Made by a program: the position numbers and the translations under genes. From contig CAVTUR010000010.1 of NCBI GenBank assembly GCA_963737945.1, forward strand, positions 152,705 through 216,704: DNA of 64,000 nucleotides, written 5' to 3'. Source of the DNA: Blastocatellia bacterium (GTDB lineage: Bacteria; Acidobacteriota; Blastocatellia; UBA7656). Each line of letters opens with the position of its first letter. Position 1 is the first letter of the stretch. Under the pieces are notes generated by a model. The model was not told the origin of the DNA. It did no database searches and worked only from the letters and a program-made list of their open reading frames with translations. Shown here piece after piece: positions 1 through 64,000 of this stretch.

Positions 1-2024
1 AGGTCTATGTTCTGACACTTGGAGACAAGAAGCTAACCGAGATCGCCGACTCGAAGCGTGGCCAGATACGCGATTACGCCTGGTCACCGCGTGGCAATCA
101 TCTCGCGTTCAGCATGCCAAACGCGAACGGCTTCAACTCGATCTACATTTGGAGCGCCGGTGACGGCCAACTTCGCAAAATCACCGAGGAAACATTTAAC
201 GCAAACGGTCCGGCGTGGGACCCGCAGGGAAACTATCTTTATTATCTCAGCGATCGCGAGTTTGCCCCGCAGATTTCCTCTATTGAATTCGACTACGCCG
301 GCAACAGAACCACCGGCATCTTCGCGATGGCGCTTCGCAAGGACGTGAAGAACCCCTTCCCGCCCGAAAGCGATGAAGTCACCATCACCAAGGAAGAGGC
401 CGACAAATCCAAGGAGCCGGAGAAGAAAGAAGCGGCACCAAAGCCTCCAACGGAACTGATCATCGACTTCGACGGCCTTGGGTCGCGAGTGGCCAAAGTT
501 CCGGTCGAGGCGAACAATTACAATGGACTGTCGGTCAAGACAGGACACCTGCTGTACAGCATCGGCCCCGCGTTCTACTACGGCAGGCAAGGCGAGAAGC
601 CGCCCTCGCTTCACATCTACGCCATCAAAGAGCGGAAGGAAACGACCCTCGTCGAGGGTGCGCGCGGCTGGGTGCTCTCCGACGACGGTTCAAAGGTGCT
701 GGTAGTCGCTCAGGGTGGATGGGCAATTTACGATGCGACCCCTCAGGGCGGGCCATCGCGAAAGGCAGTCTCCACCGCAGGACTCGCCGTCGACCGAGTG
801 CCTTCCGAAGAATGGGAGCAGATCTTCAACGAAGCCTGGCGCCGGTATCGCGACTTCTTCTACGTTCCCAATATGCACGGCTATGACTGGGAGGCGTTGC
901 GCCAGCAGTACAAGCCGCTTCTCAAATACGTTGCGCATCGCTCGGATTTGAACTTCATCATCGGCGAAATGATTGCGGAGTTGACTGTGCAACACGCCTA
1001 CGTTGAGGGTGGAGACTTCCAAATTCCGCCACGGCCGCGCGTAGCGCTGCCGGGCGCCAGGTTTGAGCTTGATCAAAAGGCCGGCCGCTACAAGATAGCC
1101 CGGATCTTCCAGGGAGAAAACGAAGAGGATGTTTATCGCTCTCCGCTTACCGAAATAGGCGTCAACGTTTCGGTTGGCGACTACGTCCTTGCGATCAACG
1201 GCGAGGAGCTAAAGGGGGATGACGACCCTTACCGGCTCCTGAAGAACAAGGCGGACAGCCTTGTGCAGTTGACGGTCAACAAAGAACCCTCAATGACCGG
1301 CGCGCGTACCGTGTCTTATCGGCCTATCACCAACGAGAGTGACCTTCTTTATTTGGATTGGGTCAACGCCAACCGGAAGAGGGTGTCGGATATGACCGGC
1401 GGGCGTGTCGGCTACATTCACATCCCCGACATGGGCGCGGCTGGCATTCGCGAATTCATCAAGTGGTACTACGGCCAGATCGCAAAGGAGGGTCTCGTGG
1501 TCGACGTGCGCGCAAACGGCGGCGGCAATGTATCGGCTATGCTCATCGAACGGTTGCGAAGAAAGGTGCTCGCGCTCAATTATTCGCGCACCGGGGAAGA
1601 AGCCACCACCTATCCAGGAGCAACGTTCATCGGACCGATGGCCGCGCTGCTCGATGAGAACTCCGCCTCGGACGGGGATATCTTTCCGGCGATGTTTCGC
1701 GAAGCCGGGCTGGGTCCGCTGATCGGCAAGCGCTCGTGGGGCGGTGTCATTGGCATCGGCAATCGAGGGACGTTGATCGACGGCGGCTCGATCTTCGTCC
1801 CCGAATCCGCATTCGCAAGTTCAAAGGGCCAATGGATCATTGAAGGCTACGGCGTCGATCCGGATATTGAAGTCGACAACGATCCCAAGTCGCTGATCGA
1901 GGGCAAAGATCCGCAACTGGAGCGGGCGGTAGCCGAGATAATGAACAAGCTGACGAAGCCGGTGAAGCTTCCGCCGCGACCGGCCGCCCCGGTGAAAACA
2001 CCCGACGCGAAGGTTCGTCCCTAA
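1..2024 (+). CDS. Tricorn-protease-like peptidase S41 (beta-propeller + PDZ + S41 catalytic domain); 5' partial, reading frame open to the window edge
   Basis: The frame is continuous from nt 3 with no stop before the M at 114. A TolB-like N-terminal region is followed by a PDZ-like segment (VGDYVLAINGEELKG) and S41 motifs (GYIHIPDMG, VDVRANGGGN, GKRSWGGVIGIG). Stop at 2022-2024. Confidence 0.75.
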   Translation, partial: VYVLTLGDKKLTEIADSKRGQIRDYAWSPRGNHLAFSMPNANGFNSIYIWSAGDGQLRKITEETFNANGPAWDPQGNYLYYLSDREFAPQISSIEFDYAGNRTTGIFAMALRKDVKNPFPPESDEVTITKEEADKSKEPEKKEAAPKPPTELIIDFDGLGSRVAKVPVEANNYNGLSVKTGHLLYSIGPAFYYGRQGEKPPSLHIYAIKERKETTLVEGARGWVLSDDGSKVLVVAQGGWAIYDATPQGGPSRKAVSTAGLAVDRVPSEEWEQIFNEAWRRYRDFFYVPNMHGYDWEALRQQYKPLLKYVAHRSDLNFIIGEMIAELTVQHAYVEGGDFQIPPRPRVALPGARFELDQKAGRYKIARIFQGENEEDVYRSPLTEIGVNVSVGDYVLAINGEELKGDDDPYRLLKNKADSLVQLTVNKEPSMTGARTVSYRPITNESDLLYLDWVNANRKRVSDMTGGRVGYIHIPDMGAAGIREFIKWYYGQIAKEGLVVDVRANGGGNVSAMLIERLRRKVLALNYSRTGEEATTYPGATFIGPMAALLDENSASDGDIFPAMFREAGLGPLIGKRSWGGVIGIGNRGTLIDGGSIFVPESAFASSKGQWIIEGYGVDPDIEVDNDPKSLIEGKDPQLERAVAEIMNKLTKPVKLPPRPAAPVKTPDAKVRP

Positions 2025-2045
2025 ATAATGTAAGCACGCTGAAGC

Positions 2046-2085
2046 TTGGACTCTGAACACCTTCCCTTACACGTTCAGAGTCCAA
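2046..2085 (+). terminator. Putative stem-loop terminator after the tricorn-like gene
   Basis: Perfect 13-bp inverted repeat ttggactctgaac/gttcagagtccaa with a 14-nt loop, 22 nt after the stop. A T-run is weak (ccttt). Confidence 0.3.
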
Positions 2086-2140
2086 CCTTTAGGTTGCTCT
2101 TCGGTGGGTTCTGCTTTGGAAGAGTTCAACCGAGGAACCA

Positions 2141-3472
2141 ATGATGAAGAGACTTATCCTGATTCTGCCGATGACCGTGCTGGTTTGCTTCTTAGGCGAC
2201 AGCCTGGCGGTTGCCCGGCAAATCAACCAGACTGCATCATCCAAAAGCGGCGACAAGCCCGGCGTCGACCTCATCAAGGAGGGAATGGCGGCTTACCAAA
2301 ATAAGGACTATGCGTCAGCGGCGAAGCTTCTTCAGGAAGGGGTTGCCAGGGGCGCAAACGATCTCGACACACTGTACAACACTGCCTGCGCCCTCGCTCT
2401 TGCAGGCGATCGCGAGAAAGCCTTTCAGTTTCTCGACAAGGCAATTCAAGCGGGCTTTCGCAACACCACCCACCTGACGTTCGACGGAGATCTGGATTCA
2501 CTGCACACAGATCTGCGTTGGGCAAAGATTCTTGCGGCCTGCGAAGGGCAGCACGCAAAGTGGGTCGAAACTCACAGCAATCCCAACAACACCCGTTTCA
2601 TCACCGCCGACATCGAACGCTTCTGGAAAGCCTATGATAAGGCCATGGCCGCACCCGCCGAGGATCGAGTCGCGATCTTTCAGCGCGATTACATCGACCC
2701 CGGCACCGTTGGTTTGAAAGATTGGGCCGCGAGCGGCCGACTAAACGCAAAGACGCTGGTGAAGACCATCGAGACACGCCAGAGCTTCTTCAAGGCAATC
2801 CGTCCGCTCACTATCCGGATTCAGAACCACCTGGCACCAACCACCTCGGCGTTTCGCAAATTCAAAGAGCTTTATCCGGACGCGATCTTCCCCGAGACCT
2901 ATTTTGTAATAGGCCAATTGCAGAGCGGCGGAACATCATCCGGCAACGGGCTGTTGATGGGGGCCGAGATGTTCACCCGATCGGCAAACACGCCGCTCGG
3001 GGAACTCACCGACTGGCAGCGGGATGCGATCATGCCTCAGAGCGATATCCCGCCGCTGGTAGCTCACGAATCGGTCCACTTTCAGCAAAAATATTCGGTG
3101 CAGAACAGTCTGCTCTGCGCGTGCCTAAAAGAGGGAAGCGCGGATTTTCTCGGTAAGCTCATTTCGGGAAGCTTGATCGCGCGGATGGAACAGACTCACT
3201 CGTGGGCCAACGCCCGCGAACGCGATCTCTGGTTGGAGTTTCAGAAGGAAATGGACGGTAAGGACTCATCGCGCTGGCTCTACGGCAAAAGCGGCGGAAA
3301 CGGGCGACCGGTGGATCTGGGATACTGGATGGGCTACAAGATCTCGGAGGCCTACTTCGGGAACACCGCCGATAAGAATCAGGCCGTCCGCGACATGCTT
3401 CTGATCAAGGACTGCAGAGATTTTTTGAAGGCGAGCCATTATGCGGAAAAGTTTGCCGGAGAAGCGCGGTAG
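2141..3472 (+). CDS. Secreted TPR-like protein with a C-terminal HExxH putative zinc-protease motif
   Basis: N-terminal signal peptide MMKRLILILPMTVLVCFLG. TPR-like helical repeats (YQNKDYASAAKLLQEG.., LYNTACALALAG.., AFQFLDKAIQAG). HESVH motif in LVAHESVHFQQ. Confidence 0.5.
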   Translation: MMKRLILILPMTVLVCFLGDSLAVARQINQTASSKSGDKPGVDLIKEGMAAYQNKDYASAAKLLQEGVARGANDLDTLYNTACALALAGDREKAFQFLDKAIQAGFRNTTHLTFDGDLDSLHTDLRWAKILAACEGQHAKWVETHSNPNNTRFITADIERFWKAYDKAMAAPAEDRVAIFQRDYIDPGTVGLKDWAASGRLNAKTLVKTIETRQSFFKAIRPLTIRIQNHLAPTTSAFRKFKELYPDAIFPETYFVIGQLQSGGTSSGNGLLMGAEMFTRSANTPLGELTDWQRDAIMPQSDIPPLVAHESVHFQQKYSVQNSLLCACLKEGSADFLGKLISGSLIARMEQTHSWANARERDLWLEFQKEMDGKDSSRWLYGKSGGNGRPVDLGYWMGYKISEAYFGNTADKNQAVRDMLLIKDCRDFLKASHYAEKFAGEAR

Positions 3473-3559
3473 GCGGCGAGTACGCCGCGGCGGCTTCTGA
3501 CCAGCAAGCTGAGCAGAGGCGTCGCCCCCAAATGGCGCACACCAGTTGAGGAGACGATC

Positions 3560-4267
3560 GTGAGTTCTATTCAGATCGAGAGGGTCGGTCAGATTGCGGT
3601 GCTCCGAATCGATCGGCCACCCGCCAACGCGATTGACCTCGGATTAGCGGGCGAGTTTGCAACCGCGCTGGAGCGCATCAAAACCAGCGATGCCATCGGC
3701 GCCCTCGTAGTAACCGGCGCGGGCAATTGTTTCTCCGCCGGCCTCGATCTAAAAGTCCTGCCAACCTACGATCGAGAGCAACAACAGGCGATGGTGATGC
3801 AATTGAATCGCGTGTTTGGAGGATTGTACGGTTTGCCGTTTCCGGCTATCGCAGCGGTGAACGGTCACGCGATTGCGGGAGGCATGATCCTGACCCTCGC
3901 CTGTGACTATCGCATTGGAGCGGAAGGCAACTACAAGCTCGGGTTGGCGGAGATACGTGTCGGAGTGCCCTTTCCAGTCGCCGCTATGGCGATCGTTCGA
4001 TCGGAACTCAGCCATCCTGTCGCACGAAAGATGGTGCTGACAGCCCGGAACTCCAGTCCCGGTGACGCGTTATCGATGGGGGTTCTGGACGAGCTTCAGC
4101 CGCCCGAGCGTTTGCTGCCGCGAGCGATCGAGGTTGCGACGGAGATGGCCGCGCTCCCGCGCTCAATCTACGGGCTAATCAAACGCCAACTGCGAGGCGC
4201 GGCGCTCGCTCAGATTCAGATGACGCCATCAGCAGCGGGAATGAGCAAATGCTCGATTCGTGGTTGA
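3560..4267 (+). CDS. Enoyl-CoA hydratase/isomerase (crotonase family)
   Basis: GTG start preceded by a gaggag RBS. Crotonase signatures VVTGAGNCFSAGLDLK and NGHAIAGGMILTLACDYRIGAE. Confidence 0.8.
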   Translation: MSSIQIERVGQIAVLRIDRPPANAIDLGLAGEFATALERIKTSDAIGALVVTGAGNCFSAGLDLKVLPTYDREQQQAMVMQLNRVFGGLYGLPFPAIAAVNGHAIAGGMILTLACDYRIGAEGNYKLGLAEIRVGVPFPVAAMAIVRSELSHPVARKMVLTARNSSPGDALSMGVLDELQPPERLLPRAIEVATEMAALPRSIYGLIKRQLRGAALAQIQMTPSAAGMSKCSIRG

Positions 4268-4425
4268 GCGCTGAGACTAGAGCAGCGTCATCTGAAGCAT
4301 TGAAGCGAAAAGTTTGAGATTAGTGGTGGCGGGCATCCCCGCTGCCAACTGTGCCATCGTCACACTCTCGCGTCGGCCTGGCGGAGCCGATCGGCGGGTT
4401 AGCCCCGCATCAAAAGAGGAGAACT

Positions 4426-6825
4426 ATGGAAACATTCTTTCACGACCTCCGCTTCGGCGGGCGCCTGCTGACAAGGAAGCCAGCCTTCACCGCAATCGCA
4501 GTCATCACTCTTGCGCTTGGAATCGGCGCGAACACTGCCATCTTTAGCGTGGTGAACTCGGTGTTGCTTCGGCCGCTCCCCTACCCTGAATCGGAGCGCC
4601 TTGTGACTATGCGTTTCAATCAGTCGCTCCCCGACCTCGAAGATGTCAGGTCTCGGAGCCAGTCCTTTGAGTACTTCGGCGGCGCGGTCATGCAGCCCCA
4701 GGACTACACCGGTGACGGCGAACCGCTTCAAGTCCAGGCAGCGCTTATCAATGCGGATCTGTTCAAAGCGTTGGGCGTCAAGGCCGCGATCGGGCGAACG
4801 ATTTCAGACGACGAGGATCGCTACGGTGGCGACCCGGTAGTCGTGTTAGCTCACGGCTTCTGGCAACGAACATTCGGCGGCGATGCGAACATCATCGGAA
4901 GAGCGATTCAATTGAGCGGGAAGACTTACACCGTTATCGGCGTCATGCCGGCGGACTTCGTTATGCCGACAGAAATACCCGATGTTTGGGGTTCGGTGCG
5001 CGTCGTAAATCCTATCGCGGCCCAGTTTCGCGGAGTCCATTTTCTGCGCACCTACTTGCGGCTAAAGCCCGGGGTCAGTCTGAGCCAGGCTCAGGGAGAG
5101 ATGCAGGGCATCGACGAATGGCTGGCGCAGCAGTACCCTGAGGAAAACAAGGGCCGCCGCACTGTGCTATTTTCATTACACGAGCGCATCGTGGCCAATA
5201 CGCGTCCCGCGCTGCTTATTCTACTCGGCGCGGTTGGACTGGTTCTGTTGATCGCCTGTGCGAATTTCGCCAATTTACTGCTCACCCGTGCCGCCGGGAG
5301 ACGGCAGGAGATCGTAATCCGGGCGGCGCTTGGAGCGGGCCGGGGCCGTCTGATCAGACAGATGCTGACCGAGAGCACGCTGTTATCGGTGCTCGGGGGG
5401 GCCGGCGGATTGCTGCTTGCAAAGTGGGGGGTCGATCTTCTGACCTCGCTAAAACCCGCAAACCTGCCGCGGCTGTCATCGATCGGCATCGATGGATGGG
5501 TGCTCGCGTTCACGCTTGGGGTCTCGATTCTGACGGGCATCGTTTTTGGCCTCATCCCGGCATTGAGCGCGTCAAAGCTGGACGTCAACGAGGCACTAAA
5601 GGAAGGAGGCCGCGCTTCGACCGGTGGTATCGGCAGGCATCGTGCCCGCAGCTTACTGGTGGTTTCGGAGATCGCGCTCGCACTTGTGTTGCTGATCGGC
5701 GCGGGGCTGCTGATCAAGAGCATCTGGAAGCTGCGCGCGATCGATCCTGGGTTCACTCCTGAGAATCTTTTGACCATGCGCCTCGAGCTTCCGGAGGCTC
5801 GATATAAGGAGATCCCAAAACAGATACAGTTTCGCGAACGCGTGCTCGAAGCGGTGAACGCGATTCCCGGTGCGCAGGCAGCGATGATCAGCGAATTGCC
5901 GATGACTGAGAACCTTATGCACAACTTCATCATCGACGGGCGTCCCCCACTGGCACCCGGTGAAGAACCCGATCTTGAAACACGCACGGTGGCCGGCGAC
6001 TACTTCCGCACGATGGGTATTCCCGTGCATCAGGGACGCGACTTCACTGCACAGGATCGAGCCGACTCGCTGCCCGTCGGTTTGGTGAACGAGAGCTTCG
6101 CGCGAGAGTATTTTCCAAACGAGAGCCCGATCGGAAGTCGCATAGCCTGGGCCAGGGGGACTCCTCGACGGTGGATGACCATTGTCGGGATAGTCGGGGA
6201 TGTCAGGCATTACGGTTTGAATCTTCCGGAGTTGCCGGCGTTCTATAACACGTTCGCGCAGCAGGATCAGCCCTGGAAGCGCTGGATGTATCTGGCGGTG
6301 CGAACTGGGGGCAACAGCGAAGCTATCGCCGGCCAGGTAAAAAATCAAATCTGGTCGGTGGATAAGCAGATTCCGGTGACAAAGCTTAGAACGATGACTG
6401 ATGTAATGGCGGACTCGGTGGCGGCGCAATCGCAACGGTTCAACATGACGATGATGGGGATATTCTCGGCGGTCGCGCTTCTGCTTGCGGCAATCGGGAT
6501 CTACGGCGTCATTTCATTCTCGGTCACCCAACGCACGCACGAGATCGGCATTCGCATGGCGCTGGGCGCCAAAACCGGTGATGTACTAAGGAGTATTTTG
6601 TTGGAGGGCGCGCAATTGGCCGGAATTGGCGTTGCAATTGGGATCGTAACGGCTTTTGGGCTGACCCGGGTGATGTCGAGCCTGCTGTTTGGCGTAAGCG
6701 CGACCGACCCGGTGATCTTCGCGAGCATTTCGATCATCCTGACAGGAGTGGCTCTAGGGGCCGCTTTCATCCCGGCACGCCGTGCGACGAAGGTAGACCC
6801 GATGATCGCCTTGAGATACGAATAG
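4426..6825 (+). CDS. ADOP-family ABC transporter permease (duplicated FtsX/MacB-like, 2 x 4 TM with large periplasmic domains)
   Basis: Typical N-terminus METFFHDLRFGGRLL after an aggag RBS. Two FtsX C-terminal domains (…IGIRMALGA… motifs). No ATPase gene is adjacent. Confidence 0.8.
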   Translation: METFFHDLRFGGRLLTRKPAFTAIAVITLALGIGANTAIFSVVNSVLLRPLPYPESERLVTMRFNQSLPDLEDVRSRSQSFEYFGGAVMQPQDYTGDGEPLQVQAALINADLFKALGVKAAIGRTISDDEDRYGGDPVVVLAHGFWQRTFGGDANIIGRAIQLSGKTYTVIGVMPADFVMPTEIPDVWGSVRVVNPIAAQFRGVHFLRTYLRLKPGVSLSQAQGEMQGIDEWLAQQYPEENKGRRTVLFSLHERIVANTRPALLILLGAVGLVLLIACANFANLLLTRAAGRRQEIVIRAALGAGRGRLIRQMLTESTLLSVLGGAGGLLLAKWGVDLLTSLKPANLPRLSSIGIDGWVLAFTLGVSILTGIVFGLIPALSASKLDVNEALKEGGRASTGGIGRHRARSLLVVSEIALALVLLIGAGLLIKSIWKLRAIDPGFTPENLLTMRLELPEARYKEIPKQIQFRERVLEAVNAIPGAQAAMISELPMTENLMHNFIIDGRPPLAPGEEPDLETRTVAGDYFRTMGIPVHQGRDFTAQDRADSLPVGLVNESFAREYFPNESPIGSRIAWARGTPRRWMTIVGIVGDVRHYGLNLPELPAFYNTFAQQDQPWKRWMYLAVRTGGNSEAIAGQVKNQIWSVDKQIPVTKLRTMTDVMADSVAAQSQRFNMTMMGIFSAVALLLAAIGIYGVISFSVTQRTHEIGIRMALGAKTGDVLRSILLEGAQLAGIGVAIGIVTAFGLTRVMSSLLFGVSATDPVIFASISIILTGVALGAAFIPARRATKVDPMIALRYE

Positions 6826-6851
6826 ACATTGAGCAAAAGAGCATGGGGAAG

Positions 6852-6929
6852 GGCATGGAGCTCAGGCTTTAGCCTGCGTTCCGGTCTGGCGCGATAGGAA
6901 ACAGCGCAGGCTAAAGCCTGAACTCCATG
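6852..6929. repeat. ~78-bp palindromic element (26-bp arms, 1 mismatch), copy 1 of 2 (see 40744-40815)
   Basis: Left arm gcatggagctcaggctttagcctgcg and right arm cgcaggctaaagcctgaactccatgc, with a 26-nt spacer. Lies between the ADOP stop and the next gene. Confidence 0.7.
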
Positions 6930-6970
6930 CTCTTTCGCGAGTTATTCTAATTTTGGAGAAGGAGAAAGCA

Positions 6971-7604
6971 ATGAAATCTACGACTGCGAGACTACTACTC
7001 TGTATGACTGTCGTGATGTGCCTTGTGTCCGCGCTTTATGCGCAGGAGAACAAGACGCGGCCCAAGATCATCGCGTTCGGCAGCGATTCACCCGAGCGGG
7101 GAACGACACGCGTGGGGTATTGGAACAACGAAAAGAATATGGGCGCCGGGCAATTCGCGATCGACTACGGCCGGCCGGTGTGGCGCAAGGAGTATGAAGA
7201 TACCGCGAATTTCGACAAGATGACCAAGGGCAAGGTCTACCGGCTTGGGAGCAACTTCTGGACGACGCTTGACTCGGATATGCCACTAACGATTGCGGGC
7301 ACGACCATCCCGGCCGGCGCATGGTACCTGGGTCTGCAGCGATCGGAAGACGGCGCAACCTGGAGCCTGGTGTTCATCGACCCGGGAAAAGCGCGGGCCG
7401 CTCACGTGGATGCGTCAGAGATCGAGCGCAGCGCCCGTCGCTCACAAAGCGCCGATGATCGTCGCGCAGGCAGCCGACTCGAAGGACAAGCTGACCATCG
7501 ACCTGGTTTTTCAGAAAGGTAATTTAAAGGACGTGACGCTCAAGATCTCCTGGGGAAAGATGGAGTTGACCGCCCCGATTCAGGTTCCGATATCGAATAG
7601 CTAG
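6971..7604 (+). CDS. Secreted hypothetical protein (DUF2911-like?), apparent frameshift near 7430-7450
   Basis: ggagaaggagaaagca RBS followed by MKSTTARLLLCMTVVMCLVSALYAQ signal peptide. The C-terminal third (…DSKDKLTIDLVFQKGNLKDVTLKISWGKMELTAPIQVPISNS) continues in the +1 frame (ORF 7293-7604). Confidence 0.5.
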
Positions 7605-7920
7605 GCTTTGGACTGCGCCGCCGGAGAGTTCGCGTGATCATCCGCGCTCTGTTCGGTGGCGCTTTCCAGTTGCCCTCGCGGATTTCTCTCGCGCGGTTCA
7701 TCCGGGAACCGCGACGTTGAGCTTATGCAATGGCACCCGACCTCCCGGGAACAATTCCGCGCACCAGGTGTCTAACCGATCTGGAAAAGCCATCTCACTT
7801 GTCAGCTGTAATCAAATTCGTTACGGAGACTATCATCGAGAGCGCGGCCCAGACTCTCGTTGCGGCTCGCGGTGACTACTCGACTTGGACTGATATTCGC
7901 GAAGCAGTGATTTCAGGCAG

Positions 7921-8985
7921 TCATTTTTTCGTTCCACTCACCGCCTCTTTCCATAGCTCAGGATAATCGGTGAACCCGCCGTCTATCCCAAACCCAACAT
8001 AGCGCTGAATGTCCGCGATGATGCTCGCGCGAACCGTCGAACCATTGGACAGCCTTTCGTCGAGCGGCTTGCGCGCATTGGCGGTGGTCGGGCCGCGAAA
8101 CGTATATGGGTGAATCACCAACCCGGCCTTGTGAAACGTTGCGACATCGGCGTAAGTCTTGAGCAGGGTCTTGCTTGGACCCACTCCGTCCGCGTACCCC
8201 GCAATCTCAGCCGCGAGAGACGGCGTTACCATTGCGGTGTCTTTTTCGCGTCCGGCCGTTTCCATCGGCAAGAGCTGAACGCGGGGGTAGCCGGGCGCAA
8301 GCTCTTTCATTCGCAGCAAGGCTTCCTTGTAGAAAGACTGAATGAAAATCCGACTTCGTTGGGACGGACGCTCGAAGCCGTGCGCTTTGAGGATCTCCGC
8401 GAGTCGTGTGGCTGAATCAAAACCAAGCGCTTTGTAAAACGAGAAGTGTTTCAACTCGATATACAGACCCGCTCGATTGCCGACGAGATTGATCACATCT
8501 TCGATCGTCGGGACGCGCTGGCCGACATAGGATGGGCTGGACGCAAAGGGATTCGCGCGGTTGAACCACGAACCAGCATCAAGCCGTTTGATCTCGGCAA
8601 GCGTGAAATCAACGGTGTACCAGCCTCGCTTTGGCGTCCCGGTTTCGAGCGGATCCCGCAGCGTAGCGCGGTCGGGGAAGACTTCTGCCACGTTGGTTGT
8701 GCGCGCGAGGTCGGGATCGTGAAGACAAATCAGCGCACCGTCCTTTGTGAACTGCAGGTCTTGCTCAACGAAGTCGGCTCCTTGCCTGATCGCCAACTGG
8801 TAACTCGCAAGGGTATGCTCGGGCGCGTAGCCCGACGCTCCACGATGCGCGATGAGCAACGGCTTTTTCAAGGCAGCCGGCGTTTGGTTGGTCATCCCGG
8901 TGGGCGAGGCGTACGTCACGATCAGAATGGTTAACGCCGCGACCGAGGGCGCAACCAGACCATGAAGAGATAGGCTATGGTTCAT
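7921..8985 (-). CDS. Glycerophosphodiester phosphodiesterase (GlpQ/UgpQ family), secreted
   Basis: GDPD motifs LLIAHRGASGYAPEHTLASY and FVEQDLQFTKDGALICLHD. N-terminal signal peptide. ATG at 8985 (a GTG at 8994 is also possible). Confidence 0.8.
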   Translation of the reverse strand: MNHSLSLHGLVAPSVAALTILIVTYASPTGMTNQTPAALKKPLLIAHRGASGYAPEHTLASYQLAIRQGADFVEQDLQFTKDGALICLHDPDLARTTNVAEVFPDRATLRDPLETGTPKRGWYTVDFTLAEIKRLDAGSWFNRANPFASSPSYVGQRVPTIEDVINLVGNRAGLYIELKHFSFYKALGFDSATRLAEILKAHGFERPSQRSRIFIQSFYKEALLRMKELAPGYPRVQLLPMETAGREKDTAMVTPSLAAEIAGYADGVGPSKTLLKTYADVATFHKAGLVIHPYTFRGPTTANARKPLDERLSNGSTVRASIIADIQRYVGFGIDGGFTDYPELWKEAVSGTKK

Positions 8986-9062
8986 TCGCAACACTCCGCC
9001 TGAGCCCGACGTCTCGGCTGGCCTTGCGTCTCAGCGCGGGGACCCGATTTCGCGCCAAGACG

Positions 9063-9136
9063 CTAAAACCATACAAAACGAGGTAAGCCGAAGGGCCCGT
9101 CCACTACGAATAGCCTCCTAACAAAGGACGGCTTCG
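9063..9136 (-). terminator. Putative intrinsic terminator downstream of dps
   Basis: On the minus strand, hairpin gaagccgtcc…ggacgggcccttcggctt followed by a U-rich tract (ttttgtatggtttt). It sits directly after the dps stop. Confidence 0.35.
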
Positions 9137-9163
9137 TCGATCAGGTGGCACAGCTCAAAACAA

Positions 9164-9634
9164 TCAAGCTTCAAGCAAGCTTCTAAGCATCCACGCAGTC
9201 TTCTCGTGCACCTGCATCCGCTGAGTCAACAGATCTGCGGTCGCTTCATCATTCACTCGATCCGCCGAGGGAAACACCGAACGCGCCGTCGACACCACCG
9301 CCTCCTGCCCTTCAACGAGCAGCCTGATCATCTCCTCGGCCTTCGGCACGCCGGGAGTCTCCTTGATCGAGCTCAACCGCGCGAAATCGGCATAGGTCGC
9401 CGGGGCCGGGAAACCAAGAGCTCTTATTCGCTCCGCGACCAGATCCACAGCCAGAGCCAGTTCGTTGTACTGAGTCTCAAACATCAGGTGAAGCGTCTGG
9501 AACATCGGACCTGTGACGTTCCAGTGAAAGTTGTGGGTCTTCAGATACAACGTGTATGTGTCAGCCAGCAGCCTCGACAGTCCCTGTGCGATCTCGGCCC
9601 GGTCACCTTCTTTGATTCCAATATCAATCTTCAT
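9164..9634 (-). CDS. dps: Dps (DNA-binding ferritin-like protein)
   Basis: Ferritin-like Dps sequence [31 protein letters not shown]…; 156 aa; ATG start. Confidence 0.85.
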
Positions 9635-9820
9635 ATCATCTCCATTCTAGTTAAGAAGTCTTCTCTGCATCCCGGCGGCTATTCCTTCGCAGTACCCAGA
9701 AGGTGCCAAACACGCCGCGTAACGCAGGGGAACTCGGAGCCGTCCACACTCTGACTATACAAAACAAACTTGCCATAAGTGAAATACTTTGGTTCGATGG
9801 CCCTACGATTGGAGGAAGTC

Positions 9821-20735: not shown

Positions 20736-21699
20736 ATGCTTATGAGAAACCACTCTGGCTGTGCTGTGCCTGGCGTTCGCGAGCAGTCCCTTGATTAGCG
20801 CGTCCGGTTCCCATCTGCCCGCACCCGATAGCAAGATCATCGGCCGATGGGACATGACGATCATCGACGCAACCGGCGCTCAGTACCCATCGTGGTTCGA
20901 AGCAACCATCGAAGGTGGCACGCTCTCCGGACGTTTTGTAGGAAGGGTCGGGAGTCAGCGTCCCATCAAGACCATCGAGTTCGCAAACGGACATCTTACG
21001 TTCAGCCTCCCAATCCAGTTCGAGCCGCACAAGTCGGATCTTAAGTTCGAGGCTAGTCTGGTTGGCGGGCGTTTAGCGGGGACAACATTCGACCCGGACG
21101 GCGCGACGCTGAAATGGACCGCAGTCCGGGCGCCGAAGCTCGAACGCAAGAGTGGCCGAACTGGTAAGTCGATCACCCTGTTCAACGGCCGAGATCTGAG
21201 CGGGTGGAAGGTTCGCGATGCCAGGAAAGCCGACGCCTGGCGAGTGGTTGATGGCGTGATGGAGAACACTCCGCACGGCACCGACATCATTTCTGAGCGG
21301 AAATTTACCGACTTCAAGCTGCACGTCGAGTTCAAGATGGTCGAAAAAAGCAACAGCGGTGTCTATCTGCGCGGGCGTTACGAGGTCCAGATTGAGGACA
21401 ACTTTGGAATGGAGCCCGAAAGTCATCGCATCGGCGGAATCTATGGCTCTATTACGCCCAACAGCAATCCCTCAAAAAAAGCCGGCGAGTGGCAGAGTTT
21501 TGACATTACGTTGATCGGACGAAAAGTCACTGTAGTGCTCAACGACAAACCGATCATCGGAATCACTGAGATTCCCGGAATCACGGGAGGCGCGCTCGAC
21601 AGCAAAGAGGGTGAACCCGGACCAATAATGTTGCAAGGGGATCACGAGAAGATTTTTTTCCGCAACATAGTCATCACGCCGATAGCACACCGCGACTGA
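20736..21699 (+). CDS. 3-keto-disaccharide hydrolase domain protein (DUF1080/PF06439) with N-terminal extra domain and signal peptide; apparent frameshift near 20757
   Basis: gaaggag RBS followed by ATG. DUF1080 signatures SNSGVYLRGRYEVQIEDN and GPIMLQGDHEKIFFRNIVI. Confidence 0.65.
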
Positions 21700-21706
21700 G
21701 CAAACT

Positions 21707-22424
21707 ATGGGAAGGTGTTGTCTTCAAGTCCCTACGTTGGTCCTGATGGCGCTCATCCCAATGGCCTCGGTTTTTCCTGGTAGTGCTGCCCGTCAGGGCG
21801 CTGTGCAACCGCCAGACGCAGGCGGACCCACACCGGATCAGGCGCCCGACAAGCGCTCCTTACACCGGCGACCTCTCGATCTTCGAAGACCCAAATCGTG
21901 ACGAGAATCTGCAGATCAGCCGCGTCATGGGACTTGTTGAAGATCAAGAAAGGCTCCAGCGTGGCCGACATTGGGGCCGGCTCCGGCTGGTTTACCGTAA
22001 GAGCGGCGCGTCGGGTTGGCGAAAAGGGCAAAGTGTACGCAGTCGAGATCAACACTGAGTTTCTCTATTGCATCCTTAGGCGGGCTTCCGATTAGAAACT
22101 GGCAAACATTCACACTGTGCTGTGGCAAAGAAGACGATCCGCTGCTGGCGCCAGATAGCCTGGATGCGGCTCTTGTGCTGAAGAGTTACCATGAAGATCG
22201 CTGAGCCCATCCTGCTGCTCGCCCGGCTAAGGCAATCTCTGCGACCCGGTGCATTGTTGGGTGTCATCGATCGCAACGGAAACCACGGGATAAGCAAGCA
22301 CACGGTCATCAACGAGGCCAGGGAGGCCGGTTTCTCCCTCGTCGACGAGTATGATTTCGTCAAACCCGACGGTATGGATTATTTTCTGGTTTTTCGCCTT
22401 AGCGCGCCCGGCTCGGTCCCCTGA
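21707..22424 (+). pseudogene. Class I SAM-dependent methyltransferase (Methyltransf_11-like) with N-terminal signal peptide; 3 or more frameshifts
   Basis: Fragments across three frames: MGRCCLQVPTLVLMALIPMASVF…; …VADIGAGSGWFTVRAARRVGEKGKVYAVEIN… (SAM-binding GxGxG); …GVIDRNGNHGISKHTVINEAREAGFSLVDEYDF…. Confidence 0.5.
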
Positions 22425-22608
22425 ATACCCCCGCGTTCTCTCAGCCTAAACATAGACGTAACTGTCAGAATCCGCCCGACGTACGTGTAAATTGCTGGGG
22501 GCGTTGTCTTCCGAGGATAATATCTATCGAGCCAGGGGCAAGGAACTGCTCAGCCGCTTGAAGACCCCGCATCGTGCGCTCCATGACTAAAGAAGGTATC
22601 ATTAGTCG

Positions 22609-23857
22609 ATGTTTTTGAGTTTGATCAACAACGTACACAGAGCCTCACGGGGCCGCAGGATCCTGCTGTCGGCCAGCCTGTTTTTGCCGATAGCCCTCAC
22701 GTCATTGGCCTGCAAAAGCGGTTACCCGGTTTCAGCCAGGAATAACCCGGGCGGCGAAGCTGGTGAACCTCGTCAGGTAAAACTTGCGCGCGCCGCGCAA
22801 ATCTCGATGGAACAGACGGTCACTGTCACGGGCACCCTTGCCGCCTATGATCAAGCGACAGTCAGCGCGAAAGTGCCCGGGCGCGTCAAAACAATAGCCG
22901 TCGACTTGGGAAGCGTGGTCCGGCAGGGCCAGATCATTGCTCAAATCGAGGAGCAAGACTACCAACTGCGCCTTCAACAATCGGAAGCCGCGCTCGCGCA
23001 GGCGCGCGCGCGTGTCGGCTTGCCCCCCGAGGGGAAAGACGACCGAATAGATGCGGAAAACACTGGGACCGTCAGGCAAGCCCAGGCGCTGCTCGACGAC
23101 TCGAAGCTAAAGCTCGAACGTGCGCGGAATCTGGTTCAGCGCGGAGTGCTGGCGAAGGCTCAACTCGAGGCCGCGGAGTCCGAAAACAAAATCGCGCTCA
23201 GCCGTTATCAGGATGCCGTCGAGGAGATTCGAAACCGCCAGGCATTGGTAGTTCAGCGCCGTTCCGAGCTCGAGATCGCCCGACAACAACTCGCTGATTC
23301 TTCGATCTCCGCGCCATTTGCCGGTGTCGTTCAGGAGAAACGCGCCAGCATCGGCGAATATCTTGCGGCGGGTGCACCGGTCGTCAACGTCGTCAGAATG
23401 GATCCGCTGCGACTGCGCGCTGAAGTGCCCGAACGCGAGTCTCGTAACGTGCACGTAGGCCTGGCGGTGCGCGTCACATTGGAGGGCGATCCCAACGTTT
23501 ATGCCGGCAAGATCGCGCGCATAAGCCCGACTATTACGGCGCAGAACCGTGTGTTGATAGTCGAAGCCGAAGTCCATAATAGCGGTCAGCTTCGTCCCGG
23601 TTCGTATGCGCGCGCGGAGATCAGTCTCCGACGACACCAAACCGGCGATCGCTGTACCAACAAACGCGATCGTCAGCTTTGCGGGTATCGACAAAGTTAT
23701 CCTCGTGCAGGACGGCAAAGCGCTTGAAAAGCCGGTTACGCTCGGGCGTCGGAGTGCCGATTTCGTTGAAATTTTGTCCGGGCTAAAAGTTGGAGATCCT
23801 GTGGTGATCGATCCCGGCAATCTCCAATCCGGGCAACCGGTGGTTGTAACAGAATAG
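22609..23857 (+). CDS. RND efflux periplasmic adaptor (membrane fusion protein, HlyD family) lipoprotein; apparent frameshift near 23620
   Basis: Lipobox LTSLAC. Coiled-coil and beta-barrel MFP features. C-terminus …AIVSFAGIDKVILVQDGKALEKPVTLGRRSADFVEI… lies in a shifted frame (ORF 23606-23857). Confidence 0.7.
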
Positions 23858-23926
23858 TTTCTCGTTTCTGGTTGATGGTTTGCGCGGCGCACTGAACTAG
23901 AAACCAGAAACTGGAAACTAGAAACG
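23857..23926. repeat. Heptamer-array palindrome gtttctcgtttctggtt … gaaaccagaaactggaaactagaaac between the MFP and RND genes
   Basis: Inverted tandem gtttctg / cagaaac units. Same motif family as 36557-36630. Confidence 0.65.
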
Positions 23927-23934
23927 ATTTAGTT

Positions 23935-26900
23935 ATGCAAAAGCTCGCAGAAATCTGTATCAAGAGGCCGGTCTTCGCGGCGATGATCATTCTTGCGCTG
24001 GTTGTAGTCGGCGCCGCCAGTTACTTCCGCCTCGGAGTGGATCGCTTCCCTTCCTTCGACCTCCCGAATGTGAGCGTGCGCACGTCCTTGCCCGGGGGCG
24101 CGCCCGAGGAGGTCGAGAGCGAGGTTTCACAAAAAATCGAAGAGGCCGTCAACACCGTCGAGGGTATCGAGGAGTTGCGCTCGATCTCAGCTCAGGGCAA
24201 CTCTATTGTTTTCGCTACCTTCAATCTCAACCGGGACATCGATACCGCGGCGCAAGACGTTCGGGACCGGGTCGCCAGCGTCATCCGCGATCTTCCGCGT
24301 GATGTCGATCCGCCGATCGTCAACAAGTTCAACAACGACTCATCCGCGGTGATGACCGTCGCTCTGTCGGCGGACCGGTCAGTTCGAGAACTTACGGAAT
24401 TGGCCGATAAGTTGGTGAAGCCCGTGCTCGAACGCTCAACGGGAGTCGGCGAGATAGATATCGTTGGGGGACTCGGTCGAGCTATCAATGTGTGGGTCGA
24501 TGCCGACCGGCTCGCTGCCTATCAGCTCCCGATCAGCACGGTGCGTAACGCAATCGTCAGGCAAAACGCCGACGCTCCGGGCGGCAATGTGACTTTGGGC
24601 AACCGCGAGCAGTCGCTTCGGACGATGGGTCGTGTAGCGGATCCGAAAATATTCAACGATCTGGTGGTCGCCACAATAAACGGGGCGCCGGTCCACATTC
24701 GCGACATCGGGTATGCCGAAGACGGAACGAAGGAGCAGCGGTCGGTGGCGCGGTTAAACGGCATTCCGACGGTCACGATTGAAGTGAGACGGCAGACCGG
24801 GACGAACACCGTTGAGGTCATCGAGGCCGCAAAAGGCGAGTCTCGCTCGCATAGCCGAGCAACTTCCTTCCGACGTCAAAATGGAGGTTATCCGCGATCA
24901 ATCGCGATACATCTATGCCGCGCTGCACGAGATAACGCTTCACCTTGTGCTGGGCAGCATTCTTGCGTCGCTGGTGGTGTCTGGCGTTCATGCGGAGCTG
25001 GCGTTCTACCATCATCGCTGCGATCGCGATTCCCTCATCGGTTGATCGCGACTTTCGGGATGATGCGGGCGCTCAACTTCACGCTGAACAGCGTCACGAT
25101 GCTTGCGCTTGTTCTGATGGTCGGGGTCGTTATCGATGACGCAATCGTCGTGCTCGAAAACATCTTCCGATTCGTCGAGGAAAAGAAGATGCATCCGTGG
25201 GAGGCTGCGCGCGCCGCGACCGCCGAGATCGGGCTCGCGGTGATGGCGACGACCTTCAGCCTCGTGGTGATCTTCGTGCCGGTCTCCTTCATGTCCAGCA
25301 TCTCGGGGCGGTTCCTCTATCAGTTTGGGATAACCGCGGCGGTCGCGATTCTGGTTAGCCTCCTCGTGTCATTCACCCTGACGCCGATGATGAGCGCGCG
25401 GTTGCTCTCGGGCGGCTGACGTTGCTTCGCACGAGGAGAAGCCGGCACGATCCAGACGCGGGTTCTATGCGTTCATCGACGCGGTCCTATACCTGGATGC
25501 TCAGCCTCGCCATTCGTCATCGAGTCGCGGTAGCCGTATTGCGTCCGGTAATCCTCTCGTCCGTCCCTCTGTACAAGCGCCGTGAAGCAGGATTTCATCC
25601 CGACAGACGTCGATGAAGTCGAGTTCGACGTAAACGTGAACGCGCCCGAAGGCACGAGCATGGAGCCATGAACAAGGTGATGCTCGCGGTTGAAGCCGAT
25701 TCGCGAGACGCCGGGCGTCCAGGTGGTGCTCGCGACCGCGGGCGGCGGCTTCATCGGGGGCGTAAATCAAGGCAGTGCCTATGTGCGTATTCAGCCGATC
25801 GAAGAGCGTTCGTTTTCGGTCGCGCGCTTTGGGAAGGGCTTATCCATGGCAGGCCGCTGGAGGCTTTCAATACCAACTACTCCCAGCGCGATGTGATGCA
25901 GGAGATTCGCAGCAGGCTAAGAAAGTACAAAGATCTGCGGAGCTCGTTCGAAACGCCCGGTCGTTCAACATCGGCGGCGGCGGCGCCGAAATAGACTTCG
26001 TGTTGCGCGGACCGGACCTTGATATGCTCGCTCAGTACGCTGAAGAGCTCCGCTTAAAGGCGCCCGAGCTTGGCATTATCGACGCCGATACGACATTGAA
26101 GCTCGACAAACCCGAACTGCGAGTCGAAATTGATCGCGCGCGCGCGGCGGATCTGGGGGTCTCAACCGAAGACATCGCCAGTGCCCTGCGGCTGATGGTC
26201 GGGGGCGACCAGCGAGTGTCACGCTTCCGCGACGAGGCGGTAAACGATGATTACGATGTGCAGATCCGATTGAGCCAGGGGCAGCGCAACGACCCCGCCA
26301 CTATCTCGCGGCTATACGTACCGCGGCAGAACGGAGAGCTGGCACGGCTCGATAACCTGGTCAAGATAGTTCCGGCAAATACCGCCTCGCGAATCGATCG
26401 CCTCGATCGGCAGCGTCAGGTGAGCCTGCGAGCCTCGGTCGCGCCGGGCTACGCGCTTTCCGACCGGCTCGAAGCACTTCGAAACGAAGTCGCAAATATG
26501 CATCTGCCCGCCGCATACTCGACGGCAATCTCAGGACGCGCCAAGGAACTTGAACGAACGTTTTCCGAGTTCATCTGGGCGTTTTTGCTTTCGGTAATTT
26601 TCATGTACATGATCCTGGCGTCGCAGTTCGAGAGCGTTGTTCACCCGATTACAATATTGCTCTCGCTTCCGCTTTCGATACCATTCGCTCTGTTGTCGCT
26701 CTGGGTGACCGGCAACACGCTAAACCTCTACTCCGCTCTCGGTATTCTGGTGTTGTTTGGTGTTGTAAAGAAGAACGCGATTCTGCAGATCGACCACATG
26801 AACGGTCTGCGCCGGAAGGGAATGGACCGCCCCGAAGCGATCATGCAAGCGAACCGAGACCGGCTTCGCCCAATCTTGATGACAACGTTGGCTCTGGTGG

Positions 26901-27197
26901 CAGGAATGATGCCGCTTGCGCTGGGCACCGGACCCGGGTCGGACGAGCGGCGCGCGATTGCCGTTGTGGTAATAGGCGGACAGACGCTTCTCGTTGCTGT
27001 TGACGTTGATAGTCACGCCGGTGGCCTATTCGCTGCTTCGACGATCTCGGTGCAACTGCAACATGGCGATCGCTCGCGAACCGGGCCTACGCGTTGACCC
27101 ATCCGTTCAGAAAACGAGTCCGATCGGCGGACGCGCAACGAGTTTCATCAGAGATAGACAGCATTGGCGCGGAGATTCAGCTGCGGCGAAAAAGTGA
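23935..27197 (+). pseudogene. RND (HAE1/AcrB-type) efflux permease, heavily disrupted (8 or more frameshifts)
   Basis: Recognisable AcrB segments are scattered over all three frames. They include MQKLAEICIKRPVFAAMIILALVV…, …ATFGMMRALNFTLNSVTMLALVLMVGVVIDDAIVVLENI…, …FIWAFLLSVIFMYMILASQFESVVHPITILLSLPLS… and …LLTLIVTPVAYSLL. Confidence 0.7.
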
Positions 27198-27388
27198 CGA
27201 CGAGACTGAAGGTAGGCGTCGGGGATTAGGACCTCTTGGCATAGTTGGGTCCCCGCGATGAAAAATAGACTGTAAAGACAAGTTGCGTTGCGGAATTACT
27301 GACCCGAACACGGGCGTAACAGATTGGGATGATCTTCATGGTGTAATCCTACCCAGATTTACATTCCTTTTCCAAGGCCCAAACCTCT

Positions 27389-30300
27389 TCAGAAAGTGAA
27401 TAGCCGGGTCACAGCCACCTTGGTTCTCGCTAGCCGTGCACGCGCCGCGGCAAAGACGCGCTTCTCTTCAATCTCGGCGAAGATCGAATACGCCACCGGT
27501 GTCACGATCAATGTGAGCAGCAAACACAAACTCTGGCCGCCAATAATCGTCACCGCGATCGCCGAGCGTTGAGCCGAGCCCGCTCCGATCCCTATCGCCG
27601 TTGGAATCAGCCCGCCGATGATCGAGAATGTGGTCATCAAAATAGGTCTCAACCGAACGTGATTAGCCTGCATGATCGCTTCACGCAGCGGCACTCCTTG
27701 ATCGCGAAGCTTGTTGGTGTAGTCCACCTGAAGGATTCCGTTCTTTTTGACGATCCCCAGCAAAAGCAAGACGCCGAGCGCGCTCCAGAGATTCAGCGTC
27801 CTCCCGGTCAGCCATAACGACAGCAGCGCAAACGGGATCGACAGCGGCAGAGCGAGCATGATCGTAAACGGATGGAGGAAGCTTTCAAACTGCGCCGCCA
27901 GAACCATGTACATGAAGATTGACGCAAGCAGGAAAGCGACGATCAGGTTGGTGGTGGTCTCATCCAGAATCTTGACCGTACCGATGAGACGCGACGAATA
28001 GCCCTTGGGCAAGCCGACCTTTTGTATTTCCTCGTTCACCGTTCGCGCAGCCACATCAAGCGGGAAGTCAGGCGCGTTGTTGGCATTCACTGATACCTGA
28101 AACTGGCGGTTGAATCGTTCGATGCGTGAGGGGCCAAGTCCGTGCTGGATCGTCGCGATATTGTCGAGCCGCACCTGACCGACTTTGGTTGACGGGATCA
28201 TCAGCCTCGCCAGCATCTCCCGGTCCTTCTGCTGCTCGGGCAATAGCTGAAGTGTGACGTCGTATTGCTCATCGCCTTCCTTGTAGGTTGAGATCTGATC
28301 CTCACCCGAGATCATCAGCCTCACTGCGCTGGCGACATCCGAGGCACGCACCCCCAGATCGCTTGCACGCTGGCGATCGATCTTGACCTGGAGCTCGGGG
28401 CTGTTGAGGCTCACGCTCGCCTCGACATCAAGAAGCCCGGGTACGGCGCGCATTCTTTCAGCCACTTCCTTTGACAACTCGGCGGCCTTGACAAAGTCCG
28501 GACCCAAAACAAGCGCGCGGACCGGGAAGTACAGTTCGCCGCCCCCCAACGCCGAAGGTATGATGACCTTGCTCCTGAGGTTCTTGTATTCGGCGGTGAT
28601 CTTGCGTACCTTTGCCGCGACGTCCAGATTTGTCGCTTTTCGCTGCGACGCGTCAATCAGACGGACGTAGATGTGATTGTGGCTTGACAATCCTTCGTGA
28701 ATAAAGGGATTGACGAACTCGACCTCCGGTATCTGCTTGATCCGCTCAGCGACCTCCAGGGCTTGCTTCGAAGTGCCCTCGATCGACGTGCCCTCGGGCC
28801 AGTTCATCGATACCTGAAACTCGCTCTGGTCGTCCGGCGGAATCCAGTCACGGCCCACCATCGCATTCAATGGAAATGTGAGCGCAAACGTCGCGAGCGC
28901 AACGCCGACAACAACCATTCGATGACTCAACGACCAGTCGAGAATCCTCCCGTAGGTGCGATCCATCCAACCAAACAAACGCTGATCTTTCGATGTGTGC
29001 TCTGAATGGGGGTTGGGGGTTGTGGGCTGGAGGTTGGATGAGACGGTGTCTGAGTCGACTGAATCGTCCGAGTCTTCACGCTTGTGCGCAAGCCGCTTCA
29101 GCATCTTCGAACTGAGCATCGGCGTCAGGGTAAAGCTCACCAGCATCGACACCATCACCGCGAACGCCATGGTCCATCCGAACTGATTCACATAGCGCCG
29201 CGCATAGCCGGTCATGAACGCAATCGGCACAAAGATGATCACCAGAGAAATCGTCGTCGCCACAACCGCAAGCGTGATCTCCTTTGTGGCCTCGATTGCA
29301 GCCTGTTTTGGCTCGTAGTGCTTCTCCTCGATATAGCGCACGATGTTCTCGAGCACCACTATCGCATCGTCAATCACGATTCCGACCGCGAGCGTCAGCG
29401 CCAGCAGTGTCATGTTGTTCAAGGTAAAATCCATCGCCTTGAGCAGCGTGAACGTAGCGATGATCGAGGTCGGGATGGCGACTGCGGCAATCAGCACCGA
29501 CCGAAGGCTGCGAATAAACAGGAGGACCACCAGACTGGCCAGCAAACTCCCGAACAGCAAATGTTCCTCGAGCGACGCAACCGAGGCGTTGATAAATACC
29601 GACTGGTCGCGGATGATGCGCAGGCTGATCCCCTGGGGCAGCGTCTTCTTGATCTGCTCGATCTTTTTCTTGACCGCATCGATGATCTTGACGGTGTTGG
29701 TGCCCGACTGTCTGCGTACGTCAAGCGACACTGCCTGCTTTCCTTCGATCGAGTTCCACGTGCGCGGTTCGGCAAAGCTGTCTTCCACACGGCCAACATC
29801 GCTCACTCGTATGGGTGTCCCGTTGACGTTGGCGACGATTATCTCGCCGAACTGGCTGATGGCGTCGATCCTCCCCAGCGTGCGGATGCCCAGCTCGGAT
29901 TCGCCGCGAATGATCCGGCCACCTGGAATCTCCACGTTCTCGCTTTGAATCGCGCGCTGCAACTGGCTGATAGTGATCCCGTGCGCGTTGAGCTTCTCAG
30001 CGTCGGCATAGACCCGAATCTGCCGGTCGCGGCCGCCGGTCATGCTGACTTCGCCGACTCCGTCGACGGTCTCCAACACTCGCTTTATTTCTTTATCGGC
30101 AATCTCGGTTGTCTCACGGAGATTTCTTTCGCCGGCGACGACAAGAGAAATCACCGGATCCGAATCGGGGTCGGCTTTTTGAATGATCGGCGGAAGAATG
30201 TTCGGCGGGAGATTTCGAATGGCGCCGGCGACCTTCTCTCGAACATCCTGGGCGGCGCTTTCTATCTCTCGTTCGAGAAGAAACTTGCAGGTGATTCGAG

Positions 30301-30565
30301 CGCTACCTTCGCTGGCTTGCGAATTCAACTCATCGAGTCCGCTGATCGTGCTCACCGCCTCTTCCAGCGGTAGAACGACCTGCGTGGTGACCTCCTCCGA
30401 TGTGGCGCCGGGCAACCGAACGCTGACAGTAACGGTCGCAGGATCCGCTTTCGGAAAGAGATCAACGCCAAGGTCCTTGAACGAGAATACGCCAAGAACG
30501 ACCAAAAACGTGATCAACATGACCGCGAAGACCGGCCGCTTTACGCACAGTTCAGCAAGTGTCAT
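27389..30565 (-). CDS. RND (HAE1/AcrB-type) efflux permease, intact (about 1058 aa)
   Basis: N-terminus MTLAELCVKRPVFAVMLITFLVVLG after a ggagcc RBS. Full 12-TM architecture with two large periplasmic loops and the conserved FMTGYARRY and IFMYMVLAAQFESF motifs. Confidence 0.85.
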   Translation of the reverse strand: MTLAELCVKRPVFAVMLITFLVVLGVFSFKDLGVDLFPKADPATVTVSVRLPGATSEEVTTQVVLPLEEAVSTISGLDELNSQASEGSARITCKFLLEREIESAAQDVREKVAGAIRNLPPNILPPIIQKADPDSDPVISLVVAGERNLRETTEIADKEIKRVLETVDGVGEVSMTGGRDRQIRVYADAEKLNAHGITISQLQRAIQSENVEIPGGRIIRGESELGIRTLGRIDAISQFGEIIVANVNGTPIRVSDVGRVEDSFAEPRTWNSIEGKQAVSLDVRRQSGTNTVKIIDAVKKKIEQIKKTLPQGISLRIIRDQSVFINASVASLEEHLLFGSLLASLVVLLFIRSLRSVLIAAVAIPTSIIATFTLLKAMDFTLNNMTLLALTLAVGIVIDDAIVVLENIVRYIEEKHYEPKQAAIEATKEITLAVVATTISLVIIFVPIAFMTGYARRYVNQFGWTMAFAVMVSMLVSFTLTPMLSSKMLKRLAHKREDSDDSVDSDTVSSNLQPTTPNPHSEHTSKDQRLFGWMDRTYGRILDWSLSHRMVVVGVALATFALTFPLNAMVGRDWIPPDDQSEFQVSMNWPEGTSIEGTSKQALEVAERIKQIPEVEFVNPFIHEGLSSHNHIYVRLIDASQRKATNLDVAAKVRKITAEYKNLRSKVIIPSALGGGELYFPVRALVLGPDFVKAAELSKEVAERMRAVPGLLDVEASVSLNSPELQVKIDRQRASDLGVRASDVASAVRLMISGEDQISTYKEGDEQYDVTLQLLPEQQKDREMLARLMIPSTKVGQVRLDNIATIQHGLGPSRIERFNRQFQVSVNANNAPDFPLDVAARTVNEEIQKVGLPKGYSSRLIGTVKILDETTTNLIVAFLLASIFMYMVLAAQFESFLHPFTIMLALPLSIPFALLSLWLTGRTLNLWSALGVLLLLGIVKKNGILQVDYTNKLRDQGVPLREAIMQANHVRLRPILMTTFSIIGGLIPTAIGIGAGSAQRSAIAVTIIGGQSLCLLLTLIVTPVAYSIFAEIEEKRVFAAARARLARTKVAVTRLFTF

Positions 30566-30579
30566 CCTGAGGCTCCAAA

Positions 30580-30668
30580 GTGATGAGTGATGAGTGATGA
30601 GTGACAAATGGCGAGCCGCCGGGTCCTTATTTGTTATTCGTCACTTGTCACTCGTCACTTGTCACGCA
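30580..30668. repeat. Heptamer-array imperfect palindrome (agtgatg x3 … gtcact[tc] x4) between the MFP stop and RND start on the minus strand
   Basis: agtgatgagtgatgagtgatgagtgacaaatg … cgtcacttgtcactcgtcacttgtcacgc. Confidence 0.6.
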
Positions 30669-31871
30669 TCAATTCGCGACTTCGATGATCGCGCCTTCCT
30701 TCAAATCCTGGCCTTTCGCCGGGAGCGCTATTCGCTCGCCCGCCGTCAGGCCTTCGGCTATCTCGACCTCGTCGCCGTTCCGCTCTCCGACTTTTACTTC
30801 TCTTTCCTTCAGCGTGTTCCCGTCTATGACAAACACCTTGTAGACGCCGTAGACATACAACAGCGCGTCCTGAGGGACGAACAGCGCCTCGGCTACAAAG
30901 CTGGACGGGATCGTCGCTTTGACGAAGAAACCGGGCTTGAGCAGCGTCTCGCGGTTGTCTATCAATGCTTCGACTTCAAACGCGCGGGTTTGCTGATCAA
31001 CCGAAGGGTTGATACGGGTAATTTTTCCGCTAAACGTACGGCCCGGATAGGCTTCGACCGACACGGTGACCTCCTGACCGATCTTGACCCACGCAGCCAT
31101 CTTCTCCGGGACTCGCAACCGCACTCGCATCGGGTCGACATTGACGATCACCATCACCGGCGTCTGAACCTTGAGATATTGACCCTGGGTGACCGATCGC
31201 TCCTTGACCTGTCCTGCAAACGGCGCGCGAATGATCGAATCGCCGACCTTCTTCTGCGCGAGCGAGGTGGCCGCCTTAGACTGCGCCAATTGCGCGCGGA
31301 GGTTCTCAACCGTTTGCACCGACAGATCGTAGGCCGCCTGCGCAGCGTTGTGGCGGGACTCTGCTTCGTCAAAGCTCTGTTTGGGCAGTAAACCCTGCTC
31401 CAACAGCGTCTTTGCGCGGAGATATTTTTGCTCGGCGTCCGCGAGATCTGCGGCCGCTTTCTTGACCTCCGGCGCGCTGCGCACGTCCTTAAACTCTTCG
31501 CCGCTCTCTGAGAGACCAAGTCTCGCCCTCGCCTGTTGCAGGCTCGCGCGCTGCTGGTCGAGTGTCAACTGTAACTCGGTCGGGACGACTTTGACGATCG
31601 TCTGGCCCGCGGAAACGTGATCGCCGACGTCCACCAGGACCTGTTCCACGCGGCCTTCCACCTCTGAGCTCACCGTCACCTCATCCAGCGGGAACAGCGA
31701 TCCAACTGATTCAACATTGCGGCGAATCTGCTTTTGTTCGACCGGCAGGACGCGAACAGACATTGGTCGCGGGGAGGCGTTGTCGACAGCTTTCCCGGAC
31801 GTTTTGGAGCAAGAAACGAAGCCTAAAACAACGCACGAGAGGATTGTGATCGACAGCCATGGGGATGGCAT
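30669..31871 (-). CDS. RND efflux periplasmic adaptor (MFP/HlyD family) lipoprotein
   Basis: Lipobox …GFVSC. HlyD-like coiled coil (LQQARARLGLSESGEE…) and C-terminal beta-barrel. Sits immediately upstream of the intact RND gene. Confidence 0.8.
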   Translation of the reverse strand: MPSPWLSITILSCVVLGFVSCSKTSGKAVDNASPRPMSVRVLPVEQKQIRRNVESVGSLFPLDEVTVSSEVEGRVEQVLVDVGDHVSAGQTIVKVVPTELQLTLDQQRASLQQARARLGLSESGEEFKDVRSAPEVKKAAADLADAEQKYLRAKTLLEQGLLPKQSFDEAESRHNAAQAAYDLSVQTVENLRAQLAQSKAATSLAQKKVGDSIIRAPFAGQVKERSVTQGQYLKVQTPVMVIVNVDPMRVRLRVPEKMAAWVKIGQEVTVSVEAYPGRTFSGKITRINPSVDQQTRAFEVEALIDNRETLLKPGFFVKATIPSSFVAEALFVPQDALLYVYGVYKVFVIDGNTLKEREVKVGERNGDEVEIAEGLTAGERIALPAKGQDLKEGAIIEVAN

Positions 31872-32011
31872 CGGTATCGCATTGGCCCTTTGATTCACTA
31901 TAAGAGTCCTTCCGCTTTTCTGGTTAGGATGATGACAAAAAATAATACCGTACCAAATCTGATTGCGCGAAGCCACAGGCACTCTTGAATACGTCGATTA
32001 AGGCGCAGGAG

Positions 32012-32716
32012 TTACGCTGAAGGAGAGGGCGTGGGCGATTCTAAATCCGGAAGAACCTGGCGGTCGAAGACCTCCGCAAATCGCGAGGCGGCGATGTCGG
32101 CCACCTCGCGCAACTCAATCCGCCGACCGAGAAGGCGCGATAGCGAAGTGACCCCTTTATCAGCTATGCCACACGGTACAATCATATTGAAATAGTCGAG
32201 ATCGGTGTTCACGTTTAACGCGAATCCGTGACTTGTGATCCAACGGGCGATTCTCACACCGATGGCCCCGATCTTCTCGTTGCCGACCCAGACTCCGGTC
32301 AAGCCGGCGATTCGCGTCCCAGCGATGCCAAATTCGGCGATCGTCCGGATCAGCACTTCTTCGATATCGCGCACGTAACGGTGAACATCGCAGCGGTCCG
32401 GCTTTAGGTTGATGATCGGATAGCCCACAAGCTGGCCGGGCCCGTGATAAGTCACGTCGCCGCCGCGGCCGGTCTCGTGAACTTCAACTGAGTTGGATTG
32501 AAGCTCCTCCCGACCAGCTAGAATATTTGCGCTGTTGGCCCCACGCCCGAGAGTAAACACATGCGGGTGCTCGAGGAGAAGCAATTGCTCCGGCGCTTCA
32601 CCGGAGCGAAGTCTCTCAACTGCGCGTTCCTGCAATCGAAGGCCGTCGTCGTAGGGAACGAGGCCGAGCCATCGGGCCTCGCACCGTCGTCGAGCGTGAG
32701 ATGCGCAGATTGTCAT
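32012..32716 (-). CDS. lipB: Octanoyltransferase LipB (lipoyl(octanoyl) transferase)
   Basis: LLLLEHPHVFTLGRG, RGGDVTYHGPGQLVGYP and the catalytic Cys region IVPCGI. Confidence 0.85.
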   Translation of the reverse strand: MTICASHARRRCEARWLGLVPYDDGLRLQERAVERLRSGEAPEQLLLLEHPHVFTLGRGANSANILAGREELQSNSVEVHETGRGGDVTYHGPGQLVGYPIINLKPDRCDVHRYVRDIEEVLIRTIAEFGIAGTRIAGLTGVWVGNEKIGAIGVRIARWITSHGFALNVNTDLDYFNMIVPCGIADKGVTSLSRLLGRRIELREVADIAASRFAEVFDRQVLPDLESPTPSPSA

Positions 32717-32940
32717 CGTGAAGCTACTTCGTCAGGATGCAGTCGGGAAGGGTGGCTTGCCCCGCTGATGTTGAGACTTGGAATAGCCACGTTGCTTAGA
32801 TGCGTATGTTGTCATCGTGAAGCTACCTCGTCAGGATGCAGTCGGGAAGGGTGGCTTGCCCCCGCCGATCTTGAGACGTGGAATTGTCACATTACCGACA
32901 GCGGGGGCAAGCCACCCTTCCCGACTGCATCCTGAGTCAC
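32706..32940. repeat. About 100-bp tandem duplication covering the lipB start codon and leader, plus an inverted partial copy forming a 34-bp perfect stem
   Basis: Two direct copies (32706-32800, 32806-32895; about 90 % identity) of atgcg..ttgtcatcgtgaagctac.tcgtcaggatgcagtcgggaagggtggcttgccc. An inverted copy gcgggggcaagccacccttcccgactgcatcctg lies at 32899-32932. Confidence 0.7.
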
Positions 32941-32971
32941 ACCGCTGTTAAGGGCGCTGACTTGCTCGAGC

Positions 32972-34372
32972 TCAGCTCGTGTACTCTGCAGCTTCGATCA
33001 CATCTCGCACCGCGGCCAGGAATTGATCTGCCACAGCGCCGTCTACGATTCGGTGATCAAAGCTCAGCCCAAAGACCCCGATCTGACGAATTGCAATCGC
33101 GTCATCTACAACCACCGGACGTTTTTTGATCACGCCGACCCCGAGTATCGCGACCTGCGGTTGATTGATGATCGGCGTCCCCGCCCATCCGCCAAAAGAG
33201 CCGGGATTTGTGATGGTAAACGTTCCGCCCTGCACCTCATCAGGCTTGAGTTGTTTTCTCCGGGCGCGTTCGCCGAGATCGTTGACCGCCCTTGCTAACC
33301 CGAGCAGCGACTTCTCATCCGCGCCTCGGATGACCGGTACGATCAATCCCCAATCAAGCGCAACCGCGACGCCGATGTTGATGTCCTTTTTGTAGACTAG
33401 CTGATCCCCCCACACCGACGAGTTTATGATCGGCCACTTTTTTATGCCCTCGACCACCGCTTTGATGATGAACGGCATGAAAGTCAGCTTGACCCCGTCG
33501 CGACCAAATTCGCCTTTCAGCCCGTCGCGGAGCTTTGAGGTCTTGGTGAAATCGACTTCCATGAACGAGGTGACGTGCGCGGAGATGTGGCGGCTCTCGA
33601 CCATTCGCTCGGCGATTCGACGGCGCATGATCGACATGGGCTCGATTTCAACACGGTCGCCCTCCGCGAATGGCTGAGGGCCGGGTTCATCGGCCTGAGC
33701 CGCGACCGGTGCACGCTGTGGCTGGGGAGAGCGCGGTGGCGAAGCCGGAATTGCAGCCGCCAGAGCCGGCGCAGTTGCCGCTGGTTCCGCTTTGGCCGTA
33801 GCTCCGCGAGTCTCCATGAAGCTGAGAATATCCTGCTTTGTTACCCGGCCGCTGATCCCTGTGCCTTCGATCTGCGAGATATCGATACCGTGTTCTTCGG
33901 CGATCTTCCGAACCAGCGGCGATGAACGCGTGCGGCGCAAATCTTCGTTTGAAGAAGCCTCCGCGCCGGCAGTCGGAGCAGGCGCGGCCACTGCGGGAGC
34001 CGGCGGCTCGACGGCGGACGGCTGTGCAGCCGCGGGCGATGCCGGAGGCGGCTCAGACTGTGTGGGCCCGGGCTCTTCCTTTGGCGGTGCTGGTAATTCC
34101 TTAGGAGCTTCCGCAACCGCCGGCTTTGCCCCGCCTCCGCCGTTGATTACCGCGACAACGGTATTGACCGCGACGGTCTCGCCTTCCTGCACCATTATTT
34201 CCGAAAGCACACCAGAAGTTGGCGAAGGAATCTCGGCATCGACCTTATCGGTCGAGATCTCAAACAGCGGTTCGTCGCGTTTGACAGAGTCGCCGACGTG
34301 CTTGAGCCATTTTACGATCGTTCCTTCGGCGATGGATTCGCCCATCTGTGGCATCTTTACTTCTTCGCTCAT
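32972..34372 (-). CDS. Dihydrolipoamide acyltransferase, E2 component of a 2-oxoacid dehydrogenase complex
   Basis: Lipoyl domain MPQMGESIAEGTIVKWLKHVGD…ISTDKVDAEIPSP. Ala/Pro linker, E3-binding domain and catalytic DHRIVDGA motif. Confidence 0.85.
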   Translation of the reverse strand: MSEEVKMPQMGESIAEGTIVKWLKHVGDSVKRDEPLFEISTDKVDAEIPSPTSGVLSEIMVQEGETVAVNTVVAVINGGGGAKPAVAEAPKELPAPPKEEPGPTQSEPPPASPAAAQPSAVEPPAPAVAAPAPTAGAEASSNEDLRRTRSSPLVRKIAEEHGIDISQIEGTGISGRVTKQDILSFMETRGATAKAEPAATAPALAAAIPASPPRSPQPQRAPVAAQADEPGPQPFAEGDRVEIEPMSIMRRRIAERMVESRHISAHVTSFMEVDFTKTSKLRDGLKGEFGRDGVKLTFMPFIIKAVVEGIKKWPIINSSVWGDQLVYKKDINIGVAVALDWGLIVPVIRGADEKSLLGLARAVNDLGERARRKQLKPDEVQGGTFTITNPGSFGGWAGTPIINQPQVAILGVGVIKKRPVVVDDAIAIRQIGVFGLSFDHRIVDGAVADQFLAAVRDVIEAAEYTS

Positions 34373-34389
34373 AGTTCTCCAATCTGATT

Positions 34390-34480
34390 GGTCCGTAGTC
34401 CGTAGTTCGTAGTCCGTAGTCCGTAGCTAACTAGCACGACGTGCGTCACCACGGACTACGGACTACTGACTACGGACTAC
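34390..34480. repeat. 9-mer-array palindrome (gtccgtagt x4-5 … actacggac x4) between the E1-beta and E2 genes
   Basis: ggtccgtagtccgtagttcgtagtccgtagtccgtag … cacggactacggactactgactacggactac. The right arm overlaps the last codons of E1-beta. Related motif at 42460-42555. Confidence 0.65.
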
Positions 34481-35463
34481 TCTCAATACGCTATCAGCGC
34501 ACGAGCAGCCTTCACGACATCGTCCACCTGCCGGCATGAAGAATTCTTCAAGCGGCGGCGCGTAGGGAACCGGCGTGTCAATCGACGTAACTCGCATCAC
34601 CGGGCCGTCAAGGTACTCGAACGCCTCTTCGTTGATCACCGATGTCAACTCGCCTGCCATGCCACCTGTGCGGGTCGCTTCGTGCAATATGATGACCTTG
34701 CTGGTTTTCTTCACCGATTCCAGGACGGCTTCGCGGTCGAACGGCAAAAGCGTCCTCAAGTCGACGATCTCTGCGTCGATTCCCTCTTCCTTCAACCTGT
34801 CGGCCGCATCAAGCGCCGTGTAAACCATCGCGCCGTATGTGATGATCGAAAGGTCGCGGCCCTCGCGACGGATCGCCGCCTTGCCGATCGGCACGATATA
34901 GTCATCCGTCGGCAATTCCTGCTTGATCTTTGGATTGCGGTACAGGAATTTGTGCTCGAAGAACAGCACAGGATCTTCGTCGCGAATAGCCGCCTTAATC
35001 AAGCCCTTCGCGTCATACGGCGTCGAAGGCTCGACCATCTTTAAGCCCGGTGTGTTGAGAAAGAACGACTCGACGTTCTGCGAGTGGAAGGGCCCGCCGT
35101 GCACACCTCCGCCGCAGGGTCCGCGAACCACCATCGGAATACCGATGCCCTGACGATAGCGGCTTGTCGCAGCATATTCGTCAAGATATCGAAGCAGCAA
35201 GAGATGAAATCTATGAATTGCATCTCAGCTACGGGCCGCATTCCCATCATTGCGGCGCCGCAGGCCGCTCCGACGATGGCCGATTCCGAGATCGGAGTGT
35301 CGATGACTCGCTGTTCACCAAATCGGCCCACAAAACCCTCGGTCACTTTGAAGGCGCCGCCGTAGACGCCAATGTCTTCGCCGAGAAGAAAAACACGGTC
35401 ATCGCGCTCCATCTCTTCCCAGAGCCCCTGGCGTATCGCTTCGAGTAGTGTGATCGCTGCCAT
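34463..35463 (-). CDS. 2-oxoacid dehydrogenase E1 component beta subunit (transketolase-like); apparent frameshifts (~35190 and near the C-terminus)
   Basis: MAAITLLEAIRQGLWEEMERDDRVFLLGEDIGVYGGAFKVTEGF… followed by …FHSQNVESFFLNTPGLKMVEPSTPYDAKGLIKAAIRDEDPVLFFEHK… in a second frame. Confidence 0.75.
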
Positions 35464-35541
35464 AGTTAATTGCGATGGGTCAAACGCAAAGCGTGATCGG
35501 GTCAGATACGTTTCACGTTTCACTTGTCGCTCACCACTTCC

Positions 35542-36549
35542 CTTCATTCTTCGCTTCCAGCGCCGATTGCTTTCGGCTTCGCCTCGCCGGCATAGACGCC
35601 GCCCAACGCGTCCTCGGGAGCTGGAGACGGTTGGGACTCAGCCCAGGCCAATTCTTCATCCAGCAGTTTCTCGACACTTTGTTAACCTGCTCGAGATCAC
35701 CATCGCTCGCCGTCTGCTATCCTTCAAAGCCTTTTCCAGGTGCGCGATCGGATCACGTTTGCTCCATTGATCGAGCACTTCCTTCGCAACATACGATTGA
35801 TTGTCGTGCGCCGCGTGACCTCGCATCCGAAAGGTCTTGGCCTCTATGAAGGTCGGCCCGCCGTCATCCCGAGCTCGATCCACCGCTCGGCGAGCTGAAC
35901 CATATACCGCAAGGACATCGTTCCCGTCTACGATTTCGCTCGGCATCCCGTAAGCCTTCACACGGTCAGCAAGATTCAGAATCCTCATCTGCTTCGTGGT
36001 GGGTGTGGTATATGCATACGAATTGTTCTCGCCGACGATCACCAAAGGCAGGTTCTGGACGGCGGCGAAGTTCGCCGCCTCATGAAACGCGCCGGTGCTC
36101 GTTCCGCCGTCGCCGATATACACCATCCCGACGGACTTCTTTTTCTGCAATCGGCTCGCGAGCATGACTCCGTTCATCACCGCGATCAGAGTCCCGAGCG
36201 GACTGATCGTCCCGATGAATCCGCGTTTCAGATCGGTGATATGTATGTTCTGATCGCGGCCCCGCGAGAGCGACGTCGACCGCCACAAATAGCTCGAAAA
36301 TACCTCACGAGGCAATGCCCCCTTCACGAGCAATGCACCCAGGTCACGCGTCAGGGGCGAAAGCATATCACCCAGTTCCCCGTCGAGCGCGTACGCAGTA
36401 CCGACCGCGGTCGCTTCCTGACCGAGGCTGCGAAAGAGTCCGCCAACGATCTTGCCCTGCTTGTAGAGGTTGTCAAGGCGGTCCTCAAGCGAGCGCGTCA
36501 GCCGCATGAAGAACAGCAGTTCGAGTTGTTGGCGCTTATCGAGTTCCAT
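35542..36549 (-). CDS. 2-oxoacid dehydrogenase E1 component alpha subunit (TPP-dependent); two apparent frameshifts near the C-terminus (~35680-35720)
   Basis: TPP motif YIGDGGTSTGAFHEAANFAAVQNLPLVIVGENNSYA. The C-terminal tail …EKLLDEELAWAESQPSPAPEDALGGVYAGE… lies in a shifted frame. Confidence 0.75.
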
Positions 36550-36556
36550 CGCGATA

Positions 36557-36630
36557 GTTTCTGGTTTCTCAGTTTCCAGTTTTCGGTTTCAAGTTCCCAT
36601 CCAGAAACGACAAACCAGAAACCAGAAACG
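36557..36630. repeat. Heptamer-array palindrome gtttctggtttctcagtttccagttttcggtttc … ccagaaacgacaaaccagaaaccagaaacg between lpd and E1-alpha
   Basis: Same gtttctg/cagaaac unit family as 23857-23926. Confidence 0.65.
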
Positions 36631-36634
36631 TCTT

Positions 36635-38042
36635 CTAAACATGAATAACCATTCCGTGCGCGTCTTCGAACGCTTCGTGCAGGCTCTCGGACACGGTCGG
36701 GTGCGCGTGCATGGTGTTTATCAACTCTTCAACCGTTGATTCCATCTGCAATGCGACGCAGCCTTCGACGATCAACTCCGTAGCGTGCGGGCCGATCAGG
36801 TGTACGCCCAGCACTTCATCATAGCGCGCGTCGCTCACAACCTTCACCAAACCTTCAGTCGCCCCAAGGATCTGCGCCTTAGCGATAACCGGAATCGGGA
36901 AGCGCCCGATCTTTACGTCGTATCCACGCTCGCGAGCCTTCGCTTCGGTCAAACCCACGCTCGCTACCTCAGGCTGGCAATAAGTACACCCGGGCACGTG
37001 ATCATAATTGATGGCACGCGGGTTTTTTCCGGCGATCGTTTCGACGGCCAGGATGCCTTCGGCAGACGCAACGTGAGCGAGCCACGGCGTCGGAATCACA
37101 TCACCGATCGCGTATACGTTCGGTTCAGAGGTGCGCATGTGATCGTCGATCTTTATGTACCCCTTCTCCAATTCGACCCGGGTGTTTTCAAGCCCAAGCC
37201 CGTCGGTGTAAGCGCGCCGTCCGACCGCGACCAGGAATTTCTCCCCGATGAACTCGCGGTCCTCGTCGTTGATTTGCGCAATAACTCTCACCGTTCCGTT
37301 TTCGATGACCGCTGACTTGAAATTCGCGCTGGTGAATGCCTTGATTCCCTGTTTCTTGAATGACTTTGCGAGTTCGGCGCTGATCTCCTCGTCTTCAATC
37401 GGCAATAAGCGTGGGAGCAACTCGAGGATCGTCACATCGGTTCCAAACCGGGCGAACATCGAGGCGAACTCCACTCCTACCGCTCCGGCGCCAAGCACGA
37501 TCAGCGATTTGGGGATCTCCTTCAGCTCGAGTATCTCGTCGCTGGTGATAATCCGCTGGCCATCGATGGGAAGGCTTGGAAATGACCGGGGAACTGAACC
37601 CGTAGCGACCACGATATTCTTAGTGAGGACTCGTCTGCGTCGAGTTGTCTGCTGCGGTCACCGTAATGCGGCCCGGGCCTTCGATGTGCGCACTTCCCTT
37701 GAAAACCTGTACTTTGTTTTTGCGCATCAGAAACTCGACGCCCTTGGCGAGCTTCAACACGACTTTTCCTTTGCGCTTTTGGGCCTGGTCGAAATCCAGC
37801 GAGACGGGCCCCGCGACGATACCGTGCTCTTTGGCATGCTTGAACTCGTCCAGTAGATCCGCGGTGTGTAGCAGCGACTTGGTAGGGATGCAGCCGCGCA
37901 AAAGGCAGGTGCCGCCAAGGTTCTTGTCTTTCTCGATGATTGCGGTTCTTAAGCCTAGCTGACCTGCTCGAATGGCCGCTACGTAGCCGCCCGGCCCCGC
38001 CCCGATGATCGTGACGTCAAACGCTTCGTTGGTTGAACTCAA
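36635..38042 (-). CDS. lpd: Dihydrolipoyl dehydrogenase (E3, Lpd); one apparent single-base deletion near 37615
   Basis: FAD motif DVTIIGAGPGGYVAA, redox-active GGTCLLRGCIPTK, NAD motif LIVLGAGAVGVEFA, C-terminal HAHPTVSE dimerisation motif. N-terminal 140 aa and C-terminal 325 aa lie in adjacent frames. Confidence 0.8.
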
Positions 38043-38069
38043 TTAATCCGGCTCCTCCCCGGCGCGCGC

Positions 38070-38384
38070 TCAATCCAGCGCGATCTGTACTTCTTCTCCT
38101 TCAACTCGCACTTCGAACTTTTCCACCTTGGCCATCGAGTCGATCGGCGATGCGCCGGTAGCGAGGCTATAAATCCATCCGTGCCACGGACACTGGACTG
38201 TCAAATTCTTCTGATCGACGAATCCTTCACCCAAAGGTCCGCCTCTGTGCATGCAGATGTTGTCGAGAGCGAAGATCTCTCCATTGACGTTGAAAACAGC
38301 GATAGTTCGGCCACCGACTTCCACGACCACTGCGCCCCCCGCCGGAAGATCGGATGTGTTTGCAATCCTGGTAAACTCAGACAT
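38070..38384 (-). CDS. Rieske (2Fe-2S) ferredoxin-like protein
   Basis: CxH…CxxH ligands: NICMHRGGPL and CPWHGW; about 105 aa. Confidence 0.75.
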   Translation of the reverse strand: MSEFTRIANTSDLPAGGAVVVEVGGRTIAVFNVNGEIFALDNICMHRGGPLGEGFVDQKNLTVQCPWHGWIYSLATGASPIDSMAKVEKFEVRVEGEEVQIALD

Positions 38385-38677
38385 TGTAACTCCCGGCGGT
38401 GACCTGCAAGCGCTTCGATGGTCAAGATTGGTCAATATGCCGTTGTATTCAGAATGAAGCATCTTAGCAACCCGCAGCTCGAGGTTTCAAGTTGTATTGC
38501 CTGGCGCTCAAGCATGAAACAGTAGTTGCCAATTGAACGTTCATCGAATGAAAGCGGCCAGGCATCGCGTCAATGATGGTAGGTGAATTTTCCGGTCCTC
38601 GCACTCAAGGGCGCCAAACAAGCCCGTCGAGCGCAGAGTTTGTCTTTTGGCAACCGGAAACAGGAGGAATTGCAGTA

Positions 38678-38968
38678 ATGGCAGCGACATTTGGAAACCA
38701 TATCGCGCCTGAGAGTCTGAAACTGATGCTTCTGGCCTACGGCATGGACCACGCCTATCGAGTTGTCAGCCTCGAAGAAATCGCTCACTCGATACCGTAC
38801 GGGCGCAGGGATGAGGTTAGGAGCATGCTCGAGGAACTGGCCCAGGAAGGTCTGGTCACAAGGTTTTCCGGCCGCTACTGTTTTAACAAGGCGATCCCGT
38901 CAGGACTGCGACACACTATCGAACGACTAATCACACCAAGTGGGACAATCCGGCAGCGAACTACTTGA
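38678..38968 (+). CDS. Small hypothetical protein, possible winged-helix DNA-binding fold
   Basis: Strong aggagg RBS 8 nt before the ATG at 38678. 96 aa: MAATFGNHIAPESLKLMLLAYG…SMLEELAQEGLVTRFSGRY. Confidence 0.45.
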   Translation: MAATFGNHIAPESLKLMLLAYGMDHAYRVVSLEEIAHSIPYGRRDEVRSMLEELAQEGLVTRFSGRYCFNKAIPSGLRHTIERLITPSGTIRQRTT

Positions 38969-40747
38969 CCTTCTTCAGGATCCAGTTAGATTCGTCGAGG
39001 CCGACGCTAACCGGTTGCTTGGATACAACAAATGTGAATCGCTGCTTGCGGGTGTCGTTAAACACAACGCGCGTTTCACTTGTGCCATCGGAATAGTGAA
39101 TCGTTACATCAAGAGGCATGATGTAATTCCCGTTTTCCCGTCCCGGAATCGCCGGCAATTGCTTCTGTTTGACCACGAGGGCCACCGTAAAGTTCCCGGA
39201 CGCATCTGCCGAGCTGATATCGGGTGACATTTTGTAAACCGGCCGGCCGGGCGCGTAGATCCATTGCTTGAAGAACCAGTCCAGCGAAGCTCCATAGAAT
39301 TCCTCGCAAACCTCCTGGAAGTCTTCTGTTGAAGCGTTTGAGAAGGCATAGCGGCTGCCATACTGCTTCAACGCATTGAAGAACTTCTGGTCCCCGAGCA
39401 CATGCCTCAGCATATGCAGCGCCCATCCGCCCTTCCTGTAGATCGCGCCGTTATCATCAAAGGGAGCATTGGGGTTCTCCGCGGTTACGGTTCCGCCCAG
39501 CGCCCCGTCCACGACGCCGTCGTCGTAGCTTCTGGCCAACAACTCCCCCGGATCCATACCCGCGAAACGCTCGAAAAAGAGCACCTCTGAATAGGTGGCG
39601 AATCCTTCGTTCAGCCAGATGTCATTCCAGGTCCTCATGGTCACCAGATCGCCCCACCAGTGGTGCGCCAATTCGTGAACGATCGTCGCCTGGTTGCTAC
39701 TGGTAGCCGAGGCTACGAGCGAAGAGCTTATGCTGGTGATCGTTTGATGCTCCATCGCACCGCCAAACGGCCATTCTCCCATCCGTACTTCTCGCCCAAA
39801 AACGGATACTCGCCAAACAGCGCCGCGTAGATCTCCATCGCGGGACGCACGACGCCGAACTTCGCTCTTGCAGGCTCCAGATGTTCGGGGTAGACGTAGA
39901 ACAAGAGTGGCATTTCCGTCACTCCATCAAGTGCGGTGTAGCTGTCCTCGAGTTTCTCGTAGTTGGTAGCAGCAACCGAGACCAGATAAGTCGAAAGCGG
40001 CGAGTCCTCGCGCCAGAAATAGGTAACGGTATGATCCGGATTCGCCTGGGCTCTATCCAGCACTCCGTTTGAAGCTGCCTGATTGCCTTCGGGCACGGTG
40101 ACTTCAACTTCGACGGTGGCTTTGTCCGCAGGATTGTCCACGCAAGGCCACCATAGCGGGGCACCAAAAGGCTCGCTGAAGCTCGCCATAACCGGCAGGA
40201 AATTGGGTCCGTGGCGAGTAAAAAGAAGTCCCTGACCGCTGAGACCTGATCCTGGTCCTTGATATTGGATTACTACCGCGAACGGCGTTCCGGGTGAAAC
40301 AGGAGCGGGGAAAGGAATCACGATGCGCGCGTTTTTCCGGCGAAAGTTGTTCGTGGCCGCGTTCAGCGTAACCGATTCGATATTCAGATTTGGCTGGGCA
40401 TCGACATTGATGGCGCTGACGGTCGCGGTTGTTTCACCCAGGATGGTAACCGTGCCTGTGATGATGCCCTCGGTACCGAGCTCGTTAGGCGTCAGTTGAA
40501 GCTGCAGGCTGTAATGCTTGACATCGATCGATTGCGGGTCGATTGAGGCCGCGACCACCGAGGACAACGCAAAGATACGCTGCTGGTTCGAGCCTTTCTC
40601 AACCGACTCGTGATCGAGCCGGATGCTTTCAAAAATCGATCCCTGATTCTGAGCAGACGAGGGGACGCAGGGAGCGCACAGAATAGAAGGCCATGAAGGC
40701 CAAACAGGCGTATCGTGACGGGATAATGCTACCTCCTGAAAAAGCAT
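38961..40747 (-). CDS. M1-family zinc aminopeptidase (aminopeptidase N / LTA4-hydrolase-like, about 595 aa); apparent frameshift near 39750; N-terminus uncertain
   Basis: GAMEH (GxMEN-like) motif. HELAHHWWGD…WLNEGFATY zinc-binding motif. Split across ORFs 39728-40747 and 38961-39782. Confidence 0.75.
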
Positions 40748-40815
40748 GGAGTACAGGCTTTAGCCTGCCTTCCGATGCGACAAGAAAAGACCAGGCTAAA
40801 GCCTGAACTCCATGC
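40744..40815. repeat. Second copy of the gcatggag…caggctttagcctg palindromic element (copy 1 at 6852-6929)
   Basis: gcatggagtacaggctttagcctgcc … ccaggctaaagcctgaactccatgc. Overlaps the predicted ATG of the M1 peptidase gene. Confidence 0.7.
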
Positions 40816-40842
40816 CCCTTTTCCCGGAATCTCTTCAGCTGC

Positions 40843-42438
40843 CTATTGACGCTTATCCACGACGAGCCGATGATCCAGATTGGCAACTCGCCAGCCAGTT
40901 GCGAAGATCATCCGGTCAATCCGTTCCATCTTTTCGAAGTCGATCTTCTCAACTACATCGGTCGTCCTGTGGTAGTCGCGGTGCACCCCGGTGAAATAGA
41001 AAATAATCGGTATGCCATGCTTGGCGTAGTTGTAGTGGTCGGAGCGGTAGTAAAACCGCTCGGGGTGCTTCTCGTCGTTGTAGGTGTAGTCGAATTTCAG
41101 CCGCGCCGTGGCAAGATTGGTCTCTTCGTTCAGTGTGTTCAACTCGGTTGAAAGCTTGTCCGCCCCGATGATGTAGATGGAGTCCTTATCTGTCAGATAA
41201 CGGTCGCGCGGATCATCGTCACCCGCGGGCCGGCTGCGGCCCACCATATCGATGTTGAAATCGGCGACCAGCTTGTGAAGCGGCACGACGGGTTCGTAGT
41301 CGGTATTGTACTCGGAACCGAACAGCCCCAGCTCTTCGCCCGTGTGAAAAATGACCAGAATCGACCGTTTGGGGCGAGGACCCAGGGAAAACGCCTGGGC
41401 GATCTCCAGAACGGACACCGTTCCGGACCCATCATCGTCCGCGCCGCGATAGACTTCTCCCTTGTCGCCGGTCTTCAAGTGATCATAATGTGCACTGAAG
41501 ACTACGTACTCGTCCTTGAGTTTCGGATCGGCACCGTCGAGTATTCCCGCTACGTTTTGAGCGGGAGGCGCTTCCTTCACATCGACGCGAACCTTGATCT
41601 CGGCGGTCGCCGGCAGCTGCGCCGGTTTGACCTTGCTCGCATGCGTGATCAGGTCGGAGTTCTCTTTCCCCATCGCCTTGGCGATCGCTTTTAGTAGCTC
41701 AGGCCCCGCTGAAATTTCGGGCAAGCCTTTCCCGGATACCGAAGTCCTGGGCGGTAAACCCAACTGCTGCGAGCCGCCCAGGTATGCCTTGATCTGATCC
41801 CAACTGAGCAAGGTTTGCGGATCGGGAATTCTGATGGCACCAATCGCCCCGTGCGCCAGGGCCGCCGCCTCCCCCTGCTCGTCATCGTTCAACCTGGTAA
41901 TCTTGAGCGATTCGGGCGTGCCGTTCGCGATCACTACGATCTTGCCCTTAGTAGTAAGGCCCGCGTAATCATCATAGTTGTTCCTCGGCGATGAAACTCC
42001 ATATCCGACATACACGAGCCCGCCGCTGATGTTCATATCGGTCGGAACGTCCGCGAGAAAAGCGTCCGCATAGCTAAACTCGCGCTTCGTGCCTCCGATG
42101 TTGAGCGTCACTCGGCTCGCGGCGCGATCCACGTCGCGAAAACTGAGGGGCACTCGTTGAAGAAACGAGCCGTCTCGCGCCGCGCCGCGATAGCCGTAGG
42201 ATTCGAGTTGGGAAGCTAGATAGCGCGCAGCCACCCGGTTCGAGGGACTCAGCGTATATCGCCCGCCCAGTTCCTCCGACGCGAGAAAACTAAGATGCTT
42301 TTTTAGATCGCGCGTCGTTATGCTCGACGTTGCTTCGGGGGTCGGAAGCGGCAGATTTGAAGCGCTCGCCGCAGCAATAATGACGGCGGCAAGCACAAAA
42401 ACGGCAAGTGCTCGTTTTGACGAATGACGAGGGTTCAT
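40843..42438 (-). CDS. Secreted M28-family zinc aminopeptidase with PA domain
   Basis: Signal peptide MNPRHSSKRALAVFVLAAVIIAAASA. M28 metal ligands HYDH, DDDGSG, GEELGLFGS. Confidence 0.8.
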   Translation of the reverse strand: MNPRHSSKRALAVFVLAAVIIAAASASNLPLPTPEATSSITTRDLKKHLSFLASEELGGRYTLSPSNRVAARYLASQLESYGYRGAARDGSFLQRVPLSFRDVDRAASRVTLNIGGTKREFSYADAFLADVPTDMNISGGLVYVGYGVSSPRNNYDDYAGLTTKGKIVVIANGTPESLKITRLNDDEQGEAAALAHGAIGAIRIPDPQTLLSWDQIKAYLGGSQQLGLPPRTSVSGKGLPEISAGPELLKAIAKAMGKENSDLITHASKVKPAQLPATAEIKVRVDVKEAPPAQNVAGILDGADPKLKDEYVVFSAHYDHLKTGDKGEVYRGADDDGSGTVSVLEIAQAFSLGPRPKRSILVIFHTGEELGLFGSEYNTDYEPVVPLHKLVADFNIDMVGRSRPAGDDDPRDRYLTDKDSIYIIGADKLSTELNTLNEETNLATARLKFDYTYNDEKHPERFYYRSDHYNYAKHGIPIIFYFTGVHRDYHRTTDVVEKIDFEKMERIDRMIFATGWRVANLDHRLVVDKRQ

Positions 42439-42459
42439 CAAGCTCCTTCTGGTGGTCCG

Positions 42460-42555
42460 CAGTCTGTGGTCGTAGTCCGTGATCCGCTGAGGAGGGGAGG
42501 AACTACGGGTTCTGACTACCGACTTCTTACTTCTTGGCTTCCGCCTACGGACTGT
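42460..42555. repeat. gtagtccgt/acggactac-motif repeat cluster between the M28 and M16 genes
   Basis: ggtcgtagtccgtgatccgc … ggaactacgggttctgactaccgac … cgcctacggactg. Related to the 9-mer array at 34390-34480. Confidence 0.5.
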
Positions 42556-43844
42556 TCTCTGTGGCTGACCGGACCGACAACCACCGTTGTCAGATTCCGC
42601 GGATCAATGTACTTGCGAGTTACACGATTCACATCTTCCACTGTGACCGCCCGAATTAATTCTGGATATCGCTCGATGTAGTCGAAGCCGAGACCATAGA
42701 TTTCAGCTTCGAGAAGGAATTCGGCGATCTGGGAATTCCTCTGAAAGTGAAACACAAAGCTGCCGGTCAGATACAGCTTGGCGGTCTCCAACTCTTCGGG
42801 AGTGATGCCCTCCTCGACTATTCGCGCGATTTCGCCACGCAAACCAGAAATGGCCCGGTCGAGATTCTCAGGCGCGGTGCCGATATAGGCAACAAACCTG
42901 CCCGGATCAAGGCCGGCACTCGATGTGATATTGCTGAAAGTGCTGTAAGCAAGCCCCTGCTCGTCGCGGAGTATGCGAGGAATACGCGATGTGAAACCCG
43001 GACTCGACCCAAGTATAGTGTCCATAACCAGCAGATCGTAATAGTCCTCATTCTTACGGGCGATGCCGAGGTGGCCGATGATTACGTTCACCTGTTCCTT
43101 CGATGCCATGACGAATTTCTCGATCGGCGACGTCTGGCGGCTGGATCGAGGCAGTTGCGGCAATGCCAATTCCGACGAGCGCGGCCATTTGCCGAACGTA
43201 TCCTCAATCATTGTCTTCACAGCAATCTTGTCCATATCACCGGCCAGGGCTAGCAGTGTGTTCTCCGGCGTGTAGTAGCGACGATAGAATCCCTCAACAT
43301 CCCCACGGGTCAATGTCGTTACCGTCTCTTCATAACCTATCGGGGGTCGGTGTTGCGGTGCACCCTTGAACACGATCTCGTTAAACACATCCGAAGCTTG
43401 AGTGCGGGGTACGTCAAGCCTGGCTCGTATTTGCGCGACGCGCCGATCGATATCCTGGCGCACCTTGTCCTCGGGAAACGTCGCGTTCATCAATAGATCG
43501 GATGCCACCTCCAGCCCAAGGTCGGCGTCTTGCGAAAGCAGCCTGACCAGTACGCCGCTCGATTGATAGTCGCCGAAAGTGCCTAGCTGTCCCCCGGCGG
43601 CTTCGATGGTTTCGGCAATCTGTTGCGAGGTTCTGCTGACCGTGCCCGCATCCAGGACCGCGCCCACCAGCGATGCAAGCCCCGCATCCTCATCAGCCTC
43701 GAAGCGCGACCCTGCCCGGACGATCGCATTGATTGATATGGACGGAATCGAGTGATTCTCCGAGAGCAACACGACCAGACCGTTTGGTAACTGCATGCGC
43801 TCGACGTCCAGCCTCGGCGTGATGCGTCTTTGACTATGCTCCAC
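42516..43844 (-). CDS. M16-family peptidase, non-catalytic-type subunit (no HxxEH)
   Basis: Insulinase-like domains without the inverzincin motif. Overlaps the upstream M16 gene by 11 nt if the GTG at 43844 is used (alternative ATG at 43796). Confidence 0.7.
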   Translation of the reverse strand: MEHSQRRITPRLDVERMQLPNGLVVLLSENHSIPSISINAIVRAGSRFEADEDAGLASLVGAVLDAGTVSRTSQQIAETIEAAGGQLGTFGDYQSSGVLVRLLSQDADLGLEVASDLLMNATFPEDKVRQDIDRRVAQIRARLDVPRTQASDVFNEIVFKGAPQHRPPIGYEETVTTLTRGDVEGFYRRYYTPENTLLALAGDMDKIAVKTMIEDTFGKWPRSSELALPQLPRSSRQTSPIEKFVMASKEQVNVIIGHLGIARKNEDYYDLLVMDTILGSSPGFTSRIPRILRDEQGLAYSTFSNITSSAGLDPGRFVAYIGTAPENLDRAISGLRGEIARIVEEGITPEELETAKLYLTGSFVFHFQRNSQIAEFLLEAEIYGLGFDYIERYPELIRAVTVEDVNRVTRKYIDPRNLTTVVVGPVSHREQSVGGSQEVRSR

Positions 43845-45201
43845 TATCCCGCTCCTCCGCCGCCGAAGCCGTGTCGCTGATCAAGTAGCCAACTGTCCGG
43901 TTGTCTTCGGTGAAATACTTACGCGCGACCGTCGCGACATCTTCAATCGTTACAGCTCCGACTCGTTCCAGCAGCGTATCGAGATAGCGATAACCGCGCG
44001 AGTCTTCGGGCACGTGATCGCCTACGGCGATGGTCTCATACTGGCCGAGCAACATGGCCTGTTGCAAAGGCTCCTCGCTGCTCAACACCAGAGAGGCTTC
44101 TATCTGGCGCTTAGCCTTGTCCATCTCTGCCGTCGAAATGTCGGCGCGTTTCAGTCGATCGATTTCCCTGAATGTTGCGTGCTCGACGTCGGCGAGTTTG
44201 AACCCGGGCTTCAATTCGGCCTGAAAACAAAAGAGAGACGGATCGATGTGATCGTGATAACTGGCGTCGGCACTGGTGACCGATTGGTCTCGCTCCACCA
44301 GGGATTGGTAGAGTCGCGACGATTTGCCGGTCGAGAGAATCGTCTCCGCTACCTTCAGAGCATAAGAGTCCGGGTGCGCCACTTCTGGCGCGTGATACCC
44401 GATCAGCAAACGCTCGACGGGCGTTTGCTTCTTTACTACCAGCCGCTTCTCGCCGCGCTGTGGTGGCTCAAGTATTTTGAGCGGCGGAATCACCGGACCC
44501 GCCGGTACAGGGCCGAATACCTCGATAATCTTTTGTAACAACACAATCGGGTCGAAGGCACCGGTGACAACCAACGTAGCGTGACACGGGTGGTACCACT
44601 TGTCATAGTACGCCTTCATATCGGCTCCGGAAGCCCCTTCCAGGTCCTCGGGCCATCCAACGGTAGGCCAATGATACGGGTGCTGGCGAAACGCCGTCGC
44701 CCAGACTTCGTTCTCGAGCACCTCCCACGGTCCGTCTAGCCCTATACGCAGTTCCTCCTCGACGACCTGCTTCTCCGACGCGAATTCTTCTTCGGCGAAT
44801 GTAGTGTTCCGCATTCGGCTCGCTTCAATCTCAAGGGCTGTCTCCCATCTGTCAGCCGCAAAGGTGAAATAGTACGCCGTAAAGTCGAGCCACGTGAACG
44901 CGTTGTTGGCCCCCCCGCTCAAATGGGTGATCAGGTCGATCTCCCCCTTCTTGTAGCGGTCCGTGCCCTTGAACAGCATGTGCTCCAGAAAATGAGATTT
45001 GCCCGTCTGGCCCAGTTCCTCATTGCGCGAGCCTACGCGGTACCACACCATGGTCGCGACGACCGGTTTGCCGCGCATCTCTTTTGTAAGAACGGTCAGA
45101 CCGTTTGAGAGGGTTGTCTTTTGAACGTCCCTAGTAATGAATGACTTCGATTGAATGGCCGTTCCTTCGGTGCCTTTCCCGCCAATGTTGTGAGTCGTCA
45201 T
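43834..45201 (-). CDS. M16-family zinc peptidase, catalytic subunit (HxxEH)
   Basis: SHFLEHMLFKGT inverzincin motif; about 455 aa; ATG start. Confidence 0.8.
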   Translation of the reverse strand: MTTHNIGGKGTEGTAIQSKSFITRDVQKTTLSNGLTVLTKEMRGKPVVATMVWYRVGSRNEELGQTGKSHFLEHMLFKGTDRYKKGEIDLITHLSGGANNAFTWLDFTAYYFTFAADRWETALEIEASRMRNTTFAEEEFASEKQVVEEELRIGLDGPWEVLENEVWATAFRQHPYHWPTVGWPEDLEGASGADMKAYYDKWYHPCHATLVVTGAFDPIVLLQKIIEVFGPVPAGPVIPPLKILEPPQRGEKRLVVKKQTPVERLLIGYHAPEVAHPDSYALKVAETILSTGKSSRLYQSLVERDQSVTSADASYHDHIDPSLFCFQAELKPGFKLADVEHATFREIDRLKRADISTAEMDKAKRQIEASLVLSSEEPLQQAMLLGQYETIAVGDHVPEDSRGYRYLDTLLERVGAVTIEDVATVARKYFTEDNRTVGYLISDTASAAEERDSGA

Positions 45202-45644
45202 AACAGCTCGATGAGATCGCTTTCCCGGTGTTGCTCCCGAAATGGATCAACGCGATGTGACAAACGAAAATAGTAGAGGTCGGAAAGTAGCGATGTCAAA
45301 CCGAGCCCTCGAAGCGCAGGCATCCCCGTCTACCTGCTGCGTGCCATCTGAGCCGGCGATGTTCTCTTGGCCCCCCCGCCCGCCGTTCTGCAACCCAGGA
45401 TGCCTCCGGTCCCAGGTAGCAGAAGTTCCAGCGGGACTTGATTTCTACCTTTTCGCTGTAGATACTTGAGCGTGCTGTACGGCATTCTAACCCCAAGAGT
45501 CTTAGTATCATTGAATTGACGTAGGTATTTAACTCTCAGGTATTCATCGGGCTCCGCAGGCTGTGTTTTCCTTCTTCGCAACCTCGCGGAATGAATAATC
45601 GAATAAGAAACGGCCGCTGAACTGCTGCGGCCAACAGGAGAAAG

Positions 45645-46082
45645 ATGACTAAGGCAGAACTCGTTGAGGAAGTGGCGCGGGCGGCGGAGCTGAACAAGCG
45701 CGATGCCGAGGTGATAGTCGAGACAGTGTTCGGCTCGATCATCGGAGCACTTCACAAAGGTGAGAAGGTCGAACTGCGCGGGTTCGGCAGCTTCCGCACT
45801 CGCGAGCGAGGCCCGCGCCGAGGCCGGAATCCCAAAACCGGTGAGCCGGTTGATGTTCCCGCCAAGCGCGTCCCTTACTTCAAGCCCGGCAAGGAGCTTA
45901 AGGAGTATTTCACTGAACGCCCGCCGACCGCTGAAGGCGCCGCTGCTCCAACCTCGGAACCGGCCGTCGCCGCAGGAGAGAGTTCCGGCGCGCCGACTGG
46001 TCACGAAGGCGACGCGGCACCGGCTCCTTCGATGCACGAAGTGTCGGGAGGCGAAGACTCATCGGGCGGCTCCGCGGTGTGA
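45645..46082 (+). CDS. HU/IHF-family nucleoid protein with Ala/Pro/Glu-rich C-terminal extension
   Basis: caggag RBS. MTKAELVEEVA…GFGSFRTRERGPRRGRNPKTGEPVDVPAKRVPYFKPGKELK, then an approximately 55-aa low-complexity tail. Confidence 0.85.
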   Translation: MTKAELVEEVARAAELNKRDAEVIVETVFGSIIGALHKGEKVELRGFGSFRTRERGPRRGRNPKTGEPVDVPAKRVPYFKPGKELKEYFTERPPTAEGAAAPTSEPAVAAGESSGAPTGHEGDAAPAPSMHEVSGGEDSSGGSAV

Positions 46083-46187
46083 ACAAACAACGCCCCTCGT
46101 TGTCAACGGTCACTTGGTCAGAGAATCTCACAGCTAAGTCGCTCACTTAACGCGGCCTGTGCGGGTTATCTGCGGTAAGCGTATCCC

Positions 46188-46361
46188 ATGGAAAAGAAAG
46201 GATTGGGGTCGTCAAACGGAAAGGAGCGCCGGGCTACGCCTGATCGGCGCTCGAGCAAACGGCGTGATTCGGAGCCGAAGTCAGGCAAGAGCGTGATTAC
46301 CACCCGAGTTGCGGAACGCCGGAAGAAAAGCCGCAGGTCAAGGGACCCGGAATCTGAATAG
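46188..46361 (+). CDS. Possible small highly basic Ser/Arg/Lys-rich protein (57 aa); below the ORF-track cutoff
   Basis: ATG at 46188 and TAG at 46359. MEKKGLGSSNGKERRATPDRRSSKRRDSEPKSGKSVITTRVAERRKKSRRSRDPESE. No clear RBS. Confidence 0.25.
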   Translation: MEKKGLGSSNGKERRATPDRRSSKRRDSEPKSGKSVITTRVAERRKKSRRSRDPESE

Positions 46362-46373
46362 TCGGTAGGGTCG

Positions 46374-46598
46374 CTACTTCTTCAAAAGACCGTTCTTCAT
46401 CAAGAACGCTGTCAGCCACTCGTTAAACTCCCCAGGCTTTTCCATCATCAAGAAGTGGCCAACTCCGTCCATCGAGCGGTATTCCAGATTGAGACGCTTC
46501 GAGTTGAGCAGTACGGCCCTGGGAGCCCCTGCATCCCCGCCTGACGTAGCATCAAACGACGGCTGGCAGGACGATGCAGGCACTCCAGAGGCTGGCAC
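46374..46598 (-). pseudogene. C-terminal remnant of an alpha/beta-hydrolase (about 45 residues)
   Basis: …AVLLNSKRLNLEYRSMDGVGHFLMMEKPGEFNEWLTAFL resembles the C-terminus of alpha/beta-fold hydrolases. No upstream body is present, because ahcY abuts it. Confidence 0.3.
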
Positions 46599-46608
46599 AA
46601 TTCCGGAG

Positions 46609-49155
<2,547 letters not shown>

Positions 49156-49232
49156 TAATAATAGCCTCCTATTCGGTAGTTCCCTCTGGCGGGTTGTATA
49201 GTAGCGAGCCCGAAGCTCGCATTAAACGCCAG

Positions 49233-49261
49233 AATCTAGCAGACGACATGGGGGGTGTCAA
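49233..49261 (-). promoter_or_regulatory. Putative sigma70-type promoter of metK (TTGACA-N17-TAGATT)
   Basis: Minus-strand ttgaca (plus 49256-49261), a 17-nt spacer, and tagatt (plus 49233-49238). Lies about 75 nt upstream of the metK ATG. Confidence 0.4.
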
Positions 49262-49452
49262 GGATTGCTACAAACGAGCGCCAAACGCCAATGATTCGAT
49301 CGGGCTGGTGGATTAGAGCGATGCCAAACGGAAGAACCTTCTGAAAGATACCCGACTTCGCAGTCGGGGCTTTTAAAGAGGTTCTGAAAATTGCAAATAG
49401 AAACTAACCCGGGTTATCATCCCGGATCAGTACGCGCCGGAGGGCGGAAACA

Positions 49453-50283
49453 ATGATGCCTCCCTCGATTGTATTCGTCGGGATCGCACCTCACCCGCCG
49501 CTTCTCATTCCAGAAGTCGGGGGGAGCCGCATCGAGCAGGTGGCCGGCTCACAGCGCGCGCTGCGAGAGTTCTCGCGGCGCCTGGTCGATAGCCGGCCGG
49601 ATACCATTGTCGTTGTCTCTCCGCACTCGCCGCTCGACCCTGACGTTTTTACGGCGCGTCCGACGAAACACCTCGCTGGCGACTTCCGTGAGTTTCAGGC
49701 GCCGACAGTAAGATTATCCTTCCCCAATGACCTCGAGATGATTGGAGGATTGGCGCACGCGGCCGCGGATGAGGGCGTCGAGTTTCGCGCGCTTGATCGC
49801 GACTATGCGCTGGATCACGGGGCTCTAGTGCCGTTGCACTATCTTCACGAAGCTGGATGGAGCGGACCCATAAACGTCATCGGTTTCACGCTTCAGTCGA
49901 ACGAAAAGCACCTGGCCTTCGGGCGTGCAATAGCCAGGGCCGCGGCCGCGCTCAACCGGCGCGTAGCGCTGGTCGCGAGTGGTGACTTGAGTCACCGTCT
50001 GACCGTCGACGGCCCGTATGAGTACGAGCCAACAGCCCACCTGTTCGACAGCCAGATTGTCGAAGCAGTCACACTCGGCGACCGAAAAGCGTTGATCAAC
50101 ATCGATCCCGATCTAAGGAACCGCGCGGGTGAATGCGGGTACCGATCAATCATCATCGCTCTGGGGACTGCGGGCAACCTTCGAGATCATCAGGTGCTTT
50201 GCTACGAAGGGCCATTCGGAGTTGGGTACCTGGTTGCGGTGCTGGTTGATGAGAAGAAACAGGAATTGACAATTGAAAATTGA
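49453..50283 (+). CDS. AmmeMemoRadiSam system protein B (Memo1/LigB-like extradiol-dioxygenase-fold protein)
   Basis: ggagggcgg RBS. MMPPSIVFVGIAPHPPLLIPEVGG…VVVSPHSP…ALDHGALVPLHYL…ASGDLSHRL (Memo-family His/Asp ligands). Confidence 0.7.
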   Translation: MMPPSIVFVGIAPHPPLLIPEVGGSRIEQVAGSQRALREFSRRLVDSRPDTIVVVSPHSPLDPDVFTARPTKHLAGDFREFQAPTVRLSFPNDLEMIGGLAHAAADEGVEFRALDRDYALDHGALVPLHYLHEAGWSGPINVIGFTLQSNEKHLAFGRAIARAAAALNRRVALVASGDLSHRLTVDGPYEYEPTAHLFDSQIVEAVTLGDRKALINIDPDLRNRAGECGYRSIIIALGTAGNLRDHQVLCYEGPFGVGYLVAVLVDEKKQELTIEN

Positions 50284-50346
50284 AAATTCAGTTAAGAACT
50301 GGGTTTCAATTTGCAATTTTCAATTTTCATTTCTCAATTTTCAATT
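50267..50346. repeat. AT-rich heptamer-array palindrome (gaaaatt units) between the AmmeMemoRadiSam B and A genes
   Basis: gacaattgaaaattgaaaattcag … ttcaatttgcaattttcaattttcatttctcaattttcaattc. Overlaps the B-gene stop. Confidence 0.6.
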
Positions 50347-50390
50347 CCCCTTTTTCGCACCGAGGGGTTCATATACAACACCTCAAAACT

Positions 50391-50930
50391 ATGCGCCTTC
50401 CAGCGAATGACATCTTGCCCCAGGATCTGGCAAAGCTAACGGTCGAGAGCTTTATCCGGGAGCGCAAGATCATCGGCCCGCCCCAAAGTCCTCAAGGTAT
50501 GCTGGCACGGCGGGCGGGCGTGTTCGTGACCCTGCGGGGCGCGGGTGGGAAACTGCGAGGTTGCGTCGGTACGATCGAAGGAGCGTGCCTGAACGTCGCG
50601 GAGGAAATCATCCAAAACGCTATCGGCGCGGCGACTCGCGATCCCAGGTTTCTCCCGTTATCCACCGGCGAACTGCCTGACTTAACTTACAGCGTGGAAG
50701 TGCTGTCGATTCCGGAACCCGCGCGCGGACCTGAGGACCTGAATGCCGCGGTATATGGGGTGATCATCGAAACTATGGATGGACGGCGACGAGGGCTGCT
50801 GCTACCTCGAATTGACGGTATCGAGTCGGTGGCAGCTCAGTGGGGTGCGGTACACTCTAAGGCAGGAATCGAGCCGGGCACTCCCGTTAGGGTTGAACGG
50901 TTCACTGTGGAGCGCTTCGGAAGGGATTAG
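50391..50930 (+). CDS. AMMECR1-domain protein (AmmeMemoRadiSam system protein A)
   Basis: AMMECR1 core AGVFVTLRGAGGKLRGCVGTIEG and LLLPRI…; about 180 aa. Confidence 0.7.
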   Translation: MRLPANDILPQDLAKLTVESFIRERKIIGPPQSPQGMLARRAGVFVTLRGAGGKLRGCVGTIEGACLNVAEEIIQNAIGAATRDPRFLPLSTGELPDLTYSVEVLSIPEPARGPEDLNAAVYGVIIETMDGRRRGLLLPRIDGIESVAAQWGAVHSKAGIEPGTPVRVERFTVERFGRD

Positions 50931-51064
50931 ACGGCAACCCGTGATCCATTTGTCGCCATGGTTCGCCATCCTCGTAAGCTTGACACTGGTTTGTCGCGAC
51001 CGCTATCCTACTCGTCTTTTCCCGAAGCAAATTTGTTAGCAGTGATGAGGAGAGACCCAACGAA

Positions 51065-51331
51065 ATGGCCAATCATAAATCAGCGGAGAAACGAACGCGG
51101 CAGGCTGATCGACGCAACGAAGCGAACCGCCATAATCGGAGCCGGCTCCGCACCGAGATAAAGAAGCTCCGGGCGGCTATCGACGGCGGTAATCTGGAAG
51201 AGGCGAAGGCTCTGCTGGCCGGGACCGTATCGCTGATCGACAAGTCGATTCAGAAGGGCATCCTTCATCAAAACGCCGCTGCCAGATACAAGTCGAGGCT
51301 GACCTCCGGCGTGAATGCAATGTCGGCGTAG
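51065..51331 (+). CDS. rpsT: 30S ribosomal protein S20
   Basis: MANHKSAEKRTRQADRRNEANRHNRSRLRTEIKKL…. Confidence 0.9.
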   Translation: MANHKSAEKRTRQADRRNEANRHNRSRLRTEIKKLRAAIDGGNLEEAKALLAGTVSLIDKSIQKGILHQNAAARYKSRLTSGVNAMSA

Positions 51332-51370
51332 TCCAGCGGTCGCGCTCAGGCGCGAGTTCCACACAACCTA

Positions 51371-51424
51371 CGGCCCACCCCGAATCTTGAGGGTTCAAAC
51401 ACCCTTGAGATTCGAGGTGGGCCG
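51371..51424. terminator. Bidirectional stem-loop between convergent rpsT and holA
   Basis: cggcccaccccgaatcttgagggtt-caaac-acccttgagattcgaggtgggccg; roughly a 20-bp stem allowing G-U pairs. Confidence 0.4.
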
Positions 51425-51454
51425 TTCGAATGTGAACTCATCAGACTCCGAAAT

Positions 51455-52498
51455 CTACGACCGGTCGACGGGTGGCAAGGTCAGCTCCGCGACGAGATAC
51501 TCCATATGCAGCCTCGGCGTACCTTCGGAGTTTTTTATCGCATTGTCAACTTCGGCAATACGGCGAAGCCCGTGCACTATCTCTGCTCGCGACGCGCGGC
51601 GTACCCGGGTTAAGAATGTATCGCTCCATTGCCCTGTAGCTTTTGTTATCGCTTGCGTCGAGGCTCCGCCCTCCATGAGCTGCTTTCCTGTCAGAAGGCG
51701 CCGGTACAGGCTCGCCAGCGATCCGAGTATCGGCAAGGCGTCGCTGTCGTCCAGCAGGTGTTGCATCAGCTTCAAAGCGCGCTTGCGGTCACGGGCATTA
51801 ACGGCATCCCAGAGCTCCCAGCTCGTGTGCTCGCGGGCGCGTGGCACAAGTTCCTGAACGGCGGCGCTGGTGACAACGCCGCCGTCCGCATACGCCGCCA
51901 GCTTTTCAAGCTCGTTCACCAGCCGTGTTAGCCCCGTGCCGACGAGCCTTATCAACAGGCTCAGCGCCGCGGGCTCAATACTGCAACCGCGCTCCTTCAG
52001 CCGCGCCTCAGCCCACCGCTTGGCGCGACCCTCGTCGAGCAGTTCAAACGTCACCACTGCGCAGGTCTTCACGAGCGCCGATGTGAGCTTGCGACGCTTG
52101 TCCGGCGCAACAGCTTGAAATACCATCGTGGTCCCAGGAGCCGGACGCTTCACATACGAAAGGACCAGCTCCTGCTCGTCTTCTCTGACCTTGTCGAAAT
52201 CGCGAACTACGACCACGCGCCGGACGGACATCATCGGCATTTGATTTGCCGCGTCGATGACCATCGCTGCGGTGGTTTTTGAGCCATAGCCGTTGTCGCT
52301 CCCTATCGAGAATACCGACACGTTGAAAACGCGGAGGGCCTCGTCGACGGTCGCGTATAGCAGGCGAAGGGCGCGCTCCTGCAGATACTGCTCCTCGCCG
52401 ACAAACAGATAGAGAGGTTGGATTTGTCCGCCTTTGATCTCGCGGCGAAGATCTTCAAATCCGGGTCCCCTGGATTTTGTTTTTGGCCGTCCGCTCAC
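51455..52498 (-). CDS. holA: DNA polymerase III delta subunit
   Basis: MSGRPKTKSRGPGFEDLRREIKGGQIQPLYLFVGEEQYL…; typical holA length and N-terminus; 4-nt overlap with the upstream gene. Confidence 0.8.
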   Translation of the reverse strand: MSGRPKTKSRGPGFEDLRREIKGGQIQPLYLFVGEEQYLQERALRLLYATVDEALRVFNVSVFSIGSDNGYGSKTTAAMVIDAANQMPMMSVRRVVVVRDFDKVREDEQELVLSYVKRPAPGTTMVFQAVAPDKRRKLTSALVKTCAVVTFELLDEGRAKRWAEARLKERGCSIEPAALSLLIRLVGTGLTRLVNELEKLAAYADGGVVTSAAVQELVPRAREHTSWELWDAVNARDRKRALKLMQHLLDDSDALPILGSLASLYRRLLTGKQLMEGGASTQAITKATGQWSDTFLTRVRRASRAEIVHGLRRIAEVDNAIKNSEGTPRLHMEYLVAELTLPPVDRS

Positions 52499-53013
52499 AG
52501 TCCTTCCATTAGTGTCGAGACAATTGTCTGGGCGAAATCCTTTGCAATGCGGTCGACTGCCGGATTCTCCTCGTTGAAAAATGACTGCGGATCGTCTGAG
52601 AGCTGATACTCGCCCTCAAATGCCATGCGCGGGTTTTGAAAGATTATCTTGTGCGTCTTGAGGTCTCGCACGACGACGCTGACGACAATGCGAACATCCC
52701 AGACTCGCGTGCGGCCGCGATCATCAAGAAGCGATCCGCCCGCGTGAAATTGGCGTATGTCGCCGTCGAGTACGGCATCGGCGTTTTCCTGATTGGTGAC
52801 CACGCGAAGCGCACGAGCACGCTTAAGGATCTCGTCGATGACCGCCTGAGTGAATCGCTGCTCGACTCTATACTTGAGACTGGTGTTTTGGAATACGGGC
52901 ACAGCGATGGTCTTAATGTTCGCAGGCAGACTCTTACCCTTGCCGGCCTGCTTGTAGCCGCATACCCCAACGAACATCGACAGCGCGACTGCGAACAGTA
53001 AGGGCTTGAACAT
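52495..53013 (-). CDS. LptE-like LPS-assembly lipoprotein (RlpB family), tentative
   Basis: Signal/lipobox MFKPLLFAVALSMFVGVCG. About 172-aa lipoprotein immediately upstream of and overlapping holA, as in the conserved leuS-lptE-holA arrangement. Confidence 0.5.
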   Translation of the reverse strand: MFKPLLFAVALSMFVGVCGYKQAGKGKSLPANIKTIAVPVFQNTSLKYRVEQRFTQAVIDEILKRARALRVVTNQENADAVLDGDIRQFHAGGSLLDDRGRTRVWDVRIVVSVVVRDLKTHKIIFQNPRMAFEGEYQLSDDPQSFFNEENPAVDRIAKDFAQTIVSTLMEGL

Positions 53014-53158
53014 CTTGTCGTGGATATTAGCGTTCGAACCGCGGATCGGACAAGCAGGCAGGCGAAACCGCCGGAGTTTGAGACCTGGAGTGCGCGCGGT
53101 TAGTGCCGGTGGCGTACGTCCTAAATGCGTCGCGAAGCAACCGAAGAGGCGTCCAAAG

Positions 53159-53871
53159 CTAGACGAACTCAGCCACAACCTGCCGCCCGCAATCGTCGTT
53201 TGCAATATATACAACGAAAGCGTTGACGACATACAACTCGTCGTCGTAACTGTGCGTCCTCAGATGTTTTGGCATCGGCAATTCGAGTCTCAATTCCGTG
53301 GCCGGCTCAACCTGGCGCGACAGTCGGAACCTTACACCCAGCGGGCTCAAGTCCAAAGTCTCGGTAAGCTCTTGCCAATTGCGATCAAAGCTCACTCGCA
53401 GGGGAAGGTTCATCCTCACGCGCCCTACCCTCGCATTTCTTCTCTCACGCCGTGAGCCTCGGCCAGGGGTGTTCCGGCCGCTGGCGCGAGTTCGTTCAGC
53501 GAGGGTTGGCGCGAGTCAACTTTGGGACCGCGGACCGGGTCACCGTTCTGGCTTCTGAGGGTGTCGTCATAGACCTCCCGTCGACCGCGACGAGACAGGA
53601 CAGTGAATGCTTCTTCGATCCGAAGGAATGCGGAGCTCAACTTCCAGTGCATTACACTATCTGATTCTGTGATCTTGCGCCTCTTGGTCGGATGAAAACA
53701 TTCGACGGCCAGGCAGTAGGCCGCCTGTATCTCCTCTCTGGAAGCGTCAGGGCTTACGCCAAGCACCGTGTAGTGATCAGGCTCGTCTGTGATCAGATCG
53801 GCCATTAGTCCTACTTCGTCGGTGGTTAACGACCGATCCTCGATCAGGCCGACAACGCCGTCTTCTCTCAT
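53159..53871 (-). CDS. Degenerate J-domain (HPD to HPT) + PilZ-domain protein; one apparent frameshift near 53420
   Basis: J-like domain DHYTVLGVSPDASREEIQAAYCLAVECFHPTKRRK…FTVLSRRGRREVYDD. PilZ motifs REEMR (RxxxR) and DLSPLGVRF (DxSxxG). Its ATG overlaps the GNAT stop (TGATG). Confidence 0.65.
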
Positions 53872-54753
53872 CAGTGTACTTTTTGTTTTAGGAATATCGT
53901 GTCGTAGTGGCTGACAAACGTGTAGCCAGCCCTCTTGTAGAAGCGTTGCGCGGCTTGAAACCTTTCATTCACCAGCAGACACACCGAGGAGGTTCTCAAC
54001 AGCAGGTCTCTGGTCAACTGTGCCATACAACGCAATCCGATGCCTTTGCCTCGCTCTGCCGGATCGACCCACACGCCTTCCAGGTATGCTACCTCAGGTG
54101 TGTCGGTTAGCACTTCTGCCTTGAACATCAGCCGTCCCTCTTCCACCCACACCCAGGTCTGTCCTTGCTCTATTCGTCTCGCACATCGCTTCCGGAATTC
54201 TTCCGGATTTTCCTTCAGCGGGTCAATACCACTCTCGTCAAATGCGGTTTGAGCGTGCGCGGGAACAACCAGGTCGAGATCATCGGGAGTCGCCCGCCGC
54301 AAGCCCGCACGCCGATTCTCGTCACTTCGTCCGGCCATTGCTGCTCGAATAGCAGCTCCCGGCAGTACAGCCGCGCCTCCTGTCCTCCATCCCCATAATA
54401 ATGCCAGAACGTCTCGACCTCCTCTTGTTCTCCCAGCAGCATATGGGCGTTCGGACACTCCTGTGCGAGCCGCGCAAATAGCCTCGATAGCCGCGTCGCT
54501 GCGTGTCTCAAACAGGATGTAGCGGCCAATGAGGGCCACGCCTTGAAGCTGCCCGGAGTGCATTGCGGCAACCGTAGAAGGCGCCCTGATTGTGCGGGCT
54601 GACAAGCCCGTTGGAACGGATGAACCCGGTCATGCCGAAGGTGTGGCTCGGCCGCTCGCCCAAAAACTCCATCACTTCGGTTTCCTGCTCCGCCCTGAGT
54701 TCTTCCACGATCAGCGGCTCGCTCTCGTTTGCAGGCAGGCCCTGCGCATCCAT
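53871..54753 (-). pseudogene. GNAT-family N-acetyltransferase (two-domain, about 290 aa), 3 or more frameshifts
   Basis: Acetyl-CoA site …VWVDPAERGKGIGLRCMAQL…RFYKRAGY in ORF 53871-54605. N-terminal pieces sit in ORFs 54508-54753 and 54215-54571. Confidence 0.55.
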
Positions 54754-54887
54754 TCTGCTTCGCGTTGATACTTAGTCAGAGGATACATGTCGTTTTCCTT
54801 TTAGCCCTTTGAGTCCTTCCTGGATCAATTGCCTTACGTCGGTGCGTTACCGCGAGATGCTTAACAGCGTGCAGCATAATCCCCCGC

Positions 54888-56831
54888 CTAGTTGAGCGGG
54901 TCAGGATCGGGCTCCGGCAACATGGCGCTGGTCAAGTCACCGCTCATTGCGGATGAGGCTAGAATAGATTGGGCGGTCGCCCCCAACGAAGCAGAGAAGT
55001 AGCTATCGGACAACAGCACTCCATCCGAGAGGAGTACCCCATCGGATAGCAGTACCCCGCTTGATAGCACGGTGCCCAGCGTGAGGAGGGTGCCGCTCGA
55101 CAGCAAAGTGCCGTCCGAGAGGAGCACGCCATCCGACAGGAGGACACCGCTCGAAAGGAGAGTGCCATCGGATAAGAGAACGCCGCCGGCCAGAAGGGTG
55201 CCGTCTGAAAGCAACACTCCGGTTCCGTAGACGCCCTGATATTTCGTGATGAGCGAGGAGCCATAGACGAAGTTCCATCTTTGGACAAATCCGCCGCCCC
55301 AGGAAAACGTGTTGCCGGCGATCGTCGTTGTTTGTGTAGGCGCCGCTCCGGTGAGCAAAGAATCGCCCACCACGCGTCCCGCCAGGTCGGTACGTATCAG
55401 TCCCGCCAGCCTTACGCCGCCTTCCACATTCAGTTCGCCTGCTCCCTGTTCGTAGTTGCTGGCGCCGGCCAGAGGCCGCGACGTGTATTGCAGGATGCCC
55501 TTAACAAGGTTCGGGGTCAGACTCGGATTTCTCTGTATCAGTAGGGCCGCCGCACCTGCAACGGCCGGCGTGGCCATCGATGTCCCGCTCATGTACATCA
55601 TTTTGTGGACGGCGGACCAGCTTACGTACGCATTAAGGCTGGGGTTGTCAGTCACAAGCTTGTTGCCCGGTGATAGACACTCAATTATCTTGTTGCCCGG
55701 AGCGACCAGATCGGGCTTGATCAGATTGTCGTATTGCCTTACCCCCAGAGAATCGGTGGTATATCCGCGCGTTGGACCTCGAGAGCTAAAGCTCGCAACA
55801 GTGTCATCGACGCGGCTGTCCGTGCCATAGGTGTTGGCTGCCCCAACGGTGATCGCGGATGGTTCTATGCCCGGGGAATGGATTGCGCCGAACACCTTGT
55901 TGCCTGCGAGGTCTTTGCCGGTATTGCCGGCTGCCACGCATACGACTATCCCCGCGTTGAATGCTCGCCGCACTGCCTGGCAAAGCGGATCGTTCACATA
56001 CGAATCAACCGCCGTAGTGCCAAAGCTCATGTTAAGCACTCGAATGTTGTAAGCAGCCTTGTTGGCTATACACCAGTCAATCCCCGCGATCGCGTTAGAC
56101 ATCGAGCCGGCGCCCTGAGAATTCAGCACTCTTACATTGATGATCTTTGCCGCCGGTGCCACTCCGGTATACTTGCCGTTGGAAACGTGATCGTTTCCCG
56201 CCGCAATCGACGCCACGTGAGTACCGTGTCCGTAGGGATCGTCGGTCCTACCCTCACCCGTGAAGTCAACGCTCGCAACCACTCGGCCCGTATTAAATGA
56301 GTGATGCGCGGAGTAGACGCCCGAATCGAGTATTGCGATTCCAATGCCTGAGCCATTTATCGTCCCGGTTGAACTCGTGCCGTAGGCCCGCGCCAAAGAA
56401 GCTCCAGTGGTGACTTCCAGGTGACCTGTCACTTGTGTGTCTCGATCGAGAGAGATGTACTTGACGCCATCGTCGCTGGCGAGAGCACGGATCGCACCCG
56501 CGGACAGCTCCACTGCGGCAGTCCTCCCGCCGTCCAGGCTTCTGGTTATGATGCCTCCCAGTTTGCCGATCCTTGCCATCTGACTGCTTGCGGACTTTGC
56601 ATTCGCCAGGCTGTCTGTCTGGATGATTACGCGGATCGGTTTATCACTCGCGTATCCGACGGCATCCTCCAGATCCGACGCCACTTTTCTCATAGGAACA
56701 ATCGGTTGCGCTTTCGATTGAGCCATCGCGTTGCTTTCAAAGAGCCCATCCGTTGGCGCGCCGCTCAACGCGAAAGAGGCGGCCACTACGACTGCCGTTA
56801 GCACCTTGAAAACGTTTTTGGAGATTTTCAT
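54888..56831 (-). CDS. Secreted subtilisin-like serine protease (peptidase S8) with a C-terminal hexapeptide-repeat domain
   Basis: Signal peptide. Catalytic triad motifs AILDSGV (Asp), HGTHVASIAAG (His), GTSMATPAVAGAAALL (Ser). C-terminal tail has about 10 tandem [ST][DS]G[VT]LL repeats. Confidence 0.85.
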   Translation of the reverse strand: MKISKNVFKVLTAVVVAASFALSGAPTDGLFESNAMAQSKAQPIVPMRKVASDLEDAVGYASDKPIRVIIQTDSLANAKSASSQMARIGKLGGIITRSLDGGRTAAVELSAGAIRALASDDGVKYISLDRDTQVTGHLEVTTGASLARAYGTSSTGTINGSGIGIAILDSGVYSAHHSFNTGRVVASVDFTGEGRTDDPYGHGTHVASIAAGNDHVSNGKYTGVAPAAKIINVRVLNSQGAGSMSNAIAGIDWCIANKAAYNIRVLNMSFGTTAVDSYVNDPLCQAVRRAFNAGIVVCVAAGNTGKDLAGNKVFGAIHSPGIEPSAITVGAANTYGTDSRVDDTVASFSSRGPTRGYTTDSLGVRQYDNLIKPDLVAPGNKIIECLSPGNKLVTDNPSLNAYVSWSAVHKMMYMSGTSMATPAVAGAAALLIQRNPSLTPNLVKGILQYTSRPLAGASNYEQGAGELNVEGGVRLAGLIRTDLAGRVVGDSLLTGAAPTQTTTIAGNTFSWGGGFVQRWNFVYGSSLITKYQGVYGTGVLLSDGTLLAGGVLLSDGTLLSSGVLLSDGVLLSDGTLLSSGTLLTLGTVLSSGVLLSDGVLLSDGVLLSDSYFSASLGATAQSILASSAMSGDLTSAMLPEPDPDPLN

Positions 56832-57489
56832 GGTTTTAGCTCCCGACTGCGGTTAATAGCTAATGAGCACTGAGTTCAACTTCTTCAGCTTTCGACTGCT
56901 CTGTGTCTCTACAACCTTGAAGAGAAAATGATTCCGGTCACAAATAACACTCCCGAGTCGAACCCTCGACAGACGTTCCAATAGTCAACAGCCGTGCCGG
57001 AAGGTCAAACACCCGAGCCCCGACGCTCCGTGGAGGCATATGAATGGTCAGGGGGTAGCTCATATCCAGAGGACTTCGGAGTTTGCATTTACTTGGCAAA
57101 TCAAGACTTATGCAGGCTTGGGTCTTTGCCTTTGGCGGTCCCTTCACTTGCCGCCCGAAAGGGACCCGGACCAAGGAACACGACCGGTCACGTATAGCCC
57201 CCCGGCTTCGCGTCCGGTCAGCTTAATGGAAGGCGTTCGGTCTTATTGAATGAAGGCTCTTTTGAGGAATCAACGATGGGGGCCGCTGATCCAATAATTA
57301 CTCTTTGCTTCGAATCGACGACTGATTACTATTTGGAGGAGTCATCCCAGCCCTCGCTCTGCAATTCAGTTCAGGACTTCAACGGCAGGCAGAATCCGGC
57401 TGAAGACCTCGACTGCCTCTGCCCCTCCAGCTTGGCTTCGGAGCGAAAAGTCGAACTTGATTGTTGGGACCGGGCGGCCGGGTGAGAGA

Positions 57490-58626
57490 ATGTCTGCTGA
57501 TCAAGAATACAGCGAAGATCAGGTAAGCGCTTATTACCTGGAGGTTGAGTGCTTGTTGGAGCGCGTGGAGATTTCGTCCACACACTATCAGGTCCTGGGG
57601 CTGGATAGTCTAGCTACTACCGGAGAGATAAGACTTGAATATCTGCGGGCGGCTGCATTGCTGAATCCTTCACAGTTCGGACTCAATCTGTCAATACCGG
57701 ACGCCTCATTGCTCAGGGTTGATCAGGCGTTCGAAAGAATTTCCCAGGCATTCGCGGTCCTCGTGAACTCCAATAGAAGAAACCAATACGATGAATTGCT
57801 AAGTCAAGATTGGACCGCGGCGCGGCCGGTGATCAAATCCGGATCGGCTTTATCAGACATTCTGGCCGACCCTCCGCCGGTTACGGCTCCGGCGGAACAC
57901 AGCGCACTCAACACCAACGACACCCAGACTCAACAGCGAGTCTTCACAAAACCAGACGGCGGCGCGGCGGAAACCGATCGGCGCAAGTGTGAGCGATTCA
58001 GACTCTCGATACCTGTCCTCGTGACCGGTTACGAGCAAGGAAAGGGCAAGTGGAAGGAGTTCACGCAGACAATCGATATCAGCAAAATGGGAGTCCTGCT
58101 CAAGATTGCGACGCGAGTGCGCGTTGGAAGAGTGCTCTATCTTACGATGCCCATGCCTTCGGAGTTACGGACTCACTCCCACGACCAACCGCGATACGGC
58201 GTGTACGCTCTGGTGCGGCGAATCGAGCCTACCAGGAATGGACGCCGGGGCGTCGGGCTCGAGTTGTTGGGTGAGGACCCTCCGGCGGGTTACTTAGAGA
58301 AGCCCTCGGACATATTTGATCCAAAGAGGTGGGACGCCGTTCAACGCAGGCGGTTCCCTCGCGAGGAAAGAGTCGAGGAGATCACTATCGACTACCTGTC
58401 TCAAACAATGGAACTACTGGGACAGGAGGAGACGTTTTCGGAAAACGTAAGTTCGACCGGTATTAGAGTAATGATCGAAGCCGCCCCAGACGACTTCGAG
58501 TTTGTCAGAGTGCGCTGTTCCAAGCGTGGCTTTGATAGTCTGGCAGCCGTTTCCAACCAGTACGTCGGAGATGATGGAGTCGGTCGATTGTGTTTGCGCC
58601 TTCTCGATAGGAAGTGGCCCGTCTAG
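57490..58626 (+). CDS. Degenerate J-domain (HPD to NPS) + tandem PilZ-domain protein
   Basis: J-like THYQVLGLDSLATTGEIRLEYLRAAALLNPSQ…LVNSNRRNQYDELL. PilZ-1 motifs RRKCERFR and DISKMGVLL. PilZ-2 motifs RRRFPREER and NVSSTGIRV. Shares an MPxP..LRTHS.D motif with the 53159-53871 paralog. Confidence 0.7.
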   Translation: MSADQEYSEDQVSAYYLEVECLLERVEISSTHYQVLGLDSLATTGEIRLEYLRAAALLNPSQFGLNLSIPDASLLRVDQAFERISQAFAVLVNSNRRNQYDELLSQDWTAARPVIKSGSALSDILADPPPVTAPAEHSALNTNDTQTQQRVFTKPDGGAAETDRRKCERFRLSIPVLVTGYEQGKGKWKEFTQTIDISKMGVLLKIATRVRVGRVLYLTMPMPSELRTHSHDQPRYGVYALVRRIEPTRNGRRGVGLELLGEDPPAGYLEKPSDIFDPKRWDAVQRRRFPREERVEEITIDYLSQTMELLGQEETFSENVSSTGIRVMIEAAPDDFEFVRVRCSKRGFDSLAAVSNQYVGDDGVGRLCLRLLDRKWPV

Positions 58627-58965
58627 GCACATCGGTTGGCCCTGCGTCCTCACTTCAGGAGTGAATTCTGCCACGGTCTGCTTGACCAGCTTACATCAAG
58701 CTGACCGAAATGCTTCCTTCAAGTATGTAATGTCGATCCGGATTCTTTTATGCGTGCCGCGTTTTTCCCCGGAAAAATAACCTTCTCTCAGGAGATCGCA
58801 TCCACTTGCTAACTCATTACTTAAGCTCTGGTTATCTCCAGTTTCCGGTTGCGCTCCACTTACTTGAACGAGGGAAACAGACCGCGGATGCCGATAGATA
58901 AACGATATGTTCTCTTTTGGCACGCTCATTGACTGTTGTTTGCCGAATACCAGGATAGCTTCCAA

Positions 58966-61485
58966 ATGAGCAACGCATTGCCGGTGGACACCGAGAGAAT
59001 CGCCGCGCCCTACATGAAAATTGTGGCAGCGACCGGTGCTGCCATAAGCCTATTCGCTGTTTATCACTTACCGATCACAAGGATCGGTCTGCCTTTTCTG
59101 CTCTTGGCGGCAGTGACACTAGGTGTCGGATCCAGGATTCGCGTTAGCTTTTTTCGTTTCGACTCCTGCATTTCGATCTCAGATATCTTCATTTTTCTTA
59201 CGCTCCTGTTGTTCGATGGAGAGGCGGCTATTGTTGTCGCGGCGCTGGAGGGTTTTTTCTCGTCGCTGCGCATTACCAAGAAACCGCTCACGATGGCGTT
59301 CAACTCCGGCGGCATGGCGTGGTCAACTTTTCTAAACGTGTTGGTGCTTCGCTTCTGCTTCGGATCGATAGTTGGTCCACATCAAGTTTTTTCTTCCAGA
59401 CTCATTGTAATGACCTGCACAATGGCCTTTGTTCAATACGCCACCAATTCGGGGATTGTCGCTGTCGCGGCGGCCCTAAGAGCAAATCAGCCCATCTGGG
59501 TCACATACAAAGAGAACTTCGTTTGGACCTCACTCACCTATTTTGCCGGAGCTTCAGCGGCCACAATCATCGTCAGGCTGATAAGCGCCGTCGGTTTCTA
59601 TGCCTTCATAGCCACGTTGCCGATCGTCGGAATCCTCTACCTCACATATGTAACTTATCTCAAGAATGTCGCGGCTTCGGCGTCACAGGCTGAACAAGCC
59701 GAACGCCATCTTGCTGAGATGCAGGAAAGCGAAGGGCGATTCCGAAGCGCCTTTGACCTGGCCCCAATTGGAATGGGACTGGTTTCACCTGAGGGACGCT
59801 GGCTGCAGGTCAATCAATCGTTGTGTCAGATCGTCGGGTACCCGGAAGAGGAACTCCTGCGGATGAAGTACCAGACGATCACCCATCCGGAAGATCTTAC
59901 TGGTTTCGCGTACAACATAAGCGAGGTCGTTGACGGCAAGACTCTCACTCACCAGATGGAGAAGCGATACCGCCACAAACTGGGCCACAATGTCTGGGTC
60001 TTAGTCGGGGTCTCGCTCATTCGCGACTCAGAAAGTAACTCGTCGCATCTTATCTTTCAGATTCAGGACATCACCGATCGCAAGAACGCAGAGGAACAAC
60101 TCGTGCACGAGGCTTTCCACGATGCCCTGACCGGATTGCCTAACCGAGCATGGTTTATGGAACAGCTTGGTAGGTCTCTGGACCAGGTCAAGCAGGACAA
60201 GGATCGTCTGTTTGCCGTGCTGTTCCTCGACCTTGATCGCTTCAAGACCATCAACGACAGCATAGGCCACATGGTTGGAGACCAGTTGTTGATCGGGATC
60301 GCCGAGAGACTTCGGCATTGCCTGCGCCCTGGAGACAGGATAGCCAGACTCGGCGGCGACGAGTTTACGATACTACTCAACGGTATCAGGGACGCCAGTT
60401 GGGCCATCGACGTCGCCGAGAAGATCCAGAGACACGTCTCGCAGCCGTTCAACCTTGGCGGTTATGAGGCCTGCACTTCCGCGAGCATCGGCATAGCATT
60501 TTCCAACGCCGACTATGATCGACCGGAGGACTTCCTGCGCGACGCGGACACGGCTATGTATCAGGCCAAGTTCCTCGGCAAGGCCCGTCACGTAGTCTTC
60601 GACAAAGGCATGCACGTCGATGCGATGAATCTCCTGCAGTTGGAGACTGACCTGCGCAGGGCGATCGATCGCCAGGAATTCCTGATCGGATACCAGCCTA
60701 TTGTCTCACTGGAAACCGGTAGACTCAGCGGATTCGAAGCCCTTGTCCGCTGGCAGCACCCGGATCGCGGATTGATCCCCCCAAATGATTTCATTGCAGT
60801 CGCTGAAGAGACAGGTTTCATAGTTCCAATCGGTCAATGGGTACTACTTGAAGCGTGCAGCCAAATGCGACTCTGGCAGAAGAGGTTCTCATCGGCCGAA
60901 CCCTTGTATGTCAGCGTCAACCTTTCCGGCAAACAGTTCACCCATTCGAATCTGGTTCATCAGATAAGCCGGGTACTCAATGTTACCGGGCTCGAATCGC
61001 ATTCGCTGAAGCTGGAAATTACCGAGAGAATAGTGATGGAGAATATCGAAGGAGCGACTGGGATACTCGAGCAGTTGCGTGCCCTCGGGGTCGAACTCAG
61101 CATCGATGATTTTGGGACAGGGTACTCATCACTTAGCTATCTGCACCGCCTGCCCATCGACACCTTGAAAATAGATCGCTCCTTCATCAGCTGCATGGGC
61201 GACAACAACGAGAACAGAGAGATTGTACGAACGATAATATTGCTGGCCCAAAACCTGAAAATGGGCGTCGTCGCCGAGGGGATCGAAACCGAGGAACAGC
61301 TTGCGCAACTACGCGAGCTTAACTGTCAGGACGGCCAGGGTTACTTATTCTCCAGACCGCTCAGCGCAGAAGCAGCAGGCAGTTTCATTGAACAGATCTC
61401 TCAACTCCAAATACCCACCACCTCGGCCATCGAGTTGCGCAGCGAAGATGCTTTTGCGCCTATCGCAAGTCCCTACTCGATGTAG
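58966..61485 (+). CDS. Membrane sensor diguanylate cyclase/phosphodiesterase (N-terminal ~8-TM domain, PAS, GGDEF, EAL)
   Basis: PAS segment FDLAPIGMGLVSPEGRWLQVNQSLCQIVGY. I-site RPGD plus active-site RLGGDEF. EAL motifs FEALVRW, DDFGTGYSSLSYL, KIDRSF. An in-frame TTG at 58936 is an alternative start. Confidence 0.85.
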   Translation: MSNALPVDTERIAAPYMKIVAATGAAISLFAVYHLPITRIGLPFLLLAAVTLGVGSRIRVSFFRFDSCISISDIFIFLTLLLFDGEAAIVVAALEGFFSSLRITKKPLTMAFNSGGMAWSTFLNVLVLRFCFGSIVGPHQVFSSRLIVMTCTMAFVQYATNSGIVAVAAALRANQPIWVTYKENFVWTSLTYFAGASAATIIVRLISAVGFYAFIATLPIVGILYLTYVTYLKNVAASASQAEQAERHLAEMQESEGRFRSAFDLAPIGMGLVSPEGRWLQVNQSLCQIVGYPEEELLRMKYQTITHPEDLTGFAYNISEVVDGKTLTHQMEKRYRHKLGHNVWVLVGVSLIRDSESNSSHLIFQIQDITDRKNAEEQLVHEAFHDALTGLPNRAWFMEQLGRSLDQVKQDKDRLFAVLFLDLDRFKTINDSIGHMVGDQLLIGIAERLRHCLRPGDRIARLGGDEFTILLNGIRDASWAIDVAEKIQRHVSQPFNLGGYEACTSASIGIAFSNADYDRPEDFLRDADTAMYQAKFLGKARHVVFDKGMHVDAMNLLQLETDLRRAIDRQEFLIGYQPIVSLETGRLSGFEALVRWQHPDRGLIPPNDFIAVAEETGFIVPIGQWVLLEACSQMRLWQKRFSSAEPLYVSVNLSGKQFTHSNLVHQISRVLNVTGLESHSLKLEITERIVMENIEGATGILEQLRALGVELSIDDFGTGYSSLSYLHRLPIDTLKIDRSFISCMGDNNENREIVRTIILLAQNLKMGVVAEGIETEEQLAQLRELNCQDGQGYLFSRPLSAEAAGSFIEQISQLQIPTTSAIELRSEDAFAPIASPYSM

Positions 61486-61572
61486 TTGCCACTCCTGACT
61501 TGTGGCGCGCCGCGAAAGCCGGGAAACGAGCGCGTGAAGCCACCTCACCCGCAACGTGAAGGTTGCGCTTCG

Positions 61573-64000
61573 TCACTTTATTACTACATTGATCAGTTTT
61601 CTTGGGATGACGATGATCCTTGCGACATCGCGGCCCTCGATTGCAGCTTTCACTTTGTCATCCGCAAGCGCGGCCTCGCGCAGCCAGTCATCGCTCGCGT
61701 CTGCGCTTGCGAAAACGCGGCCCCGCAGCTTGCCGTTGACCTGGACCGCAACTTCGATCTCTTCGTCACGAGCGAGTTCGGCGCTGAATTCCGGCCATCG
61801 CGCCTGCGCCAGGCTCTCGGAATGGCCAAAACTCTCCCACAGCTCCTCGCTGATGTGAGGACCAAACGGCGCCAGCATCCGAATCAATGCGTTGAATGCT
61901 TCACGCGCTACCTGGGCATCTGAGTCGCTCGCATCGCCAATCTTTTCGACCGCCTGGTCGAACGCGTAGATCTCGTTGGTCAGTTCCATCAACGACGAGA
62001 TGCAGGTGTTCAAGTGAAGCCGTTCCTCGAAGTTTTCGGTTATCGATCGTACTATCTGATGCACGCGGCGACGGAGCCTTCGCTGATGGTCTTGAAGATC
62101 ACCCTGGGTAATCAATCCCTCGCTCGCTCCAACAATCCTGCCCTGCCACTTGTGAGCTATTCGCCAGACTCGCTGCAGGTATCGTGAAGTGCCTTCGAAT
62201 CCGGTATCCGACCACTCCTTATCCTTCTCGGGTGGACCGGCAAAGAGCACGAACAAGCGCAGCGCATCCGCGCCGTGAATGTTGATCATCTCGACAGGAT
62301 CGACGGCGTTCTTTTTGGACTTCGACATCTTTTCGACGCGGCCGGTGACTACTTCCCTTCCGCAGATCGCGCAAGTCCTCTCGCCGGTCACTTGCTCGGG
62401 AAACAACCACTCGTGCTCGGGGCAGAAGTATGTTTCCTTATTGATCATCCCCTGGGTGAGCAGCCGCATAACCGGCTCATCCAAGGTCACAAGCCCCAGA
62501 TCGCGCATCACCTTCGTCCAGTAACGTGTATAGATCAGGTGCATCACTGCGTGCTCGATGCCGCCGATGTATTGATCGACCGGCAGCCAGTAGCCAACCT
62601 TCTCGGGATCGAATGGCTGACGGTCGTTGTGCGGATCGCAGTAGCGAAAGTAATACCAGTTCGAGTCAACAAAGGTGTCCATCGTGTCGGTGTCGCGCTT
62701 CGCCTCGCCGCCACATTTCGGGCAACTCACGTCGACGTAGTCAGGCACGTGGTCGAGCGGCGAGCCGCCGGTGACGTTCAAGTTCACTCCCTTTGGCAAC
62801 ACAACCGGCAACTGATCGTCGGGCACCGGCACGATGCCGCACTTCTCGCAGTGAATCATCGGAACCGGTGTGCCCCAGTAGCGCTGCCGGGAGATGCCCC
62901 AGTCGCGCAGCTTATAAGTGATCGCCGAACGCCCAAACTGGTGAGTCTCAGCGTAGGCGGTCATCAGCCTGTTTGCTTCTTCTGAAGACAAGCCGCTCCA
63001 CTCCCCCGTGTTCACCGTGGTACTCCAGGATTCATCCGGGAATTCCATTTCTTCCGCTGGAATCTCGGCACCGTCTGCAGCCAGCTTGATCTGGCGAAAC
63101 GGCAGCTGGTACTTGCGCGAGAACTCGAAGTCTCGGCTATCACCGGCCGGCACCGACATGAGCGCCCCGGTTCCGTATTCGGCCAGCACAAAGTTCGCGA
63201 TCCATATCGGCAGGCGTTCCTCGTTGAACGGGTTTATCGCATACCCGCCGGTGAAGATGCCGTGCTTTTCCAGTTCGTCAACTCGCGAGCTTCGTTGTTC
63301 CTGCTTAAGCGTCTCGGCGAATGCCAATACCTCTTCTCGCTGTGGCTTGCCCTCGAGGATCTTCGAGACAAGCGGATGCCCGGGCGCCAGTATGATCGCG
63401 TTCGCGCCGAATATCGTGTCGATGCGAGTAGTAAACACCGACACCGAATTGTCGGAGTCCGCAATCTGGAACCGAACCTCTGCGCCGCGACTCCTGCCAA
63501 TCCAGTTGCGCTGCATGGAGATCACGCGCTCGGGCCAGCCGCCTTCCAGTTGATCGAGACCATCGAGCAACTGATCGGCGTAATCCGTGATTCGCGCAAA
63601 CCACTGCATCAACTGTTTCTGAGTGACCGGAGTATCGCATCGCCAGCAGACGCCGCCCGAGGCCTGTTCGTTGGACAGCGAGATATTCTCCTTCGGACAC
63701 CAGTTGACCGGAGCGAGCTTGCGATAGAGCATCCCCCGCTCCCACATTCGAATAAAGAACCACTGGTTCCACTTGTAGTACTCGGGGTCGCAGGTGGCGA
63801 CCTCGCGCGACCAGTCGTAGCTGATCCCCATTCGCAGAAGTTGATCTTTCATCGTCGCGATCGCGTTCCGCGTAAACTCCTCCGGATCAGTTCCGTCTTT
63901 GATGGCGGCCGTCTCAGCAGGCTGGCCAAAGGCATCCCAGCCGAAGGGGTGAAGCACGTTGAAGCCGCGCATCCGCTTGAACCACGCCAGAGCATCGCCG
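61573..64000 (-). CDS. leuS: Leucyl-tRNA synthetase, 5' partial (frame continues past the window end)
   Basis: …RMRGFNVLHPFGWDAFGQPAE…; editing (CP1) domain, KMSKS motif (VEKMSKSKKN) and C-terminal anticodon-binding region. No stop between 63972 and 64000 in frame. Confidence 0.9.
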   Translation of the reverse strand, partial: GDALAWFKRMRGFNVLHPFGWDAFGQPAETAAIKDGTDPEEFTRNAIATMKDQLLRMGISYDWSREVATCDPEYYKWNQWFFIRMWERGMLYRKLAPVNWCPKENISLSNEQASGGVCWRCDTPVTQKQLMQWFARITDYADQLLDGLDQLEGGWPERVISMQRNWIGRSRGAEVRFQIADSDNSVSVFTTRIDTIFGANAIILAPGHPLVSKILEGKPQREEVLAFAETLKQEQRSSRVDELEKHGIFTGGYAINPFNEERLPIWIANFVLAEYGTGALMSVPAGDSRDFEFSRKYQLPFRQIKLAADGAEIPAEEMEFPDESWSTTVNTGEWSGLSSEEANRLMTAYAETHQFGRSAITYKLRDWGISRQRYWGTPVPMIHCEKCGIVPVPDDQLPVVLPKGVNLNVTGGSPLDHVPDYVDVSCPKCGGEAKRDTDTMDTFVDSNWYYFRYCDPHNDRQPFDPEKVGYWLPVDQYIGGIEHAVMHLIYTRYWTKVMRDLGLVTLDEPVMRLLTQGMINKETYFCPEHEWLFPEQVTGERTCAICGREVVTGRVEKMSKSKKNAVDPVEMINIHGADALRLFVLFAGPPEKDKEWSDTGFEGTSRYLQRVWRIAHKWQGRIVGASEGLITQGDLQDHQRRLRRRVHQIVRSITENFEERLHLNTCISSLMELTNEIYAFDQAVEKIGDASDSDAQVAREAFNALIRMLAPFGPHISEELWESFGHSESLAQARWPEFSAELARDEEIEVAVQVNGKLRGRVFASADASDDWLREAALADDKVKAAIEGRDVARIIVIPRKLINVVIK

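What the first reader, a model, noticed from the sequence alone, without database searches (positions are those of the whole stretch)
53014..61572. About 8.5 kb c-di-GMP/protease segment lying between leuS and lptE-holA
On the minus strand the order is leuS, then 8.5 kb, then lptE-like and holA. This is the conserved leuS-lptE-holA neighbourhood split by a block. The block carries J-PilZ x2, a GNAT, an S8 protease with a repeat tail, and PAS-GGDEF-EAL, on both strands. Its intergenic stretches (56832-57456; 58627-58935) are visibly AT-richer than the flanks. That fits an accessory insertion into a housekeeping cluster, although there are no integrase or tRNA landmarks.
Basis: inference. Interest (0 to 1): 0.5.

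Follow-up and report, generated by a model that had tools for sequence, protein, structure and literature searches.

The report
Variable gene block between leuS and lptE
In this soil acidobacterium, an 8.5-kb set of c-di-GMP signalling and secreted-protease genes sits between two housekeeping genes that are direct neighbours in some related species; it is an old, much-rearranged accessory cluster at a plastic chromosomal site, not a recent mobile insertion.

Summary
On the minus strand the order is leuS (61573-63972), an 8,559-bp block, then lptE (52495-53013) and holA (51455-52498). There is no tRNA, integrase or flanking repeat.

The organism is a Blastocatellia acidobacterium. Among 54 related species:
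- leuS-lptE spacing runs from 21 bp to 8 kb, and the window has the largest spacing.
- Six species have leuS and lptE directly adjacent.
- Fourteen carry the S8 protease (mostly with GNAT and J-PilZ) at this same site, and four also carry the GGDEF-EAL gene.
- Other species carry unrelated cargo there.

Parsimony puts the gain of the protease module at the base of the window's 16-species clade, so the insertion is old.

Gene order differs among the closest relatives, in cyclic permutations. Leftover lptE and leuS fragments sit inside two relatives' blocks, which points to duplication, deletion and recombination rather than a mobile element.

In the window the J-2xPilZ and GGDEF-EAL pair is inverted, lower in GC and unusually diverged.

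GNAT and the lptE-proximal J-PilZ carry frame-breaking indels. These are probably consensus errors, because ahcY shows the same defect.

Verdict: an ordinary plasticity hotspot.

The parts
61573..63972 (-). leuS (leucyl-tRNA synthetase), upstream boundary of the variable region
   Evidence: Pfam tRNA-synt_1, editing and anticodon-binding domains. It is 74-85% identical to relatives in a single frame. DNA homology with relatives stops at the stop codon.
61486..61572 (.). 87-bp convergent spacer between the 3' ends of leuS and the GGDEF-EAL gene
   Evidence: GC 0.644. This junction exists only in this assembly; no independent contig covers it.
58936..61485 (+). Membrane-anchored PAS-GGDEF-EAL protein, predicted to be a bifunctional c-di-GMP cyclase/phosphodiesterase. 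It is inverted relative to all four relatives that carry it.
   Evidence: Pfam PAS, GGDEF and EAL. Motifs RPGD (I-site) 464, GGDEF 473, EALVR 601, DDFGTG 724, EGIET 781 and QGYLF 801, plus N-terminal hydrophobic segments. blastn shows it inverted against L002, L003, L011 and L012. It is only 67-70% identical to those four, which are 78-88% identical to each other. GC 0.533.
58627..58935 (.). Spacer between the J-2xPilZ and GGDEF-EAL genes
   Evidence: GC 0.485, z=-1.35 among the window's spacers. No Rfam match.
57457..58626 (+). J-like domain plus tandem PilZ protein (389 aa), a predicted c-di-GMP receptor
   Evidence: Pfam DnaJ and PilZ. The HPD motif is replaced by NPS. Both PilZ domains keep RxxxR and [D/N]xSxxG in 51 homologues. 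The AF2 model shows a helical domain 20-120, a disordered linker and two beta-barrels. Foldseek matches MotI/DgrA, YcgR, MrkH, PlzA and VCA0042. None of the 54 species loci has a DNA homologue. The same S8/J-2xPilZ divergent arrangement occurs on metagenome contig L055.
56832..57456 (.). 625-bp divergent spacer between the S8 and J-2xPilZ genes
   Evidence: GC 0.528. Only the 91 bp next to S8 are conserved with L002. The spacer is collinear with L055. No Rfam match, so no c-di-GMP riboswitch.
54888..56831 (-). Secreted subtilase (S8) with a C-terminal GVLLSD hexapeptide-repeat tail
   Evidence: Pfam Peptidase_S8, E=9e-50. Asp169, His202, Asn267 and Ser418 sit in the ILDSG, HGTHV, NMSFG and SGTSMA motifs. 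The N-terminal signal peptide is judged by inspection. Orthologues have tails of roughly 6-14 hexapeptide repeats (read by eye from the tails printed; the regex there counts 3-12). The gene is intact in a single frame against orthologues.
53871..54788 (-). GNAT acetyltransferase gene (about 300 aa in relatives), broken in this sequence by five 1-2 nt insertions
   Evidence: Pfam Acetyltransf_1/7. The insertions lie at about 54770, 54760, 54560, 54479 and 54321, judged against L001, L002, L003 and L018. Substitutions still show the codon-position pattern of a selected gene.
53159..53871 (-). Short J-like-PilZ gene, split by a 1-nt deletion near 53432. Its start overlaps the GNAT stop.
   Evidence: Pfam DnaJ on 53425-53871. 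The PilZ part (LPLRVSF...DLSPLG) lies in ORF 53159-53419. DNA alignment was made with L002, L003, L006 and L012. Pfam detects PilZ in the L012 orthologue.
53014..53158 (.). Spacer upstream of lptE. The proximal 20-47 bp is the conserved edge of the variable region.
   Evidence: blastn homology with nearly all relatives resumes at window 53014-53062.
52495..53013 (-). lptE (LPS-assembly lipoprotein), downstream boundary
   Evidence: Pfam LptE. Lipobox by inspection. 341 homologues, annotated as Blastocatellia/Acidobacteriota.
51455..52498 (-). holA (DNA polymerase III delta), overlapping lptE by 4 nt
   Evidence: Pfam DNA_pol3_delta N- and C-terminal domains. It follows lptE in nearly every locus whose contig extends far enough.

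Best explanation
The segment is a lineage-specific accessory gene cluster. It occupies a chromosomal plasticity hotspot directly upstream of lptE-holA in one family of Blastocatellia (Acidobacteriota).

It has two parts:
- Part A (about 53.0-56.9 kb) is an S8 secreted protease, a GNAT and a short J-like-PilZ unit, co-oriented with lptE. It was gained at the base of the window's 16-species clade and mostly inherited vertically since.
- Part B (about 56.9-61.6 kb) is a J-like-tandem-PilZ gene followed by a membrane PAS-GGDEF-EAL gene. In this lineage it is inverted, lower in GC and unusually diverged.

No mobile element made or moves the block. The site changes by duplication, deletion, inversion and homologous exchange between related genomes, anchored on the conserved leuS and lptE-holA flanks (inferred).

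Function (inferred from domains only): the GGDEF-EAL enzyme sets a local c-di-GMP level in response to a membrane or PAS-sensed signal. The PilZ proteins bind c-di-GMP. Their J-like domains lack the HPD motif, so they serve as protein-interaction outputs rather than as Hsp70 co-chaperones. Likely targets are the neighbouring acetyltransferase and/or production of the secreted protease.
For: Shown:
- Gene content.
- No tRNA, integrase or flanking repeats.
- leuS-lptE spacing of 21-274 bp in six species and up to 8 kb in others. The S8 module is at the same site in 14 species and the GGDEF-EAL gene in 4.
- Unrelated cargo occupies the site in other species: an ATG22-type transporter, a Na/Ca exchanger, DUF1800/DUF1501, a PAS histidine kinase, an aldo-keto reductase, AAA ATPases, TIR-AAA_35 and others.
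- The S8 tree is broadly congruent with the LptE+HolA tree.
- Parsimony: the module is absent at the family root and present at the MRCA of the window's 16-species clade. The minimum is 6 changes; a single gain would need 11 losses.
- Gene orders are L003 [S8 GNAT J DGC], L012 [J DGC S8 GNAT] and L002 [DGC S8 GNAT J], which are cyclic permutations.
- A 235-bp lptE fragment lies between DGC and S8 in L002. A 300-bp leuS 3' fragment lies between two GNAT copies in L027.
- The DGC gene is inverted in the window.
- The nearest relative switches from L002 to L018 at about 54.4 kb.
- The window's DGC is an outlier at 67-70%, against 78-88% among the relatives.
- L055 independently shows the divergent S8/J-2xPilZ junction.
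- PilZ motifs are conserved and HPD is absent. The fold matches YcgR/MotI-type receptors. The GGDEF, I-site and EAL motifs are intact.
Against: - The species tree is a neighbour-joining tree on only two proteins (about 520 aa) from metagenome-assembled genomes, so the ancestral-state inference is soft.
- A single ancient gain with 11 losses is not excluded.
- The duplication-deletion mechanism rests on two remnant fragments and on gene-order logic. No event was observed directly.
- The leuS/DGC junction has no independent contig support.
- Every functional statement is a domain-based inference.
- No riboswitch or recognisable promoter or terminator defines the transcription units.
- GNAT and the short J-PilZ are not intact ORFs in this sequence, so Part A may be partly non-functional here.
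Confidence: 0.65

Rival explanations
1. The block is a recently acquired genomic island. A mobile element, or a one-off horizontal transfer, dropped it into the leuS-lptE-holA operon.
For: - leuS and lptE are adjacent in six relatives.
- Block GC is in the lowest 2.7% of same-size windows, and the tetranucleotide distance peaks there.
- The J-2xPilZ gene has no homologue in the 54 species loci.
- The window's DGC is abnormally diverged.
Against: - No integrase, transposase, tRNA or direct repeats.
- S8, GNAT and J have normal GC, are orthologous and syntenic in 14 species, and their tree follows the species tree.
- The S8/J-2xPilZ junction is shared with L055 at only 75% DNA identity, so it is old.
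- The spacer GC values are ordinary.
Confidence: 0.1
2. The block is the ancestral arrangement for the whole family. The tight leuS-lptE adjacency seen in some species is secondary, produced by repeated deletion.
For: - The S8 module occurs in both major clades (L013, L014 and L036, as well as the window's clade), always at the same site, and the S8 tree mirrors the species tree.
- Partial states exist that look like decay: J-PilZ only in L006, S8 only in L007 and L016, and S8-GNAT without J in L005 and L018.
Against: - A single gain needs 11 independent losses, against 6 changes for the unconstrained optimum.
- The earliest-branching ingroup species (L021) and the outgroup lack the module.
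- leuS directly followed by lptE is the widespread arrangement in Proteobacteria (P. aeruginosa operon: PMC12977507; E. coli from general knowledge).
Confidence: 0.2
3. The unusual features of this copy are artefacts of a metagenome assembly that mixes co-occurring strains. These features are the inverted Part B, the mosaic identity profile and the frame-breaking indels.
For: - Frame-breaking 1-2 nt indels cluster in GNAT (5), the short J-PilZ (1) and the housekeeping gene ahcY (7). leuS, S8, DGC, holA, lptE and metK have none.
- Substitutions in ahcY and GNAT keep a purifying-selection pattern. That argues for consensus errors rather than old pseudogenes.
- The GNAT indel cluster sits where the nearest relative switches.
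Against: - Independent contigs L055 and L056, from two other sequencing runs, reproduce the S8/J-2xPilZ arrangement.
- All large genes in the block are intact and collinear.
- The indels do not lie in homopolymers.
- An assembly error would not create an 849-aa gene that is uniformly 67-70% identical to its orthologues.
Confidence: 0.1
4. The block is an anti-phage defence island built around an S8 protease (IetAS-like), located in a defence hotspot.
For: - The S8 protein gives weak hits to PADLOC 'subtilase' and IetS models and to NCBIfam IteS.
- L014 carries TIR-AAA_35 proteins, and L017, L019 and L024 carry an AAA ATPase, next to the same site.
Against: - The S8 hits are generic catalytic-domain matches, far below the family cut-off (46 bits against 900).
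- No IetA-type ATPase partner is present.
- GNAT, the J-PilZ proteins and DGC have no PADLOC hit.
- The S8 protein has a signal peptide and a repeat tail, as expected for a secreted enzyme.
Confidence: 0.03

Closest known systems
leuS-lptE(rlpB)-holA housekeeping neighbourhood of Proteobacteria (lptE immediately downstream of leuS in the P. aeruginosa operon, PMC12977507; E. coli from general knowledge)
   Same: The three genes are in the same order on the same strand. lptE and holA overlap by 4 nt. In six related Blastocatellia species leuS and lptE are 21-274 bp apart.
   Different: In the window 8,559 bp with six other genes, two of them on the opposite strand, separate leuS from lptE. In the more distant Blastocatellia sampled (LptE about 50% identical), a pyrimidine-nucleoside phosphorylase precedes lptE instead of leuS.
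Regions of genomic plasticity, or 'hotspots', between conserved core genes (general knowledge from Pseudomonas and E. coli pangenomes)
   Same: The site is bounded by conserved core genes. Cargo differs from species to species, and some of it is defence-like (TIR-AAA_35 in L014). Many occupants have no integrase.
   Different: One particular cargo, S8-GNAT-J-PilZ, has persisted at the site through the diversification of a 16-species clade and is reshuffled in place. It is not swapped for unrelated islands.
YcgR / MotI(DgrA) / PlzA / MrkH two-barrel PilZ c-di-GMP receptors
   Same: The predicted tandem beta-barrel region matches these structures (Foldseek E of about 1e-7, probability 1.0). RxxxR and [D/N]xSxxG motifs are present.
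   Different: Both barrels carry canonical binding motifs, whereas the N-terminal barrel of YcgR-type proteins is a degenerate PilZN. An N-terminal J-like helical domain and a linker of about 58 disordered residues are added. Sequence identity to the solved structures is only 8-13%.
Myxococcus xanthus PilZ proteins with chaperone or acetyltransferase modules: PilZ-DnaK CsdK1/CsdK2 (PMC10313047), PilZ proteins with a DnaK or DnaJ domain, and PixB (2xPilZ + GNAT) (PMC8316039)
   Same: PilZ is combined with an Hsp70-system domain, and PilZ is functionally linked to a GNAT acetyltransferase. Here the GNAT and the short J-PilZ genes overlap (stop and start at 53871).
   Different: Here the J-like domain lacks the HPD motif across the whole family. 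GNAT and PilZ are separate proteins rather than a fusion. Nothing has been tested experimentally in Acidobacteria.

Membership tests
Integrative genomic island / mobile element | Integrase, recombinase or transposase gene inside or beside the block | tested here: not met
   Pfam scan of all block ORFs finds none. The cargo ORFs scanned in relatives have none either.
Integrative genomic island / mobile element | tRNA/tmRNA attachment site or flanking direct repeats | tested here: not met
   ARAGORN finds no gene in 64 kb. The repeat finder finds only short, chance-level matches and none at the block edges.
Integrative genomic island / mobile element | Composition distinct from the host genome | tested here: inconclusive
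   Block GC is 0.553 against 0.570, and the tetranucleotide z is 2.3-2.7. The deviation is confined to the J-2xPilZ/DGC half; S8, GNAT and J are normal. The spacers are not outliers.
Integrative genomic island / mobile element | Presence/absence polymorphism among related genomes, with an intact empty site | tested here: met
   Six species have leuS-lptE 21-274 bp apart, and 14 have the S8 module at the site.
leuS-lptE-holA conserved neighbourhood | lptE immediately downstream of leuS, followed by holA, on the same strand | tested here: not met
   The order and strand are kept, but leuS and lptE are 8,559 bp apart in the window. lptE-holA contiguity is met, with a 4-nt overlap.
PilZ c-di-GMP receptor | RxxxR and [D/N]xSxxG binding motifs | tested here: met
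   The J-2xPilZ protein has RKCER/DISKMG and RRFPR/NVSSTG, conserved in 51 homologues. The short J-PilZ has REEMR (interrupted by the 1-nt deletion) and DLSPLG.
PilZ c-di-GMP receptor | Six-stranded beta-barrel PilZ fold | tested here: met
   The AF2 barrels span 180-272 and 300-382, with pLDDT mostly 79-94 apart from a dip to 61-71 at residues 231-250. Foldseek hits PA0012, Alg44, BcsA PilZ and YcgR/MotI.
PilZ c-di-GMP receptor | Binds c-di-GMP | not testable with these tools
   Needs a binding assay (DRaCALA or ITC).
J-domain (Hsp40/DnaJ) co-chaperone | J-domain helical fold | tested here: met
   Pfam DnaJ scores 34.7 and 44.8 bits, above the 27.8 cut-off. The model has a helical domain with a DNAJB8 J-domain match (TMt 0.67).
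J-domain (Hsp40/DnaJ) co-chaperone | HPD tripeptide, needed to stimulate the Hsp70 ATPase | tested here: not met
   The tripeptide is NPS in the 389-aa protein, HPT in the window's short protein and HPL/HPV in its orthologues. Across the family it is [Y/H/N/F]-P-x with no Asp.
GGDEF diguanylate cyclase / EAL phosphodiesterase | GG[D/E]EF active site, RxxD I-site, and the EAL catalytic motifs EALxR, DDFGTG, EGxE and QG | tested here: met
   All are present at 464, 473, 601, 724, 781 and 801. Pfam GGDEF scores 158 bits and EAL 254 bits. Enzyme activity was not tested.
Subtilase (peptidase S8) | Asp-His-Ser catalytic triad in the S8 order, plus the oxyanion Asn | tested here: met
   D169, H202, N267 and S418. 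Pfam Peptidase_S8 scores 170 bits.
GNAT acetyltransferase | Intact GNAT fold-encoding ORF | tested here: inconclusive
   The domain is detected, but the gene carries five frame-breaking insertions in this sequence. These may be consensus errors.
IetAS-type anti-phage system | IetS protease together with the IetA ATPase partner | tested here: not met
   Only generic subtilase-level hits were found: PADLOC IetS 59 bits, and NCBIfam IteS 46 bits against a cut-off of 900. No ATPase partner is present.

The most novel reading that the evidence does not exclude
S8 protease, GNAT and J-like-PilZ, often joined by a PAS-GGDEF-EAL enzyme, may form a previously undescribed c-di-GMP output module of Blastocatellia. 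In this reading a PilZ receptor uses an HPD-less J-like domain as its effector surface to control an acetyltransferase and a secreted, repeat-tailed protease. Its fixed position directly upstream of lptE-holA would then couple outer-membrane biogenesis genes to that signal by read-through transcription.
Probability: 0.15. Interest if true: 0.5.

Novelty: new member of a known kind. Interest (0 to 1): 0.3.

Why it matters
The result mainly serves as a calibration case. A gene block that splits a textbook housekeeping neighbourhood looks like a fresh insertion when read from one sequence. Comparison with 54 related species shows instead an old, vertically carried accessory cluster at a recombination-prone site with no mobile-element machinery.

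It also gives a concrete, well-sampled example of gene-order evolution by cyclic permutation, with duplicated fragments of the flanking genes left behind, in a poorly studied soil phylum.

It flags a family of J-like-tandem-PilZ proteins whose output mechanism is unknown.

None of this overturns current understanding.

Tried and rejected
- Rfam e-value scan of 52.4-62.0 kb for a c-di-GMP riboswitch or other RNA: nothing found.
- Promoter and terminator scan: counts were at or below the shuffle expectation, so it was uninformative.
- Search for inverted repeats at the inversion ends: only 15-25 nt matches at 76-89% complementarity, with none placed at the breakpoints. Treated as chance.
- Exact look-ups of the window's LptE and of P0121, to name the source contig: no record found. 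The cluster listing gave no name.
- Homologue search with the DGC sensor half, to find a donor lineage: the best hits were only 54-67% identical fragments, so no donor was identified.
- Defence-system hypothesis: PADLOC gave only generic subtilase hits.
- NCBIfam: no specific family for any block protein.
- PDB sequence search with the intact GNAT orthologue: only generic GNAT hits.
- Search for leuS or lptE remnants inside the window's own block: none found. Such remnants exist only in L002 and L027.
- Literature search for leuS+lptE+holA together: no paper.

Full report
**What is in the window**

On the minus strand the order is:
- leuS, 61573-63972;
- an 8,559-bp interval;
- lptE, 52495-53013, whose true start is given by the lipobox MFKPLLFAVALSMFVGVC|G;
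- holA, 51455-52498, overlapping lptE by 4 nt.

The interval holds six genes:
- a J-domain ORF, 53425-53871 (minus strand);
- a GNAT, 53871-54605 as listed (minus strand);
- a Peptidase_S8 with a signal peptide and 12 GVLLSD-type hexapeptide repeats, 54888-56831 (minus strand);
- a DnaJ+PilZ protein, 57457-58626 (plus strand);
- a membrane PAS-GGDEF-EAL protein, 58936-61485 (plus strand).

There is no tRNA or tmRNA anywhere in the 64 kb. No block ORF has an integrase or transposase domain. There are no meaningful flanking repeats and no Rfam match, so no c-di-GMP riboswitch.

**Corrections to the observation**

DNA and protein comparison with orthologues gives two corrections.
- The lptE-proximal J-PilZ gene is split by a 1-nt deletion near 53432, exactly in its RxxxR motif. 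The PilZ barrel continues in ORF 53159-53419.
- The GNAT gene starts at 54788 and carries five 1-2 nt insertions relative to four orthologues.

These need not be real pseudogenes. The housekeeping gene ahcY (46612-47897) carries seven similar indels. By contrast leuS, S8, DGC, holA, lptE and metK have none.

In both ahcY and GNAT the substitutions still fall overwhelmingly on third codon positions:
- ahcY: 4.4%, 1.6% and 32.6% at positions 1, 2 and 3.
- GNAT: 13.8%, 10.9% and 35.5%.
These figures match intact comparators. Many indels without relaxed substitutions fit local consensus errors better than old decay. The indels are not in homopolymers, so I cannot settle this without the reads.

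**Composition**

The block has GC 0.553 against 0.570 for the window, which is the lowest 2.7% of same-size windows. Tetranucleotide distance peaks at z=2.3-2.7 over 54-62 kb.

The deviation comes from the J-2xPilZ (0.549) and GGDEF-EAL (0.533) half. S8, GNAT and the J ORF are normal at 0.57-0.58.

**Who it is and what the relatives look like**

LptE homologues are annotated as Blastocatellia or Acidobacteriota. A scan of one genome per species with an LptE alignment returned 54 loci. I mapped the window's proteins onto them with tblastn and called ORFs in the intervals.

Results:
- In 20 species leuS lies within 10 kb upstream of lptE on the same strand.
- The leuS-lptE gap in those species is 21, 26, 115, 174, 197 and 274 bp in six, 1.3-1.7 kb in three, 3.5-4.3 kb in six, and 5.7-8.0 kb in five. 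The window's 8.56 kb is the largest.
- Fifteen species have 10 kb of upstream sequence with no leuS.
- The S8 gene is at this site in 14 species, mostly as S8-GNAT-J-PilZ. The GGDEF-EAL gene is there in four (L002, L003, L011, L012).
- Other species carry unrelated genes at the site. These include an ATG22-type MFS transporter, a Na/Ca exchanger, DUF1800+DUF1501, a PAS histidine kinase with a methyltransferase, an aldo-keto reductase with an AAA ATPase, a peptidyl-arginine deiminase, an FHA-trypsin protein and, upstream of S8 in L014, TIR-AAA_35 proteins.
- None of the cargo ORFs scanned is an integrase or transposase.

DNA homology with relatives stops at the leuS stop codon and resumes within about 50 bp upstream of the lptE start.

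**How old is it**

A neighbour-joining tree of LptE+HolA places the window in a 16-species clade in which almost every member carries the S8 module. A tree of the S8 catalytic region reproduces the main groupings (L013/L014; L009/L020/L027; L007/L016; the window's group).

Fitch parsimony gives these results:
- the module is absent at the family root;
- it is present at the MRCA of the window's clade;
- the minimum is six changes overall;
- a single-gain scenario needs 11 losses.

So the block, or at least its S8-GNAT-J part, is an insertion relative to a leuS-lptE ancestor. The insertion is old and has been inherited through speciation. This rests on a two-protein tree of metagenome-assembled genomes and is provisional.

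**How the site changes**

Four close relatives have four different gene orders:
- L003: S8-GNAT-J-DGC-lptE
- L012: leuS-J-DGC-S8-GNAT-lptE
- L002: leuS-DGC-lptE'-S8-GNAT-J-lptE
- the window: leuS-(DGC, J-2xPilZ inverted)-S8-GNAT-J-lptE

The first three are cyclic permutations of one four-gene set.

L002 keeps a 235-bp fragment of lptE between DGC and S8. L027 keeps a 300-bp 3' fragment of leuS between two GNAT copies. A tandem duplication whose end lay inside a flanking gene, followed by partial deletion, would leave exactly such remnants. I infer this as the main mechanism.

Exchange between lineages also occurs:
- Along the collinear region the window's nearest relative is L002 from 49.7 to 54.3 kb. 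It switches to L018 between 54.5 and 55.7 kb, and window+L018 are S8 sisters in 80% of bootstraps.
- The window's DGC is 67-70% identical to the four orthologues, which are 78-88% identical to each other. Yet the window's flanks are closest to L002 at 86.5%.
- The DGC gene is inverted relative to all four relatives.
- The 2.2 kb carrying the J-2xPilZ gene has no DNA homologue in any of the 54 loci.

The arrangement is not an assembly quirk. Metagenome contigs L055 and L056, from two other runs, show the same divergent S8/J-2xPilZ junction. In L055 the S8 protein is 82% identical, the J-2xPilZ protein 69%, and DNA identity is 75% over 3.8 kb. The junction is therefore old.

**What the genes probably do (inference from domains)**

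- The GGDEF-EAL protein has an intact I-site, GGDEF motif and all EAL catalytic motifs, behind hydrophobic N-terminal segments and a PAS domain.
- The 389-aa protein has a helical J-like domain, a disordered linker of about 58 residues and two beta-barrels. The barrels match two-barrel c-di-GMP receptors such as MotI/DgrA, YcgR, MrkH and PlzA. Both barrels keep RxxxR and [D/N]xSxxG in 51 homologues. The HPD tripeptide of true J-domains is replaced throughout the family.
- More distant members of that family (40-45% identity) sit elsewhere in Blastocatellia genomes, including the genome of L027.
- The short J-PilZ also lacks HPD (HPT, HPL or HPV). Its start overlaps the GNAT stop.
- PilZ fused or linked to Hsp70-system domains and to a GNAT has precedent in Myxococcus xanthus: CsdK1/2 (PMC10313047), and PixB and DnaJ/DnaK-PilZ proteins (PMC8316039).

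My working model is a local c-di-GMP circuit. Its receptors use the J-like domain as an interaction surface, with the acetyltransferase and/or the secreted protease as outputs. Nothing here tests that model.

A defence-system reading is not supported.

**Verdict**

The block is accessory and does interrupt an arrangement that is contiguous in relatives. It is not a recent or mobile-element-borne insertion: it is an old, rearranging, partly exchanged cluster at a plasticity hotspot.

This is a new example of a known kind of genome feature, with modest interest. The HPD-less J-like-PilZ proteins and the conserved S8-GNAT-J-PilZ triad are the parts most worth following up experimentally.

Noticed in passing
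window 46612-47897 (-): The S-adenosylhomocysteine hydrolase gene (ahcY), downstream of an intact metK (48004-49155), carries seven window-specific 1-2 nt indels that break the frame. Its substitution pattern is still that of a strongly selected gene. This looks like local consensus error and bears on how far to trust the GNAT and J-PilZ frameshifts.
   Followed up: yes
window 46377-46611: The gene that follows ahcY in L012 and L020 (295-311 aa) is represented in the window only by its last 38 codons (46377-46490). This suggests a deletion or rearrangement just downstream of ahcY.
   Followed up: no
L002 5222-5477: A degenerate 5' fragment of lptE (codons about 3-86, 43% aa and 70% DNA identity) lies between the GGDEF-EAL gene and S8. 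It is 4.5 kb upstream of the intact lptE.
   Followed up: yes
L027 6584-8538: A second, frameshifted GNAT copy is followed by a 300-bp 3' fragment of leuS, ahead of the regular GNAT-J-PilZ-lptE. This is a footprint of a duplication that included the end of leuS.
   Followed up: partly
window 54900-55250 (S8 C-terminus) and orthologues in L001-L036: All 15 S8 orthologues end in a run of GVLLSD-type hexapeptides (roughly 6-14 copies read by eye from the tails printed; the regex there counts 3-12), with the number differing between species. The run is followed by a conserved acidic, proline-rich tail (..PEPDPDPLN). No Pfam family matches it. The period of six residues suggests a beta-solenoid-like tail of unknown role.
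   Followed up: partly
L014 1068-5298: Two paralogous TIR_2 + AAA_35 proteins (520 and 891 aa) sit directly upstream of the S8 module. In the sister species L013 leuS is found at that position. This is a defence-like insertion into the same hotspot.
   Followed up: partly
L017 8324-9919, L019 8310-9911, L024 8307-9872: A conserved protein of about 530 aa, with weak sub-cutoff AAA_16/AAA_22 P-loop matches, lies on the opposite strand immediately upstream of lptE in three related species. It gives a weak PADLOC PDC-M28C hit.
   Followed up: no
L057 8001-9161 (same genome as L027), L059-L061: More distant J-like-tandem-PilZ homologues (40-45% identity) have a different, recurring neighbourhood: DUF2911, several CarboxypepD_reg-repeat secreted proteins and an unannotated protein of about 1,500 aa.
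   Followed up: no

Follow-up and report, generated by a model that had tools for sequence, protein, structure and literature searches.

PilZ receptors for cyclic di-GMP (c-di-GMP) are defined by the parts attached to them, and few of their output mechanisms are understood. Here we ask what the output might be of a protein from a Blastocatellia bacterium in which two PilZ domains follow a J-like domain with NPS in place of the HPD tripeptide, and whether this protein forms one signalling module with the GGDEF-EAL enzyme encoded downstream of it. The gene lies in a 64,000-nt stretch of contig CAVTUR010000010.1 (assembly GCA_963737945.1), hereafter the window, in whose coordinates all features are given. 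A first-pass annotation of the window had described the protein and a paralog as two readers of the same layout which, together with the enzyme, would form a compact c-di-GMP module, and had proposed that the readers may act on chaperone or proteolytic targets.

Gene extent and domain layout

The J-like/PilZ-PilZ gene is listed as an open reading frame at 57457..58626 on the plus strand, encoding 389 aa from a TTG at 57457, whereas a start at the ATG at 57490 gives a product of 378 aa; residue numbers in this analysis count from ATG 57490. Because the close relative L006 has an ATG at the position equivalent to TTG 57457, the TTG is probably the true start by homology, which corrects the start first assigned at 57490. 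The predicted protein consists of a J-like domain, a disordered linker of ~55 aa and two six-stranded PilZ barrels. Specifically, the linker (aa 111-163; 57820..57978, plus strand) is unconserved and variable in length in alignment A1, and is predicted to be disordered with AF2 pLDDT values of 27-49. The inter-domain arrangement in the AF2 model is of low confidence (pTM 0.45). Pfam, profile comparison, hhalign and AF2 together give a J-like NPS domain followed by two PilZ domains. Since the N-terminus is J-related, matching both Pfam DnaJ and solved J domains, and since both PilZ domains retain the conserved binding residues, the domain assignments of the first-pass annotation hold.

Two predicted PilZ barrels with complete binding motifs

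PilZ domain 1 (aa 164-272; 57979..58305, plus strand), defined by Pfam, a motif census and AF2, matches Pfam PilZ with 39.3 bits against a cut-off of 22.5 (aa 163-263) and contains six predicted strands at aa 175-261 with pLDDT of ~90. For PilZ domain 2 (aa 273-378; 58306..58623, plus strand), the C-terminal third alone scores below the Pfam PilZ threshold (12.9 bits, E 0.15); the assignment comes from hhalign, AF2, Foldseek and the motif census. In particular, hhalign matches PilZ1 to the C-terminal region (E 4e-5, 95 columns) and places both motifs opposite their counterparts, and AF2 predicts six strands at aa 297-371, again with pLDDT of ~90. The top Foldseek matches, extending over ~220 columns, are the two-barrel PilZ proteins MotI/DgrA, YcgR, MrkH, PlzD and PlzA.

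The binding motifs reported at first are all present on the plus strand, namely RRKCER (57979-57996) and DISKMG (58075-58092) in PilZ1, and RRRFPR (58345-58362), which lies in the inter-barrel linker, and NVSSTG (58444-58461) in PilZ2. The motif residues are R164, R165 and R169 (RRxxxR) in PilZ1, and R286, R287 and R291 (RRxxxR) together with N319, S321 and G324 (NxSxxG) in PilZ2, and the second residue of the [D/N]hSxxG motif is hydrophobic in both DISKMG and NVSSTG. Among 100 unique homologues, RxxxR is retained by 97 in PilZ1 and 91 in PilZ2, [D/N]hSxxG by 94 and 88, and both motifs at once by 93 and 86, respectively; residue by residue, R165 and R169 of PilZ1 are kept in 97/100, S198 in 95/100 and G201 in 98/100. 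Motifs and modelled fold suggest that both barrels receive a c-di-GMP input. Additionally, the PilZ-PilZ module is basic, with a family median pI of 9.9, and a pI of 10.3 for PilZ1. A canonical PilZ domain has a single long C-terminal α-helix after the barrel (Galperin & Chou, bioRxiv 10.1101/814665); in the AF2 model, apart from a 4-residue turn at aa 283-286, no helix of 4 or more residues follows either barrel.

A family signature, MPMPSELRTHSHD (aa 220-232; 58147..58185, plus strand; A1), contains the residues P221, P223, L226 and R227, which are invariant in A1. The same signature appears in the short J-PilZ family, to which the paralog belongs, as LPMPKHLRTHSYD, with the equivalents P202, R206 and T207 invariant in alignment A2. 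The motif MPxPxxLRTHSxD is thus indeed common to both paralogs, but it had been placed after the PilZ core, whereas it sits inside PilZ1 between the modelled strands 215-220 and 236-245.

A Blastocatellia-specific family with a portable PilZ-PilZ cassette

The long family, of which the window protein is a member, comprises 192 clusters at E<=1e-30 and is Blastocatellia-specific, its members coming solely from uncultured soil Acidobacteria (Blastocatellia) and all from MAGs; 50 full-length homologues are 37-74% identical. It is small and uncharacterised. NCBIfam holds no specific model for the protein, yielding sub-threshold DnaJ matches only. Relatives in genomes were sought with patterns from sub-alignment A3, A1 being too divergent for patterns, and a scan of species genomes with the single window protein returned no relatives.

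The PilZ-PilZ cassette occurs alone, fused to the J-like domain, fused to J-like plus REC, and fused to GAF-PAS-GGDEF-EAL, and judging from these architectures it is a portable unit. The GAF-PAS-GGDEF-EAL-PilZ-PilZ fusions are found in six Blastocatellia lineages; they share 57-62% identity with the window enzyme in the enzyme part and 41-49% with the window protein in the PilZ-PilZ part. In a neighbour-joining tree of the PilZ-PilZ region, in which deep branches are poorly split, the window clade is not sister to the GGDEF-EAL fusion clade.

The downstream enzyme and its putative promoter

The membrane PAS-GGDEF-EAL enzyme (58966..61485, plus strand; Pfam EAL 254 bits, GGDEF 158 bits, and PAS) starts with an ATG at 58966, 340 nt past the stop of the J-like/PilZ-PilZ gene and on the same strand, and its transmembrane assignment comes from hydrophobic segments. 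As annotated before, I-site, GGDEF and EAL are intact: the motif set is complete, with the I-site RPGD at aa 454 (RPGD-x5-GGDEF, 454-467), GGDEF at 463, EALVR at 591, EITE at 684, DDFGTG at 714 and KIDRSF at 735.

The gap between the two genes contains a sigma54-type promoter-like element, TGGCACGCTCATTGA (58918..58932, plus strand), 34 nt upstream of the enzyme ATG. It is the sole match to TGGCAC-N5-TTGA in the window, the background rate of such elements being 0.024 per kb. An element of this type also precedes 15 of 17 examined enzyme orthologues as well as the L006 gene, although its distance to the gene start differs, at 34 nt in the window against 117-156 nt before the approximate gene start in the orthologues. 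Because the element is conserved within the gap, the enzyme probably has its own sigma54-type promoter and is not co-transcribed with the J-like/PilZ-PilZ gene. Neither an intrinsic terminator nor a sigma70 promoter was found in the gap, and an Rfam scan of 50000-64000 for a c-di-GMP riboswitch or other RNA element returned nothing relevant. An operon of the two genes was considered and rejected, since the internal promoter-like element is conserved and the adjacency of the two genes is not conserved across the long family.

A conserved island between leuS and lptE-holA

Between leuS and lptE-holA, orthologues of the enzyme, of an S8 protease, of a GNAT-domain protein and of a short J-PilZ protein make up a conserved island, in which the enzyme orthologues are full-length and 66-73% identical. 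In the window, the S8 gene (54888..56831, minus strand; Pfam Peptidase_S8 170 bits) is divergent from the J-like/PilZ-PilZ gene and encodes a secreted subtilase with the triad D169/H202/S418 and C-terminal GVLLSD repeats. Its orthologues are 82% identical in L006, 49-82% in the island loci and 40% beside three of the fusion genes. The divergent intergenic region of 625 nt (56832-57456) contains several blocks conserved between the window and L006.

The short member of the island, paralog 1 (53159..53871, minus strand, in two frames), encodes a J-like domain with HPT and a single PilZ domain, which matches Pfam with 21.9 bits as an 86-aa ORF; the extended PilZ peptide has no Pfam match. The gene is split by one missing base near 53431, and inserting a single base gives a continuous ORF of 237 aa. 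At its start it overlaps the stop codon of the coupled GNAT gene (53871..54753, minus strand; Pfam Acetyltransf_1), which is likewise in two frames in the assembly (54753..54508 and 54605..53871), while an intact 308-aa homologue in L107 spans both window pieces. GNAT lies upstream of the short J-PilZ gene in 17/34 non-redundant loci. Intact relatives of the short protein fall into at least 105 clusters; they are mostly 230-250 aa long and 48-70% identical, with HP[LSTV] and never D at the HPD position. Given these single-ORF homologues, the one-base repair and the broken GNAT frame, the frame breaks in paralog 1 and GNAT suggest either indel errors or decay of very recent date; paralog 1 as two genes or as a programmed frameshift was rejected on the same grounds. 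The two paralogs do not share one layout, as had been proposed: with HPT, a single PilZ domain and a split frame, paralog 1 is not a second reader of the same design.

Association of the PilZ proteins with the enzyme

Co-occurrence of J-like/PilZ genes with GGDEF-EAL genes, which the first-pass annotation had named as a check on its module, is not the rule in the long family. A separate GGDEF gene is present within 8 kb in ~4/59 long-family lineages, which is roughly the background by an estimate that assumes how many GGDEF genes a genome carries. The majority of long-family genes lack a GGDEF/EAL neighbour and lie in several unrelated contexts. The long form stands beside the enzyme in the window only, plus probably in the close relative L006, which retains the gene, the divergent S8 neighbour and the sigma54-type element, and whose contig ends at a MRKALP start (MSNALP in the window). 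Rather, it is the short J-PilZ gene that is conserved upstream of the enzyme, in 12/25 informative non-redundant loci. The proposed c-di-GMP module therefore survives in part: six fusion lineages and the island link the PilZ proteins to GGDEF-EAL, whereas the long form itself is seldom next to such an enzyme, and the coupling of the long protein to the enzyme may be lineage-specific or fortuitous.

These associations bear on a reading in which the PilZ-PilZ module is a product-sensing regulatory subunit of the neighbouring enzyme, acting in trans here and in cis in the fusions to switch cyclase/phosphodiesterase output, with the J-like domain as only a docking or dimerisation handle. Such a role would account for the six fusion lineages with their closely related enzyme parts, and for the many island loci in which the orthologous enzyme directly follows a J-PilZ-type gene. 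It fits poorly with the rarity of such an enzyme near long-family genes and with the short J-PilZ gene standing without a downstream enzyme in 12/25 island loci; moreover, the I-site of the enzyme already provides for product feedback, and the promoters of gene and enzyme appear to be separate. We consider this reading unlikely.

A J-like domain without HPD

The J-like domain (aa 9-110; 57514..57819, plus strand) is defined by Pfam DnaJ (34.8 bits, threshold 27.8, aa 31-101), by matches to solved structures and by AF2. The family profile finds solved J domains (E 2e-9) and aligns the family NPS with HPD. AF2 predicts helices at aa 9-28, 32-35, 44-58, 71-92 and 94-110 with pLDDT of 87-96, the first of them a family-specific N-terminal helix that precedes the four J helices. 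In the J core, Y33, L36, F81, A87, L91, R97 and Y100 are invariant in A1. A search with the J-like domain alone for other architectures of this J subtype found two fragments only.

At the HPD position, which in alignment to solved J domains is taken by the NPS tripeptide (aa 59-61; 57664..57672, plus strand), the 87 covering sequences among the 100 unique family sequences read HPS in 26, NPS in 24 and others in 37, with HPD in none, and the Asp is absent from all of them save a single TPD. The domain of the window protein is acidic, with 7 K+R against 17 D+E and a pI of 4.25; the median pI across the family is 6.4, so strong acidity is not universal. In a hand alignment to the E. coli DnaJ sequence, the window protein carries the replacements K23L, K26L, H33N, D35S and R36Q. 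As judged from this comparison and the charge counts, the positively charged helix II face for Hsp70 docking appears not to be retained in the window protein and to be variable across the family. The DnaJ variants H33Q and D35N fail to stimulate the ATPase, and the loss of HPD together with that of the basic helix II face argues against canonical Hsp70 co-chaperone activity. The proposed action on chaperone or proteolytic targets is a guess.

A true c-di-GMP-regulated Hsp70 co-chaperone, whose J-like domain would stimulate DnaK (perhaps a specialised paralogue) while the PilZ domains bring clients or gate access, is accordingly hard to reconcile with an HPD count of 0/87, with the Asp kept in one TPD only, with an acidic domain whose helix II basic residues are mostly replaced, and with the lack of a DnaK gene among the conserved neighbours in 59 long-family lineages. 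What speaks for this co-chaperone counterpart of CsdK1/CsdK2 is the well-conserved J fold with its seven invariant residues, the occurrence in L005, L008 and L047 of a CbpA-like DnaJ gene and clpB ~5 kb away from the family genes, and the fusion of PilZ to Hsp70-system domains in Myxococcus xanthus (PMC10313047; PMC8316039). On balance, we find it quite improbable.

Least probable of all is a MrkH/PlzA-type, c-di-GMP-dependent nucleic-acid-binding regulator whose basic two-barrel module controls the divergent S8 gene, the enzyme gene or both: the best Foldseek matches include MrkH and PlzA, PlzA binds DNA and RNA with c-di-GMP (PMC9915621), the barrels are basic, the divergent region has its conserved blocks and an S8 orthologue also lies beside three fusion genes, but basic charge is expected of any Arg-rich c-di-GMP site, no DNA-binding motif is recognisable, S8 genes adjoin only 6/59 long-family lineages (one of them a different S8), and the conserved J-like domain is left without explanation.

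A probable c-di-GMP receptor with a proposed pseudo-J output

The reading that we favour, and hold to be reasonably probable, is that of a soluble cytoplasmic c-di-GMP receptor, specific to Blastocatellia, that signals by protein-protein contact via a pseudo-J domain and is not a canonical co-chaperone. Specifically, the two C-terminal PilZ barrels, each with a complete predicted site, would take c-di-GMP. As in YcgR, MotI and MrkH, the second RRxxxR is part of the linker that joins the barrels, so that c-di-GMP binding should fix the barrels relative to each other. The output would come from the N-terminal J-like domain on its disordered tether of ~55 residues, and is most likely a protein-protein interaction. 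In this domain the J fold is kept while the Asp of HPD, and usually the His, is gone, the window protein presumably also being without the basic helix II face; the domain should fail to stimulate the DnaK ATPase and would instead serve, under ligand control, as a "pseudo-J" module for protein-protein interaction, with Hsp70, a true J-protein (as Pam16 binds Pam18) or another protein as candidate partners. As for the signal, the window gene occupies the place directly upstream of the enzyme within the leuS / S8 / GNAT / short J-PilZ / enzyme / lptE-holA island, a slot that in other genomes is held by the short J-PilZ gene, and the putatively sigma54-driven enzyme would be the likeliest candidate nearby to supply or remove the c-di-GMP read by the protein.

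A more far-reaching version of this receptor, which we think rather unlikely, would have the c-di-GMP-bound PilZ domains free or re-orient the HPD-less J domain, which as a decoy or adaptor on DnaK or a J-protein, without ATP hydrolysis, retunes the Hsp70 cycle or hands over clients such as a secreted S8 protease precursor or a GNAT target; the island (S8, GNAT, J-PilZ and sigma54-driven diguanylate cyclase/phosphodiesterase) would then be a self-contained circuit in Blastocatellia from c-di-GMP to protein quality control or exoprotease production.

If the favoured receptor reading is true, an HPD-less J domain driven by two intact PilZ sites would represent a c-di-GMP output of a new kind and a regulated "pseudo-J" domain of bacterial origin, complementing the PilZ-DnaK proteins of Myxococcus. 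Additionally, the island offers a testable circuit in Acidobacteriota, a phylum whose signalling is almost unstudied.

Comparison with known systems

Pam16/Tim16 (Magmas) and plant ARC6 are HPD-less J-like proteins that serve as partners or regulators and not as ATPase activators. The window protein resembles them in retaining the J fold and losing HPD. Unlike it, Pam16/Tim16 and ARC6 are eukaryotic or organellar and have no nucleotide-messenger input, and their sequence kinship to the window protein is limited to the J fold.

The C-terminal module resembles tandem PilZ-PilZ and YcgR-like proteins (YcgR, MotI/DgrA, MrkH and PlzA) in having two consecutive six-stranded barrels joined by a linker that carries an RxxxR. 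Unlike the PilZN domain of YcgR-type proteins, the N-terminal barrel of the window family keeps both motifs (93/100), which places the module among tandem PilZ-PilZ proteins and not with YcgR despite the matching fold. Tandem PilZ-PilZ proteins include Bll4394 and Blr5568 of B. diazoefficiens and SMc00999 of S. meliloti (Galperin & Chou, bioRxiv 10.1101/814665). Unlike the PilZ-PilZ proteins reported there, both window barrels are modelled without a C-terminal helix, and the window protein adds the N-terminal J-like domain and the LPxPxxLR signature in barrel 1.

PixB of M. xanthus is a PilZ-PilZ-GNAT acetyltransferase (PMC8316039), and a c-di-GMP PilZ protein is likewise joined with GNAT in the island, where the short J-PilZ gene overlaps the GNAT stop. 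Unlike in PixB, which has no J-like domain, this link concerns the short paralogue and separate polypeptides.

In overall design the window protein resembles the PilZ-DnaK and DnaJ-PilZ proteins of M. xanthus, in which PilZ is fused to a component of the Hsp70 system. CsdK1 and CsdK2 are PilZ-DnaK proteins (Seidel et al. 2023, PMC10313047), and the architecture of PilZ with a DnaK or DnaJ domain is already in the literature for M. xanthus (Kuzmich et al. 2021, PMC8316039). When all 24 M. xanthus PilZ genes were deleted, motility or development defects appeared only for plpA, pixA, pixB and pkn1, and the DnaJ-PilZ deletions have no separate description in that paper (PMC8316039). We compare the DnaJ-PilZ proteins with the window protein by architecture only, their HPD state aside. 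CsdK1 and CsdK2, on the other hand, are full Hsp70s, whereas the window protein combines an HPD-less J-like domain with two motif-intact PilZ domains in an arrangement found in Blastocatellia only.

Domain architecture of the J-like/PilZ-PilZ protein

The target gene, on the forward strand, starts at TTG 57457 or ATG 57490 and ends with the stop at 58626, encoding 389 or 378 aa (residues are numbered here from ATG 57490). In L006, the closest relative with flanking DNA (70% identity; L-numbers denote homologous loci from other genomes), an ATG occupies the position of TTG 57457, and no Met is found where the window has ATG 57490. This makes the longer ORF the likelier gene and TTG 57457 a likelier start than the ATG chosen by the first-pass annotation. 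A database search returned 50 homologues with 37–74% identity, most of them 350–430 aa long; the named ones belong to MAGs assigned to Blastocatellia or Acidobacteriota, and almost every homologue has the two domains that Pfam detects in the target, DnaJ (34.8 bits, aa 31–101, cut-off 27.8) and PilZ (39.3 bits, aa 163–263, cut-off 22.5). The variable linker at aa 111–163 is predicted to be disordered.

The family profile matches solved J domains with an E-value of 2e-9, pairing the family's "LNPS" with their "xHPD", followed by a short insertion. In an AlphaFold2 model built with a 27-sequence alignment, the helices of this domain have pLDDT values of 87–96. Specifically, an additional N-terminal helix with strong conservation (aa 9–28; S13 invariant in the 8-sequence family alignment A3, Y15 and L23 at least 90% conserved in alignment A1) precedes the helices at aa 32–35, 44–58, 71–92 and 94–110. 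Among 100 unique family sequences, the HPD-equivalent reads HPS in 26, NPS in 24 and other variants in the remainder; HPD occurs in none, and Asp only once, as "TPD". From a hand alignment to E. coli DnaJ, we take DnaJ residues K23, K26, H33, D35 and R36 to be replaced by L, L, N, S and Q in the target. Additionally, the target domain is acidic (7 K+R vs 17 D+E, pI 4.25), with a family-median pI of 6.4. Since H33 and D35 of DnaJ are indispensable for DnaK stimulation, the N-terminal domain, judged by its sequence, is J-like rather than a canonical co-chaperone domain; the first-pass annotation had likewise described a J-like domain with NPS replacing HPD.

The first PilZ domain (PilZ1) carries the motifs RRKCER and DISKMG, and its key residues are highly conserved across 100 sequences (R165 and R169 in 97, S198 in 95 and G201 in 98). 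Taken alone, the C-terminal third of the target scores under the Pfam PilZ threshold (12.9 bits, E 0.15). It is nevertheless identified as a second PilZ domain (PilZ2), because hhalign aligns it with PilZ1 over 95 columns (E 4e-5) with both motifs in register, AlphaFold2 places a second six-stranded barrel at aa 297–371 (pLDDT ~90), and the motifs R286 R287 xxx R291 and N319-V-S321-xx-G324 are both kept in 86 of 100 sequences. The two domains and motif pairs noticed at first, RRKCER/DISKMG and RRRFPR/NVSSTG, are thus borne out. Searched as a whole with Foldseek, the model best matches PilZ proteins with two barrels, over ~220 columns in each case: MotI/DgrA (5vx6), YcgR (5y6f), MrkH (5ejl), PlzD (3kyg) and PlzA (7mie). 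In the AlphaFold2 model, the canonical C-terminal helix follows neither barrel. The motif MPMPSELRTHSHD is indeed common to the long family (homologues of the target) and the short family (homologues of the single-PilZ paralogue), with P221, P223, L226 and R227 invariant; it had been placed after the PilZ core, but in the model it sits inside PilZ1, between strands 215–220 and 236–245.

Distribution and fusions of the PilZ-PilZ cassette

A profile search over 1.84 billion cluster representatives recovered 743 proteins with E-values up to 1e-10, 192 of them up to 1e-30. Scanning one genome per species gave 57 loci, all in MAGs and mostly labelled Blastocatellia or Acidobacteriota, with one Candidatus Onstottus arcticum; several genomes hold two to four copies. 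Several MAGs (L029, L044, L051, L055, L056 and L066) are titled "uncultured Clostridia bacterium", which on these Blastocatellia-type genes is probably a taxonomic mislabel.

The PilZ-PilZ cassette is mostly fused to the J-like domain and also stands alone (~230–260 aa). Some J-PilZ-PilZ proteins, of 494–577 aa, end in a receiver domain (L005 6292–7953, L008 3568–5301, L047–L049, L054 and L055), which suggests that some members integrate a phosphorylation signal with c-di-GMP. In one case, L002, a stand-alone receiver gene (9251–9646) lies directly downstream of the J-PilZ-PilZ gene. At six further loci the cassette forms the C-terminus of GAF-PAS-GGDEF-EAL-PilZ-PilZ fusions of 1053–1104 aa (L053 5409–8669, L057 5880–9065, L060 5841–9077, L061 323–3499, L063 5652–8813 and L064 5385–8699), whose enzyme part shares 57–62% identity with the window enzyme. 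In three of them (L060, L063 and L064) an S8 gene with 40% identity lies divergently upstream. L060 and L064 also contain a membrane HD-GYP-GAF-GGDEF gene, the N-terminal domain of which distantly resembles that of the window enzyme.

A short J-PilZ family often next to an acetyltransferase gene

The short family exceeds the long one in size and is less divergent, with at least 105 clusters and a mean column identity of 57%. Its intact members are mostly 230–250 aa long, a subset near 300 aa having a longer linker; at the HPD-equivalent, H60 and P61 never vary and are followed by L, S, T or V. The window member (53871..53159, reverse strand) had been described as sharing the layout of the target. 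It departs from that layout, having a J-like domain with "HPT" (DnaJ, 44.8 bits) and a single PilZ domain in another frame. The break is one missing base beside a GGG run near 53431, in the codon of the first Arg of RxxxR; adding one base there yields a 237-aa ORF, ...EEMR(R/G)VGRVRMNLPLRV..., which agrees with the family's ...EMRRVERVPLNLPLRV. The adjoining GNAT gene is likewise interrupted: its two frames overlap (54753..54508 and 54605..53871, reverse strand), and an intact 308-aa homologue in L107 spans both. Two frameshifts within 1.4 kb suggest assembly indel errors rather than two pseudogenes.

A GNAT gene lies upstream of the short J-PilZ gene in 17 of 34 loci, usually overlapping it or at most about 54 nt away; examples are the window (53871), where the GNAT stop overlaps the short J-PilZ start codon, and L072 (5001). 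The arrangement suggests that an acetyltransferase and a predicted c-di-GMP reader are translationally coupled.

Relationship between the target and the neighbouring GGDEF-EAL enzyme

Downstream of the target, the window enzyme (ATG 58966 to 61485, forward strand) has hydrophobic N-terminal segments, a PAS domain and RPGD-x5-GGDEF, EAL, DDFGTG, EITE and KIDRSF motifs, in agreement with the intact I-site, GGDEF and EAL first reported. The gap between the two genes contains neither a terminator nor an Rfam element. It does hold TGGCACGCTCATTGA (58918–58932, forward strand), the sole TGGCAC-N5-TTG in the window, which looks like an RpoN (−24/−12) promoter with GA replacing GC at −12. TGGCAC-N5-TTGA(C/G)TA precedes 15 of 17 orthologues of the enzyme gene and is also present in L006, within variable surrounding sequence and against a background of 0.024 per kb. 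It ends 34 nt before the enzyme ATG in the window, 117–156 nt before the approximate gene start in the orthologues and ~160 nt in L006. This conserved element argues that the enzyme is probably transcribed independently of the target, under an enhancer-binding protein.

The first-pass annotation had joined the J-like/PilZ genes and the enzyme into a candidate c-di-GMP signalling module. Long-family genes occur in several unrelated synteny groups, namely an EPS cluster with DUF2911, a receiver domain with RRM and DEAD-box helicase genes, a J-PilZ-PilZ-REC paralogue, and a GAF-sigma54 activator. The largest group is flanked by genes called, by sequence, as an 867-aa oxidoreductase-like protein and an amidohydrolase; these constant flanks may be simple lineage synteny. 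The same subclade (~17–20 lineages, including L015, L019, L021, L022, L025 and L029) shows a SnoaL-like gene and a ~445-aa amidohydrolase gene on one side. Only ~4 of 59 lineages have a separate GGDEF gene no more than 8 kb from the long-family gene, roughly what chance would give for an assumed, unmeasured, tens of GGDEF genes per genome. In a neighbour-joining tree, the window clade and the fusion clade are not sisters.

The fusions, a conserved island and the adjacency of short J-PilZ and enzyme genes point the other way. In Blastocatellia (window 51455–63972 and loci L071–L113), S8, GNAT, short J-PilZ and TM-PAS-GGDEF-EAL genes lie between leuS and lptE-holA in at least four orders, with enzyme orthologues 66–73% identical to the window enzyme over full length. 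Among informative non-redundant loci, all retrieved via the short J-PilZ gene and hence conditional on its presence, the gene downstream of it is the enzyme orthologue in 12 of 25 and lptE in 12 of 25. The window order, in leuS orientation, is leuS, inverted enzyme and long J-PilZ-PilZ, S8, GNAT, short J-PilZ, lptE and holA; in this lineage the long protein thus takes the place just upstream of the enzyme, which elsewhere belongs to the short one. L006 keeps the S8 gene (82% identity), the long gene and the promoter-like block, and its contig ends at a "MRKALP" start (window "MSNALP"). In L107, an S8-GNAT pair lies on both sides of the enzyme gene (383–3358 and 7026–10000).

Upstream of the target and divergent from it, a gene at 54888–56831 (reverse strand) encodes a secreted S8 subtilase whose catalytic triad is intact. 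About twelve hexapeptides of the GVLLSD type (55005–55220, reverse strand; aa 538–609) form its C-terminal end and recur in the L107 homologue. The 625-nt intergenic region between S8 and target (56832–57456) shares several near-identical blocks with L006, including CGCTGATCCAATAATTACTCTTTG near 57284–57310 and TCCGGTCA..TTAATGGAAG near 57213–57240, which are candidates for regulatory sites or a small RNA.

Locally, c-di-GMP for the target would most plausibly be made or removed by the window enzyme, and we rate a functional tie of the target to the enzyme or island as an even chance. The target might instead be a regulatory subunit of the enzyme, a reading that the fusions favour and the rarity of GGDEF neighbours disfavours.

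Proposed mechanism and comparison with known systems

Direct support exists for the domain identities, the conserved motifs, the loss of HPD, a portable PilZ-PilZ cassette, its fusions to GGDEF-EAL enzymes, and conservation of the island. We propose that the target, probably a c-di-GMP receptor, would bind the ligand at one or both PilZ sites, that binding would set the relative position of the two barrels, as in YcgR, MotI and MrkH, and that the signal would then be relayed to the tethered J-like domain, whose output would be partner binding rather than Hsp70 activation. The Foldseek matches to MrkH and PlzA would also suit a nucleic-acid binder of that type, a reading that would assign no role to the conserved J-like domain. 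A true co-chaperone would fit the DnaJ match and not the loss of HPD, and it is doubtful that the partner belongs to the Hsp70 system.

Automatic annotation already names family members "DnaJ-like protein/PilZ domain-containing protein". In the literature searched, we found no description of a conserved family that joins an HPD-less J-like domain to two PilZ barrels with intact motifs, of its shorter sister family linked to GNAT, or of a leuS-lptE island with a putative sigma54-driven DGC/PDE. PilZ fusions to REC, GGDEF, EAL and other domains, and PilZ-PilZ tandems, are already known (Galperin & Chou). In M. xanthus, PilZ-DnaK proteins have been characterised (PMC10313047), and the same group noted PilZ proteins "with a DnaK or DnaJ domain" (PMC8316039). 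The overlap of GNAT and short J-PilZ genes recalls M. xanthus PixB, a PilZ-PilZ-GNAT protein. Unlike YcgR-type proteins, the target retains binding motifs of its own in the first barrel, and with that barrel motif-intact it belongs to the PilZ-PilZ tandem type defined by Galperin & Chou.
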